NCBI GenBank assembly: GCA_913052485.1
Contig: CAJXDN010000003.1
Coordinates: forward strand, 4,602 to 68,601
Direction: 5' to 3'
Length of the DNA stretch: 64,000 nt
From: an uncultured Flammeovirgaceae bacterium
GTDB taxonomy: Bacteria; Bacteroidota; Bacteroidia; Cytophagales; MED-G16
Shown: in pieces, positions 1 through 64,000 of the stretch
How positions within the stretch are numbered: position 1 is the first letter of the stretch
Layout of the letters: the number at the start of each line of letters is the position of its first letter
Made by a program: the position numbers and the translations under genes
Notes under the pieces: generated by a model
The model's database searches: none
The model's input: the letters and a program-made list of their open reading frames with translations, nothing else
Told to the model about the DNA's origin: nothing

Positions 1-1229
<1,229 letters not shown>

Positions 1230-1298
1230 TCAATTATCAAATTATGGAATATTATCAAATTAATTTTCTTATAATTTTTTTAAATATTTCTGTAACAA

Positions 1299-1306
1299 TA
1301 TATTTG
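1299..1306 (+). promoter_or_regulatory. Bacteroidetes-type -7 promoter motif (TATATTTG) for tRNA-Glu
   Basis: TATATTTG matches TAnnTTTG and sits 12 nt upstream of the mature tRNA 5' end. Confidence 0.45.
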
Positions 1307-1318
1307 CACATCTAATAT

Positions 1319-1390
1319 GGTCCCTTCGTCTAGGGGTTAGGACGCCAGGTTTTCATCCTGGAAACAGGGGTTCGATTCCCCTAGGGACTA
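1319..1390 (+). tRNA. tRNA-Glu (anticodon TTC)
   Basis: The sequence folds by hand into a cloverleaf. The 7-bp acceptor stem is GGTCCCT/AGGGACT, the anticodon stem is CCAGG/CCTGG with loop TTTTCAT, and the T arm contains GGTTCGATTCC. No encoded CCA. Confidence 0.95.
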
Positions 1391-1398
1391 CAACTTAT

Positions 1399-1426
1399 AA
1401 ACCCATCTTATAGATGGGTTTTTTTT
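1399..1426 (+). terminator. rho-independent terminator hairpin after tRNA-Glu
   Basis: AAACCCATC-loop-GATGGGTTT followed by a T run. Confidence 0.6.
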
Positions 1427-1449
1427 AATATTTTAAATTATATTAAAAG

Positions 1450-2949
1450 ATGTTTAATTTTTTTAAAAGATTTTACCTTGTATTTTTCTTTTTTGTTAAT
1501 TTTCAATGCAATACAATTGATAATGATGCAGATCCAACTTTAACATTAGAGTTAACTCAATTAAATTTTGAATCACCTAGTAATTTGTTGTATCCAAATT
1601 TTATAGGTAACACTTATCATTATGGTTTAAGTTTTGATAATGACTCATTATTATATATTAATGCTCAGTCTAAAAATAATTCTACTGAAATTTATATAAA
1701 TAACATCTTTATAGGTTATGGATCAATAAATTATGAACTAGAATTAAAAAATCCTAATGATAATATTATAATTGAATTAAAAAATAAAGGTAATTCACTC
1801 AAATCTTATTTACATAAAATTTATGATAATTATCCAAAAGTTGACTTAGTAAAAAGTTCTAATTTAGTTGATGATGGTTTTATAATATTAAGCCCTAGAT
1901 ATCAAATTGATAATGAATATAAAACTTCTTTAATGATCATAGATAACAATGGTATTCTTAGATATAAAAAAATTATAGAAGGAAATGCTGTAGACTTCAA
2001 AAGACACTCTAATGGACAATATTCATATGCTTTACGTGAAGGTAAAAATGATTTTAATCATTGGACGAGTGAAATTATTATTCTAAATCAATTTTTTGAA
2101 GAAGAAAATAGACTAAAATGTATTAATTTAAATCATACAGATCCCCACGATTTTCTAATAACTGAAGAGGGTAATTATATATTATTATCTTATCATACAA
2201 ATTTTAGGGATTTTTCTGAATGGGGTTATTCTGAAAATGAACCAGTTAGAGAATCCTATATTCAAGAAATTTCAAAAGATGGAAATATTATTTTTGAATG
2301 GAATTCTTGGGATAATATTGACATAAATGGTTGTTTAAATCATAGATTTCCTGATGATTATTCACACATAAATTCAATTCAAGTTGCTCCTGATGGTAAT
2401 TTAATTGCTTCTTTTAGAGGTTGTTCTTCAATTCTTAAAATAAATAGATTAAGTGGTAAAACTATATGGAGTGTAGGAGGAGCAAATCCAAGTTTAAATA
2501 TCGAAGGTGATTTCTATGAAGAATTTTGTGGGCAACACACTGCATCTGAAAGCCATGATGGATACATTTATATTTTTGATAATGGTGGTCATTGTAATGG
2601 TGAAAGAGAAGATAAATTTGGTTCATTTAGCCGTGCTTTACAATATAAACTAGATATTGAAAATAACAGATTAGATTTTATTAGAGATTATTCATTTAAA
2701 AATGAATATAATAAATATACATCCTCTGGAGGATCTTTTTTTACAACCAGAAATGGAAATTGGTTAATTAATTGGAGTAGAAATATTCATACAATAACTG
2801 AAGTGTCTAATGAAAATAAAATTGAAATGGAATTTAATTTATTATTGAATAATGATACTCTTAGCTCTTATAGAGCTTATAGAATATATGATATTGAACT
2901 TCCTTTATTAATTAATGGAAATCTTACTTTCGAAAAATTTAGTAATTAA
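1450..2949 (+). CDS. aryl-sulfotransferase-like (ASST family) beta-propeller lipoprotein
   Basis: Signal peptide ending NFQC (lipobox-like). Segments HDFLITEEGNYILLSYH, SHINSIQVAPDGNLIASFRGCSSILKINRLSGKTIWSVGG and QHTASESHDGYIYIFDNG resemble PAPS-independent arylsulfate sulfotransferases. Confidence 0.6.
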   Translation: MFNFFKRFYLVFFFFVNFQCNTIDNDADPTLTLELTQLNFESPSNLLYPNFIGNTYHYGLSFDNDSLLYINAQSKNNSTEIYINNIFIGYGSINYELELKNPNDNIIIELKNKGNSLKSYLHKIYDNYPKVDLVKSSNLVDDGFIILSPRYQIDNEYKTSLMIIDNNGILRYKKIIEGNAVDFKRHSNGQYSYALREGKNDFNHWTSEIIILNQFFEEENRLKCINLNHTDPHDFLITEEGNYILLSYHTNFRDFSEWGYSENEPVRESYIQEISKDGNIIFEWNSWDNIDINGCLNHRFPDDYSHINSIQVAPDGNLIASFRGCSSILKINRLSGKTIWSVGGANPSLNIEGDFYEEFCGQHTASESHDGYIYIFDNGGHCNGEREDKFGSFSRALQYKLDIENNRLDFIRDYSFKNEYNKYTSSGGSFFTTRNGNWLINWSRNIHTITEVSNENKIEMEFNLLLNNDTLSSYRAYRIYDIELPLLINGNLTFEKFSN

Positions 2950-3010
2950 TATTATATAAGTAAAAAAGGATATCAGGTAGTTTTGAATGTGAGAAATTTA
3001 AGAGATTTAG

Positions 3011-3031
3011 GGTTCGATTCCCCTAGGGACT
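3011..3031 (+). repeat. orphan copy of the tRNA-Glu 3' end (T arm plus 3' acceptor strand), a direct repeat of 1369-1389
   Basis: GGTTCGATTCCCCTAGGGACT is identical at both sites. Imperfect similarity continues into the downstream hairpin. Confidence 0.9.
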
Positions 3032-3040
3032 GCAACCTTT

Positions 3041-3067
3041 AAAACCCATCAATTGATGGGTTTTTTT
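3041..3067. terminator. bidirectional hairpin terminator between the ASST-like gene and the convergent ABM-like gene
   Basis: Perfect palindrome AAAACCCATC-AATT-GATGGGTTTT with flanking T run. The stop codon of the minus-strand gene lies in the T run. Confidence 0.6.
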
Positions 3068-3473
3068 AATACCTTGTATAACCTCCAATACTTGAACGGA
3101 AGTCTAACTCAAGGCCATGATCTTTTATGTAAGATCTCAGTTCATCTGAGACATCTCCTAAGTATATTATGCTCTCGAATGTATAGATATTTGAGAAATT
3201 TCCAAACTCCTCTTGAAGATCTCCCCCCTCAGCTAATATTCTGCTGAGATGATTTTTGAAAGCGTTTTCATCACTATACCTCTCATAAAGTGTTACCTTT
3301 TTCTCATCTTTAGAGATCAAAAACCTCCAGGAAATTGTATTCTCCTCAGTTTCAGATATAAGTTTAGCATAACTATCACTCCAGTCCCTTGTGTCAATTG
3401 TCCTGTTGTCATTCACAGATAGTTCACAAATTATTATAACCTCTTTATTTTGTTTATCATTTATTGTTTCCAT
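3066..3473 (-). CDS. hypothetical protein, ABM-like (dimeric alpha/beta barrel) domain
   Basis: The pattern VIIICELSVN...ISWRFLISKDEKKVTLYERYSDENAFKNHL resembles antibiotic-biosynthesis-monooxygenase-type domains. Confidence 0.4.
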   Translation of the reverse strand: METINDKQNKEVIIICELSVNDNRTIDTRDWSDSYAKLISETEENTISWRFLISKDEKKVTLYERYSDENAFKNHLSRILAEGGDLQEEFGNFSNIYTFESIIYLGDVSDELRSYIKDHGLELDFRSSIGGYTRY

Positions 3474-3550
3474 ACTTAAAATTTATTCATAGTTATCTCT
3501 AAAAAATATTACTATGTTCATTAAATTATTTAAGGATTTATAAGTGAATT

Positions 3551-4054
3551 TTAATTTTGAGACTCTAAATATCTTACTATCTCGCCACCATACCATGTAG
3601 GATCTATAATTCCTCCGGTTGCAATAATTTTTCCGCCTTTCCACTCCCAGTTCCCATAGTATTGTATATTTTTAGATTCACCCGTTATTTTAGATTTTCC
3701 ATACCAGGTTAGCCAATGGTTAGTAAATATTCTACCATTATTGTAGTACATGGTAGTAATTGTAAGGTTGTTTTGTTGTATATCATCAAAAATTTCTTGG
3801 TCTCTTTTATATGCTGCAATCCACTCATCCTTCCCGTACTCAACTCCATTTACTGTATTTACTGCATCATCAGCCATGTACTCTGCCGTTATCTCAAAGT
3901 TACCATCAACATACGCTTTTGACAATTTTCTTATTATTTTACTTTCCTCACTATTCTCATTTATTGTACCTGACCAATTTCCATTATCCACAACAACACC
4001 TTGATTACATGAGATTAGTAAAGTTGTTAGGGTAACAATCAATAATTTTTTCAT
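3551..4054 (-). CDS. NTF2/SnoaL-like lipoprotein (paralog of 9970-10479)
   Basis: Lipobox LLISC. Shares the C-terminal block YYNNGxxxTNxWxTxxGKxKxTGxxxxxxxxxxWxWxGxKI with the 9970-10479 ORF. Confidence 0.5.
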   Translation of the reverse strand: MKKLLIVTLTTLLISCNQGVVVDNGNWSGTINENSEESKIIRKLSKAYVDGNFEITAEYMADDAVNTVNGVEYGKDEWIAAYKRDQEIFDDIQQNNLTITTMYYNNGRIFTNHWLTWYGKSKITGESKNIQYYGNWEWKGGKIIATGGIIDPTWYGGEIVRYLESQN

Positions 4055-4233
4055 TTTTTTACTTTTTAAGTTTTACATAAAAATTTTACAATAATTATAA
4101 TACGATATATTAAAATAAGAATTTTTTCATAAAATGATTTATTAAAATCATGAATTTTTAGATGTAAAATTTAATTTTTCTAAAATTCTATAAATAATAC
4201 CCTTGAAAATTTTTCATTGATTTTTTATGTCAG

Positions 4234-4283
4234 TGTCAACTTATTAATTCAAATTTTCTGTCAATGTATCATTAATTCAAAAT
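4234..4283 (+). promoter_or_regulatory. two imperfect direct repeats (TGTCAA-N3/6-ATTAATTCAAA) upstream of the YceI-like gene, candidate operator
   Basis: TGTCAACTTATTAATTCAAAT at 4234-4254 and TGTCAATGTATCATTAATTCAAAAT at 4259-4283. The second ends 18 nt before the ATG at 4301. Confidence 0.3.
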
Positions 4284-4300
4284 ATTCGTTATGAAGAATT

Positions 4301-4861
4301 ATGAAAAACATATTAATACTTTTTATTTTTTATTTATCTCCATCTATCATTCTTTCAAAAGAAAGCAATGTAGATGTTGAGAAGAGTTTTATAAAATGGA
4401 CAGGTAGAGAGATCACAACCAGTAATCATTTTGGAAAACTTAACATAAGTTCAGGTAACATTGAAGTAACTGAAAACGAAGTTATTGGTGAGGTTGTAGT
4501 TGATATGGAGTCTTTATTAGTTGAGGATTTGCAAGGAGAATGGGCAAGAAAGTTAGAAGGACATTTGAAATCAGACGATTTTTTTTCTGTTGAGAAGTTT
4601 AAAAAATCTACTTTAAAGACGACTTCTTCAAAAAGAAAATCAGATGGTCTTTATGAAGTTGATGGTGTATTGACAATAAAAGATATCTCACATCCTATTT
4701 CGTTCGATATAAATGTAAACGGTGATATTTTAAAAACTAATTTGACTTTTGATAGATCATTATATAACGTAAGATTTAGATCAGGTTCTTTTTTTGAGAA
4801 TCTTGGCGATAAGTTAATATTAGATGATATTGAACTAGAAGTTACGCTCCATTTAAATTAA
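4301..4861 (+). CDS. YceI-like domain protein (secreted)
   Basis: Signal peptide. FIKWTGREITTSNHFGKLNISSGNIEV, LEGHLKSDDFF and ISHPISFDINV match the YceI family pattern. Confidence 0.75.
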   Translation: MKNILILFIFYLSPSIILSKESNVDVEKSFIKWTGREITTSNHFGKLNISSGNIEVTENEVIGEVVVDMESLLVEDLQGEWARKLEGHLKSDDFFSVEKFKKSTLKTTSSKRKSDGLYEVDGVLTIKDISHPISFDINVNGDILKTNLTFDRSLYNVRFRSGSFFENLGDKLILDDIELEVTLHLN

Positions 4862-4929
4862 TCATTTAAATTATTATATAATTTAGAACTATTATAAATT
4901 AAAAAATTATCTGTTTTTAGCATAACTAA

Positions 4930-4937
4930 TAGTTTTG
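4930..4937 (+). promoter_or_regulatory. -7 promoter motif (TAGTTTTG) upstream of the CDGSH mini-ORF
   Basis: Matches TAnnTTTG, 36 nt upstream of the ATG at 4973. Confidence 0.35.
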
Positions 4938-4972
4938 TTACTCGTTGTATTGACTGAATTTAAATATTAAAA

Positions 4973-5068
4973 ATGAGTACTACATTTAAAAACAAACCGT
5001 TGTGTCAGTGCGGAAATACATCTGATGAAAATGGTCTCTGTGACGGGTCTCATTCCCGAAACAAATAA
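4973..5068 (+). CDS. 31-aa mini-protein with CDGSH iron-sulfur motif (below the ORF-track size cutoff)
   Basis: Translates to MSTTFKNKPLCQCGNTSDENGLCDGSHSRNK*. CxC-x9-CDGSH compares with the consensus CxCx2(S/T)x3PxCDG(S/A/T)H and has one extra residue. It has its own -7 motif upstream and a hairpin terminator downstream. Confidence 0.45.
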   Translation: MSTTFKNKPLCQCGNTSDENGLCDGSHSRNK

Positions 5069-5074
5069 ATAATT

Positions 5075-5098
5075 ATTACCCATCTTTTGATGGGTAAT
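5075..5098. terminator. bidirectional hairpin terminator
   Basis: ATTACCCATC-TTTT-GATGGGTAAT forms a 10-bp stem between convergent ORFs. Confidence 0.55.
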
Positions 5099-5365
5099 TT
5101 ATTTGTATTTACTATCAATCAGAGATCTAAGGTTCTTCAGTGATTTTATATAGTTTTCTAAACTCATTACTCTCAAGCCAATATGATAATTCCTATCTGA
5201 TAGTAAATTCTTAAGTCTTAAGTCCTGTAAATTATTATATACATACTCTCTAGAAATCATCTTATCTGATTTATTCCTTTTCTCTTCCGCCCAAGTCCAT
5301 ATTTTTTCATACTTCAAAACTATATGTTTTTTTAATAAATTATGAGAACCATTTATGACTACCAA
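5099..5365 (-). CDS. hypothetical protein (start uncertain: track start is TTG, first ATG gives 5099-5260)
   Basis: ORF only. Overlaps the upstream SRPBCC gene by 26 nt in another frame. Confidence 0.3.
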   Translation of the reverse strand: MVVINGSHNLLKKHIVLKYEKIWTWAEEKRNKSDKMISREYVYNNLQDLRLKNLLSDRNYHIGLRVMSLENYIKSLKNLRSLIDSKYK

Positions 5366-5834
5366 ACATATTTTTTTCTACTGGAATTCCTTTATCGAGA
5401 TAATATTTGATTCCAGTTAATACAGAATGTAGATAGCTTTCAAGCTTAGGAGTTACTACAATTTTATAGGGTAGATATGATATTATTTTTGGGTAGTTAT
5501 TTAGAAAATATGGGTAAACTGTAATAGAAAGACTTGTATTTTTTTTATGAGGGGTAATCTCCCATTTAACCATTGATTTTTGTTTATTTTCTTCACCTAT
5601 GAGAAGGGTGTATCCCTTATTTTCCTTCCAATTAATAAATTTTCTTATGTATATCAGTCCGTTTAAATACTCTAAAATGTCAGAATGGTTATCTTTTTCC
5701 CATTTTATAATTTTATTTTTTTTACAAAATGGATGACATTTATTTAGGTATCCAGGAGATGAAATAAAATTCCATATTGTTTCTTTACTTGCATTAATTG
5801 TGATAGAATTCTGAACTGAATTTTTATATTTCAT
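5340..5834 (-). CDS. SRPBCC (START/Bet v1-like) family protein
   Basis: The N-terminal ITINASKETIWNFISSPGYLNKCHPF pattern and the size are typical of SRPBCC ligand-binding proteins. Confidence 0.55.
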   Translation of the reverse strand: MKYKNSVQNSITINASKETIWNFISSPGYLNKCHPFCKKNKIIKWEKDNHSDILEYLNGLIYIRKFINWKENKGYTLLIGEENKQKSMVKWEITPHKKNTSLSITVYPYFLNNYPKIISYLPYKIVVTPKLESYLHSVLTGIKYYLDKGIPVEKNMFGSHKWFS

Positions 5835-5837
5835 AGT

Positions 5838-6248
5838 TTATCTACTTAAATAATTTGCTTTCTCCTCAGATATTTTTTTAAAGAATTTATGATCGGATTT
5901 ATTTTTGATTCTAATTTTTAAAAAAAATTCGTTAAAATTTATTGTGTAATGATCAGCATCTATTTTGAAGATAATTAACTTATAATATGGAATAGCTAGA
6001 CCAAAAGTTGATTGTTTTGATTTAAAGTATACCATGATACCCTTAGATCTAATTTCAATATTACAGTCATTCAAACTATATGATTTAGATAATAAATCAT
6101 AAATTTTATTATCTGCTTTCTTTATTAAAAGTTTTCTCGAACCTACACCTCTTCTCTTAATTTTATCTAATAAATCAAATTCTTTTCCTATAAGATTATT
6201 AATTTCCTTTTCAATTTTTAAATCTTTGTATGATAAATCCCTCAGCAT
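5838..6248 (-). CDS. hypothetical protein
   Basis: 136-aa ORF, 3 nt upstream of the SRPBCC gene. No motif recognised. Confidence 0.45.
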   Translation of the reverse strand: MLRDLSYKDLKIEKEINNLIGKEFDLLDKIKRRGVGSRKLLIKKADNKIYDLLSKSYSLNDCNIEIRSKGIMVYFKSKQSTFGLAIPYYKLIIFKIDADHYTINFNEFFLKIRIKNKSDHKFFKKISEEKANYLSR

Positions 6249-6254
6249 TAGTAG

Positions 6255-7022
6255 ATGAAACGATATAATTTAAAAAATGATTTAAAAATATTTCTAGATG
6301 AAATGTATGAGTTATATAATACAAAGGAATTTATAGACAAAGATCCTATTCAAATTCCCTATAGATTTTCTGAAAAAAAAGATATAGAAATCTCAGCATT
6401 TTTAACATCAATAATTTCATGGGGAAATAGAAAAATGATTATTAATAATGCTCACAGATTAATGGAAATAATGGATTATAGTCCATATAAATTTATAATA
6501 AATTCCAATGAAAAAGATTTTCATAAAATCTCATTTACTCATAGAACATTTAATGCCGAAGATTTAAAGTTTTTTTTTATTTCCCTGAAAAATATTTACT
6601 TAAATCATGGTGGTCTAGAGAAAGTATTTCACGTAAGCAGAAATGAGGATAAAGTTTTTAATGCAATAATTAGATTTAGAGATATTTTTTTTAGTATTAG
6701 TCATTTGCCAAGAACTCAAAAACATATCTCTAACCCCTTAAAAAAATCTTCATGCAAGAGAATAAATATGTTTCTCAGATGGATGGTTAGGGATTGTAAT
6801 GTAGACTTCGGACTTTGGAAAGGTATTCCTAAATCAAAGCTATCATGTCCTCTTGATACTCATACACTAAGGATTTCAAAAAAAATTGGGATAATTAACA
6901 GAGATAAAAATGATATGATTACTCTAAATGAGTTAGATACTGCATTAAGAAAATTTGACTCAATTGATCCAGTGAAATATGATTTTGCATTATTTGGATT
7001 AGGAGTTGAAAATGGATTTTAG
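6255..7022 (+). CDS. TIGR02757/DUF2400 family protein
   Basis: FLTSIISWGNRKMII, the RWMVR...DFGLW block and SCPLDTHTLRISKKIG resemble the Bacteroidetes-common TIGR02757 family. Confidence 0.65.
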   Translation: MKRYNLKNDLKIFLDEMYELYNTKEFIDKDPIQIPYRFSEKKDIEISAFLTSIISWGNRKMIINNAHRLMEIMDYSPYKFIINSNEKDFHKISFTHRTFNAEDLKFFFISLKNIYLNHGGLEKVFHVSRNEDKVFNAIIRFRDIFFSISHLPRTQKHISNPLKKSSCKRINMFLRWMVRDCNVDFGLWKGIPKSKLSCPLDTHTLRISKKIGIINRDKNDMITLNELDTALRKFDSIDPVKYDFALFGLGVENGF

Positions 7023-7657
7023 CCACCACCTCCATCGCCACCACCTCCACCAGCGTCCCCACCACCATATCCGCCTCCGTCTGCGGCATAAGCTCCGTAC
7101 ATGAAAGCATCTCCTCCAGAGCCGGATGATGTGTATCGATTTACTGTGATATTGTATCTATCTGTCATTGACAAAACGTCCTTTAACTCAAGATTTCTGA
7201 ATTTATAATCAACTAATTTCTTAGAATTTAAATCAATCCTAACGGCATTTTTTTTTGTAAAAGCAATGACTCTATCACCGTAAACAACAAGCTGAGGATA
7301 CACTGAAGAATACCACTTTTTATAGGGATATTTTTCCTCCATTATTATATTTCCAGACTCAATTTCCATTACCACTATATTGAATGATTTATCAACATAG
7401 AAAAGTTTATTATCCTTGGCAATGCAATTACTAAAAGCATTCAATTCCTTATCTCTCCAAAAAAGTTCTCCTGTCTCAATATTTATAAGAGATGTAAACA
7501 TTTTTGTCCATCCATTGAATGTGTAGAGGAATATATATTTATCAAGTCTGAAAGTACTTACAATCTTATTTTTGTCCTCAATAGTCCATTTAGTAGTGTT
7601 ATCTTTTGAGTTAATAAGAGAAATTTTATTTTTTTCTAGAACAATTACATAATACAT
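7019..7657 (-). CDS. hypothetical protein: beta-strand-rich body with C-terminal Gly/Asp-rich low-complexity tail
   Basis: 212-aa ORF without signal peptide. The C-terminus reads SSGSGGDAFMYGAYAADGGGYGGGDAGGGGGDGGGG*. It starts 1 nt after the upstream DUF885-like gene. Confidence 0.55.
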   Translation of the reverse strand: MYYVIVLEKNKISLINSKDNTTKWTIEDKNKIVSTFRLDKYIFLYTFNGWTKMFTSLINIETGELFWRDKELNAFSNCIAKDNKLFYVDKSFNIVVMEIESGNIIMEEKYPYKKWYSSVYPQLVVYGDRVIAFTKKNAVRIDLNSKKLVDYKFRNLELKDVLSMTDRYNITVNRYTSSGSGGDAFMYGAYAADGGGYGGGDAGGGGGDGGGG

Positions 7658-7658
7658 A

Positions 7659-9278
7659 TTAATCTATTTTATCTAACATCTCCCATCTCACTAAGCTTAC
7701 TGGTATGTTACCTGTATCGTTAAAATTTTTGAAAAATTCTTTTAGAGTAAATTCTTTATCTTCTTTATCTTCTTTCTCTGCATACTCTGCTAAAATTTTT
7801 TCTAACATGTATTTTCCAGTTATGTATGACGTCCCGTAACCAGGCTGTCTGAGATAAAGATGCTGCTCAAACTGAAGTAGGTGTGGTTCTCTATTCATCC
7901 ACCTTCTAGGTGTCCATTTCACATGTACTCCACCAGCTTCTTGCATTGTCATCTCATTTGCGTGAGCATAGAGTGATCCCAATCCCCTTGCTGCCCTCTG
8001 CGCAATCATTATCCAGACAATTTCTTTTGATCTGGGACTATCATTATAGAGACCAGCGTGCATAAACATTTCCTCAACTCCTGTGGCATAGCCCTCGTTT
8101 TTTGTATCGAATATGTTATAGAGTAGAGCTTTTCTTCGGATTGGGCTCTCATGAGGATTATCTCTTATTTCAGCAAGATCAAACCAATGTACAAAATGTG
8201 AGTAGAGTGGTAAGGGATCGAGGTGGAGTCCAATATTAAAGAAATTTCTCTCATCCTCCGGGACATATTTCCCCATATGTTCTCTTAGTGCAGGCTCCAT
8301 ATTTTCCTTAAATGGCATGATACCCTTATCCTTTATAAATGTAATAAATCTTCTTACTCCCTCTTCTGTTAAGTTTTTAAAGTCCTTTTCAGTATTTGCA
8401 GGTATAAGTTCTGGTAAGTCTCTATTTTTATGCTCCTCAAGCTTTAGAGATGACCACGCTCTGTCTAGCTCTCTTTGTAATAATCTGACCTCATCTTCCC
8501 ACGTCATTGGAAGAAGATGTACATTTTTTTGGTACCAAGTATAATTTTCTTTTCCGATTCCTGAAGGTCCAGTCTTATTTTTTGACTCTTTCTCAAGCCA
8601 AGTAATAAAACTCTTAGTTGAACTTATGGCTCTATCTATTTCCACATTAATTTTATTATCTTCTTTAAGGTTGAGGGTTCTTCTTATATATATTAAATTA
8701 TCTATTTGATCTCTAAAATTTTGGATTCCAGCATCCCACAATTCCTTGGCATTTCCTATCAAGTTTTTTTTTGCCTGATCCAGAAAAGGGGTAATAGATT
8801 TTAATTCTTTTAGTATTCTATTCTCTGAATCTTTATCAAGAGGAATTTCATACATCCAGAATTCAAGTACTCCATGATTTGTTGGCCCCTCATGAGCTGG
8901 CACATCACTCTGATACATCCATATTGTCTGGTAAAATGCGGGGTCTCTCTCCCAAGGTTTAAGAACTCTGTAATTAAAATCGTAGCCATTCATTTCAGCC
9001 TTTACTATGTACCAATCTATTTGTTTGTTAATGGGCCATTCGTCTATATAAAAAGAGTTTAATCTTTCTCTTAACTCTATAAACTTATTTTGGTCGTTAT
9101 CAAATCTCTCCTTAGTATAATCTGGGGTACCATCTAGTAGGGGAGGATTCTCAAAGTTTCTCCAATCAGTGAACAGTTGAATTAAATCATCATAGTTTAA
9201 ACTTTTATTTTTAGGTGTGTTTTCATCTCTAGTTGTTGAGCAACTAATAAATATTAATAGTAAAAGTAATTTTTTCAT
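7659..9278 (-). CDS. DUF885-like lipoprotein
   Basis: Lipobox IFISC. The C-terminal YLRQPGYGTSYITGKYMLEKI block resembles the DUF885 RYxxxPGQAxxYxxG motif. Confidence 0.5.
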   Translation of the reverse strand: MKKLLLLLIFISCSTTRDENTPKNKSLNYDDLIQLFTDWRNFENPPLLDGTPDYTKERFDNDQNKFIELRERLNSFYIDEWPINKQIDWYIVKAEMNGYDFNYRVLKPWERDPAFYQTIWMYQSDVPAHEGPTNHGVLEFWMYEIPLDKDSENRILKELKSITPFLDQAKKNLIGNAKELWDAGIQNFRDQIDNLIYIRRTLNLKEDNKINVEIDRAISSTKSFITWLEKESKNKTGPSGIGKENYTWYQKNVHLLPMTWEDEVRLLQRELDRAWSSLKLEEHKNRDLPELIPANTEKDFKNLTEEGVRRFITFIKDKGIMPFKENMEPALREHMGKYVPEDERNFFNIGLHLDPLPLYSHFVHWFDLAEIRDNPHESPIRRKALLYNIFDTKNEGYATGVEEMFMHAGLYNDSPRSKEIVWIMIAQRAARGLGSLYAHANEMTMQEAGGVHVKWTPRRWMNREPHLLQFEQHLYLRQPGYGTSYITGKYMLEKILAEYAEKEDKEDKEFTLKEFFKNFNDTGNIPVSLVRWEMLDKID

Positions 9279-9336
9279 CCATTAAACTTAATCAAACTCT
9301 CTTTATACATACTAATTATTTGTTTTAATTTGTGGA

Positions 9337-9981
9337 ATGAGGATATCTCATAAATATAAATTTATTTTTTTTTGTAATCCTAAGACAGGTTCTGATAGTT
9401 TCAGACAAATGTTAGAGCCCTATTCAGATATAATTGTAAAGAATAATTTTTTAAATAAAAGTGAAAAATTTCCATTTTACACCCACATGTCTCCAGTTGA
9501 GACGAGGAATGTTTTTTCTGAATTAGGTTGGGATTATGAAAGTTATCATAAAATAATATGCACTAGGAATCCATTTGATAAATTAGTTTCACTATATGAG
9601 ATGATATACAAAAACTATCCAAGAGTATTAATGCCATCATTCAAGAAATGGTTAACATTGACAAAAGTTAATAAAGAGGGTGGTGGTGGAAATGACTATC
9701 GGAGGTGGAGGAAATATGGAACATATTCTCTCGAAAATTTAATTTATGATGATAAAATGAAAATTTTGGTTGATCAGATAATAAAGTTAGAGGATATAGA
9801 AAATGATGTCCCAGAACTGTTTTCAAAGCTTAGTCTACCCAAAATAAAAAAAATTGTAAAAAAAAATGTAGGTAAAAAGTATAAAAAAACCCAAGAATAT
9901 TACGATGAAGAACTAGTTTCTCTTGTTCAGCAAAGATATTCTTGGGAGATCAATAAATTTAATTATAAACTATTGAGATAA
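9337..9981 (+). CDS. PAPS-type sulfotransferase family protein (cytoplasmic)
   Basis: FFCNPKTGSDSF looks like a 5'-phosphosulfate-binding loop and TRNPFDKLVSLY like a 3'-phosphate-binding motif, as in Sulfotransfer_2-type enzymes. Confidence 0.6.
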   Translation: MRISHKYKFIFFCNPKTGSDSFRQMLEPYSDIIVKNNFLNKSEKFPFYTHMSPVETRNVFSELGWDYESYHKIICTRNPFDKLVSLYEMIYKNYPRVLMPSFKKWLTLTKVNKEGGGGNDYRRWRKYGTYSLENLIYDDKMKILVDQIIKLEDIENDVPELFSKLSLPKIKKIVKKNVGKKYKKTQEYYDEELVSLVQQRYSWEINKFNYKLLR

Positions 9982-10479
9982 ATTACTTTTTGCCTCATTT
10001 TCAGTATCAAAGACATCAGTGCTAAAGAATTGCACCTCTTCAACTATTTTATCACCTTCCCATAAGTAGGATATGTGAAAAGGAAAACTTACTTCATTTC
10101 CAGTATATTTTCCTTTACCTTCAAATGTGCTCCAGATATTTGTCCATACCTGACCATTCGCATAATAAGTAGTTTCTACTGCAAGACCATCATAGTCAGA
10201 ATACTCAGAATCTTCAAATTCAACATCATCAAACATATCAAATAAGTTTTCTACTCCAGCAATAAATTCATCTTTGTTTAATACTGTCCCATGTGGATCT
10301 GTAAATTTCAAATCTTTAGAAAATATTTCCTTTAAAAATCCAATATCTTCATCCTCAACTGCCTCAAATAGTTCTACAATATTTTTGCTTTTTTCATCGT
10401 CAATGCTTACATATCCAAAATTATTTTTTGGTGCATCACAACTTATTAAAAAGATTGTGATCATTAATAAATACCTCAT
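9970..10479 (-). CDS. NTF2/SnoaL-like lipoprotein (paralog of 3551-4054)
   Basis: Lipobox FLISC. Shares a conserved C-terminal block with the 3551-4054 ORF. Confidence 0.5.
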   Translation of the reverse strand: MRYLLMITIFLISCDAPKNNFGYVSIDDEKSKNIVELFEAVEDEDIGFLKEIFSKDLKFTDPHGTVLNKDEFIAGVENLFDMFDDVEFEDSEYSDYDGLAVETTYYANGQVWTNIWSTFEGKGKYTGNEVSFPFHISYLWEGDKIVEEVQFFSTDVFDTENEAKSNLSQ

Positions 10480-10551
10480 ATTTTTTTTATTTAATTATTA
10501 TCTATTTTAAATTCATTTAACATAAAACGAATCTGTTTATTATTTAAACTT

Positions 10552-11565
10552 ATGAAAAATTCATGTTTTTTTCTGCTATCAATATTTTTTTTATCGTGTA
10601 AACAGGATAAAAATATTCAAAATAATGAATTAGATACCTTAGGTATGGTACTTATCAGTGGGTCAAATTTTTTTATGGGAAGTGATGACGAAGACGCAAA
10701 CCCCGACGAATTCCCTATTCACGAAGTGAAAGTGAATTCATTCTGGATGGATGTGACAGAGGTGACTAATGCACAATTTCAAAAATTTGTTGATGAAACA
10801 GGATATATTACTACATCTGAGTTAGCACTTGACTGGGAAGAAATAAAGAAAGATTTTCCTCCAAATACGCCTAAGCCCGATTCCGAACTTCTTGCACCCT
10901 CATCAATCGTTTTTAAAAAAAATGATAATGTTTCAAGTCTTAAAAATCATATGTTGTGGTGGGAGTTAGTACCCGGTGCAAATTGGAGGAAACCAGGAGG
11001 TGAAGGGACATCAATCGATGGCAAAGAAAATCATCCGGTTGTCCACGTGAGTTGGTTTGACGCAGTCGCTTATGCGGAGTGGAGGGGAGGTAGATTACCA
11101 ACTGAGGCTGAGTGGGAGTATGCATCGAGAGGAGGCCTTGTTAGTAAAAAATATAGTTGGGGAGATGACATAAATTTGAGTTCTTTCGCAAACACGTGGG
11201 AAGGCGAATTTCCAAAGTCAAATACTAAAATTGACGGTTTTGAATCTACCTCTCCTGTTAAAAATTACCCAGCAAATAACTTTGGTTTATATGATATGTC
11301 TGGAAATGTTTGGGAATGGTGTTCAGATCTCTATAATTATGACTACTACAAGACAGTTTCAAATATCATCTCAGATAACCCTAGTGGTCCCAACAAAAGT
11401 TTTGATCCTCAAGAGCCCTATGCTTTGAAGAGAGTTGTTCGAGGAGGTAGTTTCCTATGTAATAAGTCTTACTGTAAAGGATATAGAAACTCAATGAGGA
11501 TGAAAAATACCCCAGATACAGGCTCCTCACATATTGGTTTTAGGGTAGTAAAGGATATAATTTAG
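10552..11565 (+). CDS. formylglycine-generating enzyme (FGE/SUMF1 family)
   Basis: HEVKVNSFWMDVTEVTNAQFQKFV, HPVVHVSWFDAVAYAEWRGGRLPTEAEWEYASRGG, YDMSGNVWEWCSD and RGGSFLC. Confidence 0.9.
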   Translation: MKNSCFFLLSIFFLSCKQDKNIQNNELDTLGMVLISGSNFFMGSDDEDANPDEFPIHEVKVNSFWMDVTEVTNAQFQKFVDETGYITTSELALDWEEIKKDFPPNTPKPDSELLAPSSIVFKKNDNVSSLKNHMLWWELVPGANWRKPGGEGTSIDGKENHPVVHVSWFDAVAYAEWRGGRLPTEAEWEYASRGGLVSKKYSWGDDINLSSFANTWEGEFPKSNTKIDGFESTSPVKNYPANNFGLYDMSGNVWEWCSDLYNYDYYKTVSNIISDNPSGPNKSFDPQEPYALKRVVRGGSFLCNKSYCKGYRNSMRMKNTPDTGSSHIGFRVVKDII

Positions 11566-11569
11566 TATT

Positions 11570-13090
11570 ATGAGAAAACTTTTTATTTTTTTTTGTTTTT
11601 TCTTCTTAAACCTTACTATTTATTCTCAAGATAAAAGTCAAATAATTGATGACTTTGCAAGAAAGGGAAAGGAGCTGTGGCAAATTCCCGGGATGAGTTT
11701 AGTTATAGTTGAAAATGATTCTACAATTTTCAAGAGTACATATGGAGTCAAAAATTATTTTACCAGAGATGAAGTTGACACCAAAACAATATTCTCTATG
11801 GCCTCTACGACCAAGGCATTTATAGGAATGGGATTAGGTATACTTGTAGACAGAGACTCAATAGGGTGGAATGATAAAGTAGTAGATCATTTACCTGATT
11901 TCAAATTATCAGATCCATATATTACAAATGATGCAAGAGTAAAAGACCTCTTAACTCACAACCTTGGGATAGGAAATGAAGATAAGCTATGGACTACTGA
12001 TAGTACTTCAGTAGAGGAACTTCTATCCAATTTTTCAAAGTCTGAGAGAAAGTACTCTCTGAGGGGGGGCTATACATATCAGAACATAATGTACGTTGTT
12101 GCCGGAAGACTAATTGAGAAGGTTTCTGGTAAGACATGGCAAGAATTCATACAATATAATATTTTGGAACCTATTGGTCTTGAATGTACGTTGACATGGT
12201 CTAGAGATATTTTTGAGTATGGTAATCATACCTACCCGCACATGATTGATTATGAGGAAGGCATAGTAAATGTACCGTTTACAATATCTGACCAGATTGG
12301 TGCTGCTGGGATGATGTGGTCCTGTGTTGATGATATGGAAAAATATTTATCCTTTCTGCTAAATAACAGCGAAGTTGATGGTTTAAGAATTTTATCTGAA
12401 AAAACATTTAACTATATCTTCGAGCCTCAAATTATTATTGGAAGTTCATTTTATCCTACATCTAAACTCACAAAACCGAATTGGAGAACATATGGACTGG
12501 GTTGGTTTCAGCACGACTATAGAGGTCTAAAGATAGATATGCATACCGGTAGCTTACAAGGTCTAGTTGCCATAATAGCAATGGTAAGGGATAAAAATAT
12601 AGCTCTTCAAGTTTTTGCAAATATGGACGGGGCAGAGTTAAGACATGCTCTAGTATATAAAATTTTTGATCTGCTTCTTTTTGATGATAACTCAAGAGAT
12701 TGGAACTCAGAGGTATTCGAATTATACAATGAAAGAAGTGAGAGATATAAAAAATCATATTTTGAATCATTTGAGAATAGAGATAAATCAAAAAAGCTAT
12801 CCTATGAACTAAAAGATTTTGTAGGAAAATTTTCCAATGATATGTACGGTGATATAGCTGTTACCCTCCGAACAAGAGAATGGAAAAAATCTAAAAAAAA
12901 ATATTATCTAAATCTTGATGTAAATAACAACATAAAAAATTTTGATTTAGAATGGTGGGAGGGTAATACATTTCTAACTGATAAAGATGAGAAGTGGTTA
13001 GAAAAGTTATTTGTAGATTTTAAAGAGGAGGATGGTTCGATAAAAAGCTTAAAAATTTATAATGTTCAATTTGATAAAGTCAGCAACTAA
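11570..13090 (+). CDS. serine hydrolase, beta-lactamase/transpeptidase-like family
   Basis: Signal peptide and SxxK motif (FSMASTTKAF). Starts 4 nt after the FGE gene. Confidence 0.8.
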   Translation: MRKLFIFFCFFFLNLTIYSQDKSQIIDDFARKGKELWQIPGMSLVIVENDSTIFKSTYGVKNYFTRDEVDTKTIFSMASTTKAFIGMGLGILVDRDSIGWNDKVVDHLPDFKLSDPYITNDARVKDLLTHNLGIGNEDKLWTTDSTSVEELLSNFSKSERKYSLRGGYTYQNIMYVVAGRLIEKVSGKTWQEFIQYNILEPIGLECTLTWSRDIFEYGNHTYPHMIDYEEGIVNVPFTISDQIGAAGMMWSCVDDMEKYLSFLLNNSEVDGLRILSEKTFNYIFEPQIIIGSSFYPTSKLTKPNWRTYGLGWFQHDYRGLKIDMHTGSLQGLVAIIAMVRDKNIALQVFANMDGAELRHALVYKIFDLLLFDDNSRDWNSEVFELYNERSERYKKSYFESFENRDKSKKLSYELKDFVGKFSNDMYGDIAVTLRTREWKKSKKKYYLNLDVNNNIKNFDLEWWEGNTFLTDKDEKWLEKLFVDFKEEDGSIKSLKIYNVQFDKVSN

Positions 13091-14642
13091 TTTTTTTACT
13101 GTATTATTATTCATTTCTTGTGCTCCACAAAAAAATGATAAAAAAAATATTATAATCATTTTAGCTGACGATTTAGGATATAGTGATTTAGGATATTTCG
13201 GCAGTGAGATTAGCACACCAAATATTGATGATCTTGCAGGAAAAGGGGTAGTTTTCACAAATTTTTATTCGGCTCCGTCTTGTGCTCCGTCTAGAGCTAT
13301 GTTATTATCTGGTAATGATAACCATATGGCTGGTATAGGGATTCAGGCATTTCGTTCTGGAAATTATGGGTACGAAGGTTCCTTGTCTGAGAGAGTAAAA
13401 ATTATTCCAGAGGTACTAAAAGAAAATGGATATAACACATTTATGTCAGGAAAATGGCATATTGGAGGAGATCCTTTTGACAGAGGTTTTGATAAAACAT
13501 TTTCACTTCTTCCAGGTGCTTTCACACACTATGATAATATTAAGCCTATCAGAGGATACCCAGATACAGCATTCTCTCTAAATGGGAAGAAAGTTTTGTG
13601 GGAAGAGGGTAAATATTCTACTGATGTATACACGGATAAGTTAATAGAGTTCATAGAATCATCAGATGATAAGCCATTTTTTGGATATTTGTGTTATACT
13701 GCACCACACTGGCCATTACAAGTAGATAAAATTTACTCAGATAAATACGAGGGTGTCTATGATGGTGGATATGAAATTATTAAAGAGAGAAGACTTAATA
13801 GTATGATTAAAAAAGGAATATTAAAAGAAGGTTCTAATTATCAATCAAAATCATATTCATCAAATTGGAATAATTTAAGCTCATCTGAAAAGGCAATTGA
13901 GTCTAAAAAAATGGAAATTTATGCAGGAATGATTTCAAACTTAGATTTTAATGTTGGTAGATTAACATCTTTTCTGGAGAGTAAGGAGATACTAGAAAAT
14001 ACAGTAATTATATTTATGTCTGATAATGGAGCGGCTGCAGAGGACTTCTATTTCAATAAGACATATGGTGGTTATCTTAAAGAAAAATTCACCTACGATT
14101 ATGAAGAGATGGGATCGCCTAAGTCATTTATATCAATCGGTAAAAACTGGGCTGAAGTAATTACAAATCCATTTAAGTTATATAAAGGTTTTACAACTTC
14201 TGGGGGAATGAGGTCTCCAATAATATTTTATGGAATAGATAATATTGAAAGTGATATCTATGATGAGTTTATTTCAGTACTAGATGTTGCTCCTACTCTT
14301 TACTCCTTAACTAAATCCGATTCTGAAATTAGCGTAACAGGAGAAAGTATTATTCCATTCCTCATGAAAAATCAGAGTTATACTCATGATGAAAATTATG
14401 TTTTTGCATTTGAACATAGTGGTAGCTCAATTTTAATTAAAGACAAATGGAAAATTGTAAATAATTCTTTTCCTTTCAATAAAGATAATTTTGAACTTTA
14501 CCAATTATCTGATATTTCTGAAGTTAATAACCTAAAAAATGAACAAAATGAGGTATACAATTCTTTAATTAATGACTGGGAATCATTTGTGATGGAAAAT
14601 AGGATAATATTACCGACCCCTTACAGAGATGATCTCAATTAA
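13062..14642 (+). CDS. arylsulfatase (Cys-type, formylglycine-dependent)
   Basis: IIIILADDLGYSDLGYFG and the sulfatase signature SCAPSRAMLLSG (CxPxR). Overlaps the upstream gene by 29 nt. Confidence 0.9.
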   Translation: MFNLIKSATNFFTVLLFISCAPQKNDKKNIIIILADDLGYSDLGYFGSEISTPNIDDLAGKGVVFTNFYSAPSCAPSRAMLLSGNDNHMAGIGIQAFRSGNYGYEGSLSERVKIIPEVLKENGYNTFMSGKWHIGGDPFDRGFDKTFSLLPGAFTHYDNIKPIRGYPDTAFSLNGKKVLWEEGKYSTDVYTDKLIEFIESSDDKPFFGYLCYTAPHWPLQVDKIYSDKYEGVYDGGYEIIKERRLNSMIKKGILKEGSNYQSKSYSSNWNNLSSSEKAIESKKMEIYAGMISNLDFNVGRLTSFLESKEILENTVIIFMSDNGAAAEDFYFNKTYGGYLKEKFTYDYEEMGSPKSFISIGKNWAEVITNPFKLYKGFTTSGGMRSPIIFYGIDNIESDIYDEFISVLDVAPTLYSLTKSDSEISVTGESIIPFLMKNQSYTHDENYVFAFEHSGSSILIKDKWKIVNNSFPFNKDNFELYQLSDISEVNNLKNEQNEVYNSLINDWESFVMENRIILPTPYRDDLN

Positions 14643-14643
14643 A

Positions 14644-15315
14644 TTATTCGAAGTTTATATCAATGTTATTTTTATCGTAGAAATCTGACAGAATCTGCTT
14701 TACTTCTTCCTTCTCTTCTACAAGATTAATCAGATCAATATCCTCTGGTGAAATAAGTTTATTTCCAGATAGTGTACCTTTAATCCAATTGAATAATGGT
14801 CCGTAATGTTTTTTGCCAACCAGAATTATTGGGAATAATTTTGATTTCTTAGTTTGAATTAGAGTCAAAGCATTAAATAACTCATCTAAAGTTCCATATC
14901 CACCAGGCATAACAACAAACCCTTGGGAATATTTTTGGAACATTAATTTTCTAACAAAGAAATAGTCAAACTTTAGTAAATACTCGTCGTCTACAAATTC
15001 ATTAGTAAATTGTTCAAATGGTAAATTTATTCTTAGTCCTATTGATTTTCCTTTAGCTAGTTTAGCACCTTTATTTGCTGCTTCCATTATACCAGGTCCT
15101 GCACCTGATATTATTCCAAATCCCATTTCAGAAATCATACTGGCAATTTCAACAGTTTTTTTATAGTATGGGTCGCTTGGTTCTGTTCTCGCAGACCCAA
15201 AAATTGATATTGAGGGTCCCACCTCGATTAAAGTTTCAAAACCATTTACAGTTTCAGCATTATATTTTAAAATTCTCCAGCTATCCTTAGTAATTGTATT
15301 ATTCCAGTCTTTCAT
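14644..15315 (-). CDS. LOG family protein (TIGR00730, nucleotide 5'-monophosphate nucleosidase-like)
   Basis: SGAGPGIMEAANKGA and PGGYGTLDELFNALTLIQT motifs. Confidence 0.85.
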   Translation of the reverse strand: MKDWNNTITKDSWRILKYNAETVNGFETLIEVGPSISIFGSARTEPSDPYYKKTVEIASMISEMGFGIISGAGPGIMEAANKGAKLAKGKSIGLRINLPFEQFTNEFVDDEYLLKFDYFFVRKLMFQKYSQGFVVMPGGYGTLDELFNALTLIQTKKSKLFPIILVGKKHYGPLFNWIKGTLSGNKLISPEDIDLINLVEEKEEVKQILSDFYDKNNIDINFE

Positions 15316-15392
15316 GGTATATTTATATAATAATATTTAAATTAAGACGTATTTATATATAAATATAGATCATTTATTAAAAAAATAAATTT

Positions 15393-16349
15393 ATGAAATA
15401 CCTCAATATACTTTCAATTGTTTTCTTTTCCTTAATTATTATTTCTTGTAATCAACTAGAAGATTCATTTAATCTACCAGGAGAAGACAATAATGATATA
15501 GTATATTATGAGCTTAAAAATGATTATCTGGCCCCAGAATCAAGGGAATTTATCGAAGGGAATTTTCCTTCTGAAAACATAAATTCGTCATATATATTAA
15601 TTGGTAAAGATAGTTATGGCTTCGAAGCTGATCTTTCAAATGAAATGAGTCTATCATTTGATGAAGATGGCGTCTTTAGATTTAATAGGGATCATCCATT
15701 TATAAAAGAGAGTTTCAGTAAAGGTATTTATGGTTTTAATAGAGGTGGTGGCGGAAAAGGTGGTAGAGACGAAGGAGATAAAGAAAAGGATGAAGGAGAT
15801 AGGGAAAAGAAAGATAGAGACGAAGGAGATAAAGAAAAGGATGAAGATAAAAATTATAAATCCGAAAGATGTTTTGAATTTATAATGCCATACTCAATTA
15901 TTATGCCAGATACTAGTATTATTTCAATTGCAGAAGAGAACGATATGGAAAAAATAAAGACTTGGTATGATGATAATCCAAAAACTAAGAAAAGGTACAA
16001 AATTCAATTTCCAGTCGATGTAAAATTTCTAGTTTCTGAATCTAGTGAAAATGAAGTAGAAACTTTGTCTTCGCCTAATGATCTTAAAGAGGTTATGGAA
16101 CTCTGTAAAGGAGGTATGGAAAAGTTTAAGGAGGATAGAAAAAGAAAGGGAAAAAAAGATAAATGTAAGAAACAAGACATAAGCGAAATAGAGGAGTGTA
16201 TCAAAGATTATATATCTCAGAATTTTTCTGATGATGAAATCGTTCACGCAAGAACTGTAGTAACTAAAGATGATGTCACCCTACATATTGTTAAGCTTAA
16301 AGAGAATGGAATTCTAAAGTTTAACGAAGACTGTCATTTTATAGATTAA
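15393..16349 (+). CDS. PepSY-like domain lipoprotein with a central highly charged repeat insert
   Basis: Lipobox IIISC. The N- and C-terminal halves resemble PepSY-like modules (FIEGNFPSENINSSYI...FDEDG and IKDYISQNFSDDEIVHARTV...FNEDC). The centre reads GGGGKGGRDEGDKEKDEGDREKKDRDEGDKEKDEDK. Confidence 0.45.
   Translation: MKYLNILSIVFFSLIIISCNQLEDSFNLPGEDNNDIVYYELKNDYLAPESREFIEGNFPSENINSSYILIGKDSYGFEADLSNEMSLSFDEDGVFRFNRDHPFIKESFSKGIYGFNRGGGGKGGRDEGDKEKDEGDREKKDRDEGDKEKDEDKNYKSERCFEFIMPYSIIMPDTSIISIAEENDMEKIKTWYDDNPKTKKRYKIQFPVDVKFLVSESSENEVETLSSPNDLKEVMELCKGGMEKFKEDRKRKGKKDKCKKQDISEIEECIKDYISQNFSDDEIVHARTVVTKDDVTLHIVKLKENGILKFNEDCHFID
15765..15846 (+). repeat. 51-nt-period tandem duplication inside the coding sequence
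   Basis: AGAGACGAAGGAGATAAAGAAAAGGATGAAG is identical at 15765-15795 and 15816-15846. Confidence 0.85.
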
Positions 16350-16780
16350 TGACTGCCTCCATATCCTGGAAATGTAAATCAACATGGAAAAAATCTTCAG
16401 TAAATACGTTATGGTGTTTATTAGGATGTTCAATTGGTGACTTTGGAACAATATTTTATTTTCAAAATATTGAACATACTCTACCAGTGTGGGGAGTTAT
16501 GACACTAGCAATTATCAATGGATTACTTACAAGCATTGCTCTTGAAACTTTCATACTATCCAAACAAATGACTTTAAGAGAAGCTTTTAACGTTGCAATT
16601 GGTATGAGTTTTATCAGTATGGTAGGTATGGAGGCAGCAATGAATATCACCGATGTGATATTGACAGGGGGAGCTATTCTCACATGGTGGGCTATTCCAT
16701 TTATGTTATTTGCAGGGTTTATTACACCTCTACCTTACAACTATTACAGATTAAAAAAATTTAATCATTCCTGCCACTAA
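16349..16780 (+). CDS. DUF4396-like integral membrane protein
   Basis: The WCLLGCSIGDFG motif and about 4 TM segments. The start codon overlaps the upstream stop (TAATG). Confidence 0.55.
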   Translation: MTASISWKCKSTWKKSSVNTLWCLLGCSIGDFGTIFYFQNIEHTLPVWGVMTLAIINGLLTSIALETFILSKQMTLREAFNVAIGMSFISMVGMEAAMNITDVILTGGAILTWWAIPFMLFAGFITPLPYNYYRLKKFNHSCH

Positions 16781-16788
16781 TATTTTAA

Positions 16789-18891
16789 CTATTTTGAAAT
16801 AATTTCTAGAGCAAAACCACCTCCAGGTGCTAGATAGATATCTATTTTATCATCGGAGGAAATTATTTTCTCTCTAATTTGATACTCCATTGGATTCTCT
16901 TTCCAGTGTGTATTTCGAGTGTCTAAATACATATTTACAGAATATTCCTTTCCTGAATCAAGAAAAGAAAAATCTATTTCTAACTCTCTCTCGTTTTCAT
17001 TTGTTATACCTCCCACATACCAATTTTCTGTATTTTTATCTTTCCTTGCAATTATGACATATTCTCTAAACTCACTATTTAATATTTTTCTTTCTGACCA
17101 GTCTACTGGAACATTTTTAATAAATTTGAAAGCATCCATATGCTTTGAGTAATGTTTTGGTAGATCTGCAGCCATCTGCATAGGGGAGTAGTATACTACA
17201 TAAAGACCAAGCTCCTTACTGATTGTTGAAGGAACAATAGCACCCTTATCAATATTTTTTGTTTCTGGAGAGTCATACCTGAAGTTATTTAACTGAAAAA
17301 CACCTGGTGTATAATCCATCGGGCCACTAAGCATTCTTGTAAAAGGTAAATCAGTAGCATGATTAACACCATTGGTCCAGAAGCCATTGAACTCTTGCCC
17401 TTTAGCCCCTTCCCTAGATATATAATTAGGATATTTTCTTCTCAGACCTGTATCCTTTATAGGTTCATGAGTTATAATATTTAATTTATATTTTGCAGCA
17501 AGTTCAATAACTTTCTGAAAGTGATTAACCATGTACTGTCCGTGATGCCACTCTCTAATTACATCCCCATTTTTATCAATTCTTTTTATATTCTTGCTGA
17601 CATCATTAACATACCCAGTTTTAATGTTTTTGATGCCATACTTATTATACAGCCTGAATGCATTTTCTAATTGATTTTCATAGTTTTGGATCTGACCACC
17701 TGTCTCATGGTGACCTACTAGGGATATATTCCTCTTGGATCCATACTCAGCTAACATCTCGATATCAAAGTCATCAACTGTCTCGGTAAAACTGAATGGA
17801 ATACCATCTCCAGAGCAGCACCATTGAGGGTACCAGCCTTTATTCCATCCCTCAACTAATAATCCCTCAAACCCATGTTCTGAAGCAAAATCCATATATT
17901 CTTTTACTTTATCATTGTTTGCACCATGATTTTTTGATGGCCACCACGTAGACTCATTAGTGCCAATCATCTCCCACCACACACCCATGTATTTTCCTGG
18001 TTTAACCCACGAGAAATCTTTGTCTTCGTCTGGATCATCATTTAAATTTAAAATTAAGTTTGAGTTTAATAGTTCAGATGATGAATTTGCAATCTGGATA
18101 GTTCTCCAGGGTGAGTTTATTCCGTCTTTTGATTTTACCTTGATTCCATCCGCCCAAGGATACAACTCAACTGCTAACTTACCTTGACCTCTTGGTGCTA
18201 AGGTCATACTTGAGAAGTCAATTAGGTTTGCTTCATGAATGCTAATGAATGATCCGTCACTCTTCTTAATAGTAAGTGGTGTGTGGGCTGCGTCAATACC
18301 TAGAGTATCATATGATATATCTTCAACATTTTTTGAGAAATAATCTTTAGAGATATCATCTACTGAAGAGAAAGCATGTAAGAACTCATATCTTCTATAG
18401 GAAAAAGCTGGAATCCATAATGCTGAGTCATTAGGTGATAAGTTGAATTCTGTTTTTTCGTCAATAATATCATAATTTGAAAAGTTTTTTTGTTCTGGAA
18501 CTACATACTTAAAAGCTATTCCATCATCATAGGCTCTAAATATGATATCAAATTCATTCTTCTGATTTGTAAGTGATATTTTAATCTCATTATAATAGTT
18601 ATTTATTTTTTCTTCTTCTCCATATATTGGGTACCAGTCCTCATTAAAAGATTTTTGGCTTGAACTATTTATTGTTAGGTTACTAGATAAATCTGTACCA
18701 TCTGAAAATAGAATACCCATTTCTGACTCATTTATGATTACTGAATTATTTTTTTTAACCGAGTAGCTAGCAACTCCATTATCAATTCCAAAATTGATAT
18801 TAATTTTCCCGTCGGGTGATGATAATTTTTTATTATTACTGTTACATGAAATAACAATTATTGCTAGAATTATTGCTAATATTTTTTTCAT
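16789..18891 (-). CDS. glycoside hydrolase family 97 (SusB-like alpha-glucosidase)
   Basis: 700-aa lipoprotein (VISC). The blocks LVGHHETGG, IKTGYV, THEPIKDTGLRRKYPN and SREGAKGQEF are typical of GH97. Confidence 0.8.
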   Translation of the reverse strand: MKKILAIILAIIVISCNSNNKKLSSPDGKININFGIDNGVASYSVKKNNSVIINESEMGILFSDGTDLSSNLTINSSSQKSFNEDWYPIYGEEEKINNYYNEIKISLTNQKNEFDIIFRAYDDGIAFKYVVPEQKNFSNYDIIDEKTEFNLSPNDSALWIPAFSYRRYEFLHAFSSVDDISKDYFSKNVEDISYDTLGIDAAHTPLTIKKSDGSFISIHEANLIDFSSMTLAPRGQGKLAVELYPWADGIKVKSKDGINSPWRTIQIANSSSELLNSNLILNLNDDPDEDKDFSWVKPGKYMGVWWEMIGTNESTWWPSKNHGANNDKVKEYMDFASEHGFEGLLVEGWNKGWYPQWCCSGDGIPFSFTETVDDFDIEMLAEYGSKRNISLVGHHETGGQIQNYENQLENAFRLYNKYGIKNIKTGYVNDVSKNIKRIDKNGDVIREWHHGQYMVNHFQKVIELAAKYKLNIITHEPIKDTGLRRKYPNYISREGAKGQEFNGFWTNGVNHATDLPFTRMLSGPMDYTPGVFQLNNFRYDSPETKNIDKGAIVPSTISKELGLYVVYYSPMQMAADLPKHYSKHMDAFKFIKNVPVDWSERKILNSEFREYVIIARKDKNTENWYVGGITNENERELEIDFSFLDSGKEYSVNMYLDTRNTHWKENPMEYQIREKIISSDDKIDIYLAPGGGFALEIISK

Positions 18892-18950
18892 AATAGTTTG
18901 GTTTTAGTAAAGATAAGTAAGACTTTTATTTAAAAAGAAAACTTAGAGCA

Positions 18951-19451
18951 TTGAAAATTAAATGTATCATATTTTTTTTAACTTTTTTTGTCTACGTTGA
19001 TAGTATATACTCTCAAAAATATTTAGAGCTTAGAAAGGCTTCAAAACTGAAAAGTTATACTTTCTTTCCAGGTGAAAATATAAGGTTTAAATTATTTAGT
19101 GATGACACATTTAGCAGTGGTACCATAACAGGGATAGGGGATTCAACTTTAAATTTTAATAATATTAAGGTACTTGTTTCAAGAATTGAAGTTATTGATA
19201 TAAGAAATAAAACCTCAAACAGAAATAAAGCATTTGGCCTACTAATTTCCGGTGGATCAATGGCATACTTTGCACTTGACTTTATCAATTTATCACTAGT
19301 ACAAAAAGGAAATTATAAGGATGTTTTCAATAGAAAGACATTAATTAATTCCCTAATTGGAGTTGGAGTTGGAGCTTCTTTGAAGTTCTTTGTAAAAAGA
19401 AAATATTTTAAAAGAAATAAATTAAATAGGATATGGATACAAGATATTTAA
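18951..19451 (+). CDS. hypothetical secreted/membrane protein (TTG start)
   Basis: ORF with a signal peptide and a C-terminal hydrophobic segment. Confidence 0.4.
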   Translation: MKIKCIIFFLTFFVYVDSIYSQKYLELRKASKLKSYTFFPGENIRFKLFSDDTFSSGTITGIGDSTLNFNNIKVLVSRIEVIDIRNKTSNRNKAFGLLISGGSMAYFALDFINLSLVQKGNYKDVFNRKTLINSLIGVGVGASLKFFVKRKYFKRNKLNRIWIQDI

Positions 19452-19729
19452 TAATAATTATTCATTTATTTTTTTACTCTTGTAATGAAATATCATGTAG
19501 ATTCAATAATCTACCAGATCCCCCATATCCAAATCCTGATAGAGTTGAAGAATTTAAAACATCTTCAATTAATCAGGTCACCTATATCTATGAGTGCTTA
19601 GATAATGAAAAATATCCAAAACAATTTGTTGCAATTACGTATACTATTCAAAGATCAATTATTGATCCAGATGATAAAGGCGTAGACTGCTGGGATGAGT
19701 CTGTATATGTAAATTTAGGAAATTGTTAA
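19433..19729 (+). CDS. hypothetical small Cys-containing lipoprotein
   Basis: Lipobox-like LFFYSC and five Cys in 98 aa, including the terminal residue. Overlaps the upstream ORF by 19 nt. Confidence 0.4.
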   Translation: MDTRYLIIIIHLFFYSCNEISCRFNNLPDPPYPNPDRVEEFKTSSINQVTYIYECLDNEKYPKQFVAITYTIQRSIIDPDDKGVDCWDESVYVNLGNC

Positions 19730-20595
19730 AATTTAGGTACACGGTTATATTACTTATTTTGTCATTAACTTTTATTCTAAGTTATTTGACTCCAAACTAC
19801 TTACAGGAAGCTACTTTAGAGGTATCAGATATATCATTAGTTTATTATTTATGGGCATGGATTTTTGCTATCCAAATTATTGTATTTATCCCATCATTTA
19901 TATTTAGGACAGAACATTATTATGATTTAACAGGTGGGATTACCTATATATCCACTGTAGTAATAGCACTCATATTAAAGAGTAGTTATCAGACGATAGA
20001 TTTAATTTCATTACTCCTTGGTTCTATGGTAATAATATGGGCTACTAGATTAAGTTCATTTTTATTTTTAAGAGTTAAAAAATCTGGTGAAGACGTTAGA
20101 TTTATAAAAATTAAACATTCTTTTTCATGGTTCTTGATGACGTTTATGTTACAGGGGATGTGGGTATTTATGTGTATCTTCCCAGCTCTCATAGTAATTT
20201 CATCATTTAACTCTGAGATAAATAATTATGCAATAGTAGGATCAGCTATTTGGTTATTTGGGTTTCTATTTGAGATTATTGCAGATAACCAAAAATCTAA
20301 CTTTAATAAGCTAAATAAAGGAAAATTTATTTCTACTGGTTTGTGGTCAATTACGAGACATCCAAATTATTTTGGTGAATTTGTATTGTGGTTGGGGATA
20401 ACTATTGCCTCACTAGGATTTATAGATCACTATAAATACATAGTACTGCTAACTCCTATTTTTGTTTATATGTTATTAACAAGAGTAAGTGGTGTAAATC
20501 TACTAGAAGAAATTGGTGAAAAAAGATGGGGAGACGACAAAGATTATCAGTCCTATAAAAAACAAACTCCAAAGTTTTTTCCAAAGCTATTTTAG
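19723..20595 (+). CDS. DUF1295 (steroid 5-alpha-reductase-like) membrane protein
   Basis: ITRHPNYFGEFVLWLG motif and multiple TM segments. TTG start as tracked. Confidence 0.7.
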   Translation: MLKFRYTVILLILSLTFILSYLTPNYLQEATLEVSDISLVYYLWAWIFAIQIIVFIPSFIFRTEHYYDLTGGITYISTVVIALILKSSYQTIDLISLLLGSMVIIWATRLSSFLFLRVKKSGEDVRFIKIKHSFSWFLMTFMLQGMWVFMCIFPALIVISSFNSEINNYAIVGSAIWLFGFLFEIIADNQKSNFNKLNKGKFISTGLWSITRHPNYFGEFVLWLGITIASLGFIDHYKYIVLLTPIFVYMLLTRVSGVNLLEEIGEKRWGDDKDYQSYKKQTPKFFPKLF

Positions 20596-20960
20596 ATTTT
20601 GGTCTTGATTAGAATTACACCGTCCCTGCCATCCGCACCGTATATACTAAGTTGAGATGCACTCTTCAATAGTTTAATTTTTTCTATATTATTTGGTTCA
20701 ACCACCTGGTAAGCAGATGAATAGTTCCCAACTCTTATACCATTTACATAAAATAAGACTTCTTTATAGTACATCACACTAGTTTGTCCTCTTAAGTATA
20801 CTTGTGCGTTTCTTTCGTCAACTCCACTAATTCTTAACCCTGGTAATGATCTCAACCTATCAAGCAAGCTTAAGTTAGAATCAGCTCTGTACGAATTAGA
20901 TGTATTATTAATTTGACAAGAAGACAAAATAAAGAGTATTAACACAAAAGTTTTTTTCAT
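20592..20960 (-). CDS. small lipoprotein consisting of a TonB-dependent-receptor plug-like domain only
   Basis: Lipobox LSSC. LLDRLRSLPGLRISG...VYLRGQTS...VNGIRVG...IEKIKLLKSASQLSIYGADGRDGVILIKTK matches the N-terminal half of the TBDR plug. No barrel. Confidence 0.6.
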   Translation of the reverse strand: MKKTFVLILFILSSCQINNTSNSYRADSNLSLLDRLRSLPGLRISGVDERNAQVYLRGQTSVMYYKEVLFYVNGIRVGNYSSAYQVVEPNNIEKIKLLKSASQLSIYGADGRDGVILIKTKI

Positions 20961-20972
20961 GTAATAATTTAT

Positions 20973-21362
20973 TTAATGAGTTTTAATTAATATGACACCT
21001 CCAGAACCATTAAAACCATATGAAGCGATATCACTCGCGTTCCTAAGTATAGTTATGTTTTTAATATCTGATGGACTCAAAATTTTTGATATTTGAGAAT
21101 AATTACCGACCTTAACACCATTCAATACAAATAAAAATTCTTTTTGATTATTGATGCTGTTTACACCTCTTGTATAAACTCTTGCATTTTCTTCAGTTCC
21201 CTCAACATATACTCCAGGATGAGTTCTTATCCTGTTTAATAAACTTATATTTCCCATATTATTTACTTCTATCTCATTTGGATTAAAAGATTTAGAGTCT
21301 TTCTTGTAAACACTACAACAACAAATAGAAAATGTTATAAGAATATAAATTACAATCCTCAT
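20973..21362 (-). CDS. small lipoprotein consisting of a TonB-dependent-receptor plug-like domain only (paralog of 20592-20960)
   Basis: LLNRIRTHPGVYVEG...VYTRGVNSINNQKEFLFVLNGVKVG...IKNITILRNASDIASYGFNGSGGVILIKTH. Overlaps the YfhO stop by 4 nt. Confidence 0.6.
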   Translation of the reverse strand: MRIVIYILITFSICCCSVYKKDSKSFNPNEIEVNNMGNISLLNRIRTHPGVYVEGTEENARVYTRGVNSINNQKEFLFVLNGVKVGNYSQISKILSPSDIKNITILRNASDIASYGFNGSGGVILIKTH

Positions 21363-23803
21363 TTTTTAAATTTTGTTCTTACTTCTAAAAATAATATTGA
21401 AATAGATAAAAGTAATAGAATAATATTAGATGCAATTACTACCTTATTTCCAATGCTATATGGTGATGGGTTGAATCTCATTTCAATTATATTTTCTCCT
21501 TTTTTCAACTCAAGTCCTCTTAGAACATAGTTTACTCTCATCAAATCAATTTTTTCACCATTAACCTTTACTTCCCACCCGTAGGGATAATAAATTTCTG
21601 AAAACACAATAAATGATTTAGAGGGGTTTGAGACATTATAAATAATTTTATTTGGGTTATGTTCAATAACATTTATGCTTCCTTCTTGCGAGTATAATTC
21701 ATCTATATTATTAATTTTAAATTTGTTTACATCAATTATAGCCTCATTTTTTGAATTAAATTTAAATAAAGTGTTAAGTTCATCGATTGCAGAGGTTACA
21801 GGAATTAAATTTTTAATGAACCAGGCCTTCCCATTTGAGTAGTCGTTTTTAATTACATTATTTCTTTCATCTCCAAACTTAAAATACCCTACATTAAGCA
21901 TATTTAGTACATTTAGATCATTAAAGTTTCTCTCATTATTTCTAAGTTTATCAACTAGCATACTCCTCTCCTCATTTATATTCCTTTCTATTATTTCTTG
22001 GTATCTTCTTATTTTAGCTCCATGATACCCACCAATTGAGGAATGATAATAAGAAGTTTTAGCTTCATTAAATGAATTCTGGAGATTAAAAACTCTTTTC
22101 CTATCTGTATTATTTTCAAGAATAAACTGATCAGATTCGCTTATAACTAACTCACCATCTTTCTTTGATATAAATGTACAGTCGTTATATAGCTCACAGC
22201 TTTTATCGGTTCTTAAAATTTTATTATTAATTCTAAAATGATCTATGATAATTAGTATAGTTAGGGATATAGTAATTATTTGAACACTAATTTTTTTATA
22301 GTAAAAAGTGATTAATAAAATAAAAAATATAAAAGTCATGACAGAACCATATATGAGATCAGATATATATAATTGTTTTCTGTCTTGTATCAAAGCATCA
22401 AGAAACCAGCTAGGAAAATTTTGAAAATTTGAGTCAACAGATCCAGTAAATCCTAGTATAAATGTTAAAAGAAAAAGTACTGTATATATGGATACTGTTA
22501 TGTAAAATGCCTTGAAAAAACTTTTTTTATGTTCATCTATATTTTGGAGTAATTTCTCTATAGTAAGAGAGGATAAAAGAATAACAGAAAAAATTGATAT
22601 CAATATTATGAAGGTGACAGATCTAAATTTATTATATCCTGGCAGATAATCAAAAATAATATTGTTAACGAACCCTAAATTACTTCCCATACTTAATATG
22701 AGACTAAATAAAAGAAGATATAACACCCAGTTTTTTTCAGATTTCTTTAAAATTATTATACCAAGAATTAGAAGGAAAAGACACAAAGATCCAGCAAAAT
22801 AGGGTGCAGTTAAGGGTTGGGTTCCCCAGTATGTTGGAACATTTCTCAACTGATTGTTAATTTGTGCAGAATTTACGTTATTCTTTCTTAAAGCTTTGCC
22901 AAGGTATGAATCTCTCTCAAGAGTTTGTCTACTTGATCCCCCAAGTATATGAGGTATAAAAAGTGTCAAAGGCTCAAAAAAACTATTACTGTACTGAAAC
23001 GCATAATCTTTATCTAGACCTGATTCATTTATTTTAATTTCTGATTTCCCTCTGATAGATACATCAGAATACTCTAAAATTGCCCAAATCTCTCCAAAAA
23101 ATGTGCCAACAGCTATAAGGGCTGCTACTGATAAAATTCCTATCCTTTTAAAAAAATACTGTAATTTATTTTTGGAGTAAAATAAAATCAATTGGCCGCC
23201 ACCATAGAAAATTAATATTAATAAAGTATAATATGTAATCTGTAAGTGGTTTAACCTCAGTTGTAAAGCCAACGCAATGGCTGTTATAATAAAACCTAAA
23301 TTCCTATTCCTGTGGATACACAAATGAACTCCACCAAGGATTAACGGCATTAAAGCTGCTGTACCTATCCTAGCATTATGACCTGCTGATATACCGACAA
23401 CCATGTATGAAGATAATGTAAAAGCTACCGATCCAAATAACGCAATCTCAGGCCTAACTCTAAAACATATAAGCATTATGTAAAAAGATATAAATGAAAT
23501 AATAAAATTACTTACTGGGTGAGGGAAGAATAAACTGTAAATTTTATGTATGTATAAAATAATTTGATTACTCCATTTGACGTCGATTAAATATGCCGGC
23601 ATCCCCGAGAACATTGAATTTGACCACAGTGCCTCCTCATTACTATTTTTTCTAAATTCAATTGTTTCATTTGCCGAATATTTCCACTGCTCTATATCAT
23701 GTTGCTTAATATTTTTATTTTCAAAAAAAATTGGATGAAATAGGGTTATTGTTAGAAAAATAAATACTATCAGTGAAAGAATATGTTTGTATAAAATACT
23801 CAT
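21359..23803 (-). CDS. YfhO family polytopic membrane protein (GT-C-like)
   Basis: 814 aa, many TM segments plus a C-terminal extracytoplasmic domain and a final TM. The N-terminus is typical of flavobacterial YfhO homologs. Confidence 0.65.
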   Translation of the reverse strand: MSILYKHILSLIVFIFLTITLFHPIFFENKNIKQHDIEQWKYSANETIEFRKNSNEEALWSNSMFSGMPAYLIDVKWSNQIILYIHKIYSLFFPHPVSNFIISFISFYIMLICFRVRPEIALFGSVAFTLSSYMVVGISAGHNARIGTAALMPLILGGVHLCIHRNRNLGFIITAIALALQLRLNHLQITYYTLLILIFYGGGQLILFYSKNKLQYFFKRIGILSVAALIAVGTFFGEIWAILEYSDVSIRGKSEIKINESGLDKDYAFQYSNSFFEPLTLFIPHILGGSSRQTLERDSYLGKALRKNNVNSAQINNQLRNVPTYWGTQPLTAPYFAGSLCLFLLILGIIILKKSEKNWVLYLLLFSLILSMGSNLGFVNNIIFDYLPGYNKFRSVTFIILISIFSVILLSSLTIEKLLQNIDEHKKSFFKAFYITVSIYTVLFLLTFILGFTGSVDSNFQNFPSWFLDALIQDRKQLYISDLIYGSVMTFIFFILLITFYYKKISVQIITISLTILIIIDHFRINNKILRTDKSCELYNDCTFISKKDGELVISESDQFILENNTDRKRVFNLQNSFNEAKTSYYHSSIGGYHGAKIRRYQEIIERNINEERSMLVDKLRNNERNFNDLNVLNMLNVGYFKFGDERNNVIKNDYSNGKAWFIKNLIPVTSAIDELNTLFKFNSKNEAIIDVNKFKINNIDELYSQEGSINVIEHNPNKIIYNVSNPSKSFIVFSEIYYPYGWEVKVNGEKIDLMRVNYVLRGLELKKGENIIEMRFNPSPYSIGNKVVIASNIILLLLSISILFLEVRTKFKK

Positions 23804-23872
23804 GTATTTAAATGATTGACGAAATATAAATAGTATTCATTAAATAAATGAATCATTATCTTCTTTAATTGT

Positions 23873-23880
23873 TATTTTTG
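23873..23880 (+). promoter_or_regulatory. -7 promoter motif (TATTTTTG) immediately upstream of ffh
   Basis: Matches TAnnTTTG and ends 6 nt before the ffh ATG, implying a leaderless or very short-leader mRNA. Confidence 0.3.
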
Positions 23881-23886
23881 TTAGAT

Positions 23887-25215
23887 ATGTTTGAAAATCT
23901 TAGTAACAAATTAGATAGGGCCTTTAAAGTTCTAAAAGGGCAGGGTAGAATTACAGAGATTAATGTAGCATCTACTATCAAGGAAATAAGAAGAGCACTC
24001 ATCGATGCTGACGTCAGCTATAAAGTAGCAAAGGAAATTACATCCAAAATAAAAGATGAGGCAATGGGGCAAAATGTTTTAATTTCTGTCTCACCTGGTC
24101 AGTTACTTACTAAAATAGTTGCAGATGAATTGACTGAGTTAATGGGCGGCGAGTCTGCAGAAATATCATTAGATGGAAATCCTAATATTATACTACTTTC
24201 TGGGCTACAGGGATCTGGTAAAACTACATTTACCGGAAAATTAGGAAGATATCTCACCAAAAAAGGTAAAAAAACTCTATTAGTAGCTTGTGATGTATAT
24301 AGACCTGCAGCAATTGAGCAGTTACATGTTATCGGTGAAGATCTTAAAATAGAGGTCTTCTCGGATAAGAAATCTAAGTCACCATTAAATATTGCAAAAA
24401 AAGCTATTAAACATGCGAAGTCTAAAGGATTTAAATCTGTAATTATTGATACTGCTGGAAGGTTAGCAATTGATGAGAAAATGATGGATGAGATTAAAAG
24501 TTTAAAAAATACATTAAAACCACACGAAACTCTCTTTGTCGTTGACTCCATGATTGGTCAAGATGCCGTTTTGACTGCAAAAACTTTTAACGATGCAATC
24601 GATTATGATGGTGTTGTCTTAACAAAATTAGATGGTGATTCTAGAGGCGGTTCCGCCCTCTCAATTAGAAAAGTTGTCGATAAACCTATAAAATTTATAA
24701 GTACAGGTGAGAAAATGGACGCCCTTGATGTATTTCATCCGGATAGGATGGCCAAGAGGATACTAGGGATGGGTGACGTAATAAGCTTAGTAGAGAGAGC
24801 ACAACAAAATTTTGATGAAGATGAGGCTAGGAAGCTCCAGAAAAAAATGTTTCAAAATACATTTGGATTAGATGATTTTCTTAGTCAAATACAAAAGATA
24901 AAAAAAATGGGGAATCTTAAAGATCTTATAGGTATGATGCCTGGTGTTTCATCAAAAGTTAAAGATTTAGACGTTGATGATGAGTCTTTTAAACCAATTG
25001 AGTCAATAATTTATTCTATGACTCCAAAAGAAAGAAAGAATCCTGATATTTTAAATGGTTCCAGAAAGAAAAGAATTGCTTCAGGTAGTGGTACTACCGT
25101 ACAAGAAATAAATCAGCTCATTAAACAATTTGATCAGATGAAAAAAATGATGAAAATCATGAAGAAGTCTGGTCCCTCTGGGATGATGTCTGCGCTAGGA
25201 TTAAAAGATAAATAA
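23887..25215 (+). CDS. ffh: signal recognition particle protein Ffh
   Basis: MFENLSNKLDRAF start, GLQGSGKTT P-loop, DTAGR, TKLDGDSRGG, Met-rich M domain. Start moved from the track's TTG at 23869 to the ATG at 23887. Confidence 0.95.
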   Translation: MFENLSNKLDRAFKVLKGQGRITEINVASTIKEIRRALIDADVSYKVAKEITSKIKDEAMGQNVLISVSPGQLLTKIVADELTELMGGESAEISLDGNPNIILLSGLQGSGKTTFTGKLGRYLTKKGKKTLLVACDVYRPAAIEQLHVIGEDLKIEVFSDKKSKSPLNIAKKAIKHAKSKGFKSVIIDTAGRLAIDEKMMDEIKSLKNTLKPHETLFVVDSMIGQDAVLTAKTFNDAIDYDGVVLTKLDGDSRGGSALSIRKVVDKPIKFISTGEKMDALDVFHPDRMAKRILGMGDVISLVERAQQNFDEDEARKLQKKMFQNTFGLDDFLSQIQKIKKMGNLKDLIGMMPGVSSKVKDLDVDDESFKPIESIIYSMTPKERKNPDILNGSRKKRIASGSGTTVQEINQLIKQFDQMKKMMKIMKKSGPSGMMSALGLKDK

Positions 25216-25216
25216 T

Positions 25217-26194
25217 CTATCTGTACATAACCCCCTTAACAGCTTTCATAGCTTTGTCAACGTTGGGTGTAATTTCTTTTATTAGGGTAGGGGCATAGTG
25301 AAATGGAACATCCTCACAGGTAATTCTATGGACTGGGGCATCTAAGAAATCAAAAGCAAACCTCTGAATATGATGGCTTATCTCAGATGAAATAGATGCA
25401 AGAGGCCAAGCTTCCTCAATGATAACGAGTCTATTAGTTTTTTTAACGGAGTTTACAATACTCTCAAAATCAATGGGTCTCACAGTTCTTAGGTCAATTA
25501 ACTCAACACTTATATCTTCGTTTTTTGCGGCATTATATGTCTCCTCTGCAACTTTCATCATTTTCCCAAATGATACTAGTGTGACATCATTACCTTCATG
25601 AATTACTTTTGACTTACCAATTGGGATTAGATATTCTTCCTCTGGGACGACTCCTTTATCTCCATACATTAATTCTGATTCCATAAAAATTACCGGATCA
25701 TCATCTCTTATCGAAGTTTTTAGCAAGCCTTTTGCATCATATGGATTAGAGGGTACAACAACCTTAAGTCCAGGTGTATTTGCAAACCAATTTTCAAAGT
25801 TTTGAGAGTGCTGAGCTCCAAGTTGTCCTGCATTTCCAGTGGGCCCTCTGAAGACAATAGGAATATTAAATTGTCCCCCAGACATCTGATACATCTTAGC
25901 TGCACCGTTTATTATTTGATCGATAGCGACAAGAGAAAAGTTAAATGTCATGAACTCTACAATAGGCCTCAGCCCATTCATCGCTGATCCTACACCTATA
26001 CCACTGAAACCAGTTTCAGCTATTGGCGTATCAATAACTCTCTCAGGTCCAAATTCATCAAGCATTCCTAAACTCACTTTATAGGCACCATTATATTCGG
26101 CAACCTCTTCACCTATTAGGTAGACATTTTTATCCATTCTCATTTCTTCTACCATTGCTTCCCTTAGGGCCTCTCTAAATTGAATTTCTCTCAT
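25217..26194 (-). CDS. pdhB: pyruvate/2-oxoacid dehydrogenase E1 component beta subunit
   Basis: The transketolase-like pyrimidine-binding domain and C-terminal domain pattern (VIDTPIAETGFSGIGVGSAMNGLRPIVEFMTFNF). Confidence 0.9.
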   Translation of the reverse strand: MREIQFREALREAMVEEMRMDKNVYLIGEEVAEYNGAYKVSLGMLDEFGPERVIDTPIAETGFSGIGVGSAMNGLRPIVEFMTFNFSLVAIDQIINGAAKMYQMSGGQFNIPIVFRGPTGNAGQLGAQHSQNFENWFANTPGLKVVVPSNPYDAKGLLKTSIRDDDPVIFMESELMYGDKGVVPEEEYLIPIGKSKVIHEGNDVTLVSFGKMMKVAEETYNAAKNEDISVELIDLRTVRPIDFESIVNSVKKTNRLVIIEEAWPLASISSEISHHIQRFAFDFLDAPVHRITCEDVPFHYAPTLIKEITPNVDKAMKAVKGVMYR

Positions 26195-26210
26195 TTCAGC
26201 AAAAATAAAA

Positions 26211-26234
26211 AAAGGCCTCTACAATGAGACCTTT
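26211..26234 (-). terminator. candidate hairpin terminator after the 606-aa lipoprotein gene
   Basis: On the minus strand, AAAGGTCTC-ATTGT-AGAGGCCTTT is followed by a T run. One G-U pair in the stem. Confidence 0.4.
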
Positions 26235-26257
26235 TCTTAAAAAAAAATTTATATATT

Positions 26258-28078
26258 TTAATTCATTGCAGCCTGAACAGCATCAGAATAACTTCTAAAT
26301 TCTAAGTCGTTCACAGCCTTATTTTTAAGGTCAATATCTGATTCCATTGAAAAAGCTGAACTTAGATTTTTAGATACTGCATCCGAATTACCACTTCTGG
26401 CACCACAAACAGCTAAAACGTAATAGTAGTTTGCAAACAGATCCCACTCATTTGCCTTGAATAATTCTCCAAGATTATTTAAGGATTTGAGAGCAGATAC
26501 ATGATCATCTAGGACTAAGTGAGCAATAGATGTTCTCCAATGTGCCCAAGCCTGAGCTCCCCACTTGCCATCTACTTTACTTAGCAGTGCGATTGCTTCC
26601 TCATGGTTACCAGCAGCTATTGCTAGAGCTCCCATAGAATTATGTAGCACATTACTCATAGATTGTCTGTCATTTTCAACCTCTTTAGCTTTTGCAAGAT
26701 AGTCATTTGCTGCACCCCAGTCATATTTTAATGCTGCAGAAGCTGCTAAATTTAAGTAGGCTTCAATATTCTCTTTTTTAGTTAGAGAAATATTAAGTTG
26801 CGTTTCTCCGTCCTCTAATAACTTAAGTTGAGCCTCGGAGCCATTTTCTTCTTCTTTAGCTAACTGGATATGTACGGATCCAAAATCGTTATGGGCTTCC
26901 CAAGTTCCTCCCCATTTCACTGCTGAACCATAGATAGCAGCTTTTTCACCCAAATCTGGGGTAAGTCTTGCTGCAAATAATAGTTCTCCGTGTGTAAGAG
27001 CATCTGAAGATGCTTCACCACTGACAATTTTTTGAGCTATAGCTAGAATCTCGTTGTTAGGTTTCTTCTCAATAACTGTAGTGACTTCAGTTCTAGCTGT
27101 CCTCAAATCAGGGTAAACTTCTTTCATCAGTGTGTTATAGAAATTTAATTTGGAAAGTGATTTTTCTTTATCTACGAAAGATCCACCACCATTGATTATA
27201 GCACCTATTTGAGATCTTTGTGCAGAAGTTAGTGAGCTTGTTGATCTTAAAGCTCTCCTTAGTGCATCCCAATTTTCAACAACAGGAACAAGATTAAAAC
27301 CAATATCACCTGCTTCATCTTTATAATCATATCTATCCATCTGAGCTCTATAATATTTTTCAATTGCAGAAGCTCTTCTGCCAGCTAATGATTCATTAAC
27401 TTTTGTTGAACCCTCAGGTGAGTGAGCTCCAGTAATATTAACACCTTTCGTCATATTTCTTTCTGCAACAAATGCTGAGAATTGCTCACCTCTGTCGCTC
27501 TTCTTTTCTGAACCTCTTAGGTATGAACTTCCCTGATTAAAGAAGAAATTTACTGTTGTTACCTCTGTTTCTTCTTCATCAGTATATCCAGGGTATGCTT
27601 TGGGAGATTGTAAATTCCAGGCCTCATTAAACCTTTGTGTTGAATTAACTCCATCAGCTAAGACACTTGACTCAGTATTCAAGTTAGTTCCAGTAGCCAC
27701 AATCTTTGCATTCCCAACTACAGATAACTTTTGTGGGTTATCAACCATCGAGTCATCAAAAGGAAAACTAATTGTTTTAGTTGCCTTTGAAATAGATCTT
27801 GCACTATTTGGATAATCTGAGGCTTTGAACTCTTGCGATCCTGCCTCCTTACCGTCATACTCGAAATTGAGTGTATAGCTAGTTCCTTTTGGTAGCATTC
27901 CAACAGGAAGTGTTGTTTCTACATTAAAAACAACATTTCCACCCTTCATAAGAATTGGGTCTGGATTAACGTTAATTTGTTGTTGTTCAGATAATTGAAT
28001 CATCTTTTTCAGAGGATTACATCCTGAGATCAATACCAGAACAACAAGTGATATTTTTAAAATATTAAAATTTTTCAT
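26258..28078 (-). CDS. lipoprotein with degenerate OmpA-like motif and C-terminal TPR-like helical repeats
   Basis: Lipobox LISGC. GAHSPEGSTKVNESLAGRRASAIEKYY resembles the OmpA C-terminal G(H/Y)TDxxGxxxxNxxLSxxRA motif. The C-terminal third is Ala-rich and helical. Confidence 0.45.
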   Translation of the reverse strand: MKNFNILKISLVVLVLISGCNPLKKMIQLSEQQQINVNPDPILMKGGNVVFNVETTLPVGMLPKGTSYTLNFEYDGKEAGSQEFKASDYPNSARSISKATKTISFPFDDSMVDNPQKLSVVGNAKIVATGTNLNTESSVLADGVNSTQRFNEAWNLQSPKAYPGYTDEEETEVTTVNFFFNQGSSYLRGSEKKSDRGEQFSAFVAERNMTKGVNITGAHSPEGSTKVNESLAGRRASAIEKYYRAQMDRYDYKDEAGDIGFNLVPVVENWDALRRALRSTSSLTSAQRSQIGAIINGGGSFVDKEKSLSKLNFYNTLMKEVYPDLRTARTEVTTVIEKKPNNEILAIAQKIVSGEASSDALTHGELLFAARLTPDLGEKAAIYGSAVKWGGTWEAHNDFGSVHIQLAKEEENGSEAQLKLLEDGETQLNISLTKKENIEAYLNLAASAALKYDWGAANDYLAKAKEVENDRQSMSNVLHNSMGALAIAAGNHEEAIALLSKVDGKWGAQAWAHWRTSIAHLVLDDHVSALKSLNNLGELFKANEWDLFANYYYVLAVCGARSGNSDAVSKNLSSAFSMESDIDLKNKAVNDLEFRSYSDAVQAAMN

Positions 28079-28161
28079 GTTTCTTAATTATTTATTGAGT
28101 TTAAAGTACTGGACTTTAAGGAACAAAAATACATATTTTTATCAATTTTAGTAATAAAAAA

Positions 28162-29178
28162 TTATAAATCAGTAAACCTCTTTTTCCTTTTTAAAAAAAA
28201 ATCAATAGGAATAATTCTATTGCTTTCTTTTGAATATTTATTAATGATTTTTCTTTTAGAAATTAAAAGTGATGGTAGTCGTATGATAAGGTATAAGTAT
28301 GCTTTGATTATAGAGATAAAATTTTTTAAGGATTTCTCATATATTAAAAATCTCATGGCTGCAACCAGATCAAAAATCAATCTAAGAGGTATTTTAAAAA
28401 TTAATGATAATCTATTCTCATTTTTGGCTAGCATGAATAGGTTATTTCTAAAGTTAAGGAAGGTTTTTTTACTATTATCATAGTTTAATGTGCCTCCACC
28501 TAAATGATAAACTTTACTTTGTGGGAAACAATAATTAGTATAACCTTCAGCTTTCAATCTCCAACATAGGTCGATTTCCTCCATATGAGCAAAAAAACTT
28601 TCGTCAAAACCTCCAATTTTTTTAAAAAGTTTGTTTTTGAGCATAATACAAGCGCCAGATGACCAGAAGATTTCTTTATCATCATCATATTGTCCATGAT
28701 CTTCTTCAGTAAAATCGAATATTCTACCTCTACAATAAGGATAACCTAGAAGGTCAAGATAACCCCCACATGCTCCGGCATATTCAAATTTTTTCTTATT
28801 TGTATATGATAAAATTTTGGGTTGACATGATCCGATAGAATTATTTAACTCCATTTTTTCAATCATAATATCAAGCCAATTTTTAGTTAATTCGACATCA
28901 TTATTAAGTAATACTACATACTCCGATTTTATATTTTTTAGACCTCTATTGTAACCCCCAGCATATCCATAATTCTTCTTATTTTTAATTAAATTAACTT
29001 CTGGATATTTATTATTGAGAAATTCTACAGATTTATCTGATGAACAGTTATCTATCACATATATCTCAGAAATATCTTTATTTGTGTGGTTTATAACTGA
29101 TGGAAAAAATTTTTTTAAGAGATCTTCACCGTTGTAGTTAATCACAACAACTGAAACCTTTTTATGTTTTTTTTTCAT
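28162..29178 (-). CDS. glycosyltransferase family 2
   Basis: VSVVVINYNGEDLL, DNCSSDKSVEFL, the NNDV acidic motif (DxD position) and a rhamnosyltransferase-like layout. Confidence 0.85.
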   Translation of the reverse strand: MKKKHKKVSVVVINYNGEDLLKKFFPSVINHTNKDISEIYVIDNCSSDKSVEFLNNKYPEVNLIKNKKNYGYAGGYNRGLKNIKSEYVVLLNNDVELTKNWLDIMIEKMELNNSIGSCQPKILSYTNKKKFEYAGACGGYLDLLGYPYCRGRIFDFTEEDHGQYDDDKEIFWSSGACIMLKNKLFKKIGGFDESFFAHMEEIDLCWRLKAEGYTNYCFPQSKVYHLGGGTLNYDNSKKTFLNFRNNLFMLAKNENRLSLIFKIPLRLIFDLVAAMRFLIYEKSLKNFISIIKAYLYLIIRLPSLLISKRKIINKYSKESNRIIPIDFFLKRKKRFTDL

Positions 29179-29504
29179 TTAAACAGATTTCCTAAATCAA
29201 ATCCTGGGATATTTGGTAATATGTCACCAGTCTTTTCTTTCATGTGTTCTTTAACTTTAATATCTATTTCTTTCAGTGCTTTATTAGTTGCTGCTACAAC
29301 AAGATCTTGAAGCATTTCTTTTTCATTTATAATACTTTCATCAATTTTAATTGAGAGTATCTCTTTCTTACCATTAATTTTAACTGATACAAGTCCAGCT
29401 CCAGACTCACTATTTAATTCAATCTTATCAAGCTCCTCTTTTATTTTTTTCATTTTTTCTTGAGCTTCCTTGATCTTACCCATCATGTTCATCATGTCAA
29501 ACAT
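29175..29504 (-). CDS. ybaB: YbaB/EbfC family nucleoid-associated protein
   Basis: 109 aa with MMGKIKEAQEKMKKIKEEL...GAGLVSVKINGKKEILSIKID...LQDLVVAATNKAL. Confidence 0.85.
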   Translation of the reverse strand: MFDMMNMMGKIKEAQEKMKKIKEELDKIELNSESGAGLVSVKINGKKEILSIKIDESIINEKEMLQDLVVAATNKALKEIDIKVKEHMKEKTGDILPNIPGFDLGNLFK

Positions 29505-29512
29505 ATTATTAG

Positions 29513-30853
29513 TTATTTAATTAAAATAAATTTTCCAGTCATATTAACCTCATTACCATCCTTTATAAAACTGATTTTATAAACATATGATTCTTGTACA
29601 ATTTTACCTTTATAAATTCCATTCCAGCCTTTATTTATATCATCACTTTCAAAAATCTTTTCTCCATATTTATTAAAAATAAGCATTTTGTATTCATTTA
29701 CTATCGAAAACAATGGTTTAAACTCATCATTTAGTCCATCGTCGTTTGGTGTAAATGCATTTGGTACCGGTATAGGATTGTAATTTTCGGTACTTGTAAT
29801 ACAGAAAGTGTTTGATATAGATCTTTTATTGTTAGCATAACCATATACTGTGTAACAGTACTCATTATTCTTTAAAATTCCATTATTATCTATGAAGATG
29901 TTATCCCTATTGTTAATTCTTTCCAATAGCATATTATTTCTCAAAATTTTTAATGAGTCAAAATTATTAGTATAGTTAAATTCTAATTTTATTCCATTTG
30001 ATATTTCTTCAACATCTAAGTATATGAGACACAATTCATCGATTATTTCAGAATCATCGCAACCGAAGAGTTTGATGACTTTTAAACATCTTGCATTATA
30101 ATTTTGGTTTGAAAATTCGATAACGGTATCCTCACTAGATGTTATTGCAGGTGATAAAAAAAGACTGTACCTCTTCTCATCAACTAAAATTTCATAATTA
30201 GTACTTTTTTCAAGATTATAAAATAATTTAAAATTTTTCATTTCGTTACCCAGACGAATAGAGTCTATTATATCATCCTGACTACTTATAATAGGTGAAA
30301 TATTTAAAATGTATTTTGAGCAGTTTACATTATTACCATTAAATTCACCAATTACATATCCTTCTATTATATTATTTTGGTTTAAATAGTTAGTGTAATC
30401 TATTTGATTAGATCCTGGTTCTATAGTTTGAACTTTATTTCCATTAATAAATAAACTATATCCATCATAGTAATTATCATTCAATATTATTTCTAGAGAC
30501 TTATCAAAACAATTAAATAATGAGATATCTAATTCTCTAGGCTCAAAAGCTTCAATTTCAATAAAATCTATTTTTTCTACTCCATCTTGATTTATTGCCT
30601 GTGCTATAACATATTTCCCCTTGGAACTGTAAGTATAGGACTTCCCAGACGAAGGATTAAATAAATTATTAGTTGTGTTGAAATTAAAATCATACTGGAC
30701 AACACTAACTGATGAATCTACATTTTCAGAAATTATCTCAATTTCCAATGGTATACAACCACTTTTAACGTTTACTGTGAACCTACCTAAATCGCTTGTT
30801 TGGGAGTGACTATAGTTGATAATTAATAAAAAAAATAAAAATAGTCTTGACAT
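29513..30853 (-). CDS. T9SS type B sorting domain (gliding-motility C-terminal domain) protein
   Basis: C-terminal VPNAFTPNDDGLNDEFKP...GWNGIYKGKIVQESYVYKISF motif. Confidence 0.8.
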   Translation of the reverse strand: MSRLFLFFLLIINYSHSQTSDLGRFTVNVKSGCIPLEIEIISENVDSSVSVVQYDFNFNTTNNLFNPSSGKSYTYSSKGKYVIAQAINQDGVEKIDFIEIEAFEPRELDISLFNCFDKSLEIILNDNYYDGYSLFINGNKVQTIEPGSNQIDYTNYLNQNNIIEGYVIGEFNGNNVNCSKYILNISPIISSQDDIIDSIRLGNEMKNFKLFYNLEKSTNYEILVDEKRYSLFLSPAITSSEDTVIEFSNQNYNARCLKVIKLFGCDDSEIIDELCLIYLDVEEISNGIKLEFNYTNNFDSLKILRNNMLLERINNRDNIFIDNNGILKNNEYCYTVYGYANNKRSISNTFCITSTENYNPIPVPNAFTPNDDGLNDEFKPLFSIVNEYKMLIFNKYGEKIFESDDINKGWNGIYKGKIVQESYVYKISFIKDGNEVNMTGKFILIK

Positions 30854-30859
30854 AAAGTT

Positions 30860-32206
30860 CTAAGAAGACACTTTAGAAATAATTTCATTAATACCTAATT
30901 TTTCTTGACTACCCGTTTCCATATCCTTTAAAGTATATAATTTGGAGGCCACCTCATCTTCTCCAATTATGATAACGTATGGAATATCATTATTATTTGC
31001 ATATTGAAGCTGTTTTTTTAGTTTAGGACTATCTGGATATAAGTCAGTACTGATATTATTATTTCTAAGGATTGATGATATCCTAAAGGAATTATCCAAA
31101 TATTTTTTAGACATAGAACATACCAATACAGTATCTTTTTTATTTATAGAATTTGGAAAAAGGTTTCTTTCTTTCATGATTTCATATATTCTTTCAATTC
31201 CAAAGGAAATACCTATTCCCGAGATATCCTTGTAGCCAAATATTTCTGTTAAGTCATCATACCGTCCACCTCCGCAGAGACTCCCAATATTTTTATCGTC
31301 AAGAATAACTTCAAAAATTGAGGAAGTATAGTAAGATAGTCCTCTGGCCAAGTTTATATCAAAAATAAATTCTTTAGATAATTGAGTTAAATTTTCTATT
31401 TCATTAATCCCCTCTAAACCTGTGCTTGAGTTAGAGAGAAAATTTTTTAAGAATTTTATCTTATCGTTATTTGTGCCCTCAAAAAATAATACTGAATTTA
31501 GTTTTTCAATTTGGCTTTTTGATAAATCAATATTTTTTAATTCTTCGATAAACTTACTTTTCCCTATCTTATCTATCTTATCGATAATTATACAGATTTT
31601 ATTAAAATTATTTTCTAAAGACATAGTTTCAGCTATCCCAAATAAGACTTTCCTATTATTTAGTTTCACTGTAAAATCTTGAATTTTTAGCTTCTCAAAA
31701 ATTGAGTACACTAGATCTATTATTTCAGCCTCACAAAGAATTGATTTTGTTCCTATGTAATCGACATCACACTGATAAAACTCTCTGAACCTTCCTTTTT
31801 GAGGTCTGTCAGCTCTCCAGACGTTTTGAATTTGGTATCTTTTAAAAGGCAGTGTAATTTTATCTCTATTCATACTCACATATCTAGCAAAAGGAACAGT
31901 GAGATCGTATCTAAGCCCCTTTTTTGATATCTCTTTCCTTAATTTATTTGAATCTTTTGATTCAATATTATCTATACCTTTTATGAAATCTCCTGAGTCT
32001 AAAATCCTGAAAATTAGTTTATCACCTTCCTCACCATATTTTCCATTTAATACATTAATATTTTCCATTGAAGGAGTTTCTAAGGCATTAAATCCATATA
32101 GAGAAAATGTATCCTTAAAGATTTTAAAAAGATATTCTCTTTTCTTCATCTCCTTTGGACCAAAGTCTCTAGTTCCTTTAGGTAAAGTCGGAGTAATTTT
32201 TTTCAC
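30860..32206 (-). CDS. hisS: histidine--tRNA ligase
   Basis: LPKGTRDFGPKEM, FRYDRPQKGRFREFYQCD-like motif 2 (VWRADRPQKGRFREFYQCD) and GGGRYD motif 3. GTG start. Confidence 0.95.
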   Translation of the reverse strand: MKKITPTLPKGTRDFGPKEMKKREYLFKIFKDTFSLYGFNALETPSMENINVLNGKYGEEGDKLIFRILDSGDFIKGIDNIESKDSNKLRKEISKKGLRYDLTVPFARYVSMNRDKITLPFKRYQIQNVWRADRPQKGRFREFYQCDVDYIGTKSILCEAEIIDLVYSIFEKLKIQDFTVKLNNRKVLFGIAETMSLENNFNKICIIIDKIDKIGKSKFIEELKNIDLSKSQIEKLNSVLFFEGTNNDKIKFLKNFLSNSSTGLEGINEIENLTQLSKEFIFDINLARGLSYYTSSIFEVILDDKNIGSLCGGGRYDDLTEIFGYKDISGIGISFGIERIYEIMKERNLFPNSINKKDTVLVCSMSKKYLDNSFRISSILRNNNISTDLYPDSPKLKKQLQYANNNDIPYVIIIGEDEVASKLYTLKDMETGSQEKLGINEIISKVSS

Positions 32207-32223
32207 TTTTTCAAAATTTATTA

Positions 32224-32231
32224 CAAAGCTA
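32224..32231 (-). promoter_or_regulatory. -7 promoter motif (TAGCTTTG) for hisS
   Basis: The minus-strand TAGCTTTG matches TAnnTTTG, 17 nt upstream of the GTG start. Confidence 0.4.
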
Positions 32232-32281
32232 GCAAATGATTTACATTATTTTTTATTTAAATTGCGCCAATAATAAATATT

Positions 32282-32452
32282 ATGGCAGTAACAAGATTAG
32301 AAAGAAAAGGAAGAAGAAACGTTTCAAAGGCTAAAAGAGCAAAACAGGTCATAAAGAGTCTTAACTCTAAACCAGTGATTAGGAATGTAGATGTTGACGC
32401 TATTAAAAAGGAATTTGCTAAAAAACCTGCTAAAAAACCAACTAAGAAATAG
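32282..32452 (+). CDS. 56-aa lysine/arginine-rich small basic protein (below the ORF-track cutoff)
   Basis: Translates to MAVTRLERKGRRNVSKAKRAKQVIKSLNSKPVIRNVDVDAIKKEFAKKPAKKPTKK*. It fills an otherwise empty 248-nt gap between hisS and the next gene. Confidence 0.45.
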   Translation: MAVTRLERKGRRNVSKAKRAKQVIKSLNSKPVIRNVDVDAIKKEFAKKPAKKPTKK

Positions 32453-32454
32453 TT

Positions 32455-32940
32455 TTAGCTTAGTTCAATTACTTCCATCCCATCTATTTTATTTTCTAAG
32501 ATACTAAATCTCAGAACAGTTTTCTTCTTGTGAAACCCTACTTTACCGCATGCTCCAGGGTTTATAAATAATAGATTGTTTTTAGTATCTCTAACTACTT
32601 TTAGTATATGGCTATGACCAGAAATTAGTATATCCGGTTTCATCTCCTTTATAAGATTTAATGTTTTAAAATTATATTTAGGGATGCTTCCAGCAATATG
32701 AGTCATTAAGAATTTTACTTTATTAATTGTAAAAAATAATGATTCCGGGATTTCACTCCTTATCAGCTCATCATCAATATTACCATATACTGCTCTAATT
32801 TTTTTAAATCTCTCTAATTTTTTTAATGTATCAATAGAGCCAATGTCACCTGCGTGCCAAATTTCATCACAACAACTTAAATACTTCTCAATATCATCAT
32901 GAATATGACCATGTGAATCTGATATTAATCCAATTTTCAT
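32455..32940 (-). CDS. metallophosphoesterase, YfcE/MJ0936 family
   Basis: LISDSHGH, WHAGDIGS, GNID and SGHSH motifs. Confidence 0.85.
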   Translation of the reverse strand: MKIGLISDSHGHIHDDIEKYLSCCDEIWHAGDIGSIDTLKKLERFKKIRAVYGNIDDELIRSEIPESLFFTINKVKFLMTHIAGSIPKYNFKTLNLIKEMKPDILISGHSHILKVVRDTKNNLLFINPGACGKVGFHKKKTVLRFSILENKIDGMEVIELS

Positions 32941-32959
32941 TAGATATATGTTTTTGGTG

Positions 32960-33397
32960 TTAATTTGATGACTTGATACGATCCTTCATACTATCCCATA
33001 TACTATCAAGTTTTTTAACCTGCTCATCGTTGGCAATTTCTCTGTATTTTCTCCAATGTAGCATTCTCTCAGTATTTAGCTCAACAGCAATTTCATAGTA
33101 TTTATCTACATTATCATTATTGCTAGTATTTTCATTTGTAATATCATCCATAATGATTAGATCATATTTTCTAAATTTCCTTTCTATTTTTTTCTTGTTT
33201 GATGAATATCTTTCATACTCTATTTTAGCTAGTTTCAATTGATCTTCATCAAATTTTATTATTTTTTCTAGGTAATTCATTTCTCTTTTATACTCTGAGT
33301 CATCAGATATATGAGATCCTCTTTTCCCATTTAGGATGAAGTAGATATTAGTTGCTACTAAAATAGCTATGATTATATACTGAAGCTTAATCCTCAT
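32960..33397 (-). CDS. hypothetical membrane-anchored protein, Spy/CpxP-like (LTxxQ-type motifs)
   Basis: N-terminal TM segment. FDEDQLKL and ANDEQVKKL resemble LTxxQ motifs. Last gene of the ECF sigma operon. Confidence 0.35.
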   Translation of the reverse strand: MRIKLQYIIIAILVATNIYFILNGKRGSHISDDSEYKREMNYLEKIIKFDEDQLKLAKIEYERYSSNKKKIERKFRKYDLIIMDDITNENTSNNDNVDKYYEIAVELNTERMLHWRKYREIANDEQVKKLDSIWDSMKDRIKSSN

Positions 33398-33689
33398 TTG
33401 ATGTTAAATTTATGATATCATTTTGATTACTTTCAAAGTATAACTCTTCAATATCAGCAGTAAAGTCACTACTTGTATTTGAGTTATTGTTTGTAATAAA
33501 AAATAAATTTAATGTCATCATTATAGCAACGAGTATTATCAAGAACGGTCTCTCGTATTTAAGATAAAAGGTTTCTTTATTATGGATAGTGTCAAGTTTA
33601 GAAGATAGTCTTGTGTAAAAATATGGTTTTACCTCAACCGGTTTAATTCCCTCTATACTACCTAGTATTTTTTTTATTTTTTTTCTCAC
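33387..33689 (-). CDS. hypothetical single-pass membrane protein, candidate anti-sigma factor
   Basis: 100 aa with a central TM segment (FLIILVAIMMTLNLFFI). Sits in the ECF sigma operon with overlapping ends. Confidence 0.35.
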   Translation of the reverse strand: MRKKIKKILGSIEGIKPVEVKPYFYTRLSSKLDTIHNKETFYLKYERPFLIILVAIMMTLNLFFITNNNSNTSSDFTADIEELYFESNQNDIINLTSNED

Positions 33690-34384
33690 AACAATTTATT
33701 TAGAATATAGTTTAATGTTATTTCAAAAGATTTATTCTTCCACTCTTCTCCAACAATACTTGTTGTATTCTTCATGCTTCTTAATGATTTAATTTGTATA
33801 GAGAGGCCCTCATAAAATTCATATCCAACTCCAAACACAAAATTAGGATCTTTTTCATTATAATTCTCTTTCTTAAAATCAAAACTTTGAGTTGTTGCAC
33901 TAGAACTCAGAGAAGTACTCCTCACTTCAGTTGATTTAAAATTATTTAAAAGGTGAACTTGAGGTCCTAAAAAAAAGTTAAACTTTTTAAACTTGAAATT
34001 TAAAATGATAGGTATTTGTAAATATGTGAGATTATTTCGAAACCTAGTCTTATTACCATCTTCAATCTCAAGTCCTTGAGAAGAGTAGTTGAGACCTGAT
34101 TTTAAACTTATTTTATTATAAGAAACATCATCATCTATACTGGAGGATGGTAAATCAAAGTATAATTCTACCATTAGACCATAGTTATATCCGATGTATG
34201 AATCAACTTGATAAGGAATTCCACCAATTGTGTTAAACTTTACTCCGGCTGTATATTTACTATCCAACGAATTTAAGCTTTGACTTGAAATACCGGTTCC
34301 CAAATTTAATCCGACATTAACTTTTTGTGAGTAAGCCGAAATACTACATAAGAATAAAAATATAAATATTACTTTCTTAATCAT
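33686..34384 (-). CDS. outer-membrane beta-barrel (porin-family/PorT-like) protein
   Basis: Signal peptide, alternating beta-strand pattern and aromatic residues near the C-terminus. Confidence 0.5.
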   Translation of the reverse strand: MIKKVIFIFLFLCSISAYSQKVNVGLNLGTGISSQSLNSLDSKYTAGVKFNTIGGIPYQVDSYIGYNYGLMVELYFDLPSSSIDDDVSYNKISLKSGLNYSSQGLEIEDGNKTRFRNNLTYLQIPIILNFKFKKFNFFLGPQVHLLNNFKSTEVRSTSLSSSATTQSFDFKKENYNEKDPNFVFGVGYEFYEGLSIQIKSLRSMKNTTSIVGEEWKNKSFEITLNYILNKLL

Positions 34385-34409
34385 ACTATTTATTAGATGT
34401 TAAAATTAA

Positions 34410-34979
34410 TTATTTCTTGTCAATCAATTTTTTTTCAATATATTTTTTCAAGTTTTTTTTTGCTCTAAAAATAAGAGATTCAATCGAGGATGAGGACTTA
34501 TTCATTACCTCAGAAATTTTCTTATATGTTAGACCTTGAATATTTTTTAATATATATGCACTTTTTTGTTCTTCGTTAAGATAGTTTATTGCTTCAAATA
34601 GAATTTTAGCATCTTCTTTTTTTTCAAGTATTACTCCTGGATGTTCAAAAGTTGGTATATCAATACTAGATCCATCGTCTCTAAATAAATTAATTAGCTG
34701 TGAAAATCTTTTTTTTCTTTTTTTAAACCTTATGTGTTCATAACATTTTGATAATGTAATTCTATAAATCCATGTTGATAAACTTGATTTCTCCTTGAAT
34801 TTATCTATTGACTTGAATACTTGTATAAATACTTCTTGTGTAAGATCATCTGCCTCCTCAATATTTTGAATAGTAGACACTATAATATTGAAAATATATT
34901 TTTTATATTTTTCGACAAGAAACCTGAAAGCATCCTCATTTCCATTTCTTAAATCTTTAACTAATTTTTTTTCTTCCAA
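34410..34979 (-). CDS. RNA polymerase ECF-type sigma-70 factor
   Basis: Region 2 reads DLTQEVFIQVFKSIDKFKEKSSLSTWIYRITLSKCYEH. Region 4 has an HTH (LTYKKISEVMNKSSSSIESLIFRAKKNL). Confidence 0.85.
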   Translation of the reverse strand: MEEKKLVKDLRNGNEDAFRFLVEKYKKYIFNIIVSTIQNIEEADDLTQEVFIQVFKSIDKFKEKSSLSTWIYRITLSKCYEHIRFKKRKKRFSQLINLFRDDGSSIDIPTFEHPGVILEKKEDAKILFEAINYLNEEQKSAYILKNIQGLTYKKISEVMNKSSSSIESLIFRAKKNLKKYIEKKLIDKK

Positions 34980-35041
34980 GGTTTTATTTGCATATTAACA
35001 AAAAATAATCAAGAACTATTTGATACTTAATATATGTTTCT

Positions 35042-36100
35042 ATGATAGATGTCGTTAAACCAACTTTATTGCTCAATCAAGAAAAATCTATAAATAATAT
35101 TAAAAATATTTTACAAAATATTAAATATTCAAAAATTAATATCAGACCTCATTTCAAAACACATCAATCTTTAGAGGTTGGCAGATGGTTTAAAAAATTA
35201 GGAATACAAAAAATCACAGTTTCCTCAGTTTCCATGGCAAAATATTTTTCAGATGAGTGGGATGACATAACAATTGCGTTCCCCATAAATATTCTCGAGA
35301 TAGAAGATGTCATAACCCTCCAGAATAAAATTAATATTAACCTTTTAATTGATTCATTAGAATCTCTCAAATTTCTTGAAGGTCTAGATGAAAAATTTTC
35401 CTTGTTTATTAAGGTCAATGTTGGATATAACAGAGCAGGAATTGACTATGATGATGATGAGATTAGTCAAATTATTGAACATTCTTCGAAATCGACTAAA
35501 ATTAAAATAAATGGTTTTTTATCTCATTTTGGAAATACCTATTTATCCAAATCGGGGGAGGAGATTGAATCTGTATTTGATTCATCATTACAAAAGATAT
35601 CTTATCTAAATAAAAAATATAAAGATTTTGAAGTATCAATTGGTGATACGCCGTCTGCGAGTTTAGTTAAAAGTTATCCTAAGTTTATAACAGAGGTTAG
35701 GCCTGGCAATTTTATTTTTTATGATTTAGATCAGTTTAAGATTGGATCTTGTAGATTAGATCAGGTAGCAATAAGATTAGTCTGTCCGATAGTATCAATT
35801 TATGAGAAAAGAAATTCATTGTTATTATATGGTGGTTCTGTCCATTTTTCTAAAGATTATATCATTGAAAACAATAAAAAATGTTATGGGTATGTCTACT
35901 CTGGAGATTATTGGAGTCTAGACAACAAAGTAGGTTACATCAAGTCTCTATCCCAAGAACATGGAGTTGTCGAGATTGAAAATAGTAAAAATCTTAAAAT
36001 AGGTGATAAACTTTCTGTAATACCAGTACATTCATGTCTAACTGTCGATAAGATGAAGGAATTTTACGTTGGAGATAAAAAATTTAAGATTATGAGTTAG
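35042..36100 (+). CDS. PLP-dependent D-TA/D-serine-dehydratase-like enzyme (alanine racemase N-terminal fold)
   Basis: RPHFKTHQS PLP-lysine context. Size and C-terminal beta domain (HGVVE...VIPVHSC) match this family. Confidence 0.6.
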   Translation: MIDVVKPTLLLNQEKSINNIKNILQNIKYSKINIRPHFKTHQSLEVGRWFKKLGIQKITVSSVSMAKYFSDEWDDITIAFPINILEIEDVITLQNKININLLIDSLESLKFLEGLDEKFSLFIKVNVGYNRAGIDYDDDEISQIIEHSSKSTKIKINGFLSHFGNTYLSKSGEEIESVFDSSLQKISYLNKKYKDFEVSIGDTPSASLVKSYPKFITEVRPGNFIFYDLDQFKIGSCRLDQVAIRLVCPIVSIYEKRNSLLLYGGSVHFSKDYIIENNKKCYGYVYSGDYWSLDNKVGYIKSLSQEHGVVEIENSKNLKIGDKLSVIPVHSCLTVDKMKEFYVGDKKFKIMS

Positions 36101-37422
36101 TCGAGACCGTGTGTCAGTCTTTTAAGTGGTTTCAACAATGCTATTACAAGAAGTCCAAATATTGTGCAAAAAATAAAAATCCCTAAAAATATTTCATATT
36201 CACCTGCTGTCTGTGCCCATTCTCCAAGTTCGGCAGCTAGTTTATTTCCAAATCCAGTACAGGCAAAGTAGGTTCCCATCATAATAGATGCGTATTTAAC
36301 TGGAGCTAATTTTGTAATAAGTGCCATTGCAGTAGGTGATGTGCACAACTCACCAAGAGTATGTAGTAAATATGCAAGTACTAGGTAATACATCCCACTT
36401 GATCCATTTCTCTCAAATTCAAGTGCAGCCTCGCTCATCACAGCAAATCCAAGTGCCATTATAATTACACCAACAGCCATCTGAAATAATAGTGCAGACT
36501 CTTTTCCTAGTGATTTCCACCATGCCCAAAACTTTCCAACAGCCACTGCGAATAAAACAATAAATCCAGCATTGAGTGACTGAAACCATGTAGCTGGTAC
36601 TTCAAAGTTTATAGAAGAAATTACTCTATTTGTTTTTTCAAATGCATAAATATTCATTAGTCCTCCCGCTTGTTCAAATGCTCCCCAGAAAACAACTACA
36701 ATTAAGAAGGATAAAAGAAGAACTTTTACTCTATCTTTTTCAATACTTGTAAGTGGTTTATTCATTTTTTTACTATCTGGATTATCTTGTTTACCTATAT
36801 AATCTCCAATACCCACTAAATATTTTTGACCCCACATAAAAACAATTTGACCTAGAAGCATACCTATACCAGCCAACCCAAAACCATAATGCCAACCATA
36901 TACTTCTCCAATTCCACCAATTATTATGGCAGAAAGGAAAGCGCCTATATTAATGCCCATATAGAATATCTTGAATCCAATATCTCTCCTGTTGTCATCT
37001 GAGCTGTATAGTCCTCCAACCATAGTTGAAATATTAGGTTTTAAACCTCCTACACCTAATATGATAAAACCAAGACCTGTGTAGAATGCAGTAATATTAT
37101 CGATCGCTAAGATACTATGTCCTAAGACAAGGAGAGCACCTCCGAGCATTACTGTTTTCTTTTGGCCAAGTACTTTATCTGCTAGCCATCCACCAGGAAT
37201 TCCTGCAACATATACCAACATAGTATACCAACCATATAAGTAGATAGCTTCTGATTCGGTCCATCCGTATCCTGGATTATCAGATGTTGTCTCGGAAATT
37301 AGAAAAAGGACTAATAGGGCCCTCATACCATAATATGAAAATCTTTCCCATAGTTCAGTGAAGAATAATACGTAGAGACCGTATGGATGTCCGAATAAAG
37401 TTTTCTCAGAGTTCATAGCCAT
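36097..37422 (-). CDS. POT/PTR2 family di-/tripeptide:proton symporter
   Basis: FGHPYGLYVLFFTELWERFSYYGMRALLVLFL is the canonical ExxERFxYYG motif. Confidence 0.85.
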   Translation of the reverse strand: MAMNSEKTLFGHPYGLYVLFFTELWERFSYYGMRALLVLFLISETTSDNPGYGWTESEAIYLYGWYTMLVYVAGIPGGWLADKVLGQKKTVMLGGALLVLGHSILAIDNITAFYTGLGFIILGVGGLKPNISTMVGGLYSSDDNRRDIGFKIFYMGINIGAFLSAIIIGGIGEVYGWHYGFGLAGIGMLLGQIVFMWGQKYLVGIGDYIGKQDNPDSKKMNKPLTSIEKDRVKVLLLSFLIVVVFWGAFEQAGGLMNIYAFEKTNRVISSINFEVPATWFQSLNAGFIVLFAVAVGKFWAWWKSLGKESALLFQMAVGVIIMALGFAVMSEAALEFERNGSSGMYYLVLAYLLHTLGELCTSPTAMALITKLAPVKYASIMMGTYFACTGFGNKLAAELGEWAQTAGEYEIFLGIFIFCTIFGLLVIALLKPLKRLTHGLD

Positions 37423-37496
37423 TTGTGTGATAATTTATAAAAAAAAAACTACGAAACTTAATATTCTAAATTATAAATTTTAAATTTCACTATCAA

Positions 37497-38381
37497 ATGG
37501 AATACTTTAATGATTTTCTTTCAAGAGTTATAAACCTTCTGTCAGAGTTTTTATTTGTTTTCAATAAAACTTTATTCAAAATTGGAGATTCGGAGGTTAG
37601 TATTGGAACAATAGTTGTATTCTTCGCTAGCTTCTACCTGCTTGTTATAATTTCAAAAAATGTAAGGCTACTCCTTCTTAATAAAATTTTGGCAAGATCA
37701 AAATTAAAGAAATCTTTTAGAGAGTCATTAGCAAATGGTGTTAGGATAACCATGATGCTTATTGGAACAATTATTATAATTCAAGCAGTTGGAATTGATC
37801 TAAGTGCTCTAAGTCTTCTTGCTGGTGCTTTGGGTGTTGGTATTGGTTTTGGTTTTCAAAAAGTTACAGATAACTTAATCAGTGGTCTAACAATATTAGT
37901 TGAAGAACCCATCAAAGTTGGAGATAGGGTAGAGGTTGGTGATGTAAGTGGAGATATTGTCAACATCTCCTTGAGATCAACTACTATAGTTACAAATGAT
38001 AACATATCAATAATAGTACCAAACTCAGAATTTGTTTCAAGTCAGGTAATAAACTGGAGCCATAATAATAGAATTATAAGATTTAGGTTGCCCGTTGGAG
38101 TTAGCTATAACGAAGACCCAGAAGTTGTTAAAAAATTGTTACTTGAGGTTGCTGACGAAAATCCTAATGTACAGAAAGAGCCTAAACCTAAAGTTTTCTT
38201 CGATAGTTTTGGAGATAGCTCATTAGACTTTAGACTTGGTGTTTGGACATCTACATATACTGACAAGCCAGAGTTCTTAAAGAGTGAAATATATTTTGCG
38301 ATTTTTAAAAAGTTTAGAGAAAATAATATCCAGATTCCTTTCCCACAGAGAGATATCCATATCAAATCACAACCTAAATGA
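37497..38381 (+). CDS. mechanosensitive ion channel, MscS family
   Basis: TM3/beta-domain junction QKVTDNLISGLTILVEEPIKVGDRVEVGDVSGDIVNISLRSTTI. Confidence 0.85.
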   Translation: MEYFNDFLSRVINLLSEFLFVFNKTLFKIGDSEVSIGTIVVFFASFYLLVIISKNVRLLLLNKILARSKLKKSFRESLANGVRITMMLIGTIIIIQAVGIDLSALSLLAGALGVGIGFGFQKVTDNLISGLTILVEEPIKVGDRVEVGDVSGDIVNISLRSTTIVTNDNISIIVPNSEFVSSQVINWSHNNRIIRFRLPVGVSYNEDPEVVKKLLLEVADENPNVQKEPKPKVFFDSFGDSSLDFRLGVWTSTYTDKPEFLKSEIYFAIFKKFRENNIQIPFPQRDIHIKSQPK

Positions 38382-38950
38382 AAATTTTAATAATATTTAT
38401 ATTATTTGTAAGTACTACCCATATGGAGGCTCAAGAAAAAAATTATTTTTATCAGATTAAAGAATTTGAAGAGAATTACTCTCAAAATGCGATCCTTTCT
38501 AGATTTTTACATAGTGTTGGTTTCAGATACTTTTGGGCTACTGAGGGTTTGAATGATAAAGATTTAAAATATAAGCCTTCTGACTCAGGTATAAATTCTA
38601 GAGAAACCTTAGAGCATATCTATGGTCTCTCAATAATGATTAATAATGGACTTTCCAATAAACCAATAGTGAGATCAAAATCCTACCCAGATTTATCTTT
38701 TGAAAACTTAAGAGGAAACACACTTGAGAATTTAAAGAATAGTATTGACTTAGTTGAAAATTTTTCAAAATCTGATTTTGAAGAGAATAAAATTATTTTT
38801 GGTGATCTTAAATTCGATTTATTTAATTTATTTCATGGCCCAATTTCTGATTCACTATATCATATAGGTCAGGTTGTTGCATTCAGAAGAGCTTCTGGTA
38901 ACCCTATACCAAGAGGTGTAAACCATTTTATGGGAATAAAAATGGAGTAG
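38378..38950 (+). CDS. hypothetical secreted protein (tentatively DinB-like helical bundle)
   Basis: Signal peptide and spaced His residues (LEHIYG, LFHGP, YHIGQ). Weak assignment. Confidence 0.35.
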   Translation: MKILIIFILFVSTTHMEAQEKNYFYQIKEFEENYSQNAILSRFLHSVGFRYFWATEGLNDKDLKYKPSDSGINSRETLEHIYGLSIMINNGLSNKPIVRSKSYPDLSFENLRGNTLENLKNSIDLVENFSKSDFEENKIIFGDLKFDLFNLFHGPISDSLYHIGQVVAFRRASGNPIPRGVNHFMGIKME

Positions 38951-38966
38951 TCACCAATATATAAAT

Positions 38967-40142
38967 TTACCTAATAGCAGATATGCCTGTTATTTTTTTG
39001 CCAATTATAAGAGTATGAATTTCTTCTGTTCCCTGGTAAGTTACCAGTGCCTCGAGGTTATTTATATGTCTCATGATAGGGTATTCTCCTGTTATACCCA
39101 TTCCACCAAGTATTGATCTTGAAATTCTTGCAACCTCACAGGCCATCTTTACATTTGCTCTCTTAGCTAACGATATCTGCTCATGAGTTGCACGGTCCTC
39201 ATCCAGCAATAAACTTAGTCTCCAGACTAAAACTTGTGACCGCGTAATTTTTGTGAGCATGTCAACTAGTTTTTTTTGAATAAGTTGATATGAATTAATC
39301 TTCTTCCCAAATTGTTCTCTCTCGTTCGCATAGTTCAAGGCAACCTCATAGCACTCAATAGCTATACCCAAAGATCCCCACGCAACTCCAAATCTACCAA
39401 TGTTTAGTCTATCGTATAGATCTCCCATGTTATCTGTCATGTGTAATAAGTTTTCCTTTGGTACTACCATATTATGGAATATTAGCTCTCCAGTTTCAGA
39501 GGCACGAAATGACCATTTCTTTTGAATTTTTGCAGTAGAGAAACCTTCCATACCTCTCTCAACTATGAAGCCAGCCAATTTATTATTTTCTCCCTTTGCC
39601 CAAACTACAGCTACATCGCAGATTGGTGCGTGACCGATCCACATTTTTGAACCATTGACTATAAATGAACCGTTCTTTTCTTTAAAGTTTGTTTTCATTG
39701 AAAATGGATCAGATCCATGATTTGGTTCAGACATACCAAAACTTCCAATCATCTCACCTGAGGCTAATTTATTTAAATACTTTAATTTTTGATCCTCATT
39801 ACCAAACTTATAAATGTTACTCATCACTAGGCTTTGGACAGAACTAAGTACTCTAAGCGATGAGTCACCTCTCTCGAGTTCTTGCATCATCAACCCGTAA
39901 GACATAAAATCTATTTCTGCCCCCCCATATTTTATAGGTAAAAAACCACCAAAACCACCTAATTCAGCAAGTCCTTTAATAAGATGTTTTGGGAATTTAC
40001 TATCAAGTGCCGCATCCTCAATTATGTTAGAAACATTATCTTTCACCCAAGCCCTGATTGAATCCCTTATTAAAATTTGTTCTTCTTTCAGAAGAGAATT
40101 TATGTCATAAAAGTCAGAGGAATCTAAAGAGTTATTTTTCAT
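38967..40142 (-). CDS. gcdH: acyl-CoA dehydrogenase, glutaryl-CoA dehydrogenase-like
   Basis: GSFGMSEPNHGSDP and QGTEEIHTLIIGKKITG, with the overall GCDH pattern including YGLMMQELERGDSSLR. Confidence 0.8.
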   Translation of the reverse strand: MKNNSLDSSDFYDINSLLKEEQILIRDSIRAWVKDNVSNIIEDAALDSKFPKHLIKGLAELGGFGGFLPIKYGGAEIDFMSYGLMMQELERGDSSLRVLSSVQSLVMSNIYKFGNEDQKLKYLNKLASGEMIGSFGMSEPNHGSDPFSMKTNFKEKNGSFIVNGSKMWIGHAPICDVAVVWAKGENNKLAGFIVERGMEGFSTAKIQKKWSFRASETGELIFHNMVVPKENLLHMTDNMGDLYDRLNIGRFGVAWGSLGIAIECYEVALNYANEREQFGKKINSYQLIQKKLVDMLTKITRSQVLVWRLSLLLDEDRATHEQISLAKRANVKMACEVARISRSILGGMGITGEYPIMRHINNLEALVTYQGTEEIHTLIIGKKITGISAIR

Positions 40143-40220
40143 TTAATTAGAGGTTAAAATTTTTTTAAAGTTATTATTTATAATTAATCCAAATAGTTTA
40201 ATTTGCAAAAAATTAGTTAA

Positions 40221-40736
40221 ATGACAAACAAAGATATAGCTATAATATACGGATCAGATACTGGTGCTACAGAAAATGTAGCCAAATTAATACATCAAAA
40301 AATAGGGGAGGATAAGGTAGACCTTCTAGAAGTGAATAAGGTATCTCCAGAAGACTTTAAAAAGTATAGTACCATCTTGATGGGTGTTCCTACCTGGTAT
40401 ATTGGAGAATTACAAAGTGACTGGGATTATTTTTTTTCAGATTTTGAAAATATTGACTTTACTGGAATTAAAACCTCTTATTTTGGATTAGGTGACCAAC
40501 TAGGTTATCCTGATAGCTTTGTCGACGGTATCGGTATATTAGCCAAAGTCGTTTTGAAAAACGGGGGAGAAGTTTTTGGAAGCTGGTCCACTGAAGGCTA
40601 TGATTTTGATGAATCATTAGGTGTAAACCCTGACGGAGACTTTTATGGTTTAGTTATTGATGATGATAACCAGCACGAGATGACTGAGGAGAGAATTGAT
40701 AAGTGGTTATCTCAAATTAGTAGTCATATTTCTTAA
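40221..40736 (+). CDS. fldA: long-chain flavodoxin
   Basis: IAIIYGSDTGATENVAK FMN-phosphate loop, PTWYIGELQSDW and GLGDQLGYPDSF. Confidence 0.9.
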   Translation: MTNKDIAIIYGSDTGATENVAKLIHQKIGEDKVDLLEVNKVSPEDFKKYSTILMGVPTWYIGELQSDWDYFFSDFENIDFTGIKTSYFGLGDQLGYPDSFVDGIGILAKVVLKNGGEVFGSWSTEGYDFDESLGVNPDGDFYGLVIDDDNQHEMTEERIDKWLSQISSHIS

Positions 40737-40798
40737 TTAATTCTTTTTTATTTTATCTTAAGGAAGTTTTATTTTCATAATAATTCAAATAACTAATC

Positions 40799-41512
40799 TT
40801 GAAAAAAAAATATATTATAAAGTATAGTTTCGAATTCGTCGTGATAGTAGCTGGTATCTCAGTTTCTTTCTGGTTAAATGAAATTTCTATAGGAAATCAA
40901 AATGAGAAGGAAAGAATAAAAGTATTGAACAGTCTTAATATGGAAGTTGATGAGATCCAGAGTTACTGTGATGAGAGAGTAAATAGGTGGAATAAAGACA
41001 GAAGAATACTGATGATGTTCTTAGAGTCTAGTGGTCAAAACTTTAATGTTGACTCGATCTCTAAAATCACAACGAGTAAAAGCAGCATAGAATTTAATTT
41101 AATCTATTACAGGGTATTTGAGCCTCCGATGAACAGATATCTTTCAATTATAAATGCTGGTACTTTAAAATATGTTAAATCAGATAAGATAAAGGAAATA
41201 CTTAGTAGACTTCATAACACCTACTTCTCTTATGTCGAGACGACTGTTGAGTATGAGAAAATACTTAAAGAAAACTTTGTTTCGTTTTTTGCAACAAGCC
41301 ATTCAGATATTATAATAGCTGGTTCAGATAATAAAATATCTTTTGATGAATACTCTCTGATGTTATATAACTCTATTAAAAAAGATAAAAAATTAAAGTC
41401 AAATCTAATTGTCCTCGATGATTATTTAGGGTCAAAACTGACATTTATAAAGTTATATATTAATATACTAGATGAACTTAAGTTTGAATTAACAAACAAT
41501 CTGAATTCATAG
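40799..41512 (+). CDS. hypothetical N-terminally anchored membrane protein (DUF6090-like)
   Basis: TTG start. The single TM segment FEFVVIVAGISVSFWLNE resembles a flavobacterial family of this layout. Confidence 0.4.
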   Translation: MKKKYIIKYSFEFVVIVAGISVSFWLNEISIGNQNEKERIKVLNSLNMEVDEIQSYCDERVNRWNKDRRILMMFLESSGQNFNVDSISKITTSKSSIEFNLIYYRVFEPPMNRYLSIINAGTLKYVKSDKIKEILSRLHNTYFSYVETTVEYEKILKENFVSFFATSHSDIIIAGSDNKISFDEYSLMLYNSIKKDKKLKSNLIVLDDYLGSKLTFIKLYINILDELKFELTNNLNS

Positions 41513-41558
41513 CGTAGATTACTGTAATCGGAAAGTGGTTCAGAATTAGAACCTTTTG

Positions 41559-41632
41559 TGGGCCCACCAGGACTTGAACCTGGGACCTACCGGTTATGAG
41601 CCGGGCGCTCTAACCAACTGAGCTATGGGCCC
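41559..41632 (-). tRNA. tRNA with CAT anticodon (elongator Met, or Ile2 if lysidine-modified)
   Basis: The reverse complement is GGGCCCATAGCTCAGTTGGTTAGAGCGCCCGGCTCATAACCGGTAGGTCCCAGGTTCAAGTCCTGGTGGGCCCA. It has a 7-bp acceptor stem, anticodon loop CTCATAA and T arm CCAGG/CCTGG. G1-C72 is paired, so it is not an initiator. Confidence 0.9.
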
Positions 41633-41730
41633 CTTTAAACATCATTTTTACTTGATAATTTAAAGTTGACAAAAATAATTAGATTTAGTTAATGATTAAT
41701 GTTTAGTCATAACTATTTTAAAATATTCTT

Positions 41731-42378
41731 ATGAAATTTAAAATGCTATTATTCGACTTAGGTGGTGTTATTATAGATATTTTACCAGAAAAATCAATTA
41801 AAGAATTCAGTAAACTCTCAAAACATTCTCAAGAAATGTTTAAAGATATTGATTATAGAGAAAAAAATAAAGAGTCAGATCTCAGTGATATTTTTTTTGA
41901 TTTTGAGAAGGGGATAATAAGTAAAAATGATTTTAGAAGTAAAATAAAAAAACTAGGAAAATTAGATATAGATGATTTCTTATTTGATCAGATTTGGAAT
42001 CTTACAATTTTTAAGCTAGACAAAAAAATTTTAGATAGAGTATTATCCTTAAAGTCAAAATATTCAATAATGATTTTAAGTAATACTAATGAAATACACA
42101 AAGAATATTTCGATAAAATGTGTGTAAAAATTTATCAAAAGACCTTTGATCAATTATTTAACAGAGTTTTCTATTCATTTGAGTTAAATGCTCGAAAGCC
42201 AAATAAAAATATATATGAATTAGTCTTAGATAAAACTGGTATTAATCCGAATGAAATTATTTTTTTTGATGATATGAATTTGAATTTAATACAACCTAAA
42301 AAATTAGGAATTAATACTTATCATGTTAATAATAAAAATGATTTAGGAGGTTTTTTAGATGGTTTCGGTCTTAACTAA
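41731..42378 (+). CDS. HAD-superfamily hydrolase, subfamily IA-like
   Basis: Motif I is LLFDLGGVIID, motif II ILSNTN, and the motif III/IV region reads KPNKNIYE...FFDD. Confidence 0.7.
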   Translation: MKFKMLLFDLGGVIIDILPEKSIKEFSKLSKHSQEMFKDIDYREKNKESDLSDIFFDFEKGIISKNDFRSKIKKLGKLDIDDFLFDQIWNLTIFKLDKKILDRVLSLKSKYSIMILSNTNEIHKEYFDKMCVKIYQKTFDQLFNRVFYSFELNARKPNKNIYELVLDKTGINPNEIIFFDDMNLNLIQPKKLGINTYHVNNKNDLGGFLDGFGLN

Positions 42379-44133
42379 TTTTATCTTTTGAAAGATATTT
42401 TTATCCTCTATTATAAAAATGTATACTCCATTTTTCAAGTTTTTTATATCTATTTCTTTTATATCTCTAAAAGATTTTAAAAACTTACCATTGATATCAT
42501 ATAGTCTAGCTTTCTGAATAGACTCACTCAAGTTGTAAATTCCAGAACTTGGATTTGGAAAAATCTTTACTGTTTTCTCTTGCTCATGAGAATTAATTTT
42601 TGTCAAAACATAATTAGATTTTCCAAAAACTGGCCTTATCATTATACTGCCCCTTACAATATCATTATTGATCCAACTATTATCAATTTTGTAAAAAATT
42701 TTATCTGATGTATTATTATTTTTATCTAAACCAATAGGTAAAAAAGAATTCTCTAACTGTCTAAATCCAATATAAAATGTATCACTGACAATAACTGGTT
42801 TTGATAGCTTGTACTCACTAAACCTACCATTAAATTCAGGCTCAATAAATTGAGAAGAGAGTATTTTCCCATCATTTTTGAGATTTTCGTAAATTAGTAC
42901 TTCAACTTGATTTGTATATGTAGAATAAATATTTTCAGGAAAATAAATTTGAATATCAGTAAGCGTATCTTGAGTAAAAGTTTCGTATTGAAGTACTAAT
43001 TCTGAATTCTTCATATTCAAACCTGCAGCATACTCAGCGTCACCATCATCATAAGAATAAAAATCTGAAAACATGAATGAGAATCTACTTGAATCATTAA
43101 TTAGTAGGTCTTTGTTAAATAATGTAGAGTCGCCAGAATCTATGTAAAATAAAAAATTTATAGTTAAGCTGTCTGATTTAGATTTAAACTCAGACAGACT
43201 AATTGGATTGATTTTAATTTCTCTTTCTTCTAAACCGTTTAGAATTGGTTTTAATGGTTCTTTTACATAATATTTAAATTGCAAATTTTCTGAAGGCAAG
43301 TCAGCTTCAAATGAATAGTTTATCGGGTGAATATTTTTATCAAGATTTTTTATTTTAATTGTTATCGTATCAGTATAATTTTCTGAATAGGGCAAATGAT
43401 CCAATGGCACTGATATTAAATCTTTAAATATTTTATTTCCTTCATGTACTATAGCCCTGTCTATAAATGTAGAATCATTATTTGTTCTATCCTTATCTAC
43501 ATAAACGTAATCTATTAGCCAGCTATCAAACGGACCTTTAGAATTTCCTTTATTATAAATTTTAAATTGAAAACTTTCATGAAGAAACTTTTGATTGAAA
43601 TATATACCCTCAAACTTAAATTTGTTTTTCTTATTAATATAACCTCCATTTTTATACCACACTGTTTCCCAGAGATTTTTATCATTTAAAAAATCAACAA
43701 ATATTGTATCCTCATAATCTGGGTATTCACCGTTTATATTAAATCTCCAAAAGAAGCTTAAAAAAACACTGTCAGCTGATGAAAGATTTTTCATATTAAT
43801 TATGTCAGAGATAAGTACATCTGAAGTTCCGTATCCCCCAGAATTATCATAAGGGAGTCCATTTTCATCAATTCCATCGAATAAGACTATATTTTTACTT
43901 GGGGCATTAATGTTATCAAAATCTTTAATTGATACATTCTCAGAACTACTCCAAAATTTGTCATCAAGTTTTTTTGAAGAGGAAAAATCATCCCAAAAAG
44001 GTAAAACTATTTCATCTAATTTATGATTTGTGTAATTAGGTGGTTTCAATTTAAAATAAGAAATTTTCTGAGCCCTTGTACTTGAATGAAATAATATTAT
44101 AAATAGAAAAAGTAAAAATTTAATTTTTTTCAT
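42355..44133 (-). CDS. secreted protein with T9SS type A sorting (Por_Secre_tail) C-terminal domain
   Basis: Signal peptide and C-terminal KIFPNPSSGIYNL...LYDINGKFL...NGVYIFIIEDKN...KLVK. Confidence 0.75.
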   Translation of the reverse strand: MKKIKFLLFLFIILFHSSTRAQKISYFKLKPPNYTNHKLDEIVLPFWDDFSSSKKLDDKFWSSSENVSIKDFDNINAPSKNIVLFDGIDENGLPYDNSGGYGTSDVLISDIINMKNLSSADSVFLSFFWRFNINGEYPDYEDTIFVDFLNDKNLWETVWYKNGGYINKKNKFKFEGIYFNQKFLHESFQFKIYNKGNSKGPFDSWLIDYVYVDKDRTNNDSTFIDRAIVHEGNKIFKDLISVPLDHLPYSENYTDTITIKIKNLDKNIHPINYSFEADLPSENLQFKYYVKEPLKPILNGLEEREIKINPISLSEFKSKSDSLTINFLFYIDSGDSTLFNKDLLINDSSRFSFMFSDFYSYDDGDAEYAAGLNMKNSELVLQYETFTQDTLTDIQIYFPENIYSTYTNQVEVLIYENLKNDGKILSSQFIEPEFNGRFSEYKLSKPVIVSDTFYIGFRQLENSFLPIGLDKNNNTSDKIFYKIDNSWINNDIVRGSIMIRPVFGKSNYVLTKINSHEQEKTVKIFPNPSSGIYNLSESIQKARLYDINGKFLKSFRDIKEIDIKNLKNGVYIFIIEDKNIFQKIKLVKTETI

Positions 44134-44935
44134 TTTTAGTATCCGATACTACCCATAAGTTTATTCTCCTACCTATTCTGACCCTGGTAGATTTTCCTGG
44201 TGACTGCTTAAATACATAACCAGGTTTAACCCAAAATTTTTCATAAATTTCATTTCCCTCTTCATCAAAATTTTTATTATAGAAGTAGCCACTATCAGCA
44301 TATATTATGTTACCTAGTCTCAGTCCAGATCCAATAATCGTAAATTTTGCCTCATCAAGTTCAAGGTTTTGAAGATCTGGAGCATCAAAAATTTGATTTC
44401 CTAATCCGTTTCCAACTTCAAGGTCTACAACTGACCCTTTAAGAATTAGGTCATTTTCACTGATTGAATCTCCATCAATAAAAATTTTAAGTACTGCATT
44501 TCTTGCCATATCTGGAACATAAGTTATATCTCCCAATTTTAGATCATAACTTTTCAAAATTAATTGGGCATTTTTCACAGATCCATTAATAATTTTTGGC
44601 ATTTTAATTTTTGGTGGAATAGATGAATTTAAGGTTAAATATATTTTTCTATTTTCTTTTACCTTATCATTTATCGAGGGGTTTTGTTGAAGTACCGTGT
44701 AAGGAGGATACTCTGAGGAATAGCTTGAATCATCCAGTATTTCGTACCTTAAATCTCTATCTGAAAGAAATTCATCTAAATCTTTTATTTCCATACCAAC
44801 TAAATTTGGTACTGTAATCGTTTCTCCATGGTTTGTGATAAATGGAAAATATATATAAAAAATGAAAAAAATAATTGACGCAACTATTCCCAACATTATA
44901 GATAAATTTTTTAAAATAAATTTTATTTCATTCAT
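44120..44935 (-). CDS. PASTA domain-containing membrane protein
   Basis: N-terminal TM segment followed by three PASTA-like repeats (ITVPNLVGMEIKDLDEFL...; IKMPKIINGSVKNAQLIL...; FDAPDLQNLELDEAKFTI...). Confidence 0.65.
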   Translation of the reverse strand: MNEIKFILKNLSIMLGIVASIIFFIFYIYFPFITNHGETITVPNLVGMEIKDLDEFLSDRDLRYEILDDSSYSSEYPPYTVLQQNPSINDKVKENRKIYLTLNSSIPPKIKMPKIINGSVKNAQLILKSYDLKLGDITYVPDMARNAVLKIFIDGDSISENDLILKGSVVDLEVGNGLGNQIFDAPDLQNLELDEAKFTIIGSGLRLGNIIYADSGYFYNKNFDEEGNEIYEKFWVKPGYVFKQSPGKSTRVRIGRRINLWVVSDTKNEKN

Positions 44936-45899
44936 TATATATTACACTTTTAAATAGTTTTTTTAAAGAAATGCCAGCAGCCTTAGCTTGTTGGGGTAAT
45001 ATGCTTTCCTCAGTTAAGCCAGGGTTTGTGTTAACTTCAAGAAAATAAAACTTGTCGTCTTTTAGGATGAAATCACATCTAGTGAATCCATTTAAATTTA
45101 TTTTTTTGTAGATATCAATAGATATTTCCTTCACAATTTCTTCTAGATCATAATTAATTTCTGCAGGTGTAATTTCATCTGATTCACCATTATATTTTGC
45201 GTCATAATCAAAAAAAATATTATGAGAAATAATTTCAGTAGGAGGTAATGCAATAATTTTATTATCTAATTTTATAACTCCAACAGATATCTCTCTTCCC
45301 TGGACCTCTTCTTCTATCAGGGCATTGTCATCCTCACCAAAACATAGTTCAAGAGCTTTTTTTAAATCTTTTTTTTCTTCGATTCTTGAAATACCAAAAC
45401 TCGAACCTCCCTCGTTCGGTTTTACAAAAATAGGAAGTCTTAGTTTTGAAAATATCATATCATTATCATAACTCTCTCCCTTTTTAATTATTGTTGAAAG
45501 TGGTACATTATATCCCATTAACTTGACTTTCTCTTTACAAGCGTTTTTGTCAAAAGTCAATTTTGCACTTATTGAATCAGATGAAGTTTGTTTTAATCCT
45601 AATTTTTCAAAATACTTCTGAATTTCTCCATTTTCTCCTGGGATTCCATGAATTGTATTAAAAATTAAATCAAAAGAAATTTGAATACCATTTGACATTA
45701 CTTGAAAGGAATTTAAAATTACCTCAGACTTATCCCCACTGTCATCTTTGAAATACCATCCCTCTTTACTTATTATTATTCTGTGAACATTCAGATCTTT
45801 ATCTTCGGATAATATCTTGTAGACTACATCACCACTTTTTATTGAAATATCATATTCAGATGAATAGCCCCCCATAATGATGGCTATATTTTTTTTCAT
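44928..45899 (-). CDS. ddl: D-alanine--D-alanine ligase
   Basis: IAIIMGGYSSEYDISIKSG, HGIPGENGEIQ, FVKPNEGGSSFGI and EVNTNPGLTEESI. Confidence 0.95.
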   Translation of the reverse strand: MKKNIAIIMGGYSSEYDISIKSGDVVYKILSEDKDLNVHRIIISKEGWYFKDDSGDKSEVILNSFQVMSNGIQISFDLIFNTIHGIPGENGEIQKYFEKLGLKQTSSDSISAKLTFDKNACKEKVKLMGYNVPLSTIIKKGESYDNDMIFSKLRLPIFVKPNEGGSSFGISRIEEKKDLKKALELCFGEDDNALIEEEVQGREISVGVIKLDNKIIALPPTEIISHNIFFDYDAKYNGESDEITPAEINYDLEEIVKEISIDIYKKINLNGFTRCDFILKDDKFYFLEVNTNPGLTEESILPQQAKAAGISLKKLFKSVIYNE

Positions 45900-45910
45900 A
45901 TGAGAATTAA

Positions 45911-46159
45911 TTAGTTAGTTCCATTAACAGCATTAATGCCGTTAATTTCAGGAACTTGTTTCTTTATAGCCTCTTCAACACCAGCTTTTAATGTCATAGG
46001 TGACATTGGACAAGTTTCACACGACCCTAGTAATTCTAAATTAACTATATTTTTATTATCGATCGATACAACCTTTATATCTCCTCCGTCAGCAATTAAA
46101 TATGGTCTTATTTCATCAATTGCTAATTCTACTCTATCTATCAGACTTTTCTCGTTCAT
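45911..46159 (-). CDS. NifU-like C-terminal domain Fe-S assembly protein
   Basis: IRPYLIADGGDIKVV...LLGSCETCPMSPMTLKAGVE. Confidence 0.8.
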   Translation of the reverse strand: MNEKSLIDRVELAIDEIRPYLIADGGDIKVVSIDNKNIVNLELLGSCETCPMSPMTLKAGVEEAIKKQVPEINGINAVNGTN

Positions 46160-46174
46160 TCTGTAAAAATAATA

Positions 46175-47245
46175 TTATTTAAATTTATTATCTGTAATTT
46201 TTTGTGCAATATTTTTACATATTTTCTCAAATATTTTTGATGAATTTGTTTCTTTCAGCACAACAGGATACCCATTATCAGAACTCTGAGATATTACCTT
46301 ATCAATAGGTATATCTCCAAGAAGTTCTAACTCATGTTTTTTTGCTAATTCTTCACCTCCATTCTCACCAAATATGTAATGTCTATTTTTATCCTCTGAG
46401 ATGAAATACGACATATTCTGAATTATTCCTATAATTGGAACCTTGGTATTGTCTTTTTTAAACATGGCAACTGCTTTTTCTGCATCTATTGTTGAAATCT
46501 TTTGAGGAGTAGTAACTATAATGCTTCCATTTATTTCGAAGTTTTGAGATAAGGTGATATGAATATCACTTGTTCCTGGAGGAAGATCTACAATTAAAAA
46601 ATCTAATTTACCCCATTCTACGTCTAATAACATTTGTTTGAGTGCCGAGCTCGCCATAGGACCTCTCCAAATAACTGCATTCTGTTTTGGAATTAGTAAG
46701 CCAATGGATAAAAGTTTTATTCCGTACTGTTCAATGGGGATAATTATATTTTTTTCGTTTTCTTTCTTAAAAGATAGTTGTTCATTTTCACAGTTAAACA
46801 TTGTAGGAATGGATGGTCCAAAAATATCTGCGTCAATTAATCCAACTTTGAAACCAAGTTTGCTTAGACCTACTGCTACATTTGATGATATAGTAGATTT
46901 TCCTACACCCCCCTTACCAGAAGTAACCGCAATAATATTTTTTATATTATCTACTCTTAATTTTGTATTTTTATGATTTAAATCATCATCTATCTCTAAA
47001 TCATTATTTATTGAAAAATCAATAAAATATTTAAGGTCATTTTTTAGTTTTTTTAATTGAGTATTACAGTTTCTTCTTATAACTTCTTTTAATTTAAATG
47101 ATGAGGGGGAAGTATGGATTTCAATTGTTACTAATTTTTTTGATATTTTGATTTGTTTGATTGCTTTTAAACTCACCAAATTTTTTTTCTCAATTGGATC
47201 GGAAACTTTTGAAAGGGCTTTAAGTATTTGGCTCTCATTTATCAT
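46175..47245 (-). CDS. mrp: Mrp/NBP35 (ApbC) family ATP-binding Fe-S cluster carrier
   Basis: DUF59-like N-terminus, deviant Walker A SGKGGVGKST and DLPPGTSD. Confidence 0.9.
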   Translation of the reverse strand: MINESQILKALSKVSDPIEKKNLVSLKAIKQIKISKKLVTIEIHTSPSSFKLKEVIRRNCNTQLKKLKNDLKYFIDFSINNDLEIDDDLNHKNTKLRVDNIKNIIAVTSGKGGVGKSTISSNVAVGLSKLGFKVGLIDADIFGPSIPTMFNCENEQLSFKKENEKNIIIPIEQYGIKLLSIGLLIPKQNAVIWRGPMASSALKQMLLDVEWGKLDFLIVDLPPGTSDIHITLSQNFEINGSIIVTTPQKISTIDAEKAVAMFKKDNTKVPIIGIIQNMSYFISEDKNRHYIFGENGGEELAKKHELELLGDIPIDKVISQSSDNGYPVVLKETNSSKIFEKICKNIAQKITDNKFK

Positions 47246-47307
47246 ATTCGCAATTTATATTTAATTAAAAAATTAAAAAAATAATAAATTGATGATATTT
47301 GTAAAAT

Positions 47308-49200
47308 ATGATTGAAGAAAGTGTAATAAGAGAGGTAAAAGAAAGGCTAGACATTGTTGAAGTGATTGGTGATTTCGTTTCCTTGAAAAGGTCTGGTTCT
47401 AGTTATAAGGCTTTGAGTCCATTCACAAATGAAAAAACCCCCTCATTTTTTGTATCGCCTTCAAAACAAATTTTTAAATGTTTTAGTACAGGTAAAGGTG
47501 GTGATGCTATTGAATTTCTAAAAGAAGTTGAAGGTATGACCTATATCGATGCTATAAAGTATTTGGGCGAAAAGTATGGCGTTGAAATTAATGAAAGTAC
47601 TTCAGGTTACGAACAAAACAATGATAAGGAAAGTCTCCTTATACTCATTAATAAATCAAAAGATTTCTTTATAGAAAATCTTAAAACTGATGAGGGAAAA
47701 AATATTGCATTAACATACTTCAACCATAGGAATATCTCAGTTGATATGATTAAAAAATTTGAACTCGGTTACAGTATTGACAAGTGGGATTCGCTATATA
47801 AATTTTTAATTAAAAATCAGTTTTCGGATGATAATATTATTAAAGCTGGATTAATTCTTGAAAATAATAATAAAAAATATGACAGATTCAGAAATAGAGT
47901 AATTTTTCCAATACATAATTTGAGTGGAAAAACAATCGCATTTGGTGCAAGAATCCTTACCGAAGATAAAAAACAACCAAAATATATAAACTCCCCAGAA
48001 ACAAGTCTATATATTAAAAGTAATATTTTATATGGGCTTTATCAATCTAAATATGAAATTAGAAAATTGGATAACTGTTTTCTTGTTGAAGGCTATACTG
48101 ATGTGATTTCATTATTTCAGATTGGAATTGAAAATGTAGTTGCATCCTCAGGAACTTCTCTAACCACTAATCAAATTAAGTTAATTTCAAGGTATACGAA
48201 AAACATTACAATTCTTTTTGATGGAGACAAAGCTGGTGTTGCTGCATCATTAAGAGGGATGGATTTAATTCTTGAAAATGACATGAATGTTGAAATTGTA
48301 TCTTTTCCAGAAGGGGATGACCCAGACAGTTACTCAAAGAAAGTTGGAAAAGATAAATTTCAAGAATTTATTGATGGTAATAAGACAGATCTAATAACGT
48401 TTAAAGTTAATCTACTCCAGGAAAATGAAGATAACCCTGTTAAAAAGTCAGAGATGATATATGATATAGTTCGTTCAATATCAAAAATTCCAAATTCTAT
48501 TAAAAGATCCTTGTTTTTAAAAGAAGCAAGTAACTCTCTTGAAATTAATGAGCAAGCACTCATATCAGAGATGAATAAATTACTGTTAGGTCAAGGAAAT
48601 AAAACTGTAAGATCAAATCAAATAATTGTTAATAATGAAAAAGAATCTCCAAGGGAAGATTCTATTAATTCAGCAATTGATTTTTATGAGAGAGAATGTA
48701 TAAGAATGCTAGTAAATTATGGAACTTCTGACTTTGAAGTAATTGGACTTGATAGAAAAACTTTCATAGATTATTTTTTAAAAGAAATTCAAGATATTGA
48801 ATTTGAAAATAAAAATTATTTAAAAATAATTGAGGTATTTAAAAGTGAGTACAAAAAAGATAAGGTGATTGATATAAACTATTTTCTTTCTGGTGATTTT
48901 GTAGACATTAAAGATGATATAATTGATCTCTCTTCAAACAGATATGAGATAAGTAAGCAGTGGAAAAATAAATTTAATATACATGTCTCTGAGGAGTCAG
49001 ACTCTCTTAAAAAAACTACGTATACCAATATATTGAGGCTCAAGTTTAGATTAATTAGAAAAATGATTAAGGATAATTTACAGAATTTAGATAAATCTGA
49101 TAAACATAGTATAGATGAAGATGTAATTAAATTACATAACAAACTTAAGTCAGCAGAAGTAGATATAGCTAAAGAACTAGGAAACGTTACATCAGTATGA
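47308..49200 (+). CDS. dnaG: DNA primase
   Basis: Primase zinc-binding-domain region (LSPFTNEKTPSFFVSPSKQIFKCFSTGKGGDAIEFL) and TOPRIM motifs EGYTDV and DGDKAG. Confidence 0.95.
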   Translation: MIEESVIREVKERLDIVEVIGDFVSLKRSGSSYKALSPFTNEKTPSFFVSPSKQIFKCFSTGKGGDAIEFLKEVEGMTYIDAIKYLGEKYGVEINESTSGYEQNNDKESLLILINKSKDFFIENLKTDEGKNIALTYFNHRNISVDMIKKFELGYSIDKWDSLYKFLIKNQFSDDNIIKAGLILENNNKKYDRFRNRVIFPIHNLSGKTIAFGARILTEDKKQPKYINSPETSLYIKSNILYGLYQSKYEIRKLDNCFLVEGYTDVISLFQIGIENVVASSGTSLTTNQIKLISRYTKNITILFDGDKAGVAASLRGMDLILENDMNVEIVSFPEGDDPDSYSKKVGKDKFQEFIDGNKTDLITFKVNLLQENEDNPVKKSEMIYDIVRSISKIPNSIKRSLFLKEASNSLEINEQALISEMNKLLLGQGNKTVRSNQIIVNNEKESPREDSINSAIDFYERECIRMLVNYGTSDFEVIGLDRKTFIDYFLKEIQDIEFENKNYLKIIEVFKSEYKKDKVIDINYFLSGDFVDIKDDIIDLSSNRYEISKQWKNKFNIHVSEESDSLKKTTYTNILRLKFRLIRKMIKDNLQNLDKSDKHSIDEDVIKLHNKLKSAEVDIAKELGNVTSV

Positions 49201-50414
49201 GAAACAAGTTAAATACAATACCGGAGGCCATTCAGGCAATTAAAAATGGAGAAATTATAATTGTTGTTGATGATGAGAATAGAGAGAATGAGGGCGACTT
49301 TGTTTGTGCGTCTTCTGCCATAGACTCTGAAAAAATTAATTTTATGACAAAAGAGGGAAGAGGTTTGATATGTTGCTCTCTCGAATCTAGTAGATGTGAG
49401 GATTTAGATTTAGAACTAATGGTTGGAAAGAATACTGATATTTATGGCACATCTTTTACGGTATCTGTTGATTTGAAAGGAAATGGTGTTACCACTGGTA
49501 TATCAGCATCAGACCGAGCAAAAACAATTAAGGCATTAGTTGATGATAAAATTGACGCATCTAATTTTTCAAAACCGGGTCATATATTTCCGTTGAGAGC
49601 TATTGATGGTGGAGTGCTAAGAAGGGCAGGCCACACAGAAGCCTCGGTTGACCTTCCCAAGCTTGCCGGTCTATTTCCATCTGGTGTAATTTGTGAAATA
49701 TTAAATGATGATGGTACCATGGCAAGACTAGATAATTTATTTAAGGTTGCTGATAAGCATGGATTAGTTATTATTTCAATAAAAGATTTAATTAAATATA
49801 AACTTGACATAGAGTCATTAATAGAAGAGAAGGAGACGGTTGATTTACCTACTGAATATGGAAATTTTAAGCTTATTTCCTTTGAGCAGAAAGACACTAA
49901 AGATATTCATCTTGCAATAAAAAAGGGAGAATGGAAAGACGATGACGAGGTATTAGTTAGGGTACACTCTTCATGTGTTACCGGGGATATTTTAGGATCA
50001 CTTAGATGTGATTGTGGAACCCAACTCCAGAGGGCCTTAAGAATGATAGATGAAAAAGGTCAAGGTTTGGTGTTGTACATGAATCAGGAGGGTAGAGGAA
50101 TAGGTTTAATAAATAAGCTAAAGGCATATGTATTACAAGAGCAAGGCTATGATACTGTCGAGGCAAATCATAAACTTGGTTTTAAAATGGATCATCGAGA
50201 TTATGGAGTTGGTGCACAAATTCTCAAAAGTTTAGGAATTCAAAAGATAAACCTATTAAGTAATAACCCAAAGAAGAGAGTTGGTCTAATTGGATATGGA
50301 CTCAAAATAATAAAAAATACTAAAATAGAAATTGAACCAAATTCGTTTAATAGAAAGTATTTGGAAACTAAGAGAGATAAAATGGGTCATGATATATTAA
50401 AAGAAAAGAAATAA
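49197..50414 (+). CDS. ribBA: bifunctional 3,4-dihydroxy-2-butanone-4-phosphate synthase / GTP cyclohydrolase II
   Basis: DDENRENEGD, RAGHTEASVDL, and CxxGDxxGSLRCDCGxQ with NQEGRGIGL. Confidence 0.95.
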   Translation: MRNKLNTIPEAIQAIKNGEIIIVVDDENRENEGDFVCASSAIDSEKINFMTKEGRGLICCSLESSRCEDLDLELMVGKNTDIYGTSFTVSVDLKGNGVTTGISASDRAKTIKALVDDKIDASNFSKPGHIFPLRAIDGGVLRRAGHTEASVDLPKLAGLFPSGVICEILNDDGTMARLDNLFKVADKHGLVIISIKDLIKYKLDIESLIEEKETVDLPTEYGNFKLISFEQKDTKDIHLAIKKGEWKDDDEVLVRVHSSCVTGDILGSLRCDCGTQLQRALRMIDEKGQGLVLYMNQEGRGIGLINKLKAYVLQEQGYDTVEANHKLGFKMDHRDYGVGAQILKSLGIQKINLLSNNPKKRVGLIGYGLKIIKNTKIEIEPNSFNRKYLETKRDKMGHDILKEKK

Positions 50415-51040
50415 TGAGACTTATATTTTTTATTTCATTTTTAACATATTATCCTCTCATTGCTCAAAAATTTCCCAGCGATATATGGCACAAGGGAGAG
50501 TTGGTCACAAATGATGGCGACACGATAAAAGGTAATTTAAAGTATGATTTTGAGTCACAGTCAATTCAGCTTGATGACGGTAAAACACTAAAAGCCTTTA
50601 ACGTTAACAATCTTTTTTTCTTTGAGATATACGACGAGACTATTAGAGATTATAGACAGTTTTACTCATTAATGTATGAAGTTGGATTCGATTATCGAGT
50701 CCCAGTTTTATTTGAGATGATGATAGAAGGTAAGCTCAGTCTTTTACTTAGAGAAAGAATTGTGGCTGAATCCACACAATCTTATTTGCCATCCTACTAT
50801 GCATACGGGATAATGCCGGCTTTCACAAATAATTACGGATACATTAATAAGGTTAAATACGATTACTTCTTTTTGACTGATAATGGTAAAATCCATGAAT
50901 TCAAGGGTAAGAAAAAAGAAATTTATAATTTGATGGATGATAAATTTAGTGAGATGAAAGAATACATTTCAAAGAATAGAATTAATTTAAAGAAAATGAG
51001 TGATCTTGCCAGGATAGTTAATTATTATAATAGAATTTAA
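50414..51040 (+). CDS. hypothetical secreted protein
   Basis: 208-aa ORF with a signal peptide, start overlapping the ribBA stop (TAATG), and immediately abutting surE. Confidence 0.5.
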   Translation: MRLIFFISFLTYYPLIAQKFPSDIWHKGELVTNDGDTIKGNLKYDFESQSIQLDDGKTLKAFNVNNLFFFEIYDETIRDYRQFYSLMYEVGFDYRVPVLFEMMIEGKLSLLLRERIVAESTQSYLPSYYAYGIMPAFTNNYGYINKVKYDYFFLTDNGKIHEFKGKKKEIYNLMDDKFSEMKEYISKNRINLKKMSDLARIVNYYNRI

Positions 51041-51811
51041 ATGAAAAAACCCCTCATATTAGTAACTAACGATGACGGTATTGACTCCAAGGGGATAAGA
51101 CTACTTGTTTCCATTATGTCAGAATTTGGAGAAGTTGTTGTTGTAGCACCAGACAGCCCTCAGTCAGGTATGGGCCATGCAATTACAGTTGGAGATAAAT
51201 TACGTTTAGTGAAGTCGGATTTATTTGGTGATATTGAATCCTACAAGTGTAGTGGAACACCTGCAGACTGTGTTAAAATTGCAAAACATCATATACTTAA
51301 GAATAGAACTATAGATTTAATTACTAGTGGAATAAATCATGGGAGTAACTCATCAATCAGTGTTCTTTATTCAGGTACTATGTCTGCAGCAATTGAGGGT
51401 GCTATAGAAAATACACCTTCAATAGGTTTTTCTTTATGTGATTTTGATCCTAATGCTTACCTCGATCACTCTAGAGAATTTATCAAAGAAATTGTTCAAA
51501 ATGCCTTTGATAATGGAATGCCAGAATCAATTGCTTTAAATGTCAATATACCTGCTATTTCAGGTGAAAAAATCAAGGGAATTAAAGTCTGCAGGCAGGC
51601 AAATGCTATATGGGAAGAAACATTTGATAAACGTCATGATCCCTACGGGAGAGAGTATTATTGGATGGTTGGTAATTTTGTTAATCATGATAAGGGAAAA
51701 GATAATGATGAGTGGGCAATAAAAAATAATTATGTTTCAGTTGTACCTTGCAAATTCAATTTAAGCTCGAACAAAGGGATTAATTATTTACAAAATAAAT
51801 GGAAAATTTAA
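51041..51811 (+). CDS. surE: 5'/3'-nucleotidase SurE
   Basis: ILVTNDDGIDSKGI, GINHGSN and YSGTMSAA. Confidence 0.95.
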   Translation: MKKPLILVTNDDGIDSKGIRLLVSIMSEFGEVVVVAPDSPQSGMGHAITVGDKLRLVKSDLFGDIESYKCSGTPADCVKIAKHHILKNRTIDLITSGINHGSNSSISVLYSGTMSAAIEGAIENTPSIGFSLCDFDPNAYLDHSREFIKEIVQNAFDNGMPESIALNVNIPAISGEKIKGIKVCRQANAIWEETFDKRHDPYGREYYWMVGNFVNHDKGKDNDEWAIKNNYVSVVPCKFNLSSNKGINYLQNKWKI

Positions 51812-53523
51812 GGGTCTACATCTATTGTAATTAAATTATTATTGAACTCTTTTCTCTTATTAATTTTCTTAATTTCCTCAAAGATCATTTTTTTATTTTT
51901 TGATAAGTTCTTAACTCTATCAAGTTTCAGATAAATTTTATATATATAACTATTGTTTCTATTGACAAGACCAACGTCAGTTGAAACACAAAAATTTAAT
52001 TTTTTACTTAATTCCTCGTATAAATTTTTTCCTTTATTTTCAAAGTTTTCTTTATTATTTGAGTGCATCTCTAATGAGATTAATCTTTTATAGGGTGAAT
52101 AGCCAAAAATCTTTCTTTCCTCCATCTCTTTAGAAATTATATGATAATAATCTTTTCTAATATTATCTCTTAATTTTTCAGAATTTGAATTCATTAATTG
52201 TAGTATTAATTTCTTATCCTTATCATAATTCACCTTCTTTATTACTTTAAAGATTAATTGAAAATATATTTCATTTGACTTGTAATTTGCTACTGACGAA
52301 ATCTTATCTGGATCAATTAGAATAAGAAGATTATATTTATATGATTCTAGACTATCAATCACTGAGTAATTTCCTATTATCAAGTCATAATGGTTTATTT
52401 GATCATAAAATTCATCAAGCTGATTTCTTGAAATATTATTGTGTTTAGATAAAGAAAATATTTTCAGTTTTTTGTTAAGATCATCCAAATTATTTTTAAT
52501 TCTATCTACATCATTTGAGTAGGGTGTAAAAATTATTGTTTTATTCTTTTCATTAAAATTTTTAATAATTTTTTCTAATATTTCATTAGAAATAATTCCA
52601 TCTAATTCTTTTTTAATTTTTTTTTCAAGCTTATTGTAGATTGTAATTTTATTTAAATCTGTACTCAATTTTAGTTTTTTAGATTTATCATAAAATTTAA
52701 ATCTTTTCATTTTAGTATTATACATAGATTCAATCGATGGAGAATCTGATATTAGATCTATATCGCATTTATGTAATTTTGATAAAAAAATAGCGCAATC
52801 TCTAGAATTATATCTCAAAACTCTGTCTGTCTCTTTGTATAAGAAGTTATGTTCATACATTACAAAAATTTTGTTAAGGTTTTGAAATGGTAAGAAAACG
52901 GCTGCCTTACTTCCTATTATAACTATTTCTTCATTCATTAGAATTTTTTCCCATATAGCTAACTTTTCTTTAGTAGATGTTTTGGCATCATATATATGAA
53001 TATTCTTAATTTTTTTTGATAAGGTCCTGTAACTGTATTGAGTTTGAAAGACATTTGGACTCAAAATTAAATTCTGATATTGAAGAGGCTTTATATCTTT
53101 AAAAATATTTTTAATTATATCTCTGGAATGATCTACTACTAAATTTATATTAGGGTTAAATTTCTTATTTACTGAAGGAATTTCAATAAATTCTTTGATT
53201 TTTAAATTCAAAATGTTCTTTGAAAAGATTGAATTAAATAATTTCGGGAGGCTAACTAAATAATATTCTGAAGCCCATAATAATAATTTAATTTGTTTGT
53301 AAGATAGTATTCCGTTGTAGCTTTCTATAGAAATTATTTTTTTATATGGAAATTTCTGTTTGGGCCTGTATTTTTTTGAAATCACAATACCCTTTATGAC
53401 TTCATTATTATTTCCAAATGGTATATTAACTACTGAACCTATTCTTGTTTTTATATCTGTTTTATAGGTAAATAGCCTATCTAATGGTATTAATACAATT
53501 ACGTCTACGCAGGAACCTTTCAT
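51808..53523 (-). CDS. priA: PriA-like primosomal protein N' homolog lacking ATPase/helicase motifs and the Cys-rich zinc region
   Basis: The N-terminal 3'-DNA-binding-domain pattern (VDVIVLIPLDRLFTYK...VNIPFGNNNEVIKGIVI), LLLWASEYY, IVIIGSKAAVFLPFQNLNKIFV and the C-terminal IDVDP all align with PriA. There is no GxGKT and no CxxC, DEEH is replaced by YEHN, and motif VI is lost. Length is 571 aa. Confidence 0.7.
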   Translation of the reverse strand: MKGSCVDVIVLIPLDRLFTYKTDIKTRIGSVVNIPFGNNNEVIKGIVISKKYRPKQKFPYKKIISIESYNGILSYKQIKLLLWASEYYLVSLPKLFNSIFSKNILNLKIKEFIEIPSVNKKFNPNINLVVDHSRDIIKNIFKDIKPLQYQNLILSPNVFQTQYSYRTLSKKIKNIHIYDAKTSTKEKLAIWEKILMNEEIVIIGSKAAVFLPFQNLNKIFVMYEHNFLYKETDRVLRYNSRDCAIFLSKLHKCDIDLISDSPSIESMYNTKMKRFKFYDKSKKLKLSTDLNKITIYNKLEKKIKKELDGIISNEILEKIIKNFNEKNKTIIFTPYSNDVDRIKNNLDDLNKKLKIFSLSKHNNISRNQLDEFYDQINHYDLIIGNYSVIDSLESYKYNLLILIDPDKISSVANYKSNEIYFQLIFKVIKKVNYDKDKKLILQLMNSNSEKLRDNIRKDYYHIISKEMEERKIFGYSPYKRLISLEMHSNNKENFENKGKNLYEELSKKLNFCVSTDVGLVNRNNSYIYKIYLKLDRVKNLSKNKKMIFEEIKKINKRKEFNNNLITIDVDP

Positions 53524-53637
53524 TATTTTTTGAAAGATTCAATTTAGTAAAGATTGAAAAGATTGAAAAAAGAAATTAATTATTTAGGATTTTTTTGTAT
53601 CCTTCTTACTATTTTAAGGTCGGCTCTCTTCACTTTT

Positions 53638-54195
53638 TTATTTGGAAGTGATATCCTGGTCCTTAGATTCCCCTGAATTTTTTACGTTCTTATTATCATC
53701 TTTGACAACATCTTCCTCCTTCTTTATTTTTTTACTTTTCTTTTTACTTGAAACATCCCCAGTCACATTTATTTTAATAGGGTGAGTAATATCTTTATGA
53801 ATTTTTAAATCTACATCATACTCGCCAACTGCATTAACTTTTGTTAGAATTGATATATTTTTCTTATTTATTTCAATTCCCTTTTCTGATAATAGTTTAG
53901 CAATTTGTGCAGTCGTTATTGATCCAAAAACTTTATCGTCTGAACCAGATTTGAGTTTAAAATCCAAAACTAGGTTACCTATTTTTTTTGAAAGTTTTTG
54001 AGCTTCTTTTAAGATTTCTTCTTGTTTTTTAACTGTCTGTTTTAAATTTTCCTCCAATACCTTAGAATTTGATTTATTTGCTAAAACACCTAGTCCCTGA
54101 GGTATAATATAATTCCTTCCGTAGCCATTTTTAACATTGACAACCTCATCTTTAAACCCTAAACCGGGTATATCTTTAATTAAAATAATCTCCAT
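53638..54195 (-). CDS. rplI: 50S ribosomal protein L9 with a Lys/Asp-rich C-terminal extension
   Basis: MEIILIKDIPGLGFKDEVVNVKNGYGRNYIIPQG. The extension is about 37 extra residues (SSKKKSKKIKKEEDVVKDDNKNVKNSGESKDQDITSK). Confidence 0.9.
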   Translation of the reverse strand: MEIILIKDIPGLGFKDEVVNVKNGYGRNYIIPQGLGVLANKSNSKVLEENLKQTVKKQEEILKEAQKLSKKIGNLVLDFKLKSGSDDKVFGSITTAQIAKLLSEKGIEINKKNISILTKVNAVGEYDVDLKIHKDITHPIKINVTGDVSSKKKSKKIKKEEDVVKDDNKNVKNSGESKDQDITSK

Positions 54196-54196
54196 A

Positions 54197-54463
54197 TTAA
54201 TTTGTATCAGCAGTATATGGTAGTAGTGCTAAATGTCTTGCTCTCTTTATAGCCTGAGTTACTTTTTTCTGGTATTTTGCACTGGTACCAGTAATTCTTC
54301 TAGGTAGAATCTTTCCTTGATCATTAATAAACTGTTTTAGAAATGAAGGATCTTTGTAATCAATGTATTTTATACCACTTTTTTTAAATCTACAAAATTT
54401 CTTTTGTTTACTGGTTCTGTCAATAGATTCATTTTGTAAGGCTGAATTAAATCGGTTTCTCAT
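54197..54463 (-). CDS. rpsR: 30S ribosomal protein S18
   Basis: [18 protein letters not shown]...[31 protein letters not shown]. Confidence 0.95.
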
Positions 54464-54816
54464 TTTTTTACTTTCTTCTTGTTAAACTCTCCATTAGCTC
54501 TTCTTAGATTATATTCTAAAGCATCTTTACATAATGACACAGTAATGTATCTTAGAATAGATCTATCTCTTTTCAACTCAGTTTCGAGGTTTCTTACGAA
54601 ATCAATTTTTTCAGTTTCGTACTGAAATAAATGAAAAAATCCAGAGTTTTTATTACTGATGGTGTATGATAATTCTTTAAATCCAAGAGACTCATCACAT
54701 ACAATCTTGATCTTGTTAGAGTCAAGTATTTTTTTATATTTTTTTACAGTATCCTCTACCTGTTTTTCAGATAGAACGGGATTTATAATGAATACTGTTT
54801 CATAATTTTTATTCAT
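54460..54816 (-). CDS. rpsF: 30S ribosomal protein S6
   Basis: [27 protein letters not shown]. Conserved rpsF-rpsR-rplI order. Confidence 0.9.
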
Positions 54817-54837
54817 GTAAATTCCTTAATTGAGTTG

Positions 54838-54845
54838 CAAAGCTA
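54838..54845 (-). promoter_or_regulatory. -7 promoter motif (TAGCTTTG) for the rpsF-rpsR-rplI operon
   Basis: The minus-strand TAGCTTTG matches TAnnTTTG, 21 nt upstream of the rpsF ATG. Confidence 0.45.
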
Positions 54846-54868
54846 ATATTTTGTTGTGAAAAACATAG

Positions 54869-55747
54869 TTATTTTATTAAAAATTCTCCACTGCCAATTT
54901 CGTACTCATCAGTGAACAATTTAACCAAGTATGTCCCTTTATTAAATTCATCATTTATTAAGTATTCGACACTTAATTTTTTTTCAGATTTATCAATAAG
55001 TACTTCCTCTTTAATTGTAAAAAACATTTCTCTTTTTTCGAAAGTGAATGATCCAGAACCATTTGATATATCATAAATAACTTCACCACTTGGTTTTTCT
55101 AATATGATATATAAATCTTTAACTTCAATTTTTGCTAAATCATTTTCACCAAGCGTAAAATTAATATTAAGTTTTTCCAATGACCTATTCCTAAATTGGT
55201 TTCTTTTTTGAGATCCATTCCTAAAAATTCCAACAATCTCAATTTCTAATAGTTCAAGTCTGGAAGCAACTTCAATTTGTTCCTCTAATTTTTTATTAGA
55301 TTTATTAATATTTGATATTGTGCTATTAAGATTATTTATCTCAATTTTTTGTTCTTTATTTTCCTCAAATAATTGTTCATTGACCTCTCTCAATCTTTCA
55401 ATTTCCTCATCCTGAGCTAATAATAATTCCCTATATCCCTCTACTTTTCCTTGTAGCCTGTTGATTTGTGCATATGCTCTTGACCTGAATTCTCTCTTTT
55501 CTAATTCCAAATTTTCTTTCAAAATAAGTAGGGAGTCAATATCTCCTCCTAACTGGGATATTGTCAGAATTTTATCTCCAAGTACATTAGATATCGAATC
55601 AAGTTCCAGGTAGACATTGTCAAGTTCTTTTTCTTGTTGGATCCTTATCTTTTCAGATATATTATTTTTATATATTATGAACGCTAATCCACAAATAATT
55701 AATATTATTACTAACGTTAAAATTCTAATAATTTTATTTTCTTTCAT
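54869..55747 (-). CDS. hypothetical N-terminally anchored coiled-coil protein with C-terminal beta domain
   Basis: TM segment (ILTLVIILIICGLAFII), about 130 aa of heptad-like E/K/L/Q-rich sequence, then a beta-rich C-terminus. Confidence 0.5.
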   Translation of the reverse strand: MKENKIIRILTLVIILIICGLAFIIYKNNISEKIRIQQEKELDNVYLELDSISNVLGDKILTISQLGGDIDSLLILKENLELEKREFRSRAYAQINRLQGKVEGYRELLLAQDEEIERLREVNEQLFEENKEQKIEINNLNSTISNINKSNKKLEEQIEVASRLELLEIEIVGIFRNGSQKRNQFRNRSLEKLNINFTLGENDLAKIEVKDLYIILEKPSGEVIYDISNGSGSFTFEKREMFFTIKEEVLIDKSEKKLSVEYLINDEFNKGTYLVKLFTDEYEIGSGEFLIK

Positions 55748-55785
55748 TTAGTATATATATAATTTTCAAAATTAATTAATAACCA

Positions 55786-56451
55786 GTGAAGGTAAAAATA
55801 CATCATACATGGAATAAGGAATTACAAGATATTTTTTTAAAAGAATCTTTTAATAATTTGGTAAACAAAGTTAAGGAAGAATATGCAAATCATAGAATTT
55901 ACCCTAGTGGAAAAAATATTTTCCATGCGTTTAATTTGTGTCCGTTTGATAAAATTAAAGTGGTTATACTAGGTCAGGATCCGTATCATGGAGAAAATCA
56001 GGCTAATGGTTTATCATTTTCAGTGAACAAAGAGATATTAATTCCTCCATCTCTTAAGAATATCTATAAAGAATTAATTAATAATTTTCATGATTTTAAT
56101 TTTCAGGATGGAGATTTATCGCCCTGGGCATCTCAAGGGGTGTTACTTATTAACTCTATACTGACTGTCAGAAAGGGCAAACCTGGATCTCATCAAGGTA
56201 TCGGATGGCAGGATTTTACAGATGAGGTTATAAAAATTATATCAAAAAGAAAAAAAAATATTGTTTTTTTACTCTGGGGATCATTTGCTAAGTCGAAAGT
56301 TGTACTTATTGAAAATAAAAAAGAACATCTAATCTTATCATCAAGTCATCCTTCACCATTTTCAGCCCATAAAGGTTTTTTTGGTAATAATCATTTTAAG
56401 AAAGCAAATGAATATCTAAAAAGTAAATCAATAGTAGAGATTAATTGGTAG
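55786..56451 (+). CDS. ung: uracil-DNA glycosylase (family 1)
   Basis: GQDPYHGENQANGLSFSV water-activating loop and HPSPFSA. GTG start. Confidence 0.9.
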   Translation: MKVKIHHTWNKELQDIFLKESFNNLVNKVKEEYANHRIYPSGKNIFHAFNLCPFDKIKVVILGQDPYHGENQANGLSFSVNKEILIPPSLKNIYKELINNFHDFNFQDGDLSPWASQGVLLINSILTVRKGKPGSHQGIGWQDFTDEVIKIISKRKKNIVFLLWGSFAKSKVVLIENKKEHLILSSSHPSPFSAHKGFFGNNHFKKANEYLKSKSIVEINW

Positions 56452-56453
56452 AG

Positions 56454-57503
56454 TTAAATTATTACTTTTAAAAATCTTTCCCAACGAATAGCTTTTAATA
56501 AATTATCTTCCTGATAGTTATAGGAAAACCATATAAATGATGCCTCACCTAGTATATGATTGAATGGTACAAAACCCCAAAATCTAGAGTCCTCAGAATT
56601 ATGTCTATTATCTCCCATCATAAAATAGTAATCCTGTTTAAAAATATATTTTTCAACAATTTCGTTATCAATTAATAAGTTTTCCTCTTCGATTCTAACA
56701 TTATTTATTCCTTCATAATTTAAAATTGTAGAGCCATATCTCTTTAAATTTTCTGCGTTAATAGTTATTTCTAAATTTTTATATGGTATAGCTAGTGGGC
56801 CATAGAAATCAGTATTCCATGGATAATCTTTATCAGGAAATATCCTTCCTGTTGAAATTGATTTGTCCATCCTGTAAACTGTGACTTCATCTATAAAAGA
56901 TTCTCTACTTAGATCATCAGCATTTTTTTGTTGAGTATTTATATAATATCCATTTGTAACTTTTGTGTATTCCCATATATTATACTTTTTAAAAACCCTA
57001 TCATTGATATTTACATCTGTTTCTACAAAATATCTATTTTGTAAACCTTTTGGTGGATTTAATACCTCTCCATTAATTTTTACTTCACCGTTATCAATTT
57101 CAATGGTATCATTTGGTAACCCTACACATCTTTTAACATAATATGTTTTTAAATCAAGGGGTTTGTCTAGCTCATTTGGATAATTAAAAACTACAACGTC
57201 ATTCCTTTCAATTTCACTAAACCCTGGTAATCTAAAAGTAGGTAACTGAATCCAGTCTAAATAAGATTGGATATCAGTACCCCATATCTTTTGGTGAGTT
57301 AGTGGAACCTGAAGAGGAGTCTTGGGTGTTCTCGGACCATAATTTAATTTATTTACAAATAAAAAGTCTCCCACAAGAAGGTTGTTTTCCATAGATGGCG
57401 TAGGGATTGTGAATGCTTCAAATGTTGCCCATCTAATTAATGTTGCAGCTATGACAGCAAATAACAAAGAATCAAACCACTCCCTGATCGGTCCTTTTTT
57501 CAT
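56454..57503 (-). CDS. lepB: signal peptidase I
   Basis: Catalytic Ser box IPTPSMENNLLVGDFLFVNK, catalytic Lys box YVKRCVGLPND, and GDNRHNSEDSRFWGFVP. Confidence 0.9.
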   Translation of the reverse strand: MKKGPIREWFDSLLFAVIAATLIRWATFEAFTIPTPSMENNLLVGDFLFVNKLNYGPRTPKTPLQVPLTHQKIWGTDIQSYLDWIQLPTFRLPGFSEIERNDVVVFNYPNELDKPLDLKTYYVKRCVGLPNDTIEIDNGEVKINGEVLNPPKGLQNRYFVETDVNINDRVFKKYNIWEYTKVTNGYYINTQQKNADDLSRESFIDEVTVYRMDKSISTGRIFPDKDYPWNTDFYGPLAIPYKNLEITINAENLKRYGSTILNYEGINNVRIEEENLLIDNEIVEKYIFKQDYYFMMGDNRHNSEDSRFWGFVPFNHILGEASFIWFSYNYQEDNLLKAIRWERFLKVII

Positions 57504-57553
57504 AGCTGTAATTTAAGTTTTTAAAAATAAAAGTTTTAGGAAATATCAAACTT

Positions 57554-58066
57554 TTAGAAAGATATAAAGATAGAGATACCAACTAGATTATCAGAGTTTA
57601 TATTTTCTATGTTTGGTCTAATTTGAATCGATAAATCATTACTTGTATCAAATTCATTTAGGTGAGCAAATACATGTGCATCAACAATATTCAATAAATA
57701 ATAAACGCCAGTAAAAATTATGAGCATATCTCTATTTCTTCTCCAAAATTCCATATTTCTTTCTAATGAATTTTTACTGAAATTAGGGAAAGGGTTTATG
57801 GTGGATGTATTATCATCAGTCTCAAATGTCAGAGCTTCTCGGAATTCATGATACATGTCATTGTTAAATTTAATGTAATGTCCAATTACAGCGTAACCAC
57901 CATAAATAATTGGTAACTTCCAATATTGTTTGTTATAAACTTGACCTAACCCAGGAAGTATTGTAGATAATGTTGTAGCCTTTTTAGGATTATAAACTCT
58001 TAGTTTTTTTTCTTGGGAAAAGGAGAGATTAAAAGTTATAATAATTAGAAAAATTACTTTCTTCAT
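57554..58066 (-). CDS. DUF5683 domain-containing protein
   Basis: LSTILPGLGQVYNKQYWKLPIIYGG motif, positioned downstream of parB as is common in Flavobacteriales. Confidence 0.6.
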   Translation of the reverse strand: MKKVIFLIIITFNLSFSQEKKLRVYNPKKATTLSTILPGLGQVYNKQYWKLPIIYGGYAVIGHYIKFNNDMYHEFREALTFETDDNTSTINPFPNFSKNSLERNMEFWRRNRDMLIIFTGVYYLLNIVDAHVFAHLNEFDTSNDLSIQIRPNIENINSDNLVGISIFISF

Positions 58067-58921
58067 TTATATAATATCAAGTAATTCAAGTATTCTATTC
58101 AGATCATTTGTTGACTTATAAGGAACAATAATTTTACCAGAGTTCTCGTCACCTTGTGTTGAAATTTTTGTTCCAAAAAAAGAAGATAACTTAGATTTAA
58201 TTTTGGTTAATTCATTATTGCTTTTTTTCTTATCTGATACTATTACTTTCTCATTCTTTAAACTTCTAACAAGTTCCTCAGTTTTTCTTACAGATAACTT
58301 ACCTTTAATTATTAACTGATAAATTTTTAACTGTATATCTGTTTTTTCAATTGTTATAAGTGACCGTGCATGTCCCATTTGAATTTTATTTTCTTTAATC
58401 CCATTCTGAATTGATGGAGGGAGTTTTAATAATCGAACATAATTATTTATAGTAGTCCTGTCTTTACCTAATCTTTTTCCAAGCTCTTCCTGCTTAATAT
58501 TTAATTCGTCAACTAATTTTTTATAGGATATAGCAATTTCAATTGAATTTAAGTTTTCTCTCTGAATATTTTCAATTAAGGCTATTTCAAGTAGGCTCTC
58601 ATCATTATTTCTTCTTATGAAGGCCGGTATTGTTTTAATATCACAAATTTTTGATGCCTTATACCTCCTCTCTCCTGATATGAGTTGATATTTATTTTTT
58701 GATAACTTTTTAACAGTGATGGGCTGTATGATCCCATGTTTTTTTATTGATAATGATAGCTCTTTTAATTTTTCTTCATCAAAGAATTCACGAGGTTGAT
58801 CCTTGTTAATTATTATATTATTAATATCAATTTCTTCAAAAATATTATTGCCACTATTTGACTCAGGCACATTTAATAATGATCCTAAACCCCTCCCAAG
58901 TGTATTTCTTTTATTTACCAT
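58067..58921 (-). CDS. parB: chromosome partitioning protein ParB/Spo0J
   Basis: LGRGLGSLL, QPREFFDEEKLKELSLSIKKHGIIQPI, GERRYKAS and an HTH segment. Confidence 0.9.
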   Translation of the reverse strand: MVNKRNTLGRGLGSLLNVPESNSGNNIFEEIDINNIIINKDQPREFFDEEKLKELSLSIKKHGIIQPITVKKLSKNKYQLISGERRYKASKICDIKTIPAFIRRNNDESLLEIALIENIQRENLNSIEIAISYKKLVDELNIKQEELGKRLGKDRTTINNYVRLLKLPPSIQNGIKENKIQMGHARSLITIEKTDIQLKIYQLIIKGKLSVRKTEELVRSLKNEKVIVSDKKKSNNELTKIKSKLSSFFGTKISTQGDENSGKIIVPYKSTNDLNRILELLDII

Positions 58922-59697
58922 GTAACTTTAACAGAATTATTTTTGTCGATAACTTCTTTAGCTAAATTTAGATAGCTTATTGATCCTTTACAACTTGCAT
59001 CATATGATATTGCTGGTACCCCGAATGATGGTGCCTCGCTAAGTTTTACGTTTCTTGGTATAATTGTATTAAAAACCAAAGCCTTAAAGTGGGTTTGAAC
59101 CTCCTCTACAACTTGGTTACTTAACCTGAGTCTGACATCGTACATGCTCATTAGAATCCCTTCAATATTTAAGTTTTTATTGAGGTCTCTCTGAATTAGT
59201 TTTATAGTTTCTAGTAATTTTCCAAGTCCTTCCAATGCAAAATATTCACATTGTACCGGTATTATAACTGAGTCTGAAGCCACTAATGCATTTACAGTAA
59301 CAATTCCAAGAGATGGAGAGCAGTCAATGATTATAAAATCATAATTATCTTTTATTTTATCAATAAAGTGTTTCATTCTTAGGTCTCTCTCATCGATATC
59401 AACCATCTCTACCTCAGCTCCAACTAGATCAATGTCAGAAGGTAAAATATGAAGATAGTCTACATCAGTTTTAATTATTGAGTTTATATTAATTTCTTGA
59501 GTAATCATACACTCATAGACTGTTTTATTTATTGACTTTTGATCAATTCCTAGACCTGATGTAGTATTTGCTTGGGGATCTGCATCGATCAATAATGTCT
59601 TGTATTCCAATGCTGCCAGGCTAGCTGCCAGGTTAATTGATGTTGTTGTTTTACCAACGCCACCCTTTTGATTTGCAATTGAAATTACTTTACCCAT
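58915..59697 (-). CDS. parA: chromosome partitioning ATPase ParA/Soj
   Basis: Deviant Walker A ANQKGGVGKTTT, with IIDCSPSLG. Confidence 0.95.
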   Translation of the reverse strand: MGKVISIANQKGGVGKTTTSINLAASLAALEYKTLLIDADPQANTTSGLGIDQKSINKTVYECMITQEININSIIKTDVDYLHILPSDIDLVGAEVEMVDIDERDLRMKHFIDKIKDNYDFIIIDCSPSLGIVTVNALVASDSVIIPVQCEYFALEGLGKLLETIKLIQRDLNKNLNIEGILMSMYDVRLRLSNQVVEEVQTHFKALVFNTIIPRNVKLSEAPSFGVPAISYDASCKGSISYLNLAKEVIDKNNSVKVTW

Positions 59698-59719
59698 GTA
59701 TCTACGTAGCTATATTAAT

Positions 59720-61468
59720 TTATTTATTTTTTTTCTTCTTTTCTTGTCTAACCTTCATAGCTTCTTCCAGTCTTAACTGAAAACTTGATTTATTACTATT
59801 TAAATTTCTTTTTCTATTAAAATCAATCTCTTTTTTGATTTTCTCTTCATCTACAAACATCTTAAATATATTAATTTGAGCATAAGATGCAACGTTTGAC
59901 AGAAAATAATAATATGTCAAACCAGCTGAAAAATTGTTAAAAATAAATAAAAACATGAATGGGAGGACATATTGTATTGTTTTCATTGGTCCCTCCATTG
60001 TTTGCATCTGGGAGTTTGCTTTATTTATAAATATTGTAGATACTGTCATAAGAATTGTAAATAAGCTTATATGATCTCCATATAATGGCAGGTAAAATGG
60101 CAGATCTAGAATAGAATCATAATTTGACAGATCTGATGCCCACAGAAATGACTTCCCTCTTAGTTCGATAGCATTTGGTAAAAAGTAAAACACTGATACT
60201 AAAATTGGAAGCTGAAACAATATTGGCAGACATCCACCAAGAGGACTTACCCCAGTTTTAGTGTAGAGCTCCATAATCTCAGCTTGAGATTTTTGCATAT
60301 CTCCATCATGTTTTTTTCTTATTTCCTGTATCTCAGGATTTAAAACTTTCATTTTAGCCATCGAGAGATGTGACTTAAAAGTTAATGGAGTAACTACTAA
60401 TCTAATTAGAACTACCATAAATAAAATAATCAGTCCATAATTTGATGTAATTTTTTCTAAAAAATTGAAGATTGGAACAATTACATATCTATTAAAACCA
60501 CCAACACCAATCCAGCCCAAATAAATATTATTATGAAATTCATACTCAATTTCTTTTAGGACAGAATACTTATTAGGTCCAAAATAAAATTTTAAAAAAA
60601 TTGAGTTGTTGATAATTGGTATGTCAGAAGATACTGAGAAATTTTTATTGATCTCATCACTCTCGACATATTTTGATGAAACTGTTGAGTTAATAATATT
60701 ATTATCAGAAATTACAGCTGAACTAAAGAATTGTTGTTTGAATGATACCCATTTTAATGGATCTTCAATTTTAATTTCTTCATCATCTTTAGATGTAGCG
60801 GAGGTATAATCAAAACTCTCATCTAAGCTATAGAAATTTATTCTTGTTTGATTTTTCTCGTTGACATTATTTTCTTCCTGGTGTGTAAGATTATTTTCCC
60901 ACTGAAATTTTATATTTTTTAGCCCATTAAATTCATCATTTAATAGAACTCGTGAGTTAATAATATAACTATCTCCAATTTCGTAGATAACGGTGATTTT
61001 CTTATTATCAATCCCTAATGCCGAGAATTGAATGGTTTTCTTTTCAGTATCTGACTTAATATTTTTATCAAAGATTATTTCATTAAAATTAATATTTTCA
61101 TCGTCATTTAGGATGAAATTAATATCGCCTCTATTACTGTCGTATAAATGAACCTCTTTATTATTTTTAGTTGAATATTTTTTCAATTTAACATCAACTA
61201 TCTTAGCACCCTTATTAGAGAATGTAACTCGGATTAAATCATTATCAACTTCAAATCTCTCTTCAATCTCAGAGGATATAAATTTTTCATTTTTTTTAAA
61301 TTTATTTTCATCATTTTTTGGATTAATTTGAACTTCTTCTAATACCTCTGTATTTGGGGTTTGATTTATATCTTCACTTTCTGGTATCTGACCTGGAGGA
61401 AAGAATGTATAATAAGTTAAAATTAAGAGCATTATGAGGGTGAACCCAATAAATCTATTATTATCCAT
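59720..61468 (-). CDS. yidC: membrane protein insertase YidC
   Basis: Large periplasmic P1 domain followed by the conserved core (PLTFKSHLSMAKMKVLNPEIQEIRKK...GCLPILFQLPILVSVF). Confidence 0.9.
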   Translation of the reverse strand: MDNNRFIGFTLIMLLILTYYTFFPPGQIPESEDINQTPNTEVLEEVQINPKNDENKFKKNEKFISSEIEERFEVDNDLIRVTFSNKGAKIVDVKLKKYSTKNNKEVHLYDSNRGDINFILNDDENINFNEIIFDKNIKSDTEKKTIQFSALGIDNKKITVIYEIGDSYIINSRVLLNDEFNGLKNIKFQWENNLTHQEENNVNEKNQTRINFYSLDESFDYTSATSKDDEEIKIEDPLKWVSFKQQFFSSAVISDNNIINSTVSSKYVESDEINKNFSVSSDIPIINNSIFLKFYFGPNKYSVLKEIEYEFHNNIYLGWIGVGGFNRYVIVPIFNFLEKITSNYGLIILFMVVLIRLVVTPLTFKSHLSMAKMKVLNPEIQEIRKKHDGDMQKSQAEIMELYTKTGVSPLGGCLPILFQLPILVSVFYFLPNAIELRGKSFLWASDLSNYDSILDLPFYLPLYGDHISLFTILMTVSTIFINKANSQMQTMEGPMKTIQYVLPFMFLFIFNNFSAGLTYYYFLSNVASYAQINIFKMFVDEEKIKKEIDFNRKRNLNSNKSSFQLRLEEAMKVRQEKKKKNK

Positions 61469-63071
61469 TTTTAATTGATTTTATTTTATTTACAAAGCTA
61501 ACAAATAGCGGATGTGGTTTAAGCACTCTGCTTCTATATTCTGGGTGATATTGTGTCCCAATAAACCATGGATGATCATCTAATTCAATCGTCTCAACAA
61601 GATTAAGTTTAGGATTTATTCCAGGAGTTTTCATTCCATGATCATTGAATTCGCTTTTATAACTGTTATTAAACTCATACCTGTGTCTGTGTCTTTCGTG
61701 AATTTCAGTTGATTTATAGGAATTATAAATTTGAGTACCTTTTTCTAGAAAACACTCATATGAACCAAGCCTCATAGTTCCACCCTTATTTTTTATTTTT
61801 TTCTGTTCTTGCATAAGATCTATAACTGGGTGATTTGTTTCTCGATCAAATTCAGTTGAATTAGCAATTTCATAGCCTAAGACATTCCTCGAAAACTCTA
61901 TACATGCACATTGCATTCCGAGGCATATACCAAAGAAGGGAATTTTATTTTTTCTAACATATTCAATTGCTAAAATTTTACCTTCAATCCCTCTCACTCC
62001 AAACCCTGGAGCAACTATTATTCCGTCTATATTTTTTAATTTTTTCTTTAAGTTTTGGGTCTTAAGTTCTTCGGATAGAATCCATTGAATGTCAACCTTT
62101 GAATTCTGATTTGCTCCGGCATGTATTAAAGATTCTGAAATTGATTTGTAAGAGTCTTGTAAGGAGACATACTTACCTATAATAGCAATTTTTAACTTAT
62201 TTTCAGACATATGTAAATTACTCAAGAATCTTTTCCATCTACTTAACCTCAATGGTTTTTTCTTTTTAATATTTAAATTTTCAAGTACAATTTCATGCAA
62301 TCTTTCCTCCCTCATCAGTACTGGGACATCATAAATTGACTCTGCATCAATAGATTCAATAACTGAATTTTTAGACACATTACAGAATAATGCCAATTTG
62401 TTTTTTATTTCTTTACCTAATTTATGCTCACTTCTACAAACTAAAATATCAGGTTGTATACCGGCCTCTAATAATTTTTTAACTGAGTGTTGTGTAGGTT
62501 TTGTTTTCAATTCACCTGATGTCGATAGATAAGGTATTAATGTCAGATGAATATTTAGAAAATCACTTTTTTTAAGATCTAATTTTGCCTGCCTCACTGC
62601 CTCAAAAAATGGAAGAGATTCAATATCACCAATACAGCCACCAATTTCAGTGATAATAATCTCAAAAGAATTATTTTTTCCAATTTTATAAAAACTATTT
62701 TTAATCTCGTCTGTTATATGTGGTATTACCTGAACTGTTTTACCTAGAAATTCCCCTTTTCTTTCCTTAGAAATGACATTATTATATATTCTCCCTGTAG
62801 TTACGTTATTATCTTGAGAAGTAGATATACCTAAAAATCTCTCATAGTGGCCAAGATCTAAGTCAGTCTCTGCACCGTCTTCAGTAACGTAGCACTCACC
62901 GTGCTCATAAGGACTCATAGTTCCTGGATCGATATTTAAGTATGGATCAAATTTCTGGATTGTTACTTTGTAGCCAACTGCCTTTAATAGGAGTCCTAAT
63001 GACGCTGAAATGATTCCTTTACCAAGAGAAGAGGTAACTCCACCCGTTACAAATATGTACTTTTTTTTCAT
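61461..63071 (-). CDS. pyrG: CTP synthase
   Basis: KYIFVTGGVTSSLGKGI, and a GATase domain with GICLGMQ and HRHRYEFN. Confidence 0.97.
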   Translation of the reverse strand: MKKKYIFVTGGVTSSLGKGIISASLGLLLKAVGYKVTIQKFDPYLNIDPGTMSPYEHGECYVTEDGAETDLDLGHYERFLGISTSQDNNVTTGRIYNNVISKERKGEFLGKTVQVIPHITDEIKNSFYKIGKNNSFEIIITEIGGCIGDIESLPFFEAVRQAKLDLKKSDFLNIHLTLIPYLSTSGELKTKPTQHSVKKLLEAGIQPDILVCRSEHKLGKEIKNKLALFCNVSKNSVIESIDAESIYDVPVLMREERLHEIVLENLNIKKKKPLRLSRWKRFLSNLHMSENKLKIAIIGKYVSLQDSYKSISESLIHAGANQNSKVDIQWILSEELKTQNLKKKLKNIDGIIVAPGFGVRGIEGKILAIEYVRKNKIPFFGICLGMQCACIEFSRNVLGYEIANSTEFDRETNHPVIDLMQEQKKIKNKGGTMRLGSYECFLEKGTQIYNSYKSTEIHERHRHRYEFNNSYKSEFNDHGMKTPGINPKLNLVETIELDDHPWFIGTQYHPEYRSRVLKPHPLFVSFVNKIKSIKNG

Positions 63072-63175
63072 TTTATTAATAGACAGTAACGGGAGTTAAA
63101 TTTAGAGTAAATTATTATAATCTTTTATATAATTTAATTTTATTAATATCATCAACTAATATTTTAAATTTGTAT

Positions 63176-64000
63176 ATGGTTTTAGATTTTAAAAGTCATA
63201 TTGATAGTGATAAAAATCTTAAAAAGATTAATAATCATATATGTAAATTGGAAATTGATTCATTTCTAGTTGGAGGATATGTAAGAGATTTTTTATTATC
63301 AAAAGAGAGTAAGGACGTAGATATCATGACTCTGGGTGACCCCTACACGCTTACCTCAAGAATATCAAAAGAATCTGGTTTCTCAGACTATAAAATTTTT
63401 AAAAATTTTGGTACAGCTTCCATAAATTATCAATCTATTAATTATGAATTTGTTGGTGCTAGGAAAGAATCCTATACTAAAATATCGAGAAATCCAGAAG
63501 TGTCACCGGGGCTTTTCGACGATGACATGAAGAGAAGAGATTTTACAATAAATGCTATTGCAGTGAGTCTGGGTAAAAATTATGGGAATTTGATAGATAC
63601 TTTTAACGGAATTGATGATTTAAAAAATAAAATAATTAAAACCTGTGACGATCCTCACAAGACTTTTGAGGATGATCCTTTAAGAATGATGAGGGCTATA
63701 AGATTTGCATCACAGCTAAATTTTGATATTGAGGAGTCAACCTTTAAATCATTATCGGAAAATGCTGAAAGGATCAAAATTGTTAGTCAAGAGAGAATCA
63801 CTGATGAGTTAAATAAAATTATTTTATCTGATAAGCCATCTTATGGTTTTAAACTTCTTTATGTATCAGGTATATTAAATTATATTTTTCCTGAATTAAG
63901 TAATTTACAGGGAGTTGAAAAAATAAATAATCACTCTCATAAAGATAATTTTTATCATACACTCGAAGTTTTAGATAATACATCAAACTTTTCAGATAAT
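63176..64000 (+). CDS. cca: CCA-adding enzyme / poly(A) polymerase-family tRNA nucleotidyltransferase, N-terminal part (3' end outside window)
   Basis: FLVGGYVRDFLLSKESKDVDI, RRDFTINAI and DPLRMMRAIRFASQLNF. Confidence 0.8.
   Translation, partial: MVLDFKSHIDSDKNLKKINNHICKLEIDSFLVGGYVRDFLLSKESKDVDIMTLGDPYTLTSRISKESGFSDYKIFKNFGTASINYQSINYEFVGARKESYTKISRNPEVSPGLFDDDMKRRDFTINAIAVSLGKNYGNLIDTFNGIDDLKNKIIKTCDDPHKTFEDDPLRMMRAIRFASQLNFDIEESTFKSLSENAERIKIVSQERITDELNKIILSDKPSYGFKLLYVSGILNYIFPELSNLQGVEKINNHSHKDNFYHTLEVLDNTSNFSDN

What the first reader, a model, noticed from the sequence alone, without database searches (positions are those of the whole stretch)
1319..3067. tRNA-Glu 3' end duplicated as a direct repeat bracketing a single cargo gene, with no integrase
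The last 21 nt of tRNA-Glu (GGTTCGATTCCCCTAGGGACT, 1369-1389) recur identically at 3011-3031. Imperfect similarity then continues through the downstream spacer and hairpin terminator (1391-1426 versus 3033-3067). The two copies are in direct orientation and enclose exactly one gene, the 499-aa aryl-sulfotransferase-like lipoprotein at 1450-2949. A duplicated tRNA 3' end is the classic attL/attR scar left by tyrosine-recombinase-mediated insertion into a tRNA gene. Here the insert is only about 1.6 kb and carries no integrase, excisionase or other mobility gene, and none is present anywhere in the window. Three explanations fit: a decayed island reduced to its cargo, a cassette mobilised in trans, or an ectopic duplication of the tRNA-terminator module.
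Basis: partly seen in the sequence, partly recalled or inferred. Interest (0 to 1): 0.6.

Follow-up and report, generated by a model that had tools for sequence, protein, structure and literature searches.

The report
Integrase-less gene cassette inserted into tRNA-Glu
A 1.6-kb single-gene cassette carrying an aryl-sulfotransferase-like gene has been inserted into the end of a tRNA-Glu gene in some strains of an uncultured marine Bacteroidota lineage, leaving the usual duplicated tRNA end; this is a clean but ordinary case of how tRNA-linked genomic islands grow.

Summary
An exact 22-nt repeat (1368-1389 and 3010-3031) is followed by an about 83% similar trailer and terminator hairpin, and it brackets one ASST-like gene. 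No recombinase is encoded anywhere in the window.

Comparative data show an insertion polymorphism:
- 31 related marine contigs have the empty site, with tRNA-Glu followed directly by the ABM-like gene and a single copy of the repeat.
- In filled sites, the distal copy carries the trailer seen at empty sites. The tRNA-proximal trailer, including an A73 discriminator, came in with the insert.
- The same cassette (95% identical) sits at tRNA-Glu in a background whose neighbouring gene is only 57% identical.
- A different two-gene cargo occupies the same site in another contig and shares the same ~40-nt right arm.
- In a sister lineage the ABM-like gene is itself bracketed by an older, decayed copy (17/21).

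The locus is therefore a small array that grows at the tRNA. The repeat starts in the T-stem. Uncultured phages carry the same 21-mer next to tyrosine integrase genes.

My best reading is site-specific insertion of a non-autonomous cassette, comparable to a CIME, a tycheposon remnant or an additive-island cassette, with the integrase supplied in trans or since lost. This is a new member of a known kind, of moderate interest.

The parts
1319..1390 (+). tRNA-Glu (anticodon UUC). It is intact, and position 1390 is the discriminator base: A73 here, G73 at empty sites.
   Evidence: ARAGORN; Rfam RF00005, 63 bits; empty-site sequences.
1368..1389 (+). Copy A of the 22-nt core (attL-like). It runs from the T-stem 5' strand (about G51) through the T-loop to acceptor position 72, inside the functional tRNA.
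1390..1426 (+). Left arm of the cassette (P'-like): A73, a CAAC trailer, and an intrinsic terminator hairpin (stem-loop 1399-1421) with a U-run. It arrived with the insert and now terminates the tRNA.
   Evidence: It differs from the trailer at empty sites, whereas copy B's trailer matches that trailer. Fold -12.4 kcal/mol. Terminator scan.
1450..2949 (+). The cargo: a 499-aa aryl-sulfotransferase (ASST)-like ORF. Its GC3 is 10.2% against a window gene mean of 22.8% (z = -3.0).
   Evidence: Pfam PF14269 and PF05935; composition; homologues.
2972..3009 (+). Right arm of the cassette (P-like): ATCAGGT..TTTTGAATG..AATTT..AAGAGATTTAG. A cassette with unrelated cargo (L145) shares it. Its last 8-12 nt also occur at the older copy beyond the ABM-like gene in sister-lineage contigs.
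3010..3031 (+). Copy B of the 22-nt core (attR-like): the displaced original 3' end of tRNA-Glu. It is not part of any tRNA.
   Evidence: No tRNA call here by ARAGORN or Rfam.
3032..3067 (+). Native trailer (G73 + CAACC...) and terminator hairpin, as found directly after tRNA-Glu at empty sites. It overlaps the 3' end of the convergent ABM-like gene.
3066..3473 (-). ABM-like 135-aa gene that marks the right flank. In the sister lineage (89% nt-identical ABM-like gene) it is itself bracketed by the tRNA core and a decayed third copy, so it appears to be an older cassette in the same array.
5075..5098 (+). Third ACCCATC..GATGGGT hairpin, without a tRNA core, following a 31-aa CDGSH-like mini-ORF (4973-5068). 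In L170 this module sits directly after tRNA-Glu, so it is possibly another shuffled island module.

Best explanation
A non-autonomous 1,642-bp cassette was inserted into the T-loop region of chromosomal tRNA-Glu. The cassette consists of a left arm (A73, trailer and terminator hairpin), the ASST-like gene, and a ~40-nt right arm ending in AGATTTAG. I infer that the insertion was a site-specific, tyrosine-integrase-type crossover within the 22-nt core. The incoming DNA supplied a new 3' end, discriminator base and terminator for the tRNA (attL). The original 3' end, with its native trailer and terminator, was pushed 1.6 kb downstream (attR). The recombinase is not encoded in the cassette or in the window. 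It either acted in trans, from a phage or another element, or was lost. Repeated events of this kind at the same tRNA have built a small array in which the newest cassette lies next to the tRNA and older att copies decay distally. Shown here: the insertion polymorphism, the native identity of the distal trailer, horizontal sharing of the cassette, the shared arm, the array, and the absence of an integrase. Inferred: that an integrase made the crossover, and whether it acted in trans.
For: 1. Empty sites. 31 contigs have tRNA-Glu followed 49-51 nt later by the ABM-like gene, with one core copy. The nearest of them (L089) is 98.7% identical to window 3010-9478.
2. Filled sites in independent assemblies and samples. 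L104, L109 and L110 carry the window-type cassette, 99.9% identical. L105-L108 carry a variant.
3. Polarity. Copy B is followed by the trailer seen at empty sites. In L145 that trailer is identical to the trailer of its cognate empty sites L084, L085 and L087. Copy A is followed by a different trailer that starts with A73 instead of G73.
4. Horizontal sharing. The L105-type cassette is 94.9% nt and 95% aa identical to the window's. It sits in a background that lacks the ABM-like and SnoaL-like genes, and the adjacent YceI-like gene is only 57% aa and 72% nt identical. ASST GC3 is a -3.0 sd outlier.
5. Different cargo, same ends. L145 holds a 2.9-kb insert with a 321-aa DUF5655-like ORF and a 555-aa ORF, and no ASST gene or integrase. 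It lies between the same two repeats and shares the right arm.
6. Accretion. In L081, L150-L155 and L157-L169 the ABM-like gene is followed by ...GAGAAGATTTAG|GGTTTGATTCTGCTATGGACT plus trailer and hairpin. This core is 17/21 identical and varies between contigs. Copy B, by contrast, is 21/21 in three backgrounds while the adjacent arms and trailers are 80-90% identical.
7. The identity block starts in the T-stem 5' strand and ends at position 72. From my own knowledge, this is the T-loop sublocation class of tRNA att sites (Williams 2002, cited in 10.1101/2020.12.28.424599); I did not read that paper here.
8. About 13 IMG/VR viral contigs carry only this partial tRNA-Glu end, with the same 21-mer, next to ~400-aa PF00589 tyrosine integrase genes. 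Integrases that target this core therefore exist.
9. [quoted passage not shown]
Against: No integrase is present in the window, in any cassette variant, or in the up to 19-kb related loci examined. No excised-circle (attP) junction was found in the JGI metagenome collection. No cassette-type arm was found in IMG/VR. The cassette's left arm is homologous to the native tRNA trailer and hairpin, unlike the phage attP arms, which are unrelated to it. This is also what one would expect if chromosomal DNA from a relative had been moved by homologous recombination. The phages carrying this attP core have unknown hosts; their integrases are at most 33% identical to those of any catalogued phage. Only three or four cassette types were sampled.
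Confidence: 0.6

Rival explanations
1. No site-specific recombinase was involved. Either the cassette is chromosomal DNA from a relative in which the ASST gene lies natively downstream of tRNA-Glu, or one ancient event created the duplicated module. The cassette then spreads to empty sites by RecA-type double crossover, using the tRNA gene as the left homology arm and the duplicated core-trailer-hairpin (about 58 nt) as the right arm.
For: In L099-L103 a 65%-identical ASST homologue lies directly after tRNA-Glu, in the same GAPDH-tRNA synteny, with no exact second copy of the core. This is a donor-like arrangement. Trailer A is homologous to native trailers of other sublineages. The filled structure offers homology to any empty site on both sides. 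No integrase and no circle junction were found.
Against: The boundary of identity is sharp and falls at the same T-stem position in cassettes with different cargo (ASST, L145, ABM-like), always preceded by AGATTTAG. The right arms show no significant similarity to the 5' part of the tRNA (p = 0.05-0.73), so copy B is not a decayed whole tRNA. In L145 the whole copy-B trailer is that of its cognate empty sites, which places the crossover inside the 21-mer. A right homology arm of 22-58 nt is very short for RecA.
Confidence: 0.2
2. The filled state is ancestral. The duplicated module and its cargo were present in the common ancestor, and the many empty sites arose by repeated precise deletion between the direct repeats.
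For: Direct repeats of 22-58 nt promote precise deletion, and deletion would leave exactly the single-copy sites observed. The arms of the window and L145 cassettes differ about as much as their ABM-like genes do.
Against: None of the 31 informative contigs retrieved through the ABM-like gene is filled, across sublineages whose ABM-like genes are 88-97% nt identical to the window's. Copy B is 21/21 in three backgrounds while neighbouring non-coding sequence has diverged by 10-20% and the older copy C has decayed to 17/21. This points to recent origin, not long residence. The ASST cassette is 95% identical between backgrounds whose flanking gene is 57% aa identical. ASST GC3 is an outlier.
Confidence: 0.08
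3. The repeat is an assembly artefact, or a generic dispersed terminator element that happens to resemble a tRNA end.
For: The window itself shows a jump in phylogenetic affinity exactly at the tRNA, which could be an assembly chimera. The hairpin alone recurs at 5075-5098.
Against: The same tRNA-cassette-copy B structure appears in at least 9 contigs from different samples and assemblers, drawn from Tara, JGI, Logan and NCBI. The 21-mer occurs only twice in 64 kb. All hairpin copies lie within this one island, between positions 1 and 5.1 kb.
Confidence: 0.02

Closest known systems
Additive flexible genomic island cassettes at tRNA hotspots (Alteromonas; Lopez-Perez and Rodriguez-Valera 2016, PMC4898812)
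   Same: Both have a hotspot at a tRNA gene, strain-variable cassettes, a partial-tRNA direct repeat downstream of the inserted cassette, and near-identical cassettes in diverged genomic backgrounds.
   Different: This case is in a streamlined, uncultured marine Cytophagales-like lineage. The cassettes are very small (0.5-2.9 kb, one or two genes). They share a conserved arm and hairpin around the core, a feature not described for Alteromonas in the text I read.
[quoted passage not shown]
   Same: It is flanked by attL/attR-like repeats at the 3' end of a tRNA gene, carries no integrase or transfer genes, and lies in tandem with another att-bounded unit (accretion).
   Different: There is no evidence of descent from an ICE or IME, since no remnants of conjugation or integration genes are present. 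Cis-mobilisation by an adjacent ICE cannot be tested here. The cassette is far smaller than described CIMEs.
Tycheposons and their degenerate remnants in Prochlorococcus islands (Hackl et al., bioRxiv 10.1101/2020.12.28.424599)
   Same: Both are in a streamlined marine bacterium. Both involve integration at a specific tRNA, partial tRNAs separating neighbouring units, newcomers pushing older units distally, cargo relevant to the niche, and degenerate units without an integrase.
   Different: The hallmark genes (tycheposon-clade tyrosine recombinase, primase/helicase module) are absent from every unit seen here. tRNA-Glu is not among the seven Prochlorococcus target tRNAs. The phylum is different.
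Integron gene cassettes
   Same: Both have single-gene units that lack an integrase, are arrayed with the newest next to the attachment site, and have a conserved recombination module that includes an imperfectly conserved hairpin at the cassette boundary.
   Different: There is no intI next to the attachment site. The attachment site is a tRNA T-arm. Arms resembling attC were not demonstrated. Cassettes occur in both orientations.
Temperate phage attP sites in tRNA-Glu (IMG/VR contigs L114, L128, L115, L122, L130 and others)
   Same: They carry the same 21-nt core, and the partial tRNA copy starts near the T-stem. They also supply their own downstream terminator, as the cassette does.
   Different: In the phages an integrase gene lies adjacent to the site. 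Their arms (ACCA plus an unrelated hairpin) share nothing with the cassette arms, and their hosts are unknown.

Membership tests
tRNA-targeted integrative element / islet bounded by attL and attR | The 3' part of the tRNA gene is repeated in direct orientation at the distal end, with an intact tRNA at the proximal end. | tested here: met
   22-nt exact repeat at 1368-1389 and 3010-3031. The tRNA is intact.
tRNA-targeted integrative element / islet bounded by attL and attR | An unoccupied attB exists in relatives: a single copy, with the flanks joined precisely. | tested here: met
   31 empty-site contigs. The distal trailer matches the trailer at empty sites.
tRNA-targeted integrative element / islet bounded by attL and attR | The element encodes its own integrase (tyrosine or serine recombinase). 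| tested here: not met
   The cassette holds a single ASST-like ORF. There is no PF00589 or other recombinase hit among window ORFs of at least 100 aa. L145 and the related loci also lack one.
tRNA-targeted integrative element / islet bounded by attL and attR | The identity block begins at a canonical sublocation (anticodon loop or T-loop) and runs to the tRNA 3' end. | tested here: met
   The block runs from about G51/G52 (T-stem 5' strand) to position 72 in the window, L105 and L145. The classification itself is from memory of Williams 2002 and was not read here.
tRNA-targeted integrative element / islet bounded by attL and attR | An excised circular form or attP junction is detectable. | tested here: inconclusive
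   An exact-pattern scan for the predicted junction in JGI metagenome contigs gave 0 hits. Assembled contigs are a weak test; raw reads were not available.
CIME (cis-mobilizable element) | It retains attL and attR but lacks integration and transfer genes. | tested here: met
CIME (cis-mobilizable element) | It derives from an ICE or IME by decay and can be mobilised in cis after accretion with a functional element. | not testable with these tools
   No ICE/IME gene remnants were seen. Testing this needs complete genomes and mating or excision assays.
Tycheposon | It carries the hallmark tyrosine recombinase of the tycheposon clade plus a replication module (primase/helicase). | tested here: not met
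   None was found in any cassette or in the window.
Tycheposon | It integrates at an island-seeding tRNA, with partial tRNAs between units and accretion away from the tRNA. | tested here: met
   Copies A, B and a decayed copy C lie in order from the tRNA.
Additive flexible genomic island cassette | The locus is a hotspot with different cassettes in different strains, and the same cassette occurs in diverged backgrounds. | tested here: met
   The site is occupied by ASST, by the L145 two-gene cargo, or is empty. The ASST cassette is 95% identical in backgrounds whose flanking gene is 57% identical.
Integron | An intI integrase gene and an attI site lie adjacent to the array, and cassettes end in attC sites. 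| tested here: not met
   The gene on the other side of the tRNA is GAPDH. There is no integrase in 64 kb. attC structure was not tested.
Aryl-sulfotransferase (ASST) family, for the cargo gene | The protein matches Pfam PF05935 or PF14269 above the gathering threshold over most of the domain. | tested here: met
   73.3 and 72.3 bits against cut-offs of 27 and 24.2; profile coverage 56-298/301 and 8-374/374. Catalytic activity was not tested.

The most novel reading that the evidence does not exclude
The tRNA-Glu locus of this marine lineage is the docking site of a dedicated cassette system that is mobilised in trans. In this reading, small promoter-poor units of one or two genes carry no recombinase. 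Each bears a conserved ~100-nt attachment module: an AGATTTAG arm, a mimic of the tRNA T-arm and acceptor end, and an ACCCATC/GATGGGT hairpin that also serves as the tRNA terminator. A recombinase encoded elsewhere captures and stacks the units next to the tRNA. This would be functionally analogous to an integron, but anchored in a tRNA gene.
Probability: 0.2. Interest if true: 0.65.

Novelty: new member of a known kind. Interest (0 to 1): 0.4.

Why it matters
This is a compact, fully resolved natural example of how a flexible island grows at a tRNA gene in a streamlined, uncultured marine bacterium. Empty alleles, filled alleles, alleles filled with a different cargo and older decayed alleles can all be found in public metagenomes. 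It shows that a niche-related gene, an aryl-sulfotransferase-like enzyme lying beside other sulfatase and sulfotransferase genes, moves between diverged lineages as a 1.6-kb unit without its own recombinase. If the shared arms prove to be a functional attachment module, the locus would offer a tractable test of trans-mobilised cassette capture outside integrons. A practical point also follows: the insertion changes the discriminator base and the terminator of what may be the cell's tRNA-Glu gene.

Tried and rejected
- Exact-protein look-ups of the window ASST and of P0001 found nothing on record. Cluster members P0209-P0211 had to be used instead.
- The predicted excised-circle (attP) junction pattern gave 0 hits in metagenome contigs.
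- IMG/VR scans for the native trailer and for the AGATTTAG-plus-core arm returned only unrelated coding sequences and other tRNAs.
- I tested whether the right arm is the decayed 5' part of a duplicated tRNA-Glu. Local alignment against shuffles was not significant (p = 0.05, 0.34, 0.26, 0.73), and Rfam and ARAGORN see no tRNA at copy B. I rejected the idea.
- A possible decayed T-arm (AAAAATCGAATCC) about 150 nt downstream of the ASST gene in L099 was not detected by the nhmmer profile of the att module. I treat it as unsupported.
- A tRNA-like fold of arm plus copy B was not supported. The fold is dominated by the terminator hairpin (z = -2.3).
- I tried to assign hosts to the phages carrying the attP core through their integrases. 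The best matches were only 25-33% identical, to Firmicutes, Fusobacterium and mycobacterial phages, which is uninformative.
- The idea of a genome-wide dispersed terminator element was rejected. All three hairpins lie within the first 5.1 kb of the window, and the core occurs only twice.
Full report
**1. Observation**

ARAGORN and Rfam place a tRNA-Glu(UUC) at 1319-1390/1391. Its last 22 nt before the discriminator base, GGGTTCGATTCCCCTAGGGACT (1368-1389), recur exactly at 3010-3031. With up to 3 mismatches allowed, the 21-mer has only these two matches in the 64-kb window, against 0.00 expected from shuffles.

Ungapped similarity continues for 58 nt in all (83%). It runs through a trailer and a hairpin followed by a U-run. 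Both hairpins fold well (-12.4 and -13.0 kcal/mol, z about -4.3). The copies are direct and 1,642 bp apart.

Between the copies lies a single ORF, 1450-2949 (499 aa). It matches both Pfam ASST families well above their thresholds. I scanned every window ORF of at least 100 aa against Pfam and found no integrase, recombinase, excisionase or transposase.

**2. Empty sites**

The gene to the right of the insert, ABM-like (3066-3473, minus strand), has many relatives at 86-97% amino-acid identity in marine metagenomes. One of them is named 'Flammeovirgaceae bacterium TMED290'. GAPDH relatives are named Cytophagales. The organism is therefore probably a marine Cytophagales-like Bacteroidota, not Flavobacteriales.

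I looked up contigs that encode four of these ABM-like proteins. In 31 of them tRNA-Glu is followed 49-51 nt later by the ABM-like gene, with a single copy of the core and no ASST gene. The closest empty contig, L089, is 98.7% identical to window 3010-9478.

At these empty sites the tRNA is followed by G73, CAACCTTTAAAACCCATC, a loop, GATGGG and a T-run. That is the trailer found after copy B in the window. In the window the tRNA itself is followed by A73, CAACTTATAAACCCATC..., which must have arrived with the insert. This is the polarity expected of attL and attR.

**3. Filled sites elsewhere**

The ASST protein belongs to a small 90% cluster. Contigs for the cluster members, from Tara, JGI, Logan and NCBI assemblies, show the same tRNA-cassette-copy B structure.

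- L104, L109 and L110 carry the window-type cassette. L104 is 99.94% identical to window 1319-10948.
- L105-L108 carry a variant that is 94.9% nt and 95% aa identical. It has the same architecture and a 21-nt exact repeat.
- In L105 copy B is followed directly by a YceI-like gene that is only 57% aa and 72% nt identical to the window's. The ABM-like and SnoaL-like genes are absent.

The cassette is therefore shared horizontally between diverged backgrounds and occupies the same site in each. In keeping with a foreign origin, the ASST gene has a GC3 of 10.2% against a window gene mean of 22.8 +/- 4.2%. More distant ASST homologues (65% aa) occur in two contexts. In L099-L103 the gene lies directly after tRNA-Glu in the same GAPDH-tRNA synteny, with no exact second core. 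In L097 and L098 it lies in an unrelated context.

**4. A different cargo with the same ends, and an older copy**

I scanned metagenome contigs for partial tRNA-Glu ends preceded by AT-rich sequence. The scan returned L145. On this contig a 2.9-kb insert lies between tRNA-Glu and copy B, and it holds a 321-aa DUF5655-like ORF and a 555-aa ORF of unknown family. It has no ASST gene and no integrase.

The right end of the L145 insert is ATCAGGTTTTTTGAATGAATGTAATTTGAAAGATTTAG|GGTTCG. It is homologous to the right end of the ASST cassette (window 2972-3009). Its copy-B trailer is identical to the tRNA trailer of its cognate empty sites L084, L085 and L087.

In the sister lineage (ABM-like gene 89% nt identical; L081, L150-L155, L157-L169), blastn and an nhmmer profile of the module found a further copy on the far side of the ABM-like gene. 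It reads ...GAGAAGATTTAG|GGTTTGATTCTGCTATGGACT + GTAACATTTAAAACCCATC..GATGGG + T-run. The core is 17/21 identical and varies between contigs. There the ABM-like gene is itself a cassette bracketed by tRNA-end repeats.

The locus is therefore an array that grows at the tRNA. The youngest att copy (B) is perfect in three backgrounds, although the adjacent arms and trailers are only 80-90% identical. The older copy (C) is decaying.

**5. Mechanism**

The identity block starts in the T-stem 5' strand (about G51/G52) and ends at position 72. As I recall from Williams 2002, which is cited in the tycheposon preprint but which I did not read here, this is the T-loop class of tRNA attachment sites.

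A scan of IMG/VR for the 21-mer found 24 contigs. About 13 of them have no tRNA but only this partial end. In the loci long enough to examine, it lies next to a ~400-aa ORF. The five such ORFs that I scanned are PF00589 tyrosine integrases. Integrases that use this exact core therefore exist, although the hosts of these phages are unknown.

I infer that the cassette entered by a site-specific crossover in the core. The incoming arm supplied a new discriminator base and terminator to the tRNA. Because every unit seen lacks a recombinase, the enzyme either acted in trans or was lost.

**6. What argues against this, and the rivals**

- No integrase was found in any related locus, and no attP circle junction in assembled metagenomes. 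No cassette-type arm was found in IMG/VR.
- The cassette's left arm is homologous to native trailers. Under serial accretion this is expected, because every 'native' trailer is then the left arm of the previous cassette. It is equally expected if chromosomal DNA from a relative were moved by homologous recombination, with the tRNA and the duplicated 58-nt module as homology arms.
- I cannot exclude that such recombination accounts for the spread, or even the origin. The sharp junction at the same position, always preceded by AGATTTAG in cassettes with different cargo, makes an origin that was purely illegitimate or homologous less likely. So does the lack of significant similarity between the right arms and the tRNA 5' part.
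- 'Ancestral presence with repeated deletion' is disfavoured. None of the 31 contigs retrieved through the ABM-like gene is filled, copy B is perfectly preserved, and the cassette is 95% identical across 57%-identical backgrounds.
- An assembly artefact is excluded by at least 9 independent contigs.

**7. Comparison with what is known**

The structure matches three published descriptions:
- CIMEs, which retain attL and attR but have lost their integration genes (PMC5704250);
- the tycheposon model, in which partial tRNAs separate units, newcomers push older ones distally, and degenerate units accumulate (10.1101/2020.12.28.424599).

It is not a tycheposon or an integron by their hallmark genes, because those were tested and are absent. 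It is best filed as a new member of the known kind 'integrase-less att-bounded cassette in a tRNA-seeded additive island'.

The only feature that might go further is the conserved module of arm, core and hairpin shared by unrelated cargos. It could indicate a dedicated cassette system mobilised in trans. I put the probability of that at about 0.2.

**8. Caveat about the window**

Left of the tRNA (GAPDH side), the window is 87% identical to L170 and only 74.7% to L089. Right of the tRNA it is 98.7-99.9% identical to L089 and L104, and 67-83% to L170. L104 and L109, which carry the same filled allele, have an L089-like sequence upstream of the tRNA. The window contig is therefore either a true recombinant with a breakpoint in the tRNA or an assembly chimera at the 72-nt tRNA. 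This does not affect the finding, which independent contigs reproduce.

Noticed in passing
window 8-1430 versus 3010-10948: Phylogenetic affinity jumps exactly at tRNA-Glu. The GAPDH flank is 87% nt identical to L170 and 74.7% to L089. The right flank is 98.7% identical to L089, 99.94% to L104, and only 67-83% to L170. Either an island of at least 9.6 kb was transferred with a crossover in the tRNA, or the contig is an assembly chimera at the 72-nt tRNA.
   Followed up: partly
window 1390: In window-type filled alleles (window, L104, L109, L110) the tRNA-Glu discriminator base is A73. At all empty sites and in the L105-type cassette it is G73. The insertion therefore changes a base of the mature tRNA as well as its terminator.
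   Followed up: partly
window 4973-5098; L170 8581-8700: A 31-aa Cys-rich mini-ORF (CQCGNTSDENGLCDGSH; weak zf-CDGSH match, E = 0.005) is followed by a third ACCCATC..GATGGGT hairpin. In L170 the homologous mini-ORF and hairpin sit directly after tRNA-Glu, which suggests that modules are shuffled within the island.
   Followed up: partly
L081 5888-5958; L150 6891-6958; L152 4289-4353; L160 3328-3398, among others: A decayed third copy of the arm, tRNA-Glu core (17/21), trailer and hairpin lies on the far side of the ABM-like gene in the sister lineage. That makes the ABM-like gene an older single-gene cassette. The window lineage lacks this copy.
   Followed up: yes
L145 (MDTA01117503.1) 338-3254: Alternative cargo occupies the same tRNA-Glu site: a 321-aa DUF5655 / weak HSDR_N-like ORF and a 555-aa ORF with no Pfam match. 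It may be defence- or restriction-related. No PADLOC search was run.
   Followed up: partly
IMG/VR loci L111, L114, L115, L118-L120, L122, L126, L128, L130-L132: Uncultured low-GC (28-37%) viral contigs carry a partial tRNA-Glu 3' end with the same 21-mer. In the loci long enough to show flanking genes it lies beside a ~400-aa ORF, and the five ORFs scanned are tyrosine integrases. There are at least two attP families, each with its own downstream terminator. Hosts are unknown.
   Followed up: partly
window 9337-18891: A cluster of genes for sulfate esters and glycans lies downstream of the tRNA-Glu island: Sulfotransfer_2 (9337-9981), FGE-sulfatase (10552-11565), a beta-lactamase-like gene (11570-13090), a sulfatase (13062-14642) and GH97 (16789-18891). 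The ASST cargo fits this theme.
   Followed up: no
window 20592-21362: Two adjacent short ORFs (122 and 129 aa) each consist only of a TonB-dependent-receptor Plug domain. They lie upstream of an 814-aa ORF with a weak YfhO match. They may be a broken or unusual receptor.
   Followed up: no
L099-L103 (for example L100 332-1906): In another lineage a 65%-identical ASST homologue starts only 15 nt after tRNA-Glu, with no terminator between them, and is followed by a methyltransferase gene. There is no exact second copy of the core. This may be an old, streamlined version of the same insertion or the donor-type arrangement.
   Followed up: partly
L144, L146, L149, L140 (metagenome contigs): Other organisms (GC 31-46%) have partial tRNA-Glu copies that begin at the anticodon stem (CAGGTTCTCATCC...). 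These are att sites of the anticodon-loop class on a related tRNA-Glu.
   Followed up: no

Follow-up and report, generated by a model that had tools for sequence, protein, structure and literature searches.

A PriA homolog of marine Cytophagales reduced to 571 residues: motor motifs, zinc module and winged helix lost, the remainder under purifying selection

The window analysed here, a stretch of 64,000 nucleotides from an uncultured Flammeovirgaceae bacterium that matches a Tara Oceans scaffold, carries an ATG-initiated open reading frame for a shortened homolog of the replication restart protein PriA (Table 1). The gene, called the reduced priA below, is preceded on its own strand by three ribosomal protein genes, with a spacer of 114 nt on the rplI side. 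No terminator-like hairpin was found in a scan of the minus strand upstream of it, so that co-transcription with rpsF-rpsR-rplI is possible. At its other end it converges on surE: the two stop codons share four nucleotides, as had been claimed in a previous reading made from the sequence alone (the sequence-only reading), and the identical 4-nt overlap is found in 15 related loci. The order rpsF-rpsR-rplI-priA/surE-hyp-ribBA-dnaG is conserved, its upstream part being kept at loci L001-L010, L012-L014, L015 and L016. The sequence-only reading took the host for a flavobacterium; this has to be corrected, since all genomes with the short form are marine MAGs or SAGs labelled Marinoscillum sp., Flammeovirgaceae or Cytophagales (class Cytophagia). 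PriB, DnaT and DnaC are not encoded in the 64-kb window; to our knowledge, these partners are not expected in Bacteroidota.

Table 1. Features of the reduced priA locus (positions in the window)
Feature	Position	Strand	Basis
TTAA common to the convergent stop codons of the reduced priA (-) and surE (+)	51808..51811	.	Coordinates; sequence TGGAAAATTTAAGGGTC
Reduced priA gene, 571-aa PriA homolog	51808..53523	-	ORF, Pfam, E. coli PriA match, AF2/Foldseek, dN/dS
PriA C-terminal domain, residues 446-571, ends IDVDP	51811..52188	-	PF18074
RecA-like helicase lobe 2, residues 286-445	52189..52668	-	Cys-rich region excised; alignment of motifs V and VI
RecA-like helicase lobe 1, residues 126-285	52669..53148	-	HMMER alignment (E. 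coli PriA 237-378); model secondary structure
Linker at the deletion of the winged helix and pre-lobe-1 segment, residues 101-125	53149..53223	-	Alignment gap, low conservation
3'-DNA-binding domain, residues 1-100	53224..53523	-	PF17764; pocket F18-T19-Y20, P35-F36-G37, K61 kept
rpsF-rpsR-rplI, upstream, same strand as the reduced priA	53524..54816	-	ORFs; Pfam families on orthologous contig L016

Sequence and structure place the product in the PriA family. Pfam recognizes its 3'-DNA-binding domain (3'BD; PriA_3primeBD, residues 7-98, E 2.7e-15, 56 bits with a cut-off of 22.7) and its C-terminal domain (CTD; PriA_C, residues 477-571, E 3.4e-6, 28.2 bits with a cut-off of 26.9); Helicase_C registers below threshold only. 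A phmmer search of the PDB returns the E. coli and Klebsiella PriAs (E 1e-19 to 3e-16), a profile of the clade finds them at E 7e-32, and the 3'BD also matches the structure of the isolated E. coli domain (2d7e). The blocks LLLWASEYY, LILSPN, IVIIGSKAAVFLPF, LISDSPSIES and IDVDP, singled out by the sequence-only reading, align as it proposed. An AF2 model (pLDDT 80, pTM 0.80), built on an alignment of 33 sequences, has PriA for each of its nine best Foldseek matches in the PDB (E 2.9e-29 to 2.8e-18), the top one being 8fak_H (E 2.9e-29, TM 0.68); the next family is Mfd, at 6e-12. The protein thus has the 3'BD, the CTD ending in DVDP and, in the PriA arrangement, the two RecA-like SF2 lobes of the family. 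It scores 97-167 bits with the NCBIfam PriA equivalog models, whose cut-offs are 230-1249 (the best are NF004066, 167 bits against 813, and TIGR00595, 150 against 230; one further model gives 22 bits), and is therefore a PriA homolog and not a canonical member. Its net charge, +37, also makes it the most basic of 15 neighbouring proteins by a wide margin.

What has been retained? Four folded modules of PriA are preserved, in the order 3'BD-lobe 1-lobe 2-CTD that they have in the canonical proteins (E. coli, 732 aa, 8FAK and 6DCR; Klebsiella, 4NL4; Bacteroidota, 810-840 aa). To judge from the alignments, so are the elements with which the E. coli protein contacts DNA: the 3'-end pocket, motif Ia, the aromatic-rich loop that serves as fork-junction wedge, and the CTD (PMC5175346, PMC10175261). 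The TPS motif, ERKxFxYPP and the C-terminal DVDP are likewise conserved with canonical PriA. In the 3'BD, T19, Y20, G37 and K61 are invariant within the clade; FTY, PFG and K61 also hold up against the canonical PriAs, K61 being invariant there and T19 and Y20 nearly so. Lobe 1 contains a remnant of motif Ia, LILSPN (152-157), of which the L and the P are invariant between reduced and canonical PriAs, as are G204, P212, E224 and P262-S263. It also keeps the aromatic-rich loop (K230...R237-Y238-N-S-R241-D242): K230, R237, R241 and D242 are invariant in 15 aligned genomic sequences, while the residues at the DEEH box vary. K230 (E. coli K328) and D242 (E. coli D339) are shared with the canonical proteins without exception; R237 (E. 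coli R334) is invariant within the clade and, with few exceptions, in the canonical sequences too, and at Y238 (E. coli Y335) either Tyr or Phe occurs. The CTD residues that are invariant in the comparison with canonical PriAs are E469-R470..F473..P477, K533, K544 and the terminal D568-x-D570-P571.

What has been lost is the motor, together with two accessory modules. 1) A Walker A motif (GxxGSGKT in canonical PriA; general pattern [AG]xxxxGK[ST]) is absent from the entire protein; its single GK dipeptide, at residue 498 (FENKGKNLY), lies in the CTD. Where the P-loop should be, between strand 126-130 and helix 136-144 of the model, there is a five-residue loop devoid of glycine (D131-H-S-R-D135), so that the site is destroyed and not merely shifted. 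2) There is no DExH in the protein. DEEH aligns to M222-Y-E-H225, a position that reads MYEH, IYEH, IYEN, LSEH, LAEH, TNEQ, ANEQ or INEH in the shallow branches of the clade alignment; the deepest branches of the 572-residue type have LDEN or VDEN at Walker B. 3) Motif VI, QVAGRAGR (the arginine finger QxxGRxGR), aligns to KVIKKVNY (426-433); motif V reads IIGNYSV. By these alignments every element for binding and hydrolysing ATP (the P-loop, the Asp-Glu pair of Walker B, the arginines of motif VI) is destroyed. 4) The protein has no CxxC pair (its Cys residues are at 5, 243, 253 and 512 only) and no match to PF18319. The Cys-rich region (CRR), which in canonical PriA has four CxxC pairs and binds two zinc ions, is cleanly deleted after T333-P-Y-S336: the gap spans ~57-60 alignment columns relative to Bacteroidota PriA (~60-70 aa), and in the profile alignment 10 residues of the reduced form stand against 70 of E. 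coli PriA (positions 336-346 correspond to 386-456 of the PDB chain). 5) The whole winged-helix (WH) domain and the linker that precedes lobe 1 are missing, ~190 alignment columns in comparison with Bacteroidota PriAs of 815-840 aa; just 25 poorly conserved residues connect the 3'BD to the strand that opens lobe 1. Both accessory modules, the CRR and the WH domain, are excised. The first four of these losses had been read correctly from the sequence, down to MYEH, the four isolated Cys and the GK in ENKGKNL; the loss of the WH domain was missing from that inventory. Absence of the WH domain is not by itself diagnostic, since some otherwise canonical short PriAs of ~650 aa (P0050, P0064) likewise do without it.

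In a motif census, Walker A, DEEH, the CRR and motif VI are all missing from 34 of 34 proteins of the short clade (571-577 aa) and from all 22 proteins of a sister clade with 671-682 aa, described below; 157 of the 165 other PriAs fetched at that stage have all four, so that the losses are no accident of a single sequence. The catalytic residues of motifs I and II are thus unconserved lineage-wide, which is one mark of a PriA pseudohelicase in the sense of Lopper et al. 2015. In E. coli PriA the CRR forms one wall of the single-stranded DNA pore and a wedge essential for unwinding, and the WH domain clamps the parental duplex (PMC10175261). The CRR is also the dock for PriB. Because both matter in E. 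coli, the grip of the reduced PriA on a fork must differ from the E. coli model.

Might the motor nevertheless be active, binding ATP through unconventional residues or borrowing a nucleotide site in trans from a partner? Both RecA-like lobes are present and constrained; the aromatic-rich loop is conserved, an element by which E. coli PriA links ATP hydrolysis to the binding of DNA (PMC5175346); most members have a Ser and next to it a basic residue in what is left of the P-loop; and a second, weaker nucleotide site has been reported for E. coli PriA (review PMC5778457). We nonetheless consider an active motor exceedingly improbable: no member has a Gly-rich loop or GK[ST], the acidic pair of Walker B has given way to variable residues (MY, IY, LS, TN) and the arginines of motif VI to K-V-N-Y or others, the wedge that unwinding requires is gone (PMC10175261), and the substitution K230R alone kills the E. 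coli enzyme (PMC5778457).

The reduced form comprises at least 34 protein clusters (at 90% identity), all of 566-577 aa; clustering at 50% identity leaves four representatives among 1.84 billion proteins. At 14 genome loci the gene order is the same and the length of the product constant, with divergence down to 39% identity. Purifying selection acts on the gene, ~2-5x more weakly than on most neighbours and about as strongly as on rplI: over 12 pairs its dN/dS lies at 0.10-0.22, compared with 0.00-0.14 in most of the neighbouring genes and 0.04-0.34 in rplI. The three pairs that are informative have a nonsynonymous fraction of 0.35-0.42, where 0.81 is expected under neutrality (p 1e-14 to 1e-34). 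The constraint is greatest in the 3'BD (dN/dS 0.05-0.18) and extends to lobe 1 (0.08-0.24), lobe 2 (0.10-0.49) and the CTD (0.10-0.17), no folded domain exceeding 0.26 except in one pair; the linker alone is variably and weakly constrained (0.14-1.56). The linker also has the lowest mean column conservation (0.41), and the model's pLDDT falls to 53 for residues 111-120. Between related loci, identity is 39-62% for the reduced PriA, 79-91% for SurE and 67-79% for DnaG. Fast evolution relative to the neighbours, low GC, a high content of FYMINK residues and low NCBIfam PriA scores are signs of possible functional drift.

Could the frame, then, be open by mere accident, or its inactivation be recent, with a product devoid of function? 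All of the catalytic motifs are lost, selection is relaxed in comparison with most neighbours, the linker evolves close to neutrality in certain pairs, and no other gene of the neighbourhood has so low a GC (23%) or so mutation-biased an amino acid composition (FYMINK 50%, the maximum). One would not, however, expect a pseudogene to remain intact in 14 of 14 genomes and 34 clusters at 39% identity, to reject neutrality with p down to 6e-34, to preserve ~100 invariant columns across 33 sequences and a confident AF2 model, or to have a sister clade whose length is equally stable (671-682 aa) at identities down to 48%; we give this explanation hardly any credence. The sequence-only reading had left two interpretations standing, a non-helicase scaffold for replication restart and a decaying gene caught before loss. 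Synteny at 14 loci, constant length and the dN/dS values rule out the latter, and the scaffold is favoured; the gene's intact frame and probable function were correctly foreseen. That reading had also asked whether orthologs share the losses and whether dN/dS indicates purifying selection: the census and the pairwise values answer both in the affirmative.

The sister clade (P0042 and relatives; locus L019, GCA_035092685.1) provides an intermediate state. Its priA is syntenic (priA-surE-hyp-ribBA-dnaG), and the protein shares with the reduced form a CRR deletion with identical boundaries and the loss of DEEH (DNEE or EDEF) and of motif VI. It differs in being ~105 aa longer, in keeping about half of the WH region, and in retaining a segment of P-loop length whose sequence is scrambled (GSSFLERKK, ESNYERRIN). 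A shared CRR deletion in a protein that still has half of its WH region and a scrambled P-loop, together with the LDEN or VDEN left at Walker B in the deepest 572-type branches, suggests that reduction was stepwise: ATPase activity and the CRR would have been lost in the common ancestor of both reduced clades, and the 572-aa branch would then have dropped what remained of the WH domain, along with the P-loop segment.

PriA is regarded as a restart helicase that is nearly universal and conserved in its motifs; the one natural exception described so far, the pseudohelicase of Deinococcus-Thermus, is of the substitution type. The PriA of D. radiodurans has no ATPase or helicase activity, yet binds single-stranded DNA, forks and its own DnaB (PMC4504706). 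The two systems are alike in that Walker A and B are degenerate lineage-wide (PMC4504706; Lopper, Boone & Morrow 2015) and in that the host would be left to restart its forks with no PriA motor. They differ in the kind of change: in Deinococcus, Lys to Arg in GKT and a degenerate Walker B, with no domain deletions reported (PMC4504706); here, a glycine-less P-loop of five residues, no motif VI, and the entire CRR and WH domain excised from a protein of 571 aa. They differ also in phylum and ecology, the present hosts being Bacteroidota (Cytophagales) of the small-genome marine plankton. The reduced PriA is best read as a more extreme counterpart of the Deinococcus protein and would be the most reduced natural PriA pseudohelicase found in this analysis. 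Neither the Deinococcus-Thermus precedent (PMC4504706) nor the syntenic 678-aa clade figured in the sequence-only reading. Two engineered variants of E. coli PriA provide a further comparison. The ATPase-dead priA300 (K230R) is near wild type, PriA-PriB restart proceeding without ATPase or helicase (review PMC5778457), and the WH-deletion protein (PDB 6DCR) is the second-best structural match to our model. The reduced PriA combines the types of change of both; unlike it, the two variants keep the CRR and the other motifs and work with PriB, DnaT and DnaC.

The reading that we favour, with a probability of roughly 0.6, is that this is the functional PriA ortholog in a family-level clade of marine Cytophagales with small, AT-rich genomes, reduced to an ATP-independent protein of fork recognition and recruitment, an "adaptor". 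Homology would predict that it binds DNA, contacts SSB and DnaB and takes part in restart. Such a protein might engage an abandoned fork with its 3'BD and CTD on the leading arm and 3' end and its dead helicase core on the single-stranded lagging-strand template; surfaces of lobe 1, the 3'BD and the CTD would contact SSB and/or DnaB (or its loader), and the replicative helicase would be reloaded. Without unwinding of the lagging strand, restart would be limited to forks that are already single-stranded on the lagging arm.

Is it the only PriA of these bacteria? The search for another copy covered the 64-kb window and ~20 kb around each related locus, and the window holds no second PriA. A canonical priA might lie elsewhere, in which case the present protein could be a repurposed paralog that binds some other DNA structure, or that regulates restart or acts as a decoy. 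Its divergence is indeed very high (~25% identity to canonical PriAs, compared with 40-60% among Bacteroidota PriAs of different classes), the canonical priA genes inspected (Marivirga and others) lie outside the rplI/surE context, and the clade has invariant residues of its own that canonical PriA lacks (N39-N40-E41, N157, C253, T333-P334, S387, P405-D406). Against this, a single priA is normal in bacteria (review PMC5778457); in genomes this small, AT-rich and tightly packed a redundant copy is unlikely to persist; those AT-rich canonical PriAs ranked nearest by the searches sit closer to a PriA of Flavobacteriia than to that of Cytophagales, with no hint of a canonical copy here; and the graded series of 840, 678 and 572 aa at a single syntenic locus has the look of an ortholog in progressive reduction. 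We regard the paralog as unlikely. The strongest form of the ortholog reading, that these bacteria have no PriA but the reduced protein and that it is fully competent to restart replication, is a little less probable than its opposite.

If the strong form is true, nature has done a deletion experiment that marks out a minimal PriA: the 3'BD, two catalytically dead RecA lobes and the CTD suffice, and the ATPase, the zinc-binding CRR and the WH domain are dispensable outside the PriB/DnaT system. As the sole PriA this would be the smallest that evolution tolerates, and fork recognition and recruitment, not unwinding, would be the indispensable function of PriA. Were it both sole and competent, the surface that recruits DnaB or its loader would have to lie on the retained core (3'BD, RecA lobes and CTD), and its 571 residues would offer a handle on how DnaB is reloaded where, as in many bacteria, PriA has no PriB, DnaT or DnaC to work with.

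The clade represents a second, independent and far more radical loss, in abundant small-genome bacteria of the ocean. What is new is that the motor has been disabled and the zinc module and winged helix cut out, with the remainder under purifying selection across a family-level radiation. There is a practical corollary: annotation based on equivalogs fails on reduced PriAs, whose scores are far below the cut-offs, and genome surveys may consequently score the lineage as lacking priA. Several other PriA lineages with degenerate ATPase motifs turned up in metagenomic searches. Losing the PriA motor may be a recurring event and not an oddity of Deinococcus.

The 571-aa ORF priA* (its coordinates and those of the other features discussed are tabulated below) is descended from PriA, yet lies outside canonical PriA. 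The homology proposed in the sequence-only reading is borne out by Pfam, phmmer, a profile of the clade and Foldseek, all of which agree. The Pfam PriA 3'-DNA-binding domain (3'BD; residues 7-98, E 2.7e-15) and C-terminal domain (CTD; residues 477-571, E 3.4e-6) both score over their curated cut-offs; Helicase_C gives a sub-threshold match only. Among PDB sequences, E. coli and Klebsiella PriA are matched by phmmer at E 1e-19 to 3e-16, and the clade profile raises this to E 7e-32. The AlphaFold2 model (input: 33 homologs) is confident (pLDDT 80, pTM 0.80), and its best nine Foldseek matches in the PDB are PriA (8fak_H: E 2.9e-29, TM 0.68/0.61), with Mfd the next family in the ranking (6e-12). 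On the other side of the ledger, the NCBIfam PriA equivalog models score 97-167 bits vs cut-offs of 230-1249, and none of the five defining features of the canonical equivalog that were tested is found in priA*.

Coordinates of the features discussed (positions in the window unless a related genome locus is named)
Feature	Positions	Strand	Source	Remarks
priA*	51808-53523	-	window	ATG start, 571 aa
priA*/surE stop codons	51808-51811		window	convergent, TTAA in common
208-aa ORF (hyp208)	50414-51040	+	window	between ribBA and surE
rpsF, rpsR, rplI	53638-54816	-	window	directly upstream of priA*
292-aa protein	54869-55747	-	window	just upstream of rpsF
pyrG (CTP synthase), yidC, parA, parB, DUF5683, signal peptidase I	57554-63071	-	window	in this order
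Two tandem Plug-domain ORFs with the YfhO-like gene	20592-23803	-	window	122 and 129 aa, directly downstream of the YfhO-like gene
YfhO-like membrane protein	21359-23803	-	window	814 aa
Sulfated-glycan cluster	1450-18891		window	arylsulfotransferase-like, sulfotransferase, FGE-sulfatase maturase, beta-lactamase-fold, sulfatase, GH97
Sister-clade reduced PriA	184-2220		L019, GCA_035092685.1	clade proteins P0042, P0104-P0123
Divergent short-form member	9986-10363		L015, Cytophagales MAG PW7.metabat2.10	GC 24%

The losses listed in the sequence-only reading hold up on alignment. A Walker A pattern is lacking, and the sole GK dipeptide is at residue 498; the DEEH box aligns to M222-Y-E-H225, with no DExH anywhere in the protein; and QVAGRAGR of motif VI is replaced, aligning to K426-VIKKVNY (both placements by HMMER and by MAFFT, the latter with canonical Bacteroidota PriAs as partners). 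The four cysteines (residues 5, 243, 253 and 512) are isolated, CxxC is absent, and the Cys-rich zinc region (CRR) is deleted, leaving a clean gap of ~57-60 columns directly after T333-P-Y-S336; at this site the clade-profile alignment sets 70 residues of E. coli PriA against 10 in priA*. A search for an overlooked P-loop or DEEH by regular expression, HMMER alignment with E. coli PriA, MAFFT and AlphaFold2 secondary structure yielded none. The overlap of the stop codon with that of surE, also remarked on before, is real and spans 4 nt. One further loss had escaped the earlier description: the whole winged-helix (WH) domain is absent, and between the 3'BD and lobe 1's first strand there are just 25 residues (101-125), which are poorly conserved. 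In the model a five-residue Gly-free loop, D131-H-S-R-D135, connects strand 126-130 to helix 136-144 at the P-loop position of the RecA fold, so that the nucleotide site is destroyed rather than displaced. Thus, priA* has lost the ATP-contacting motifs I, II and VI plus two accessory modules, the CRR and WH. Might some cryptic ATP-driven activity persist? It is hardly credible: the phosphate-binding loop, the acidic pair and the arginine finger are absent in every member.

What is retained is of a different kind. Set against canonical Bacteroidota PriAs, these elements show no or almost no variation: in the 3'BD, F-T19-Y20, P35-F-G37 and K61; L..P of motif Ia (LILSPN); in lobe 1, G204 with the LPF motif and E224 (the third residue of DEEH); the motif IIa loop, K230...R237-Y238-N-x-R241-D242; P262-S263; N417-E..F-Q422; and in the CTD, E469-R470-K-x-F-x-Y-x-P477, K533, K544 and the terminal D-x-D-P. 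In the HMMER alignment K230...Y238 corresponds to K328...R334-Y335 of E. coli PriA, the aromatic-rich loop that crosslinks to the fork junction and holds the essential Y335 (PMC5175346). The cryo-EM structure of E. coli PriA places this loop wedged in the junction; the leading arm with its 3' end is gripped by the 3'BD plus the CTD, the parental duplex by the two lobes' first member, HD1, together with WH, and a pore around the lagging-strand ssDNA is formed by the CRR along with HD2 and the CTD, with the CRR also bearing the wedge for unwinding and the docking site of PriB (PMC10175261). priA* retains the DNA-contacting elements of its 3'BD, both lobes and the CTD. It is strongly basic: its net charge is +37, vs -11 to +16 for 14 neighbouring proteins.

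Is this a decaying gene caught before its loss, as the sequence-only reading allowed? Its distribution speaks to the question. Searching 5.8 billion clustered proteins yields 34 short-form clusters, 94% to 42% identical, whose full-length members are all 571-577 aa; below them, scores jump to canonical PriAs (815-825 aa, ~25% identity). When 1.84 billion representatives are searched exhaustively with a profile, only four full-length short-form clusters emerge at the 50%-identity level (958-503 bits), with canonical PriAs next at <=246 bits and matched in three pieces. Scanning one genome per species turns up 14 short-form loci, down to 39% identity, with full-length ORFs of 566-577 aa (the ORF of one, L011, is cut by the contig end) and the same order, rpsF-rpsR-rplI-priA* and then the convergent surE-hyp208-ribBA-dnaG, wherever the contig reaches. 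The relatives, in other words, share the losses at fixed length.

They also bear the mark of purifying selection. The dN/dS of priA* is 0.10-0.22 (Nei-Gojobori, 12 pairs); most neighbours lie at 0.00-0.14 and rplI at 0.04-0.34. In three informative close pairs, nonsynonymous changes make up a fraction of 0.35-0.42 of the differences vs a neutral expectation of 0.81 (binomial p = 1.8e-14, 5.6e-34 and 5.6e-14; for a fourth, nearly identical pair, p = 0.01). By domain, dN/dS is 0.05-0.18 for the 3'BD, 0.08-0.24 for lobe 1, 0.10-0.26 for lobe 2 (one pair excepted, at 0.49), 0.10-0.17 for the CTD, and 0.14-1.56 for the linker remaining from the WH deletion. The neighbours are under stronger selection (priA* is 39-62% identical, vs 79-91% for SurE and 67-79% for DnaG), and among 15 genes priA* ranks lowest in GC (23.0%) and highest in FYMINK content (50%), with 24.6% GC at codon positions 1+2 vs 29-40% in its neighbours: mutation bias is visible where amino-acid constraint is weak. 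Persistence, constant length, synteny and selection nevertheless contradict decay and exclude a pseudogene caught before loss, a reading to which we give almost no credence.

Every short-form genome is a marine MAG or SAG that carries the label Marinoscillum sp. (Cytophagia/Cytophagales), Flammeovirgaceae bacterium or Cytophagales bacterium, and the GC of the related loci is 23-30% throughout. The assemblies in question are NZVP01, NZWZ01, JAYNOQ01, JAYPVV01, JAYPDR01, CAYXSW01, JBJLAJ01 (LRMED-062, from long reads), CAZGPH01, CAZKLB01, NZYP01, NZKG01 and the SAGs CABYXZ01 and CACPHX01. "Streamlined" and "free-living", as the host had been described, fit; "flavobacterium" does not. An identical priA* protein is encoded by a Tara Oceans scaffold of 101.7 kb and by a contig of 108.8 kb that has an NCBI record.

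A sister clade, reached through the 678-aa protein P0042, comprises proteins of 671-682 aa, down to 48% identity, in the same context (priA-surE-hyp-ribBA-dnaG). Its CRR deletion has boundaries identical to those of the short form; DEEH (DNEE or EDEF) and motif VI are gone, and approximately half of the WH region is kept, along with a scrambled segment of P-loop length (GSSFLERKK, ESNYERRIN). This clade is an evolutionary intermediate. Within the 572-aa clade the Walker B position reads LDEN or VDEN on the deepest branches, MYEH on the branch of the window, and IYEN, LSEH or TNEQ on others. The simplest reading is of three steps: 1) a common ancestor lost both the CRR and the function of the motor; 2) a later deletion removed ~100 more residues on the 572-aa branch; 3) the catalytic positions, now orphaned, have been drifting ever since. 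A more divergent member at L015, 47% identical across the 3'BD, comes after rplI and has the short-form junction past the 3'BD; its contig ends after 126 codons.

The genomic setting merits comment. In E. coli, priB sits in the rpsF-rpsR operon; in many bacteria ssb does, and dnaB follows rplI. Neither ssb nor priB lies between rpsF and rpsR here, and the attachment of a restart gene to the ribosomal cluster makes a curious parallel. A scan found no terminator on the gene's strand, nor a hairpin of that kind between rplI and priA*, which may allow co-transcription of the two; promoter-like matches around priA* are at background level (38 vs 30.7 +/- 5.6 expected). The 208-aa ORF has a hydrophobic N-terminus and matches no Pfam family at E<=0.01; it encodes an uncharacterised protein conserved in the lineage, and every related locus has it in the same place, at 65-98% identity within the short-form clade and 49% at L019. 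The 292-aa protein has an N-terminal membrane helix, a long Glu/Lys/Leu-rich, coiled-coil-like middle and no Pfam match. Neighbourhoods of parAB and yidC are often origin-proximal, and the one here has dnaG and priA* within 5-12 kb; the GC-skew profile of the window has no clear switch. An Rfam scan of the window yielded two tRNAs only. Farther away, the two tandem ORFs each consist solely of a TonB-dependent-receptor Plug domain. Plug domains that stand alone are unusual; these two could be pieces of a receptor that has been disrupted, or a genuine small-protein pair. With the sulfated-glycan cluster, this otherwise small AT-rich genome has kept a capacity to use polysaccharides.

Alternatively, priA* might be a paralog with another role, beside a canonical priA elsewhere in the genome. 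We consider this unlikely. Pfam scans of ~60 ORFs of the 64-kb window found no second PriA and no DnaB, DciA, SSB, PriB, PriC, DnaT or DnaD, and the nearest-ranked AT-rich canonical PriAs look flavobacterial. (Two candidates for a second copy were discarded: the YfhO-like protein, which merely has the length of a Bacteroidota PriA, and a canonical PriA at loci L020/L021 (30% GC), which is 50% identical to Flavobacteriia PriA vs 45% to Marivirga PriA and gives no support.) The rplI/surE context is absent around the canonical priA loci inspected (P0035, P0051, P0041 and Marivirga P0131), so that an argument from positional orthology could not be made.

The reading that we favor, with a probability of roughly 0.6, is that priA* is an ATP-independent fork-binding restart platform. 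There is precedent. E. coli PriA K230R is without ATPase, helicase or translocase activity, yet supports restart in vitro, and priA300 cells are much like wild type (PMC5778457); K230A supports DnaB loading in vitro with PriB, DnaT and DnaC (PMC10175261); and the PriA of D. radiodurans is a natural pseudohelicase that binds ssDNA (Kd 215 nM), forks (109 nM) and DnaB (PMC4504706). priA* would bind abandoned forks through its 3'BD and CTD, on the leading arm with its 3' end, the dead helicase core contacting the junction and lagging-strand ssDNA; fork-bound, it would then serve as a platform bringing in the SSB-bound template and DnaB, or a DnaB loader. In PriA the site that binds SSB is situated between lobe 1, the 3'BD and the CTD (PMC5778457), and all three domains are kept. 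The HMMER alignments of priA* with E. coli PriA end before the region of the CTD around R697. That arginine is reported, in a structure paper of 2014, as the "basic lip" residue for the SSB C-terminus. Without wedge and motor, priA* could serve no fork whose lagging arm is not yet single-stranded. The CRR is known to couple ATPase to unwinding and to dock PriB; with the motor lost in a PriB-less lineage it would be left without a role, which fits the joint loss of the CRR and the motifs.

On sequence criteria priA* would join the Deinococcus-Thermus PriAs as a pseudohelicase. The likeness has limits: there, motifs I and II are changed by substitution, whereas in priA* the P-loop has been wiped out, motif VI is missing and two entire domains have been cut away. 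Literature searches found no published description of such a PriA, and nothing relevant on degenerate PriA in Bacteroidetes or on genomes of streamlined Marinoscillum-like plankton. Eight other metagenomic PriA lineages of 663-830 aa (P0054, P0083, P0301, P0312, P0354, P0355, P0405 and P0408) have a scrambled Walker A (e.g., HAENGSGKS, KGMSIHGRV, SDNFKERV) and no motif VI arginines; DEEH is altered too in some, and the four CxxC pairs of the CRR are kept in every one. They look like independent origins of pseudohelicases outside Deinococcus-Thermus, and because of them loss of the PriA motor seems to be recurrent. The CRR and WH losses are so far confined to the two marine clades, of 572 and 671-682 aa, and in the first of these priA* is a real and selectively maintained gene.
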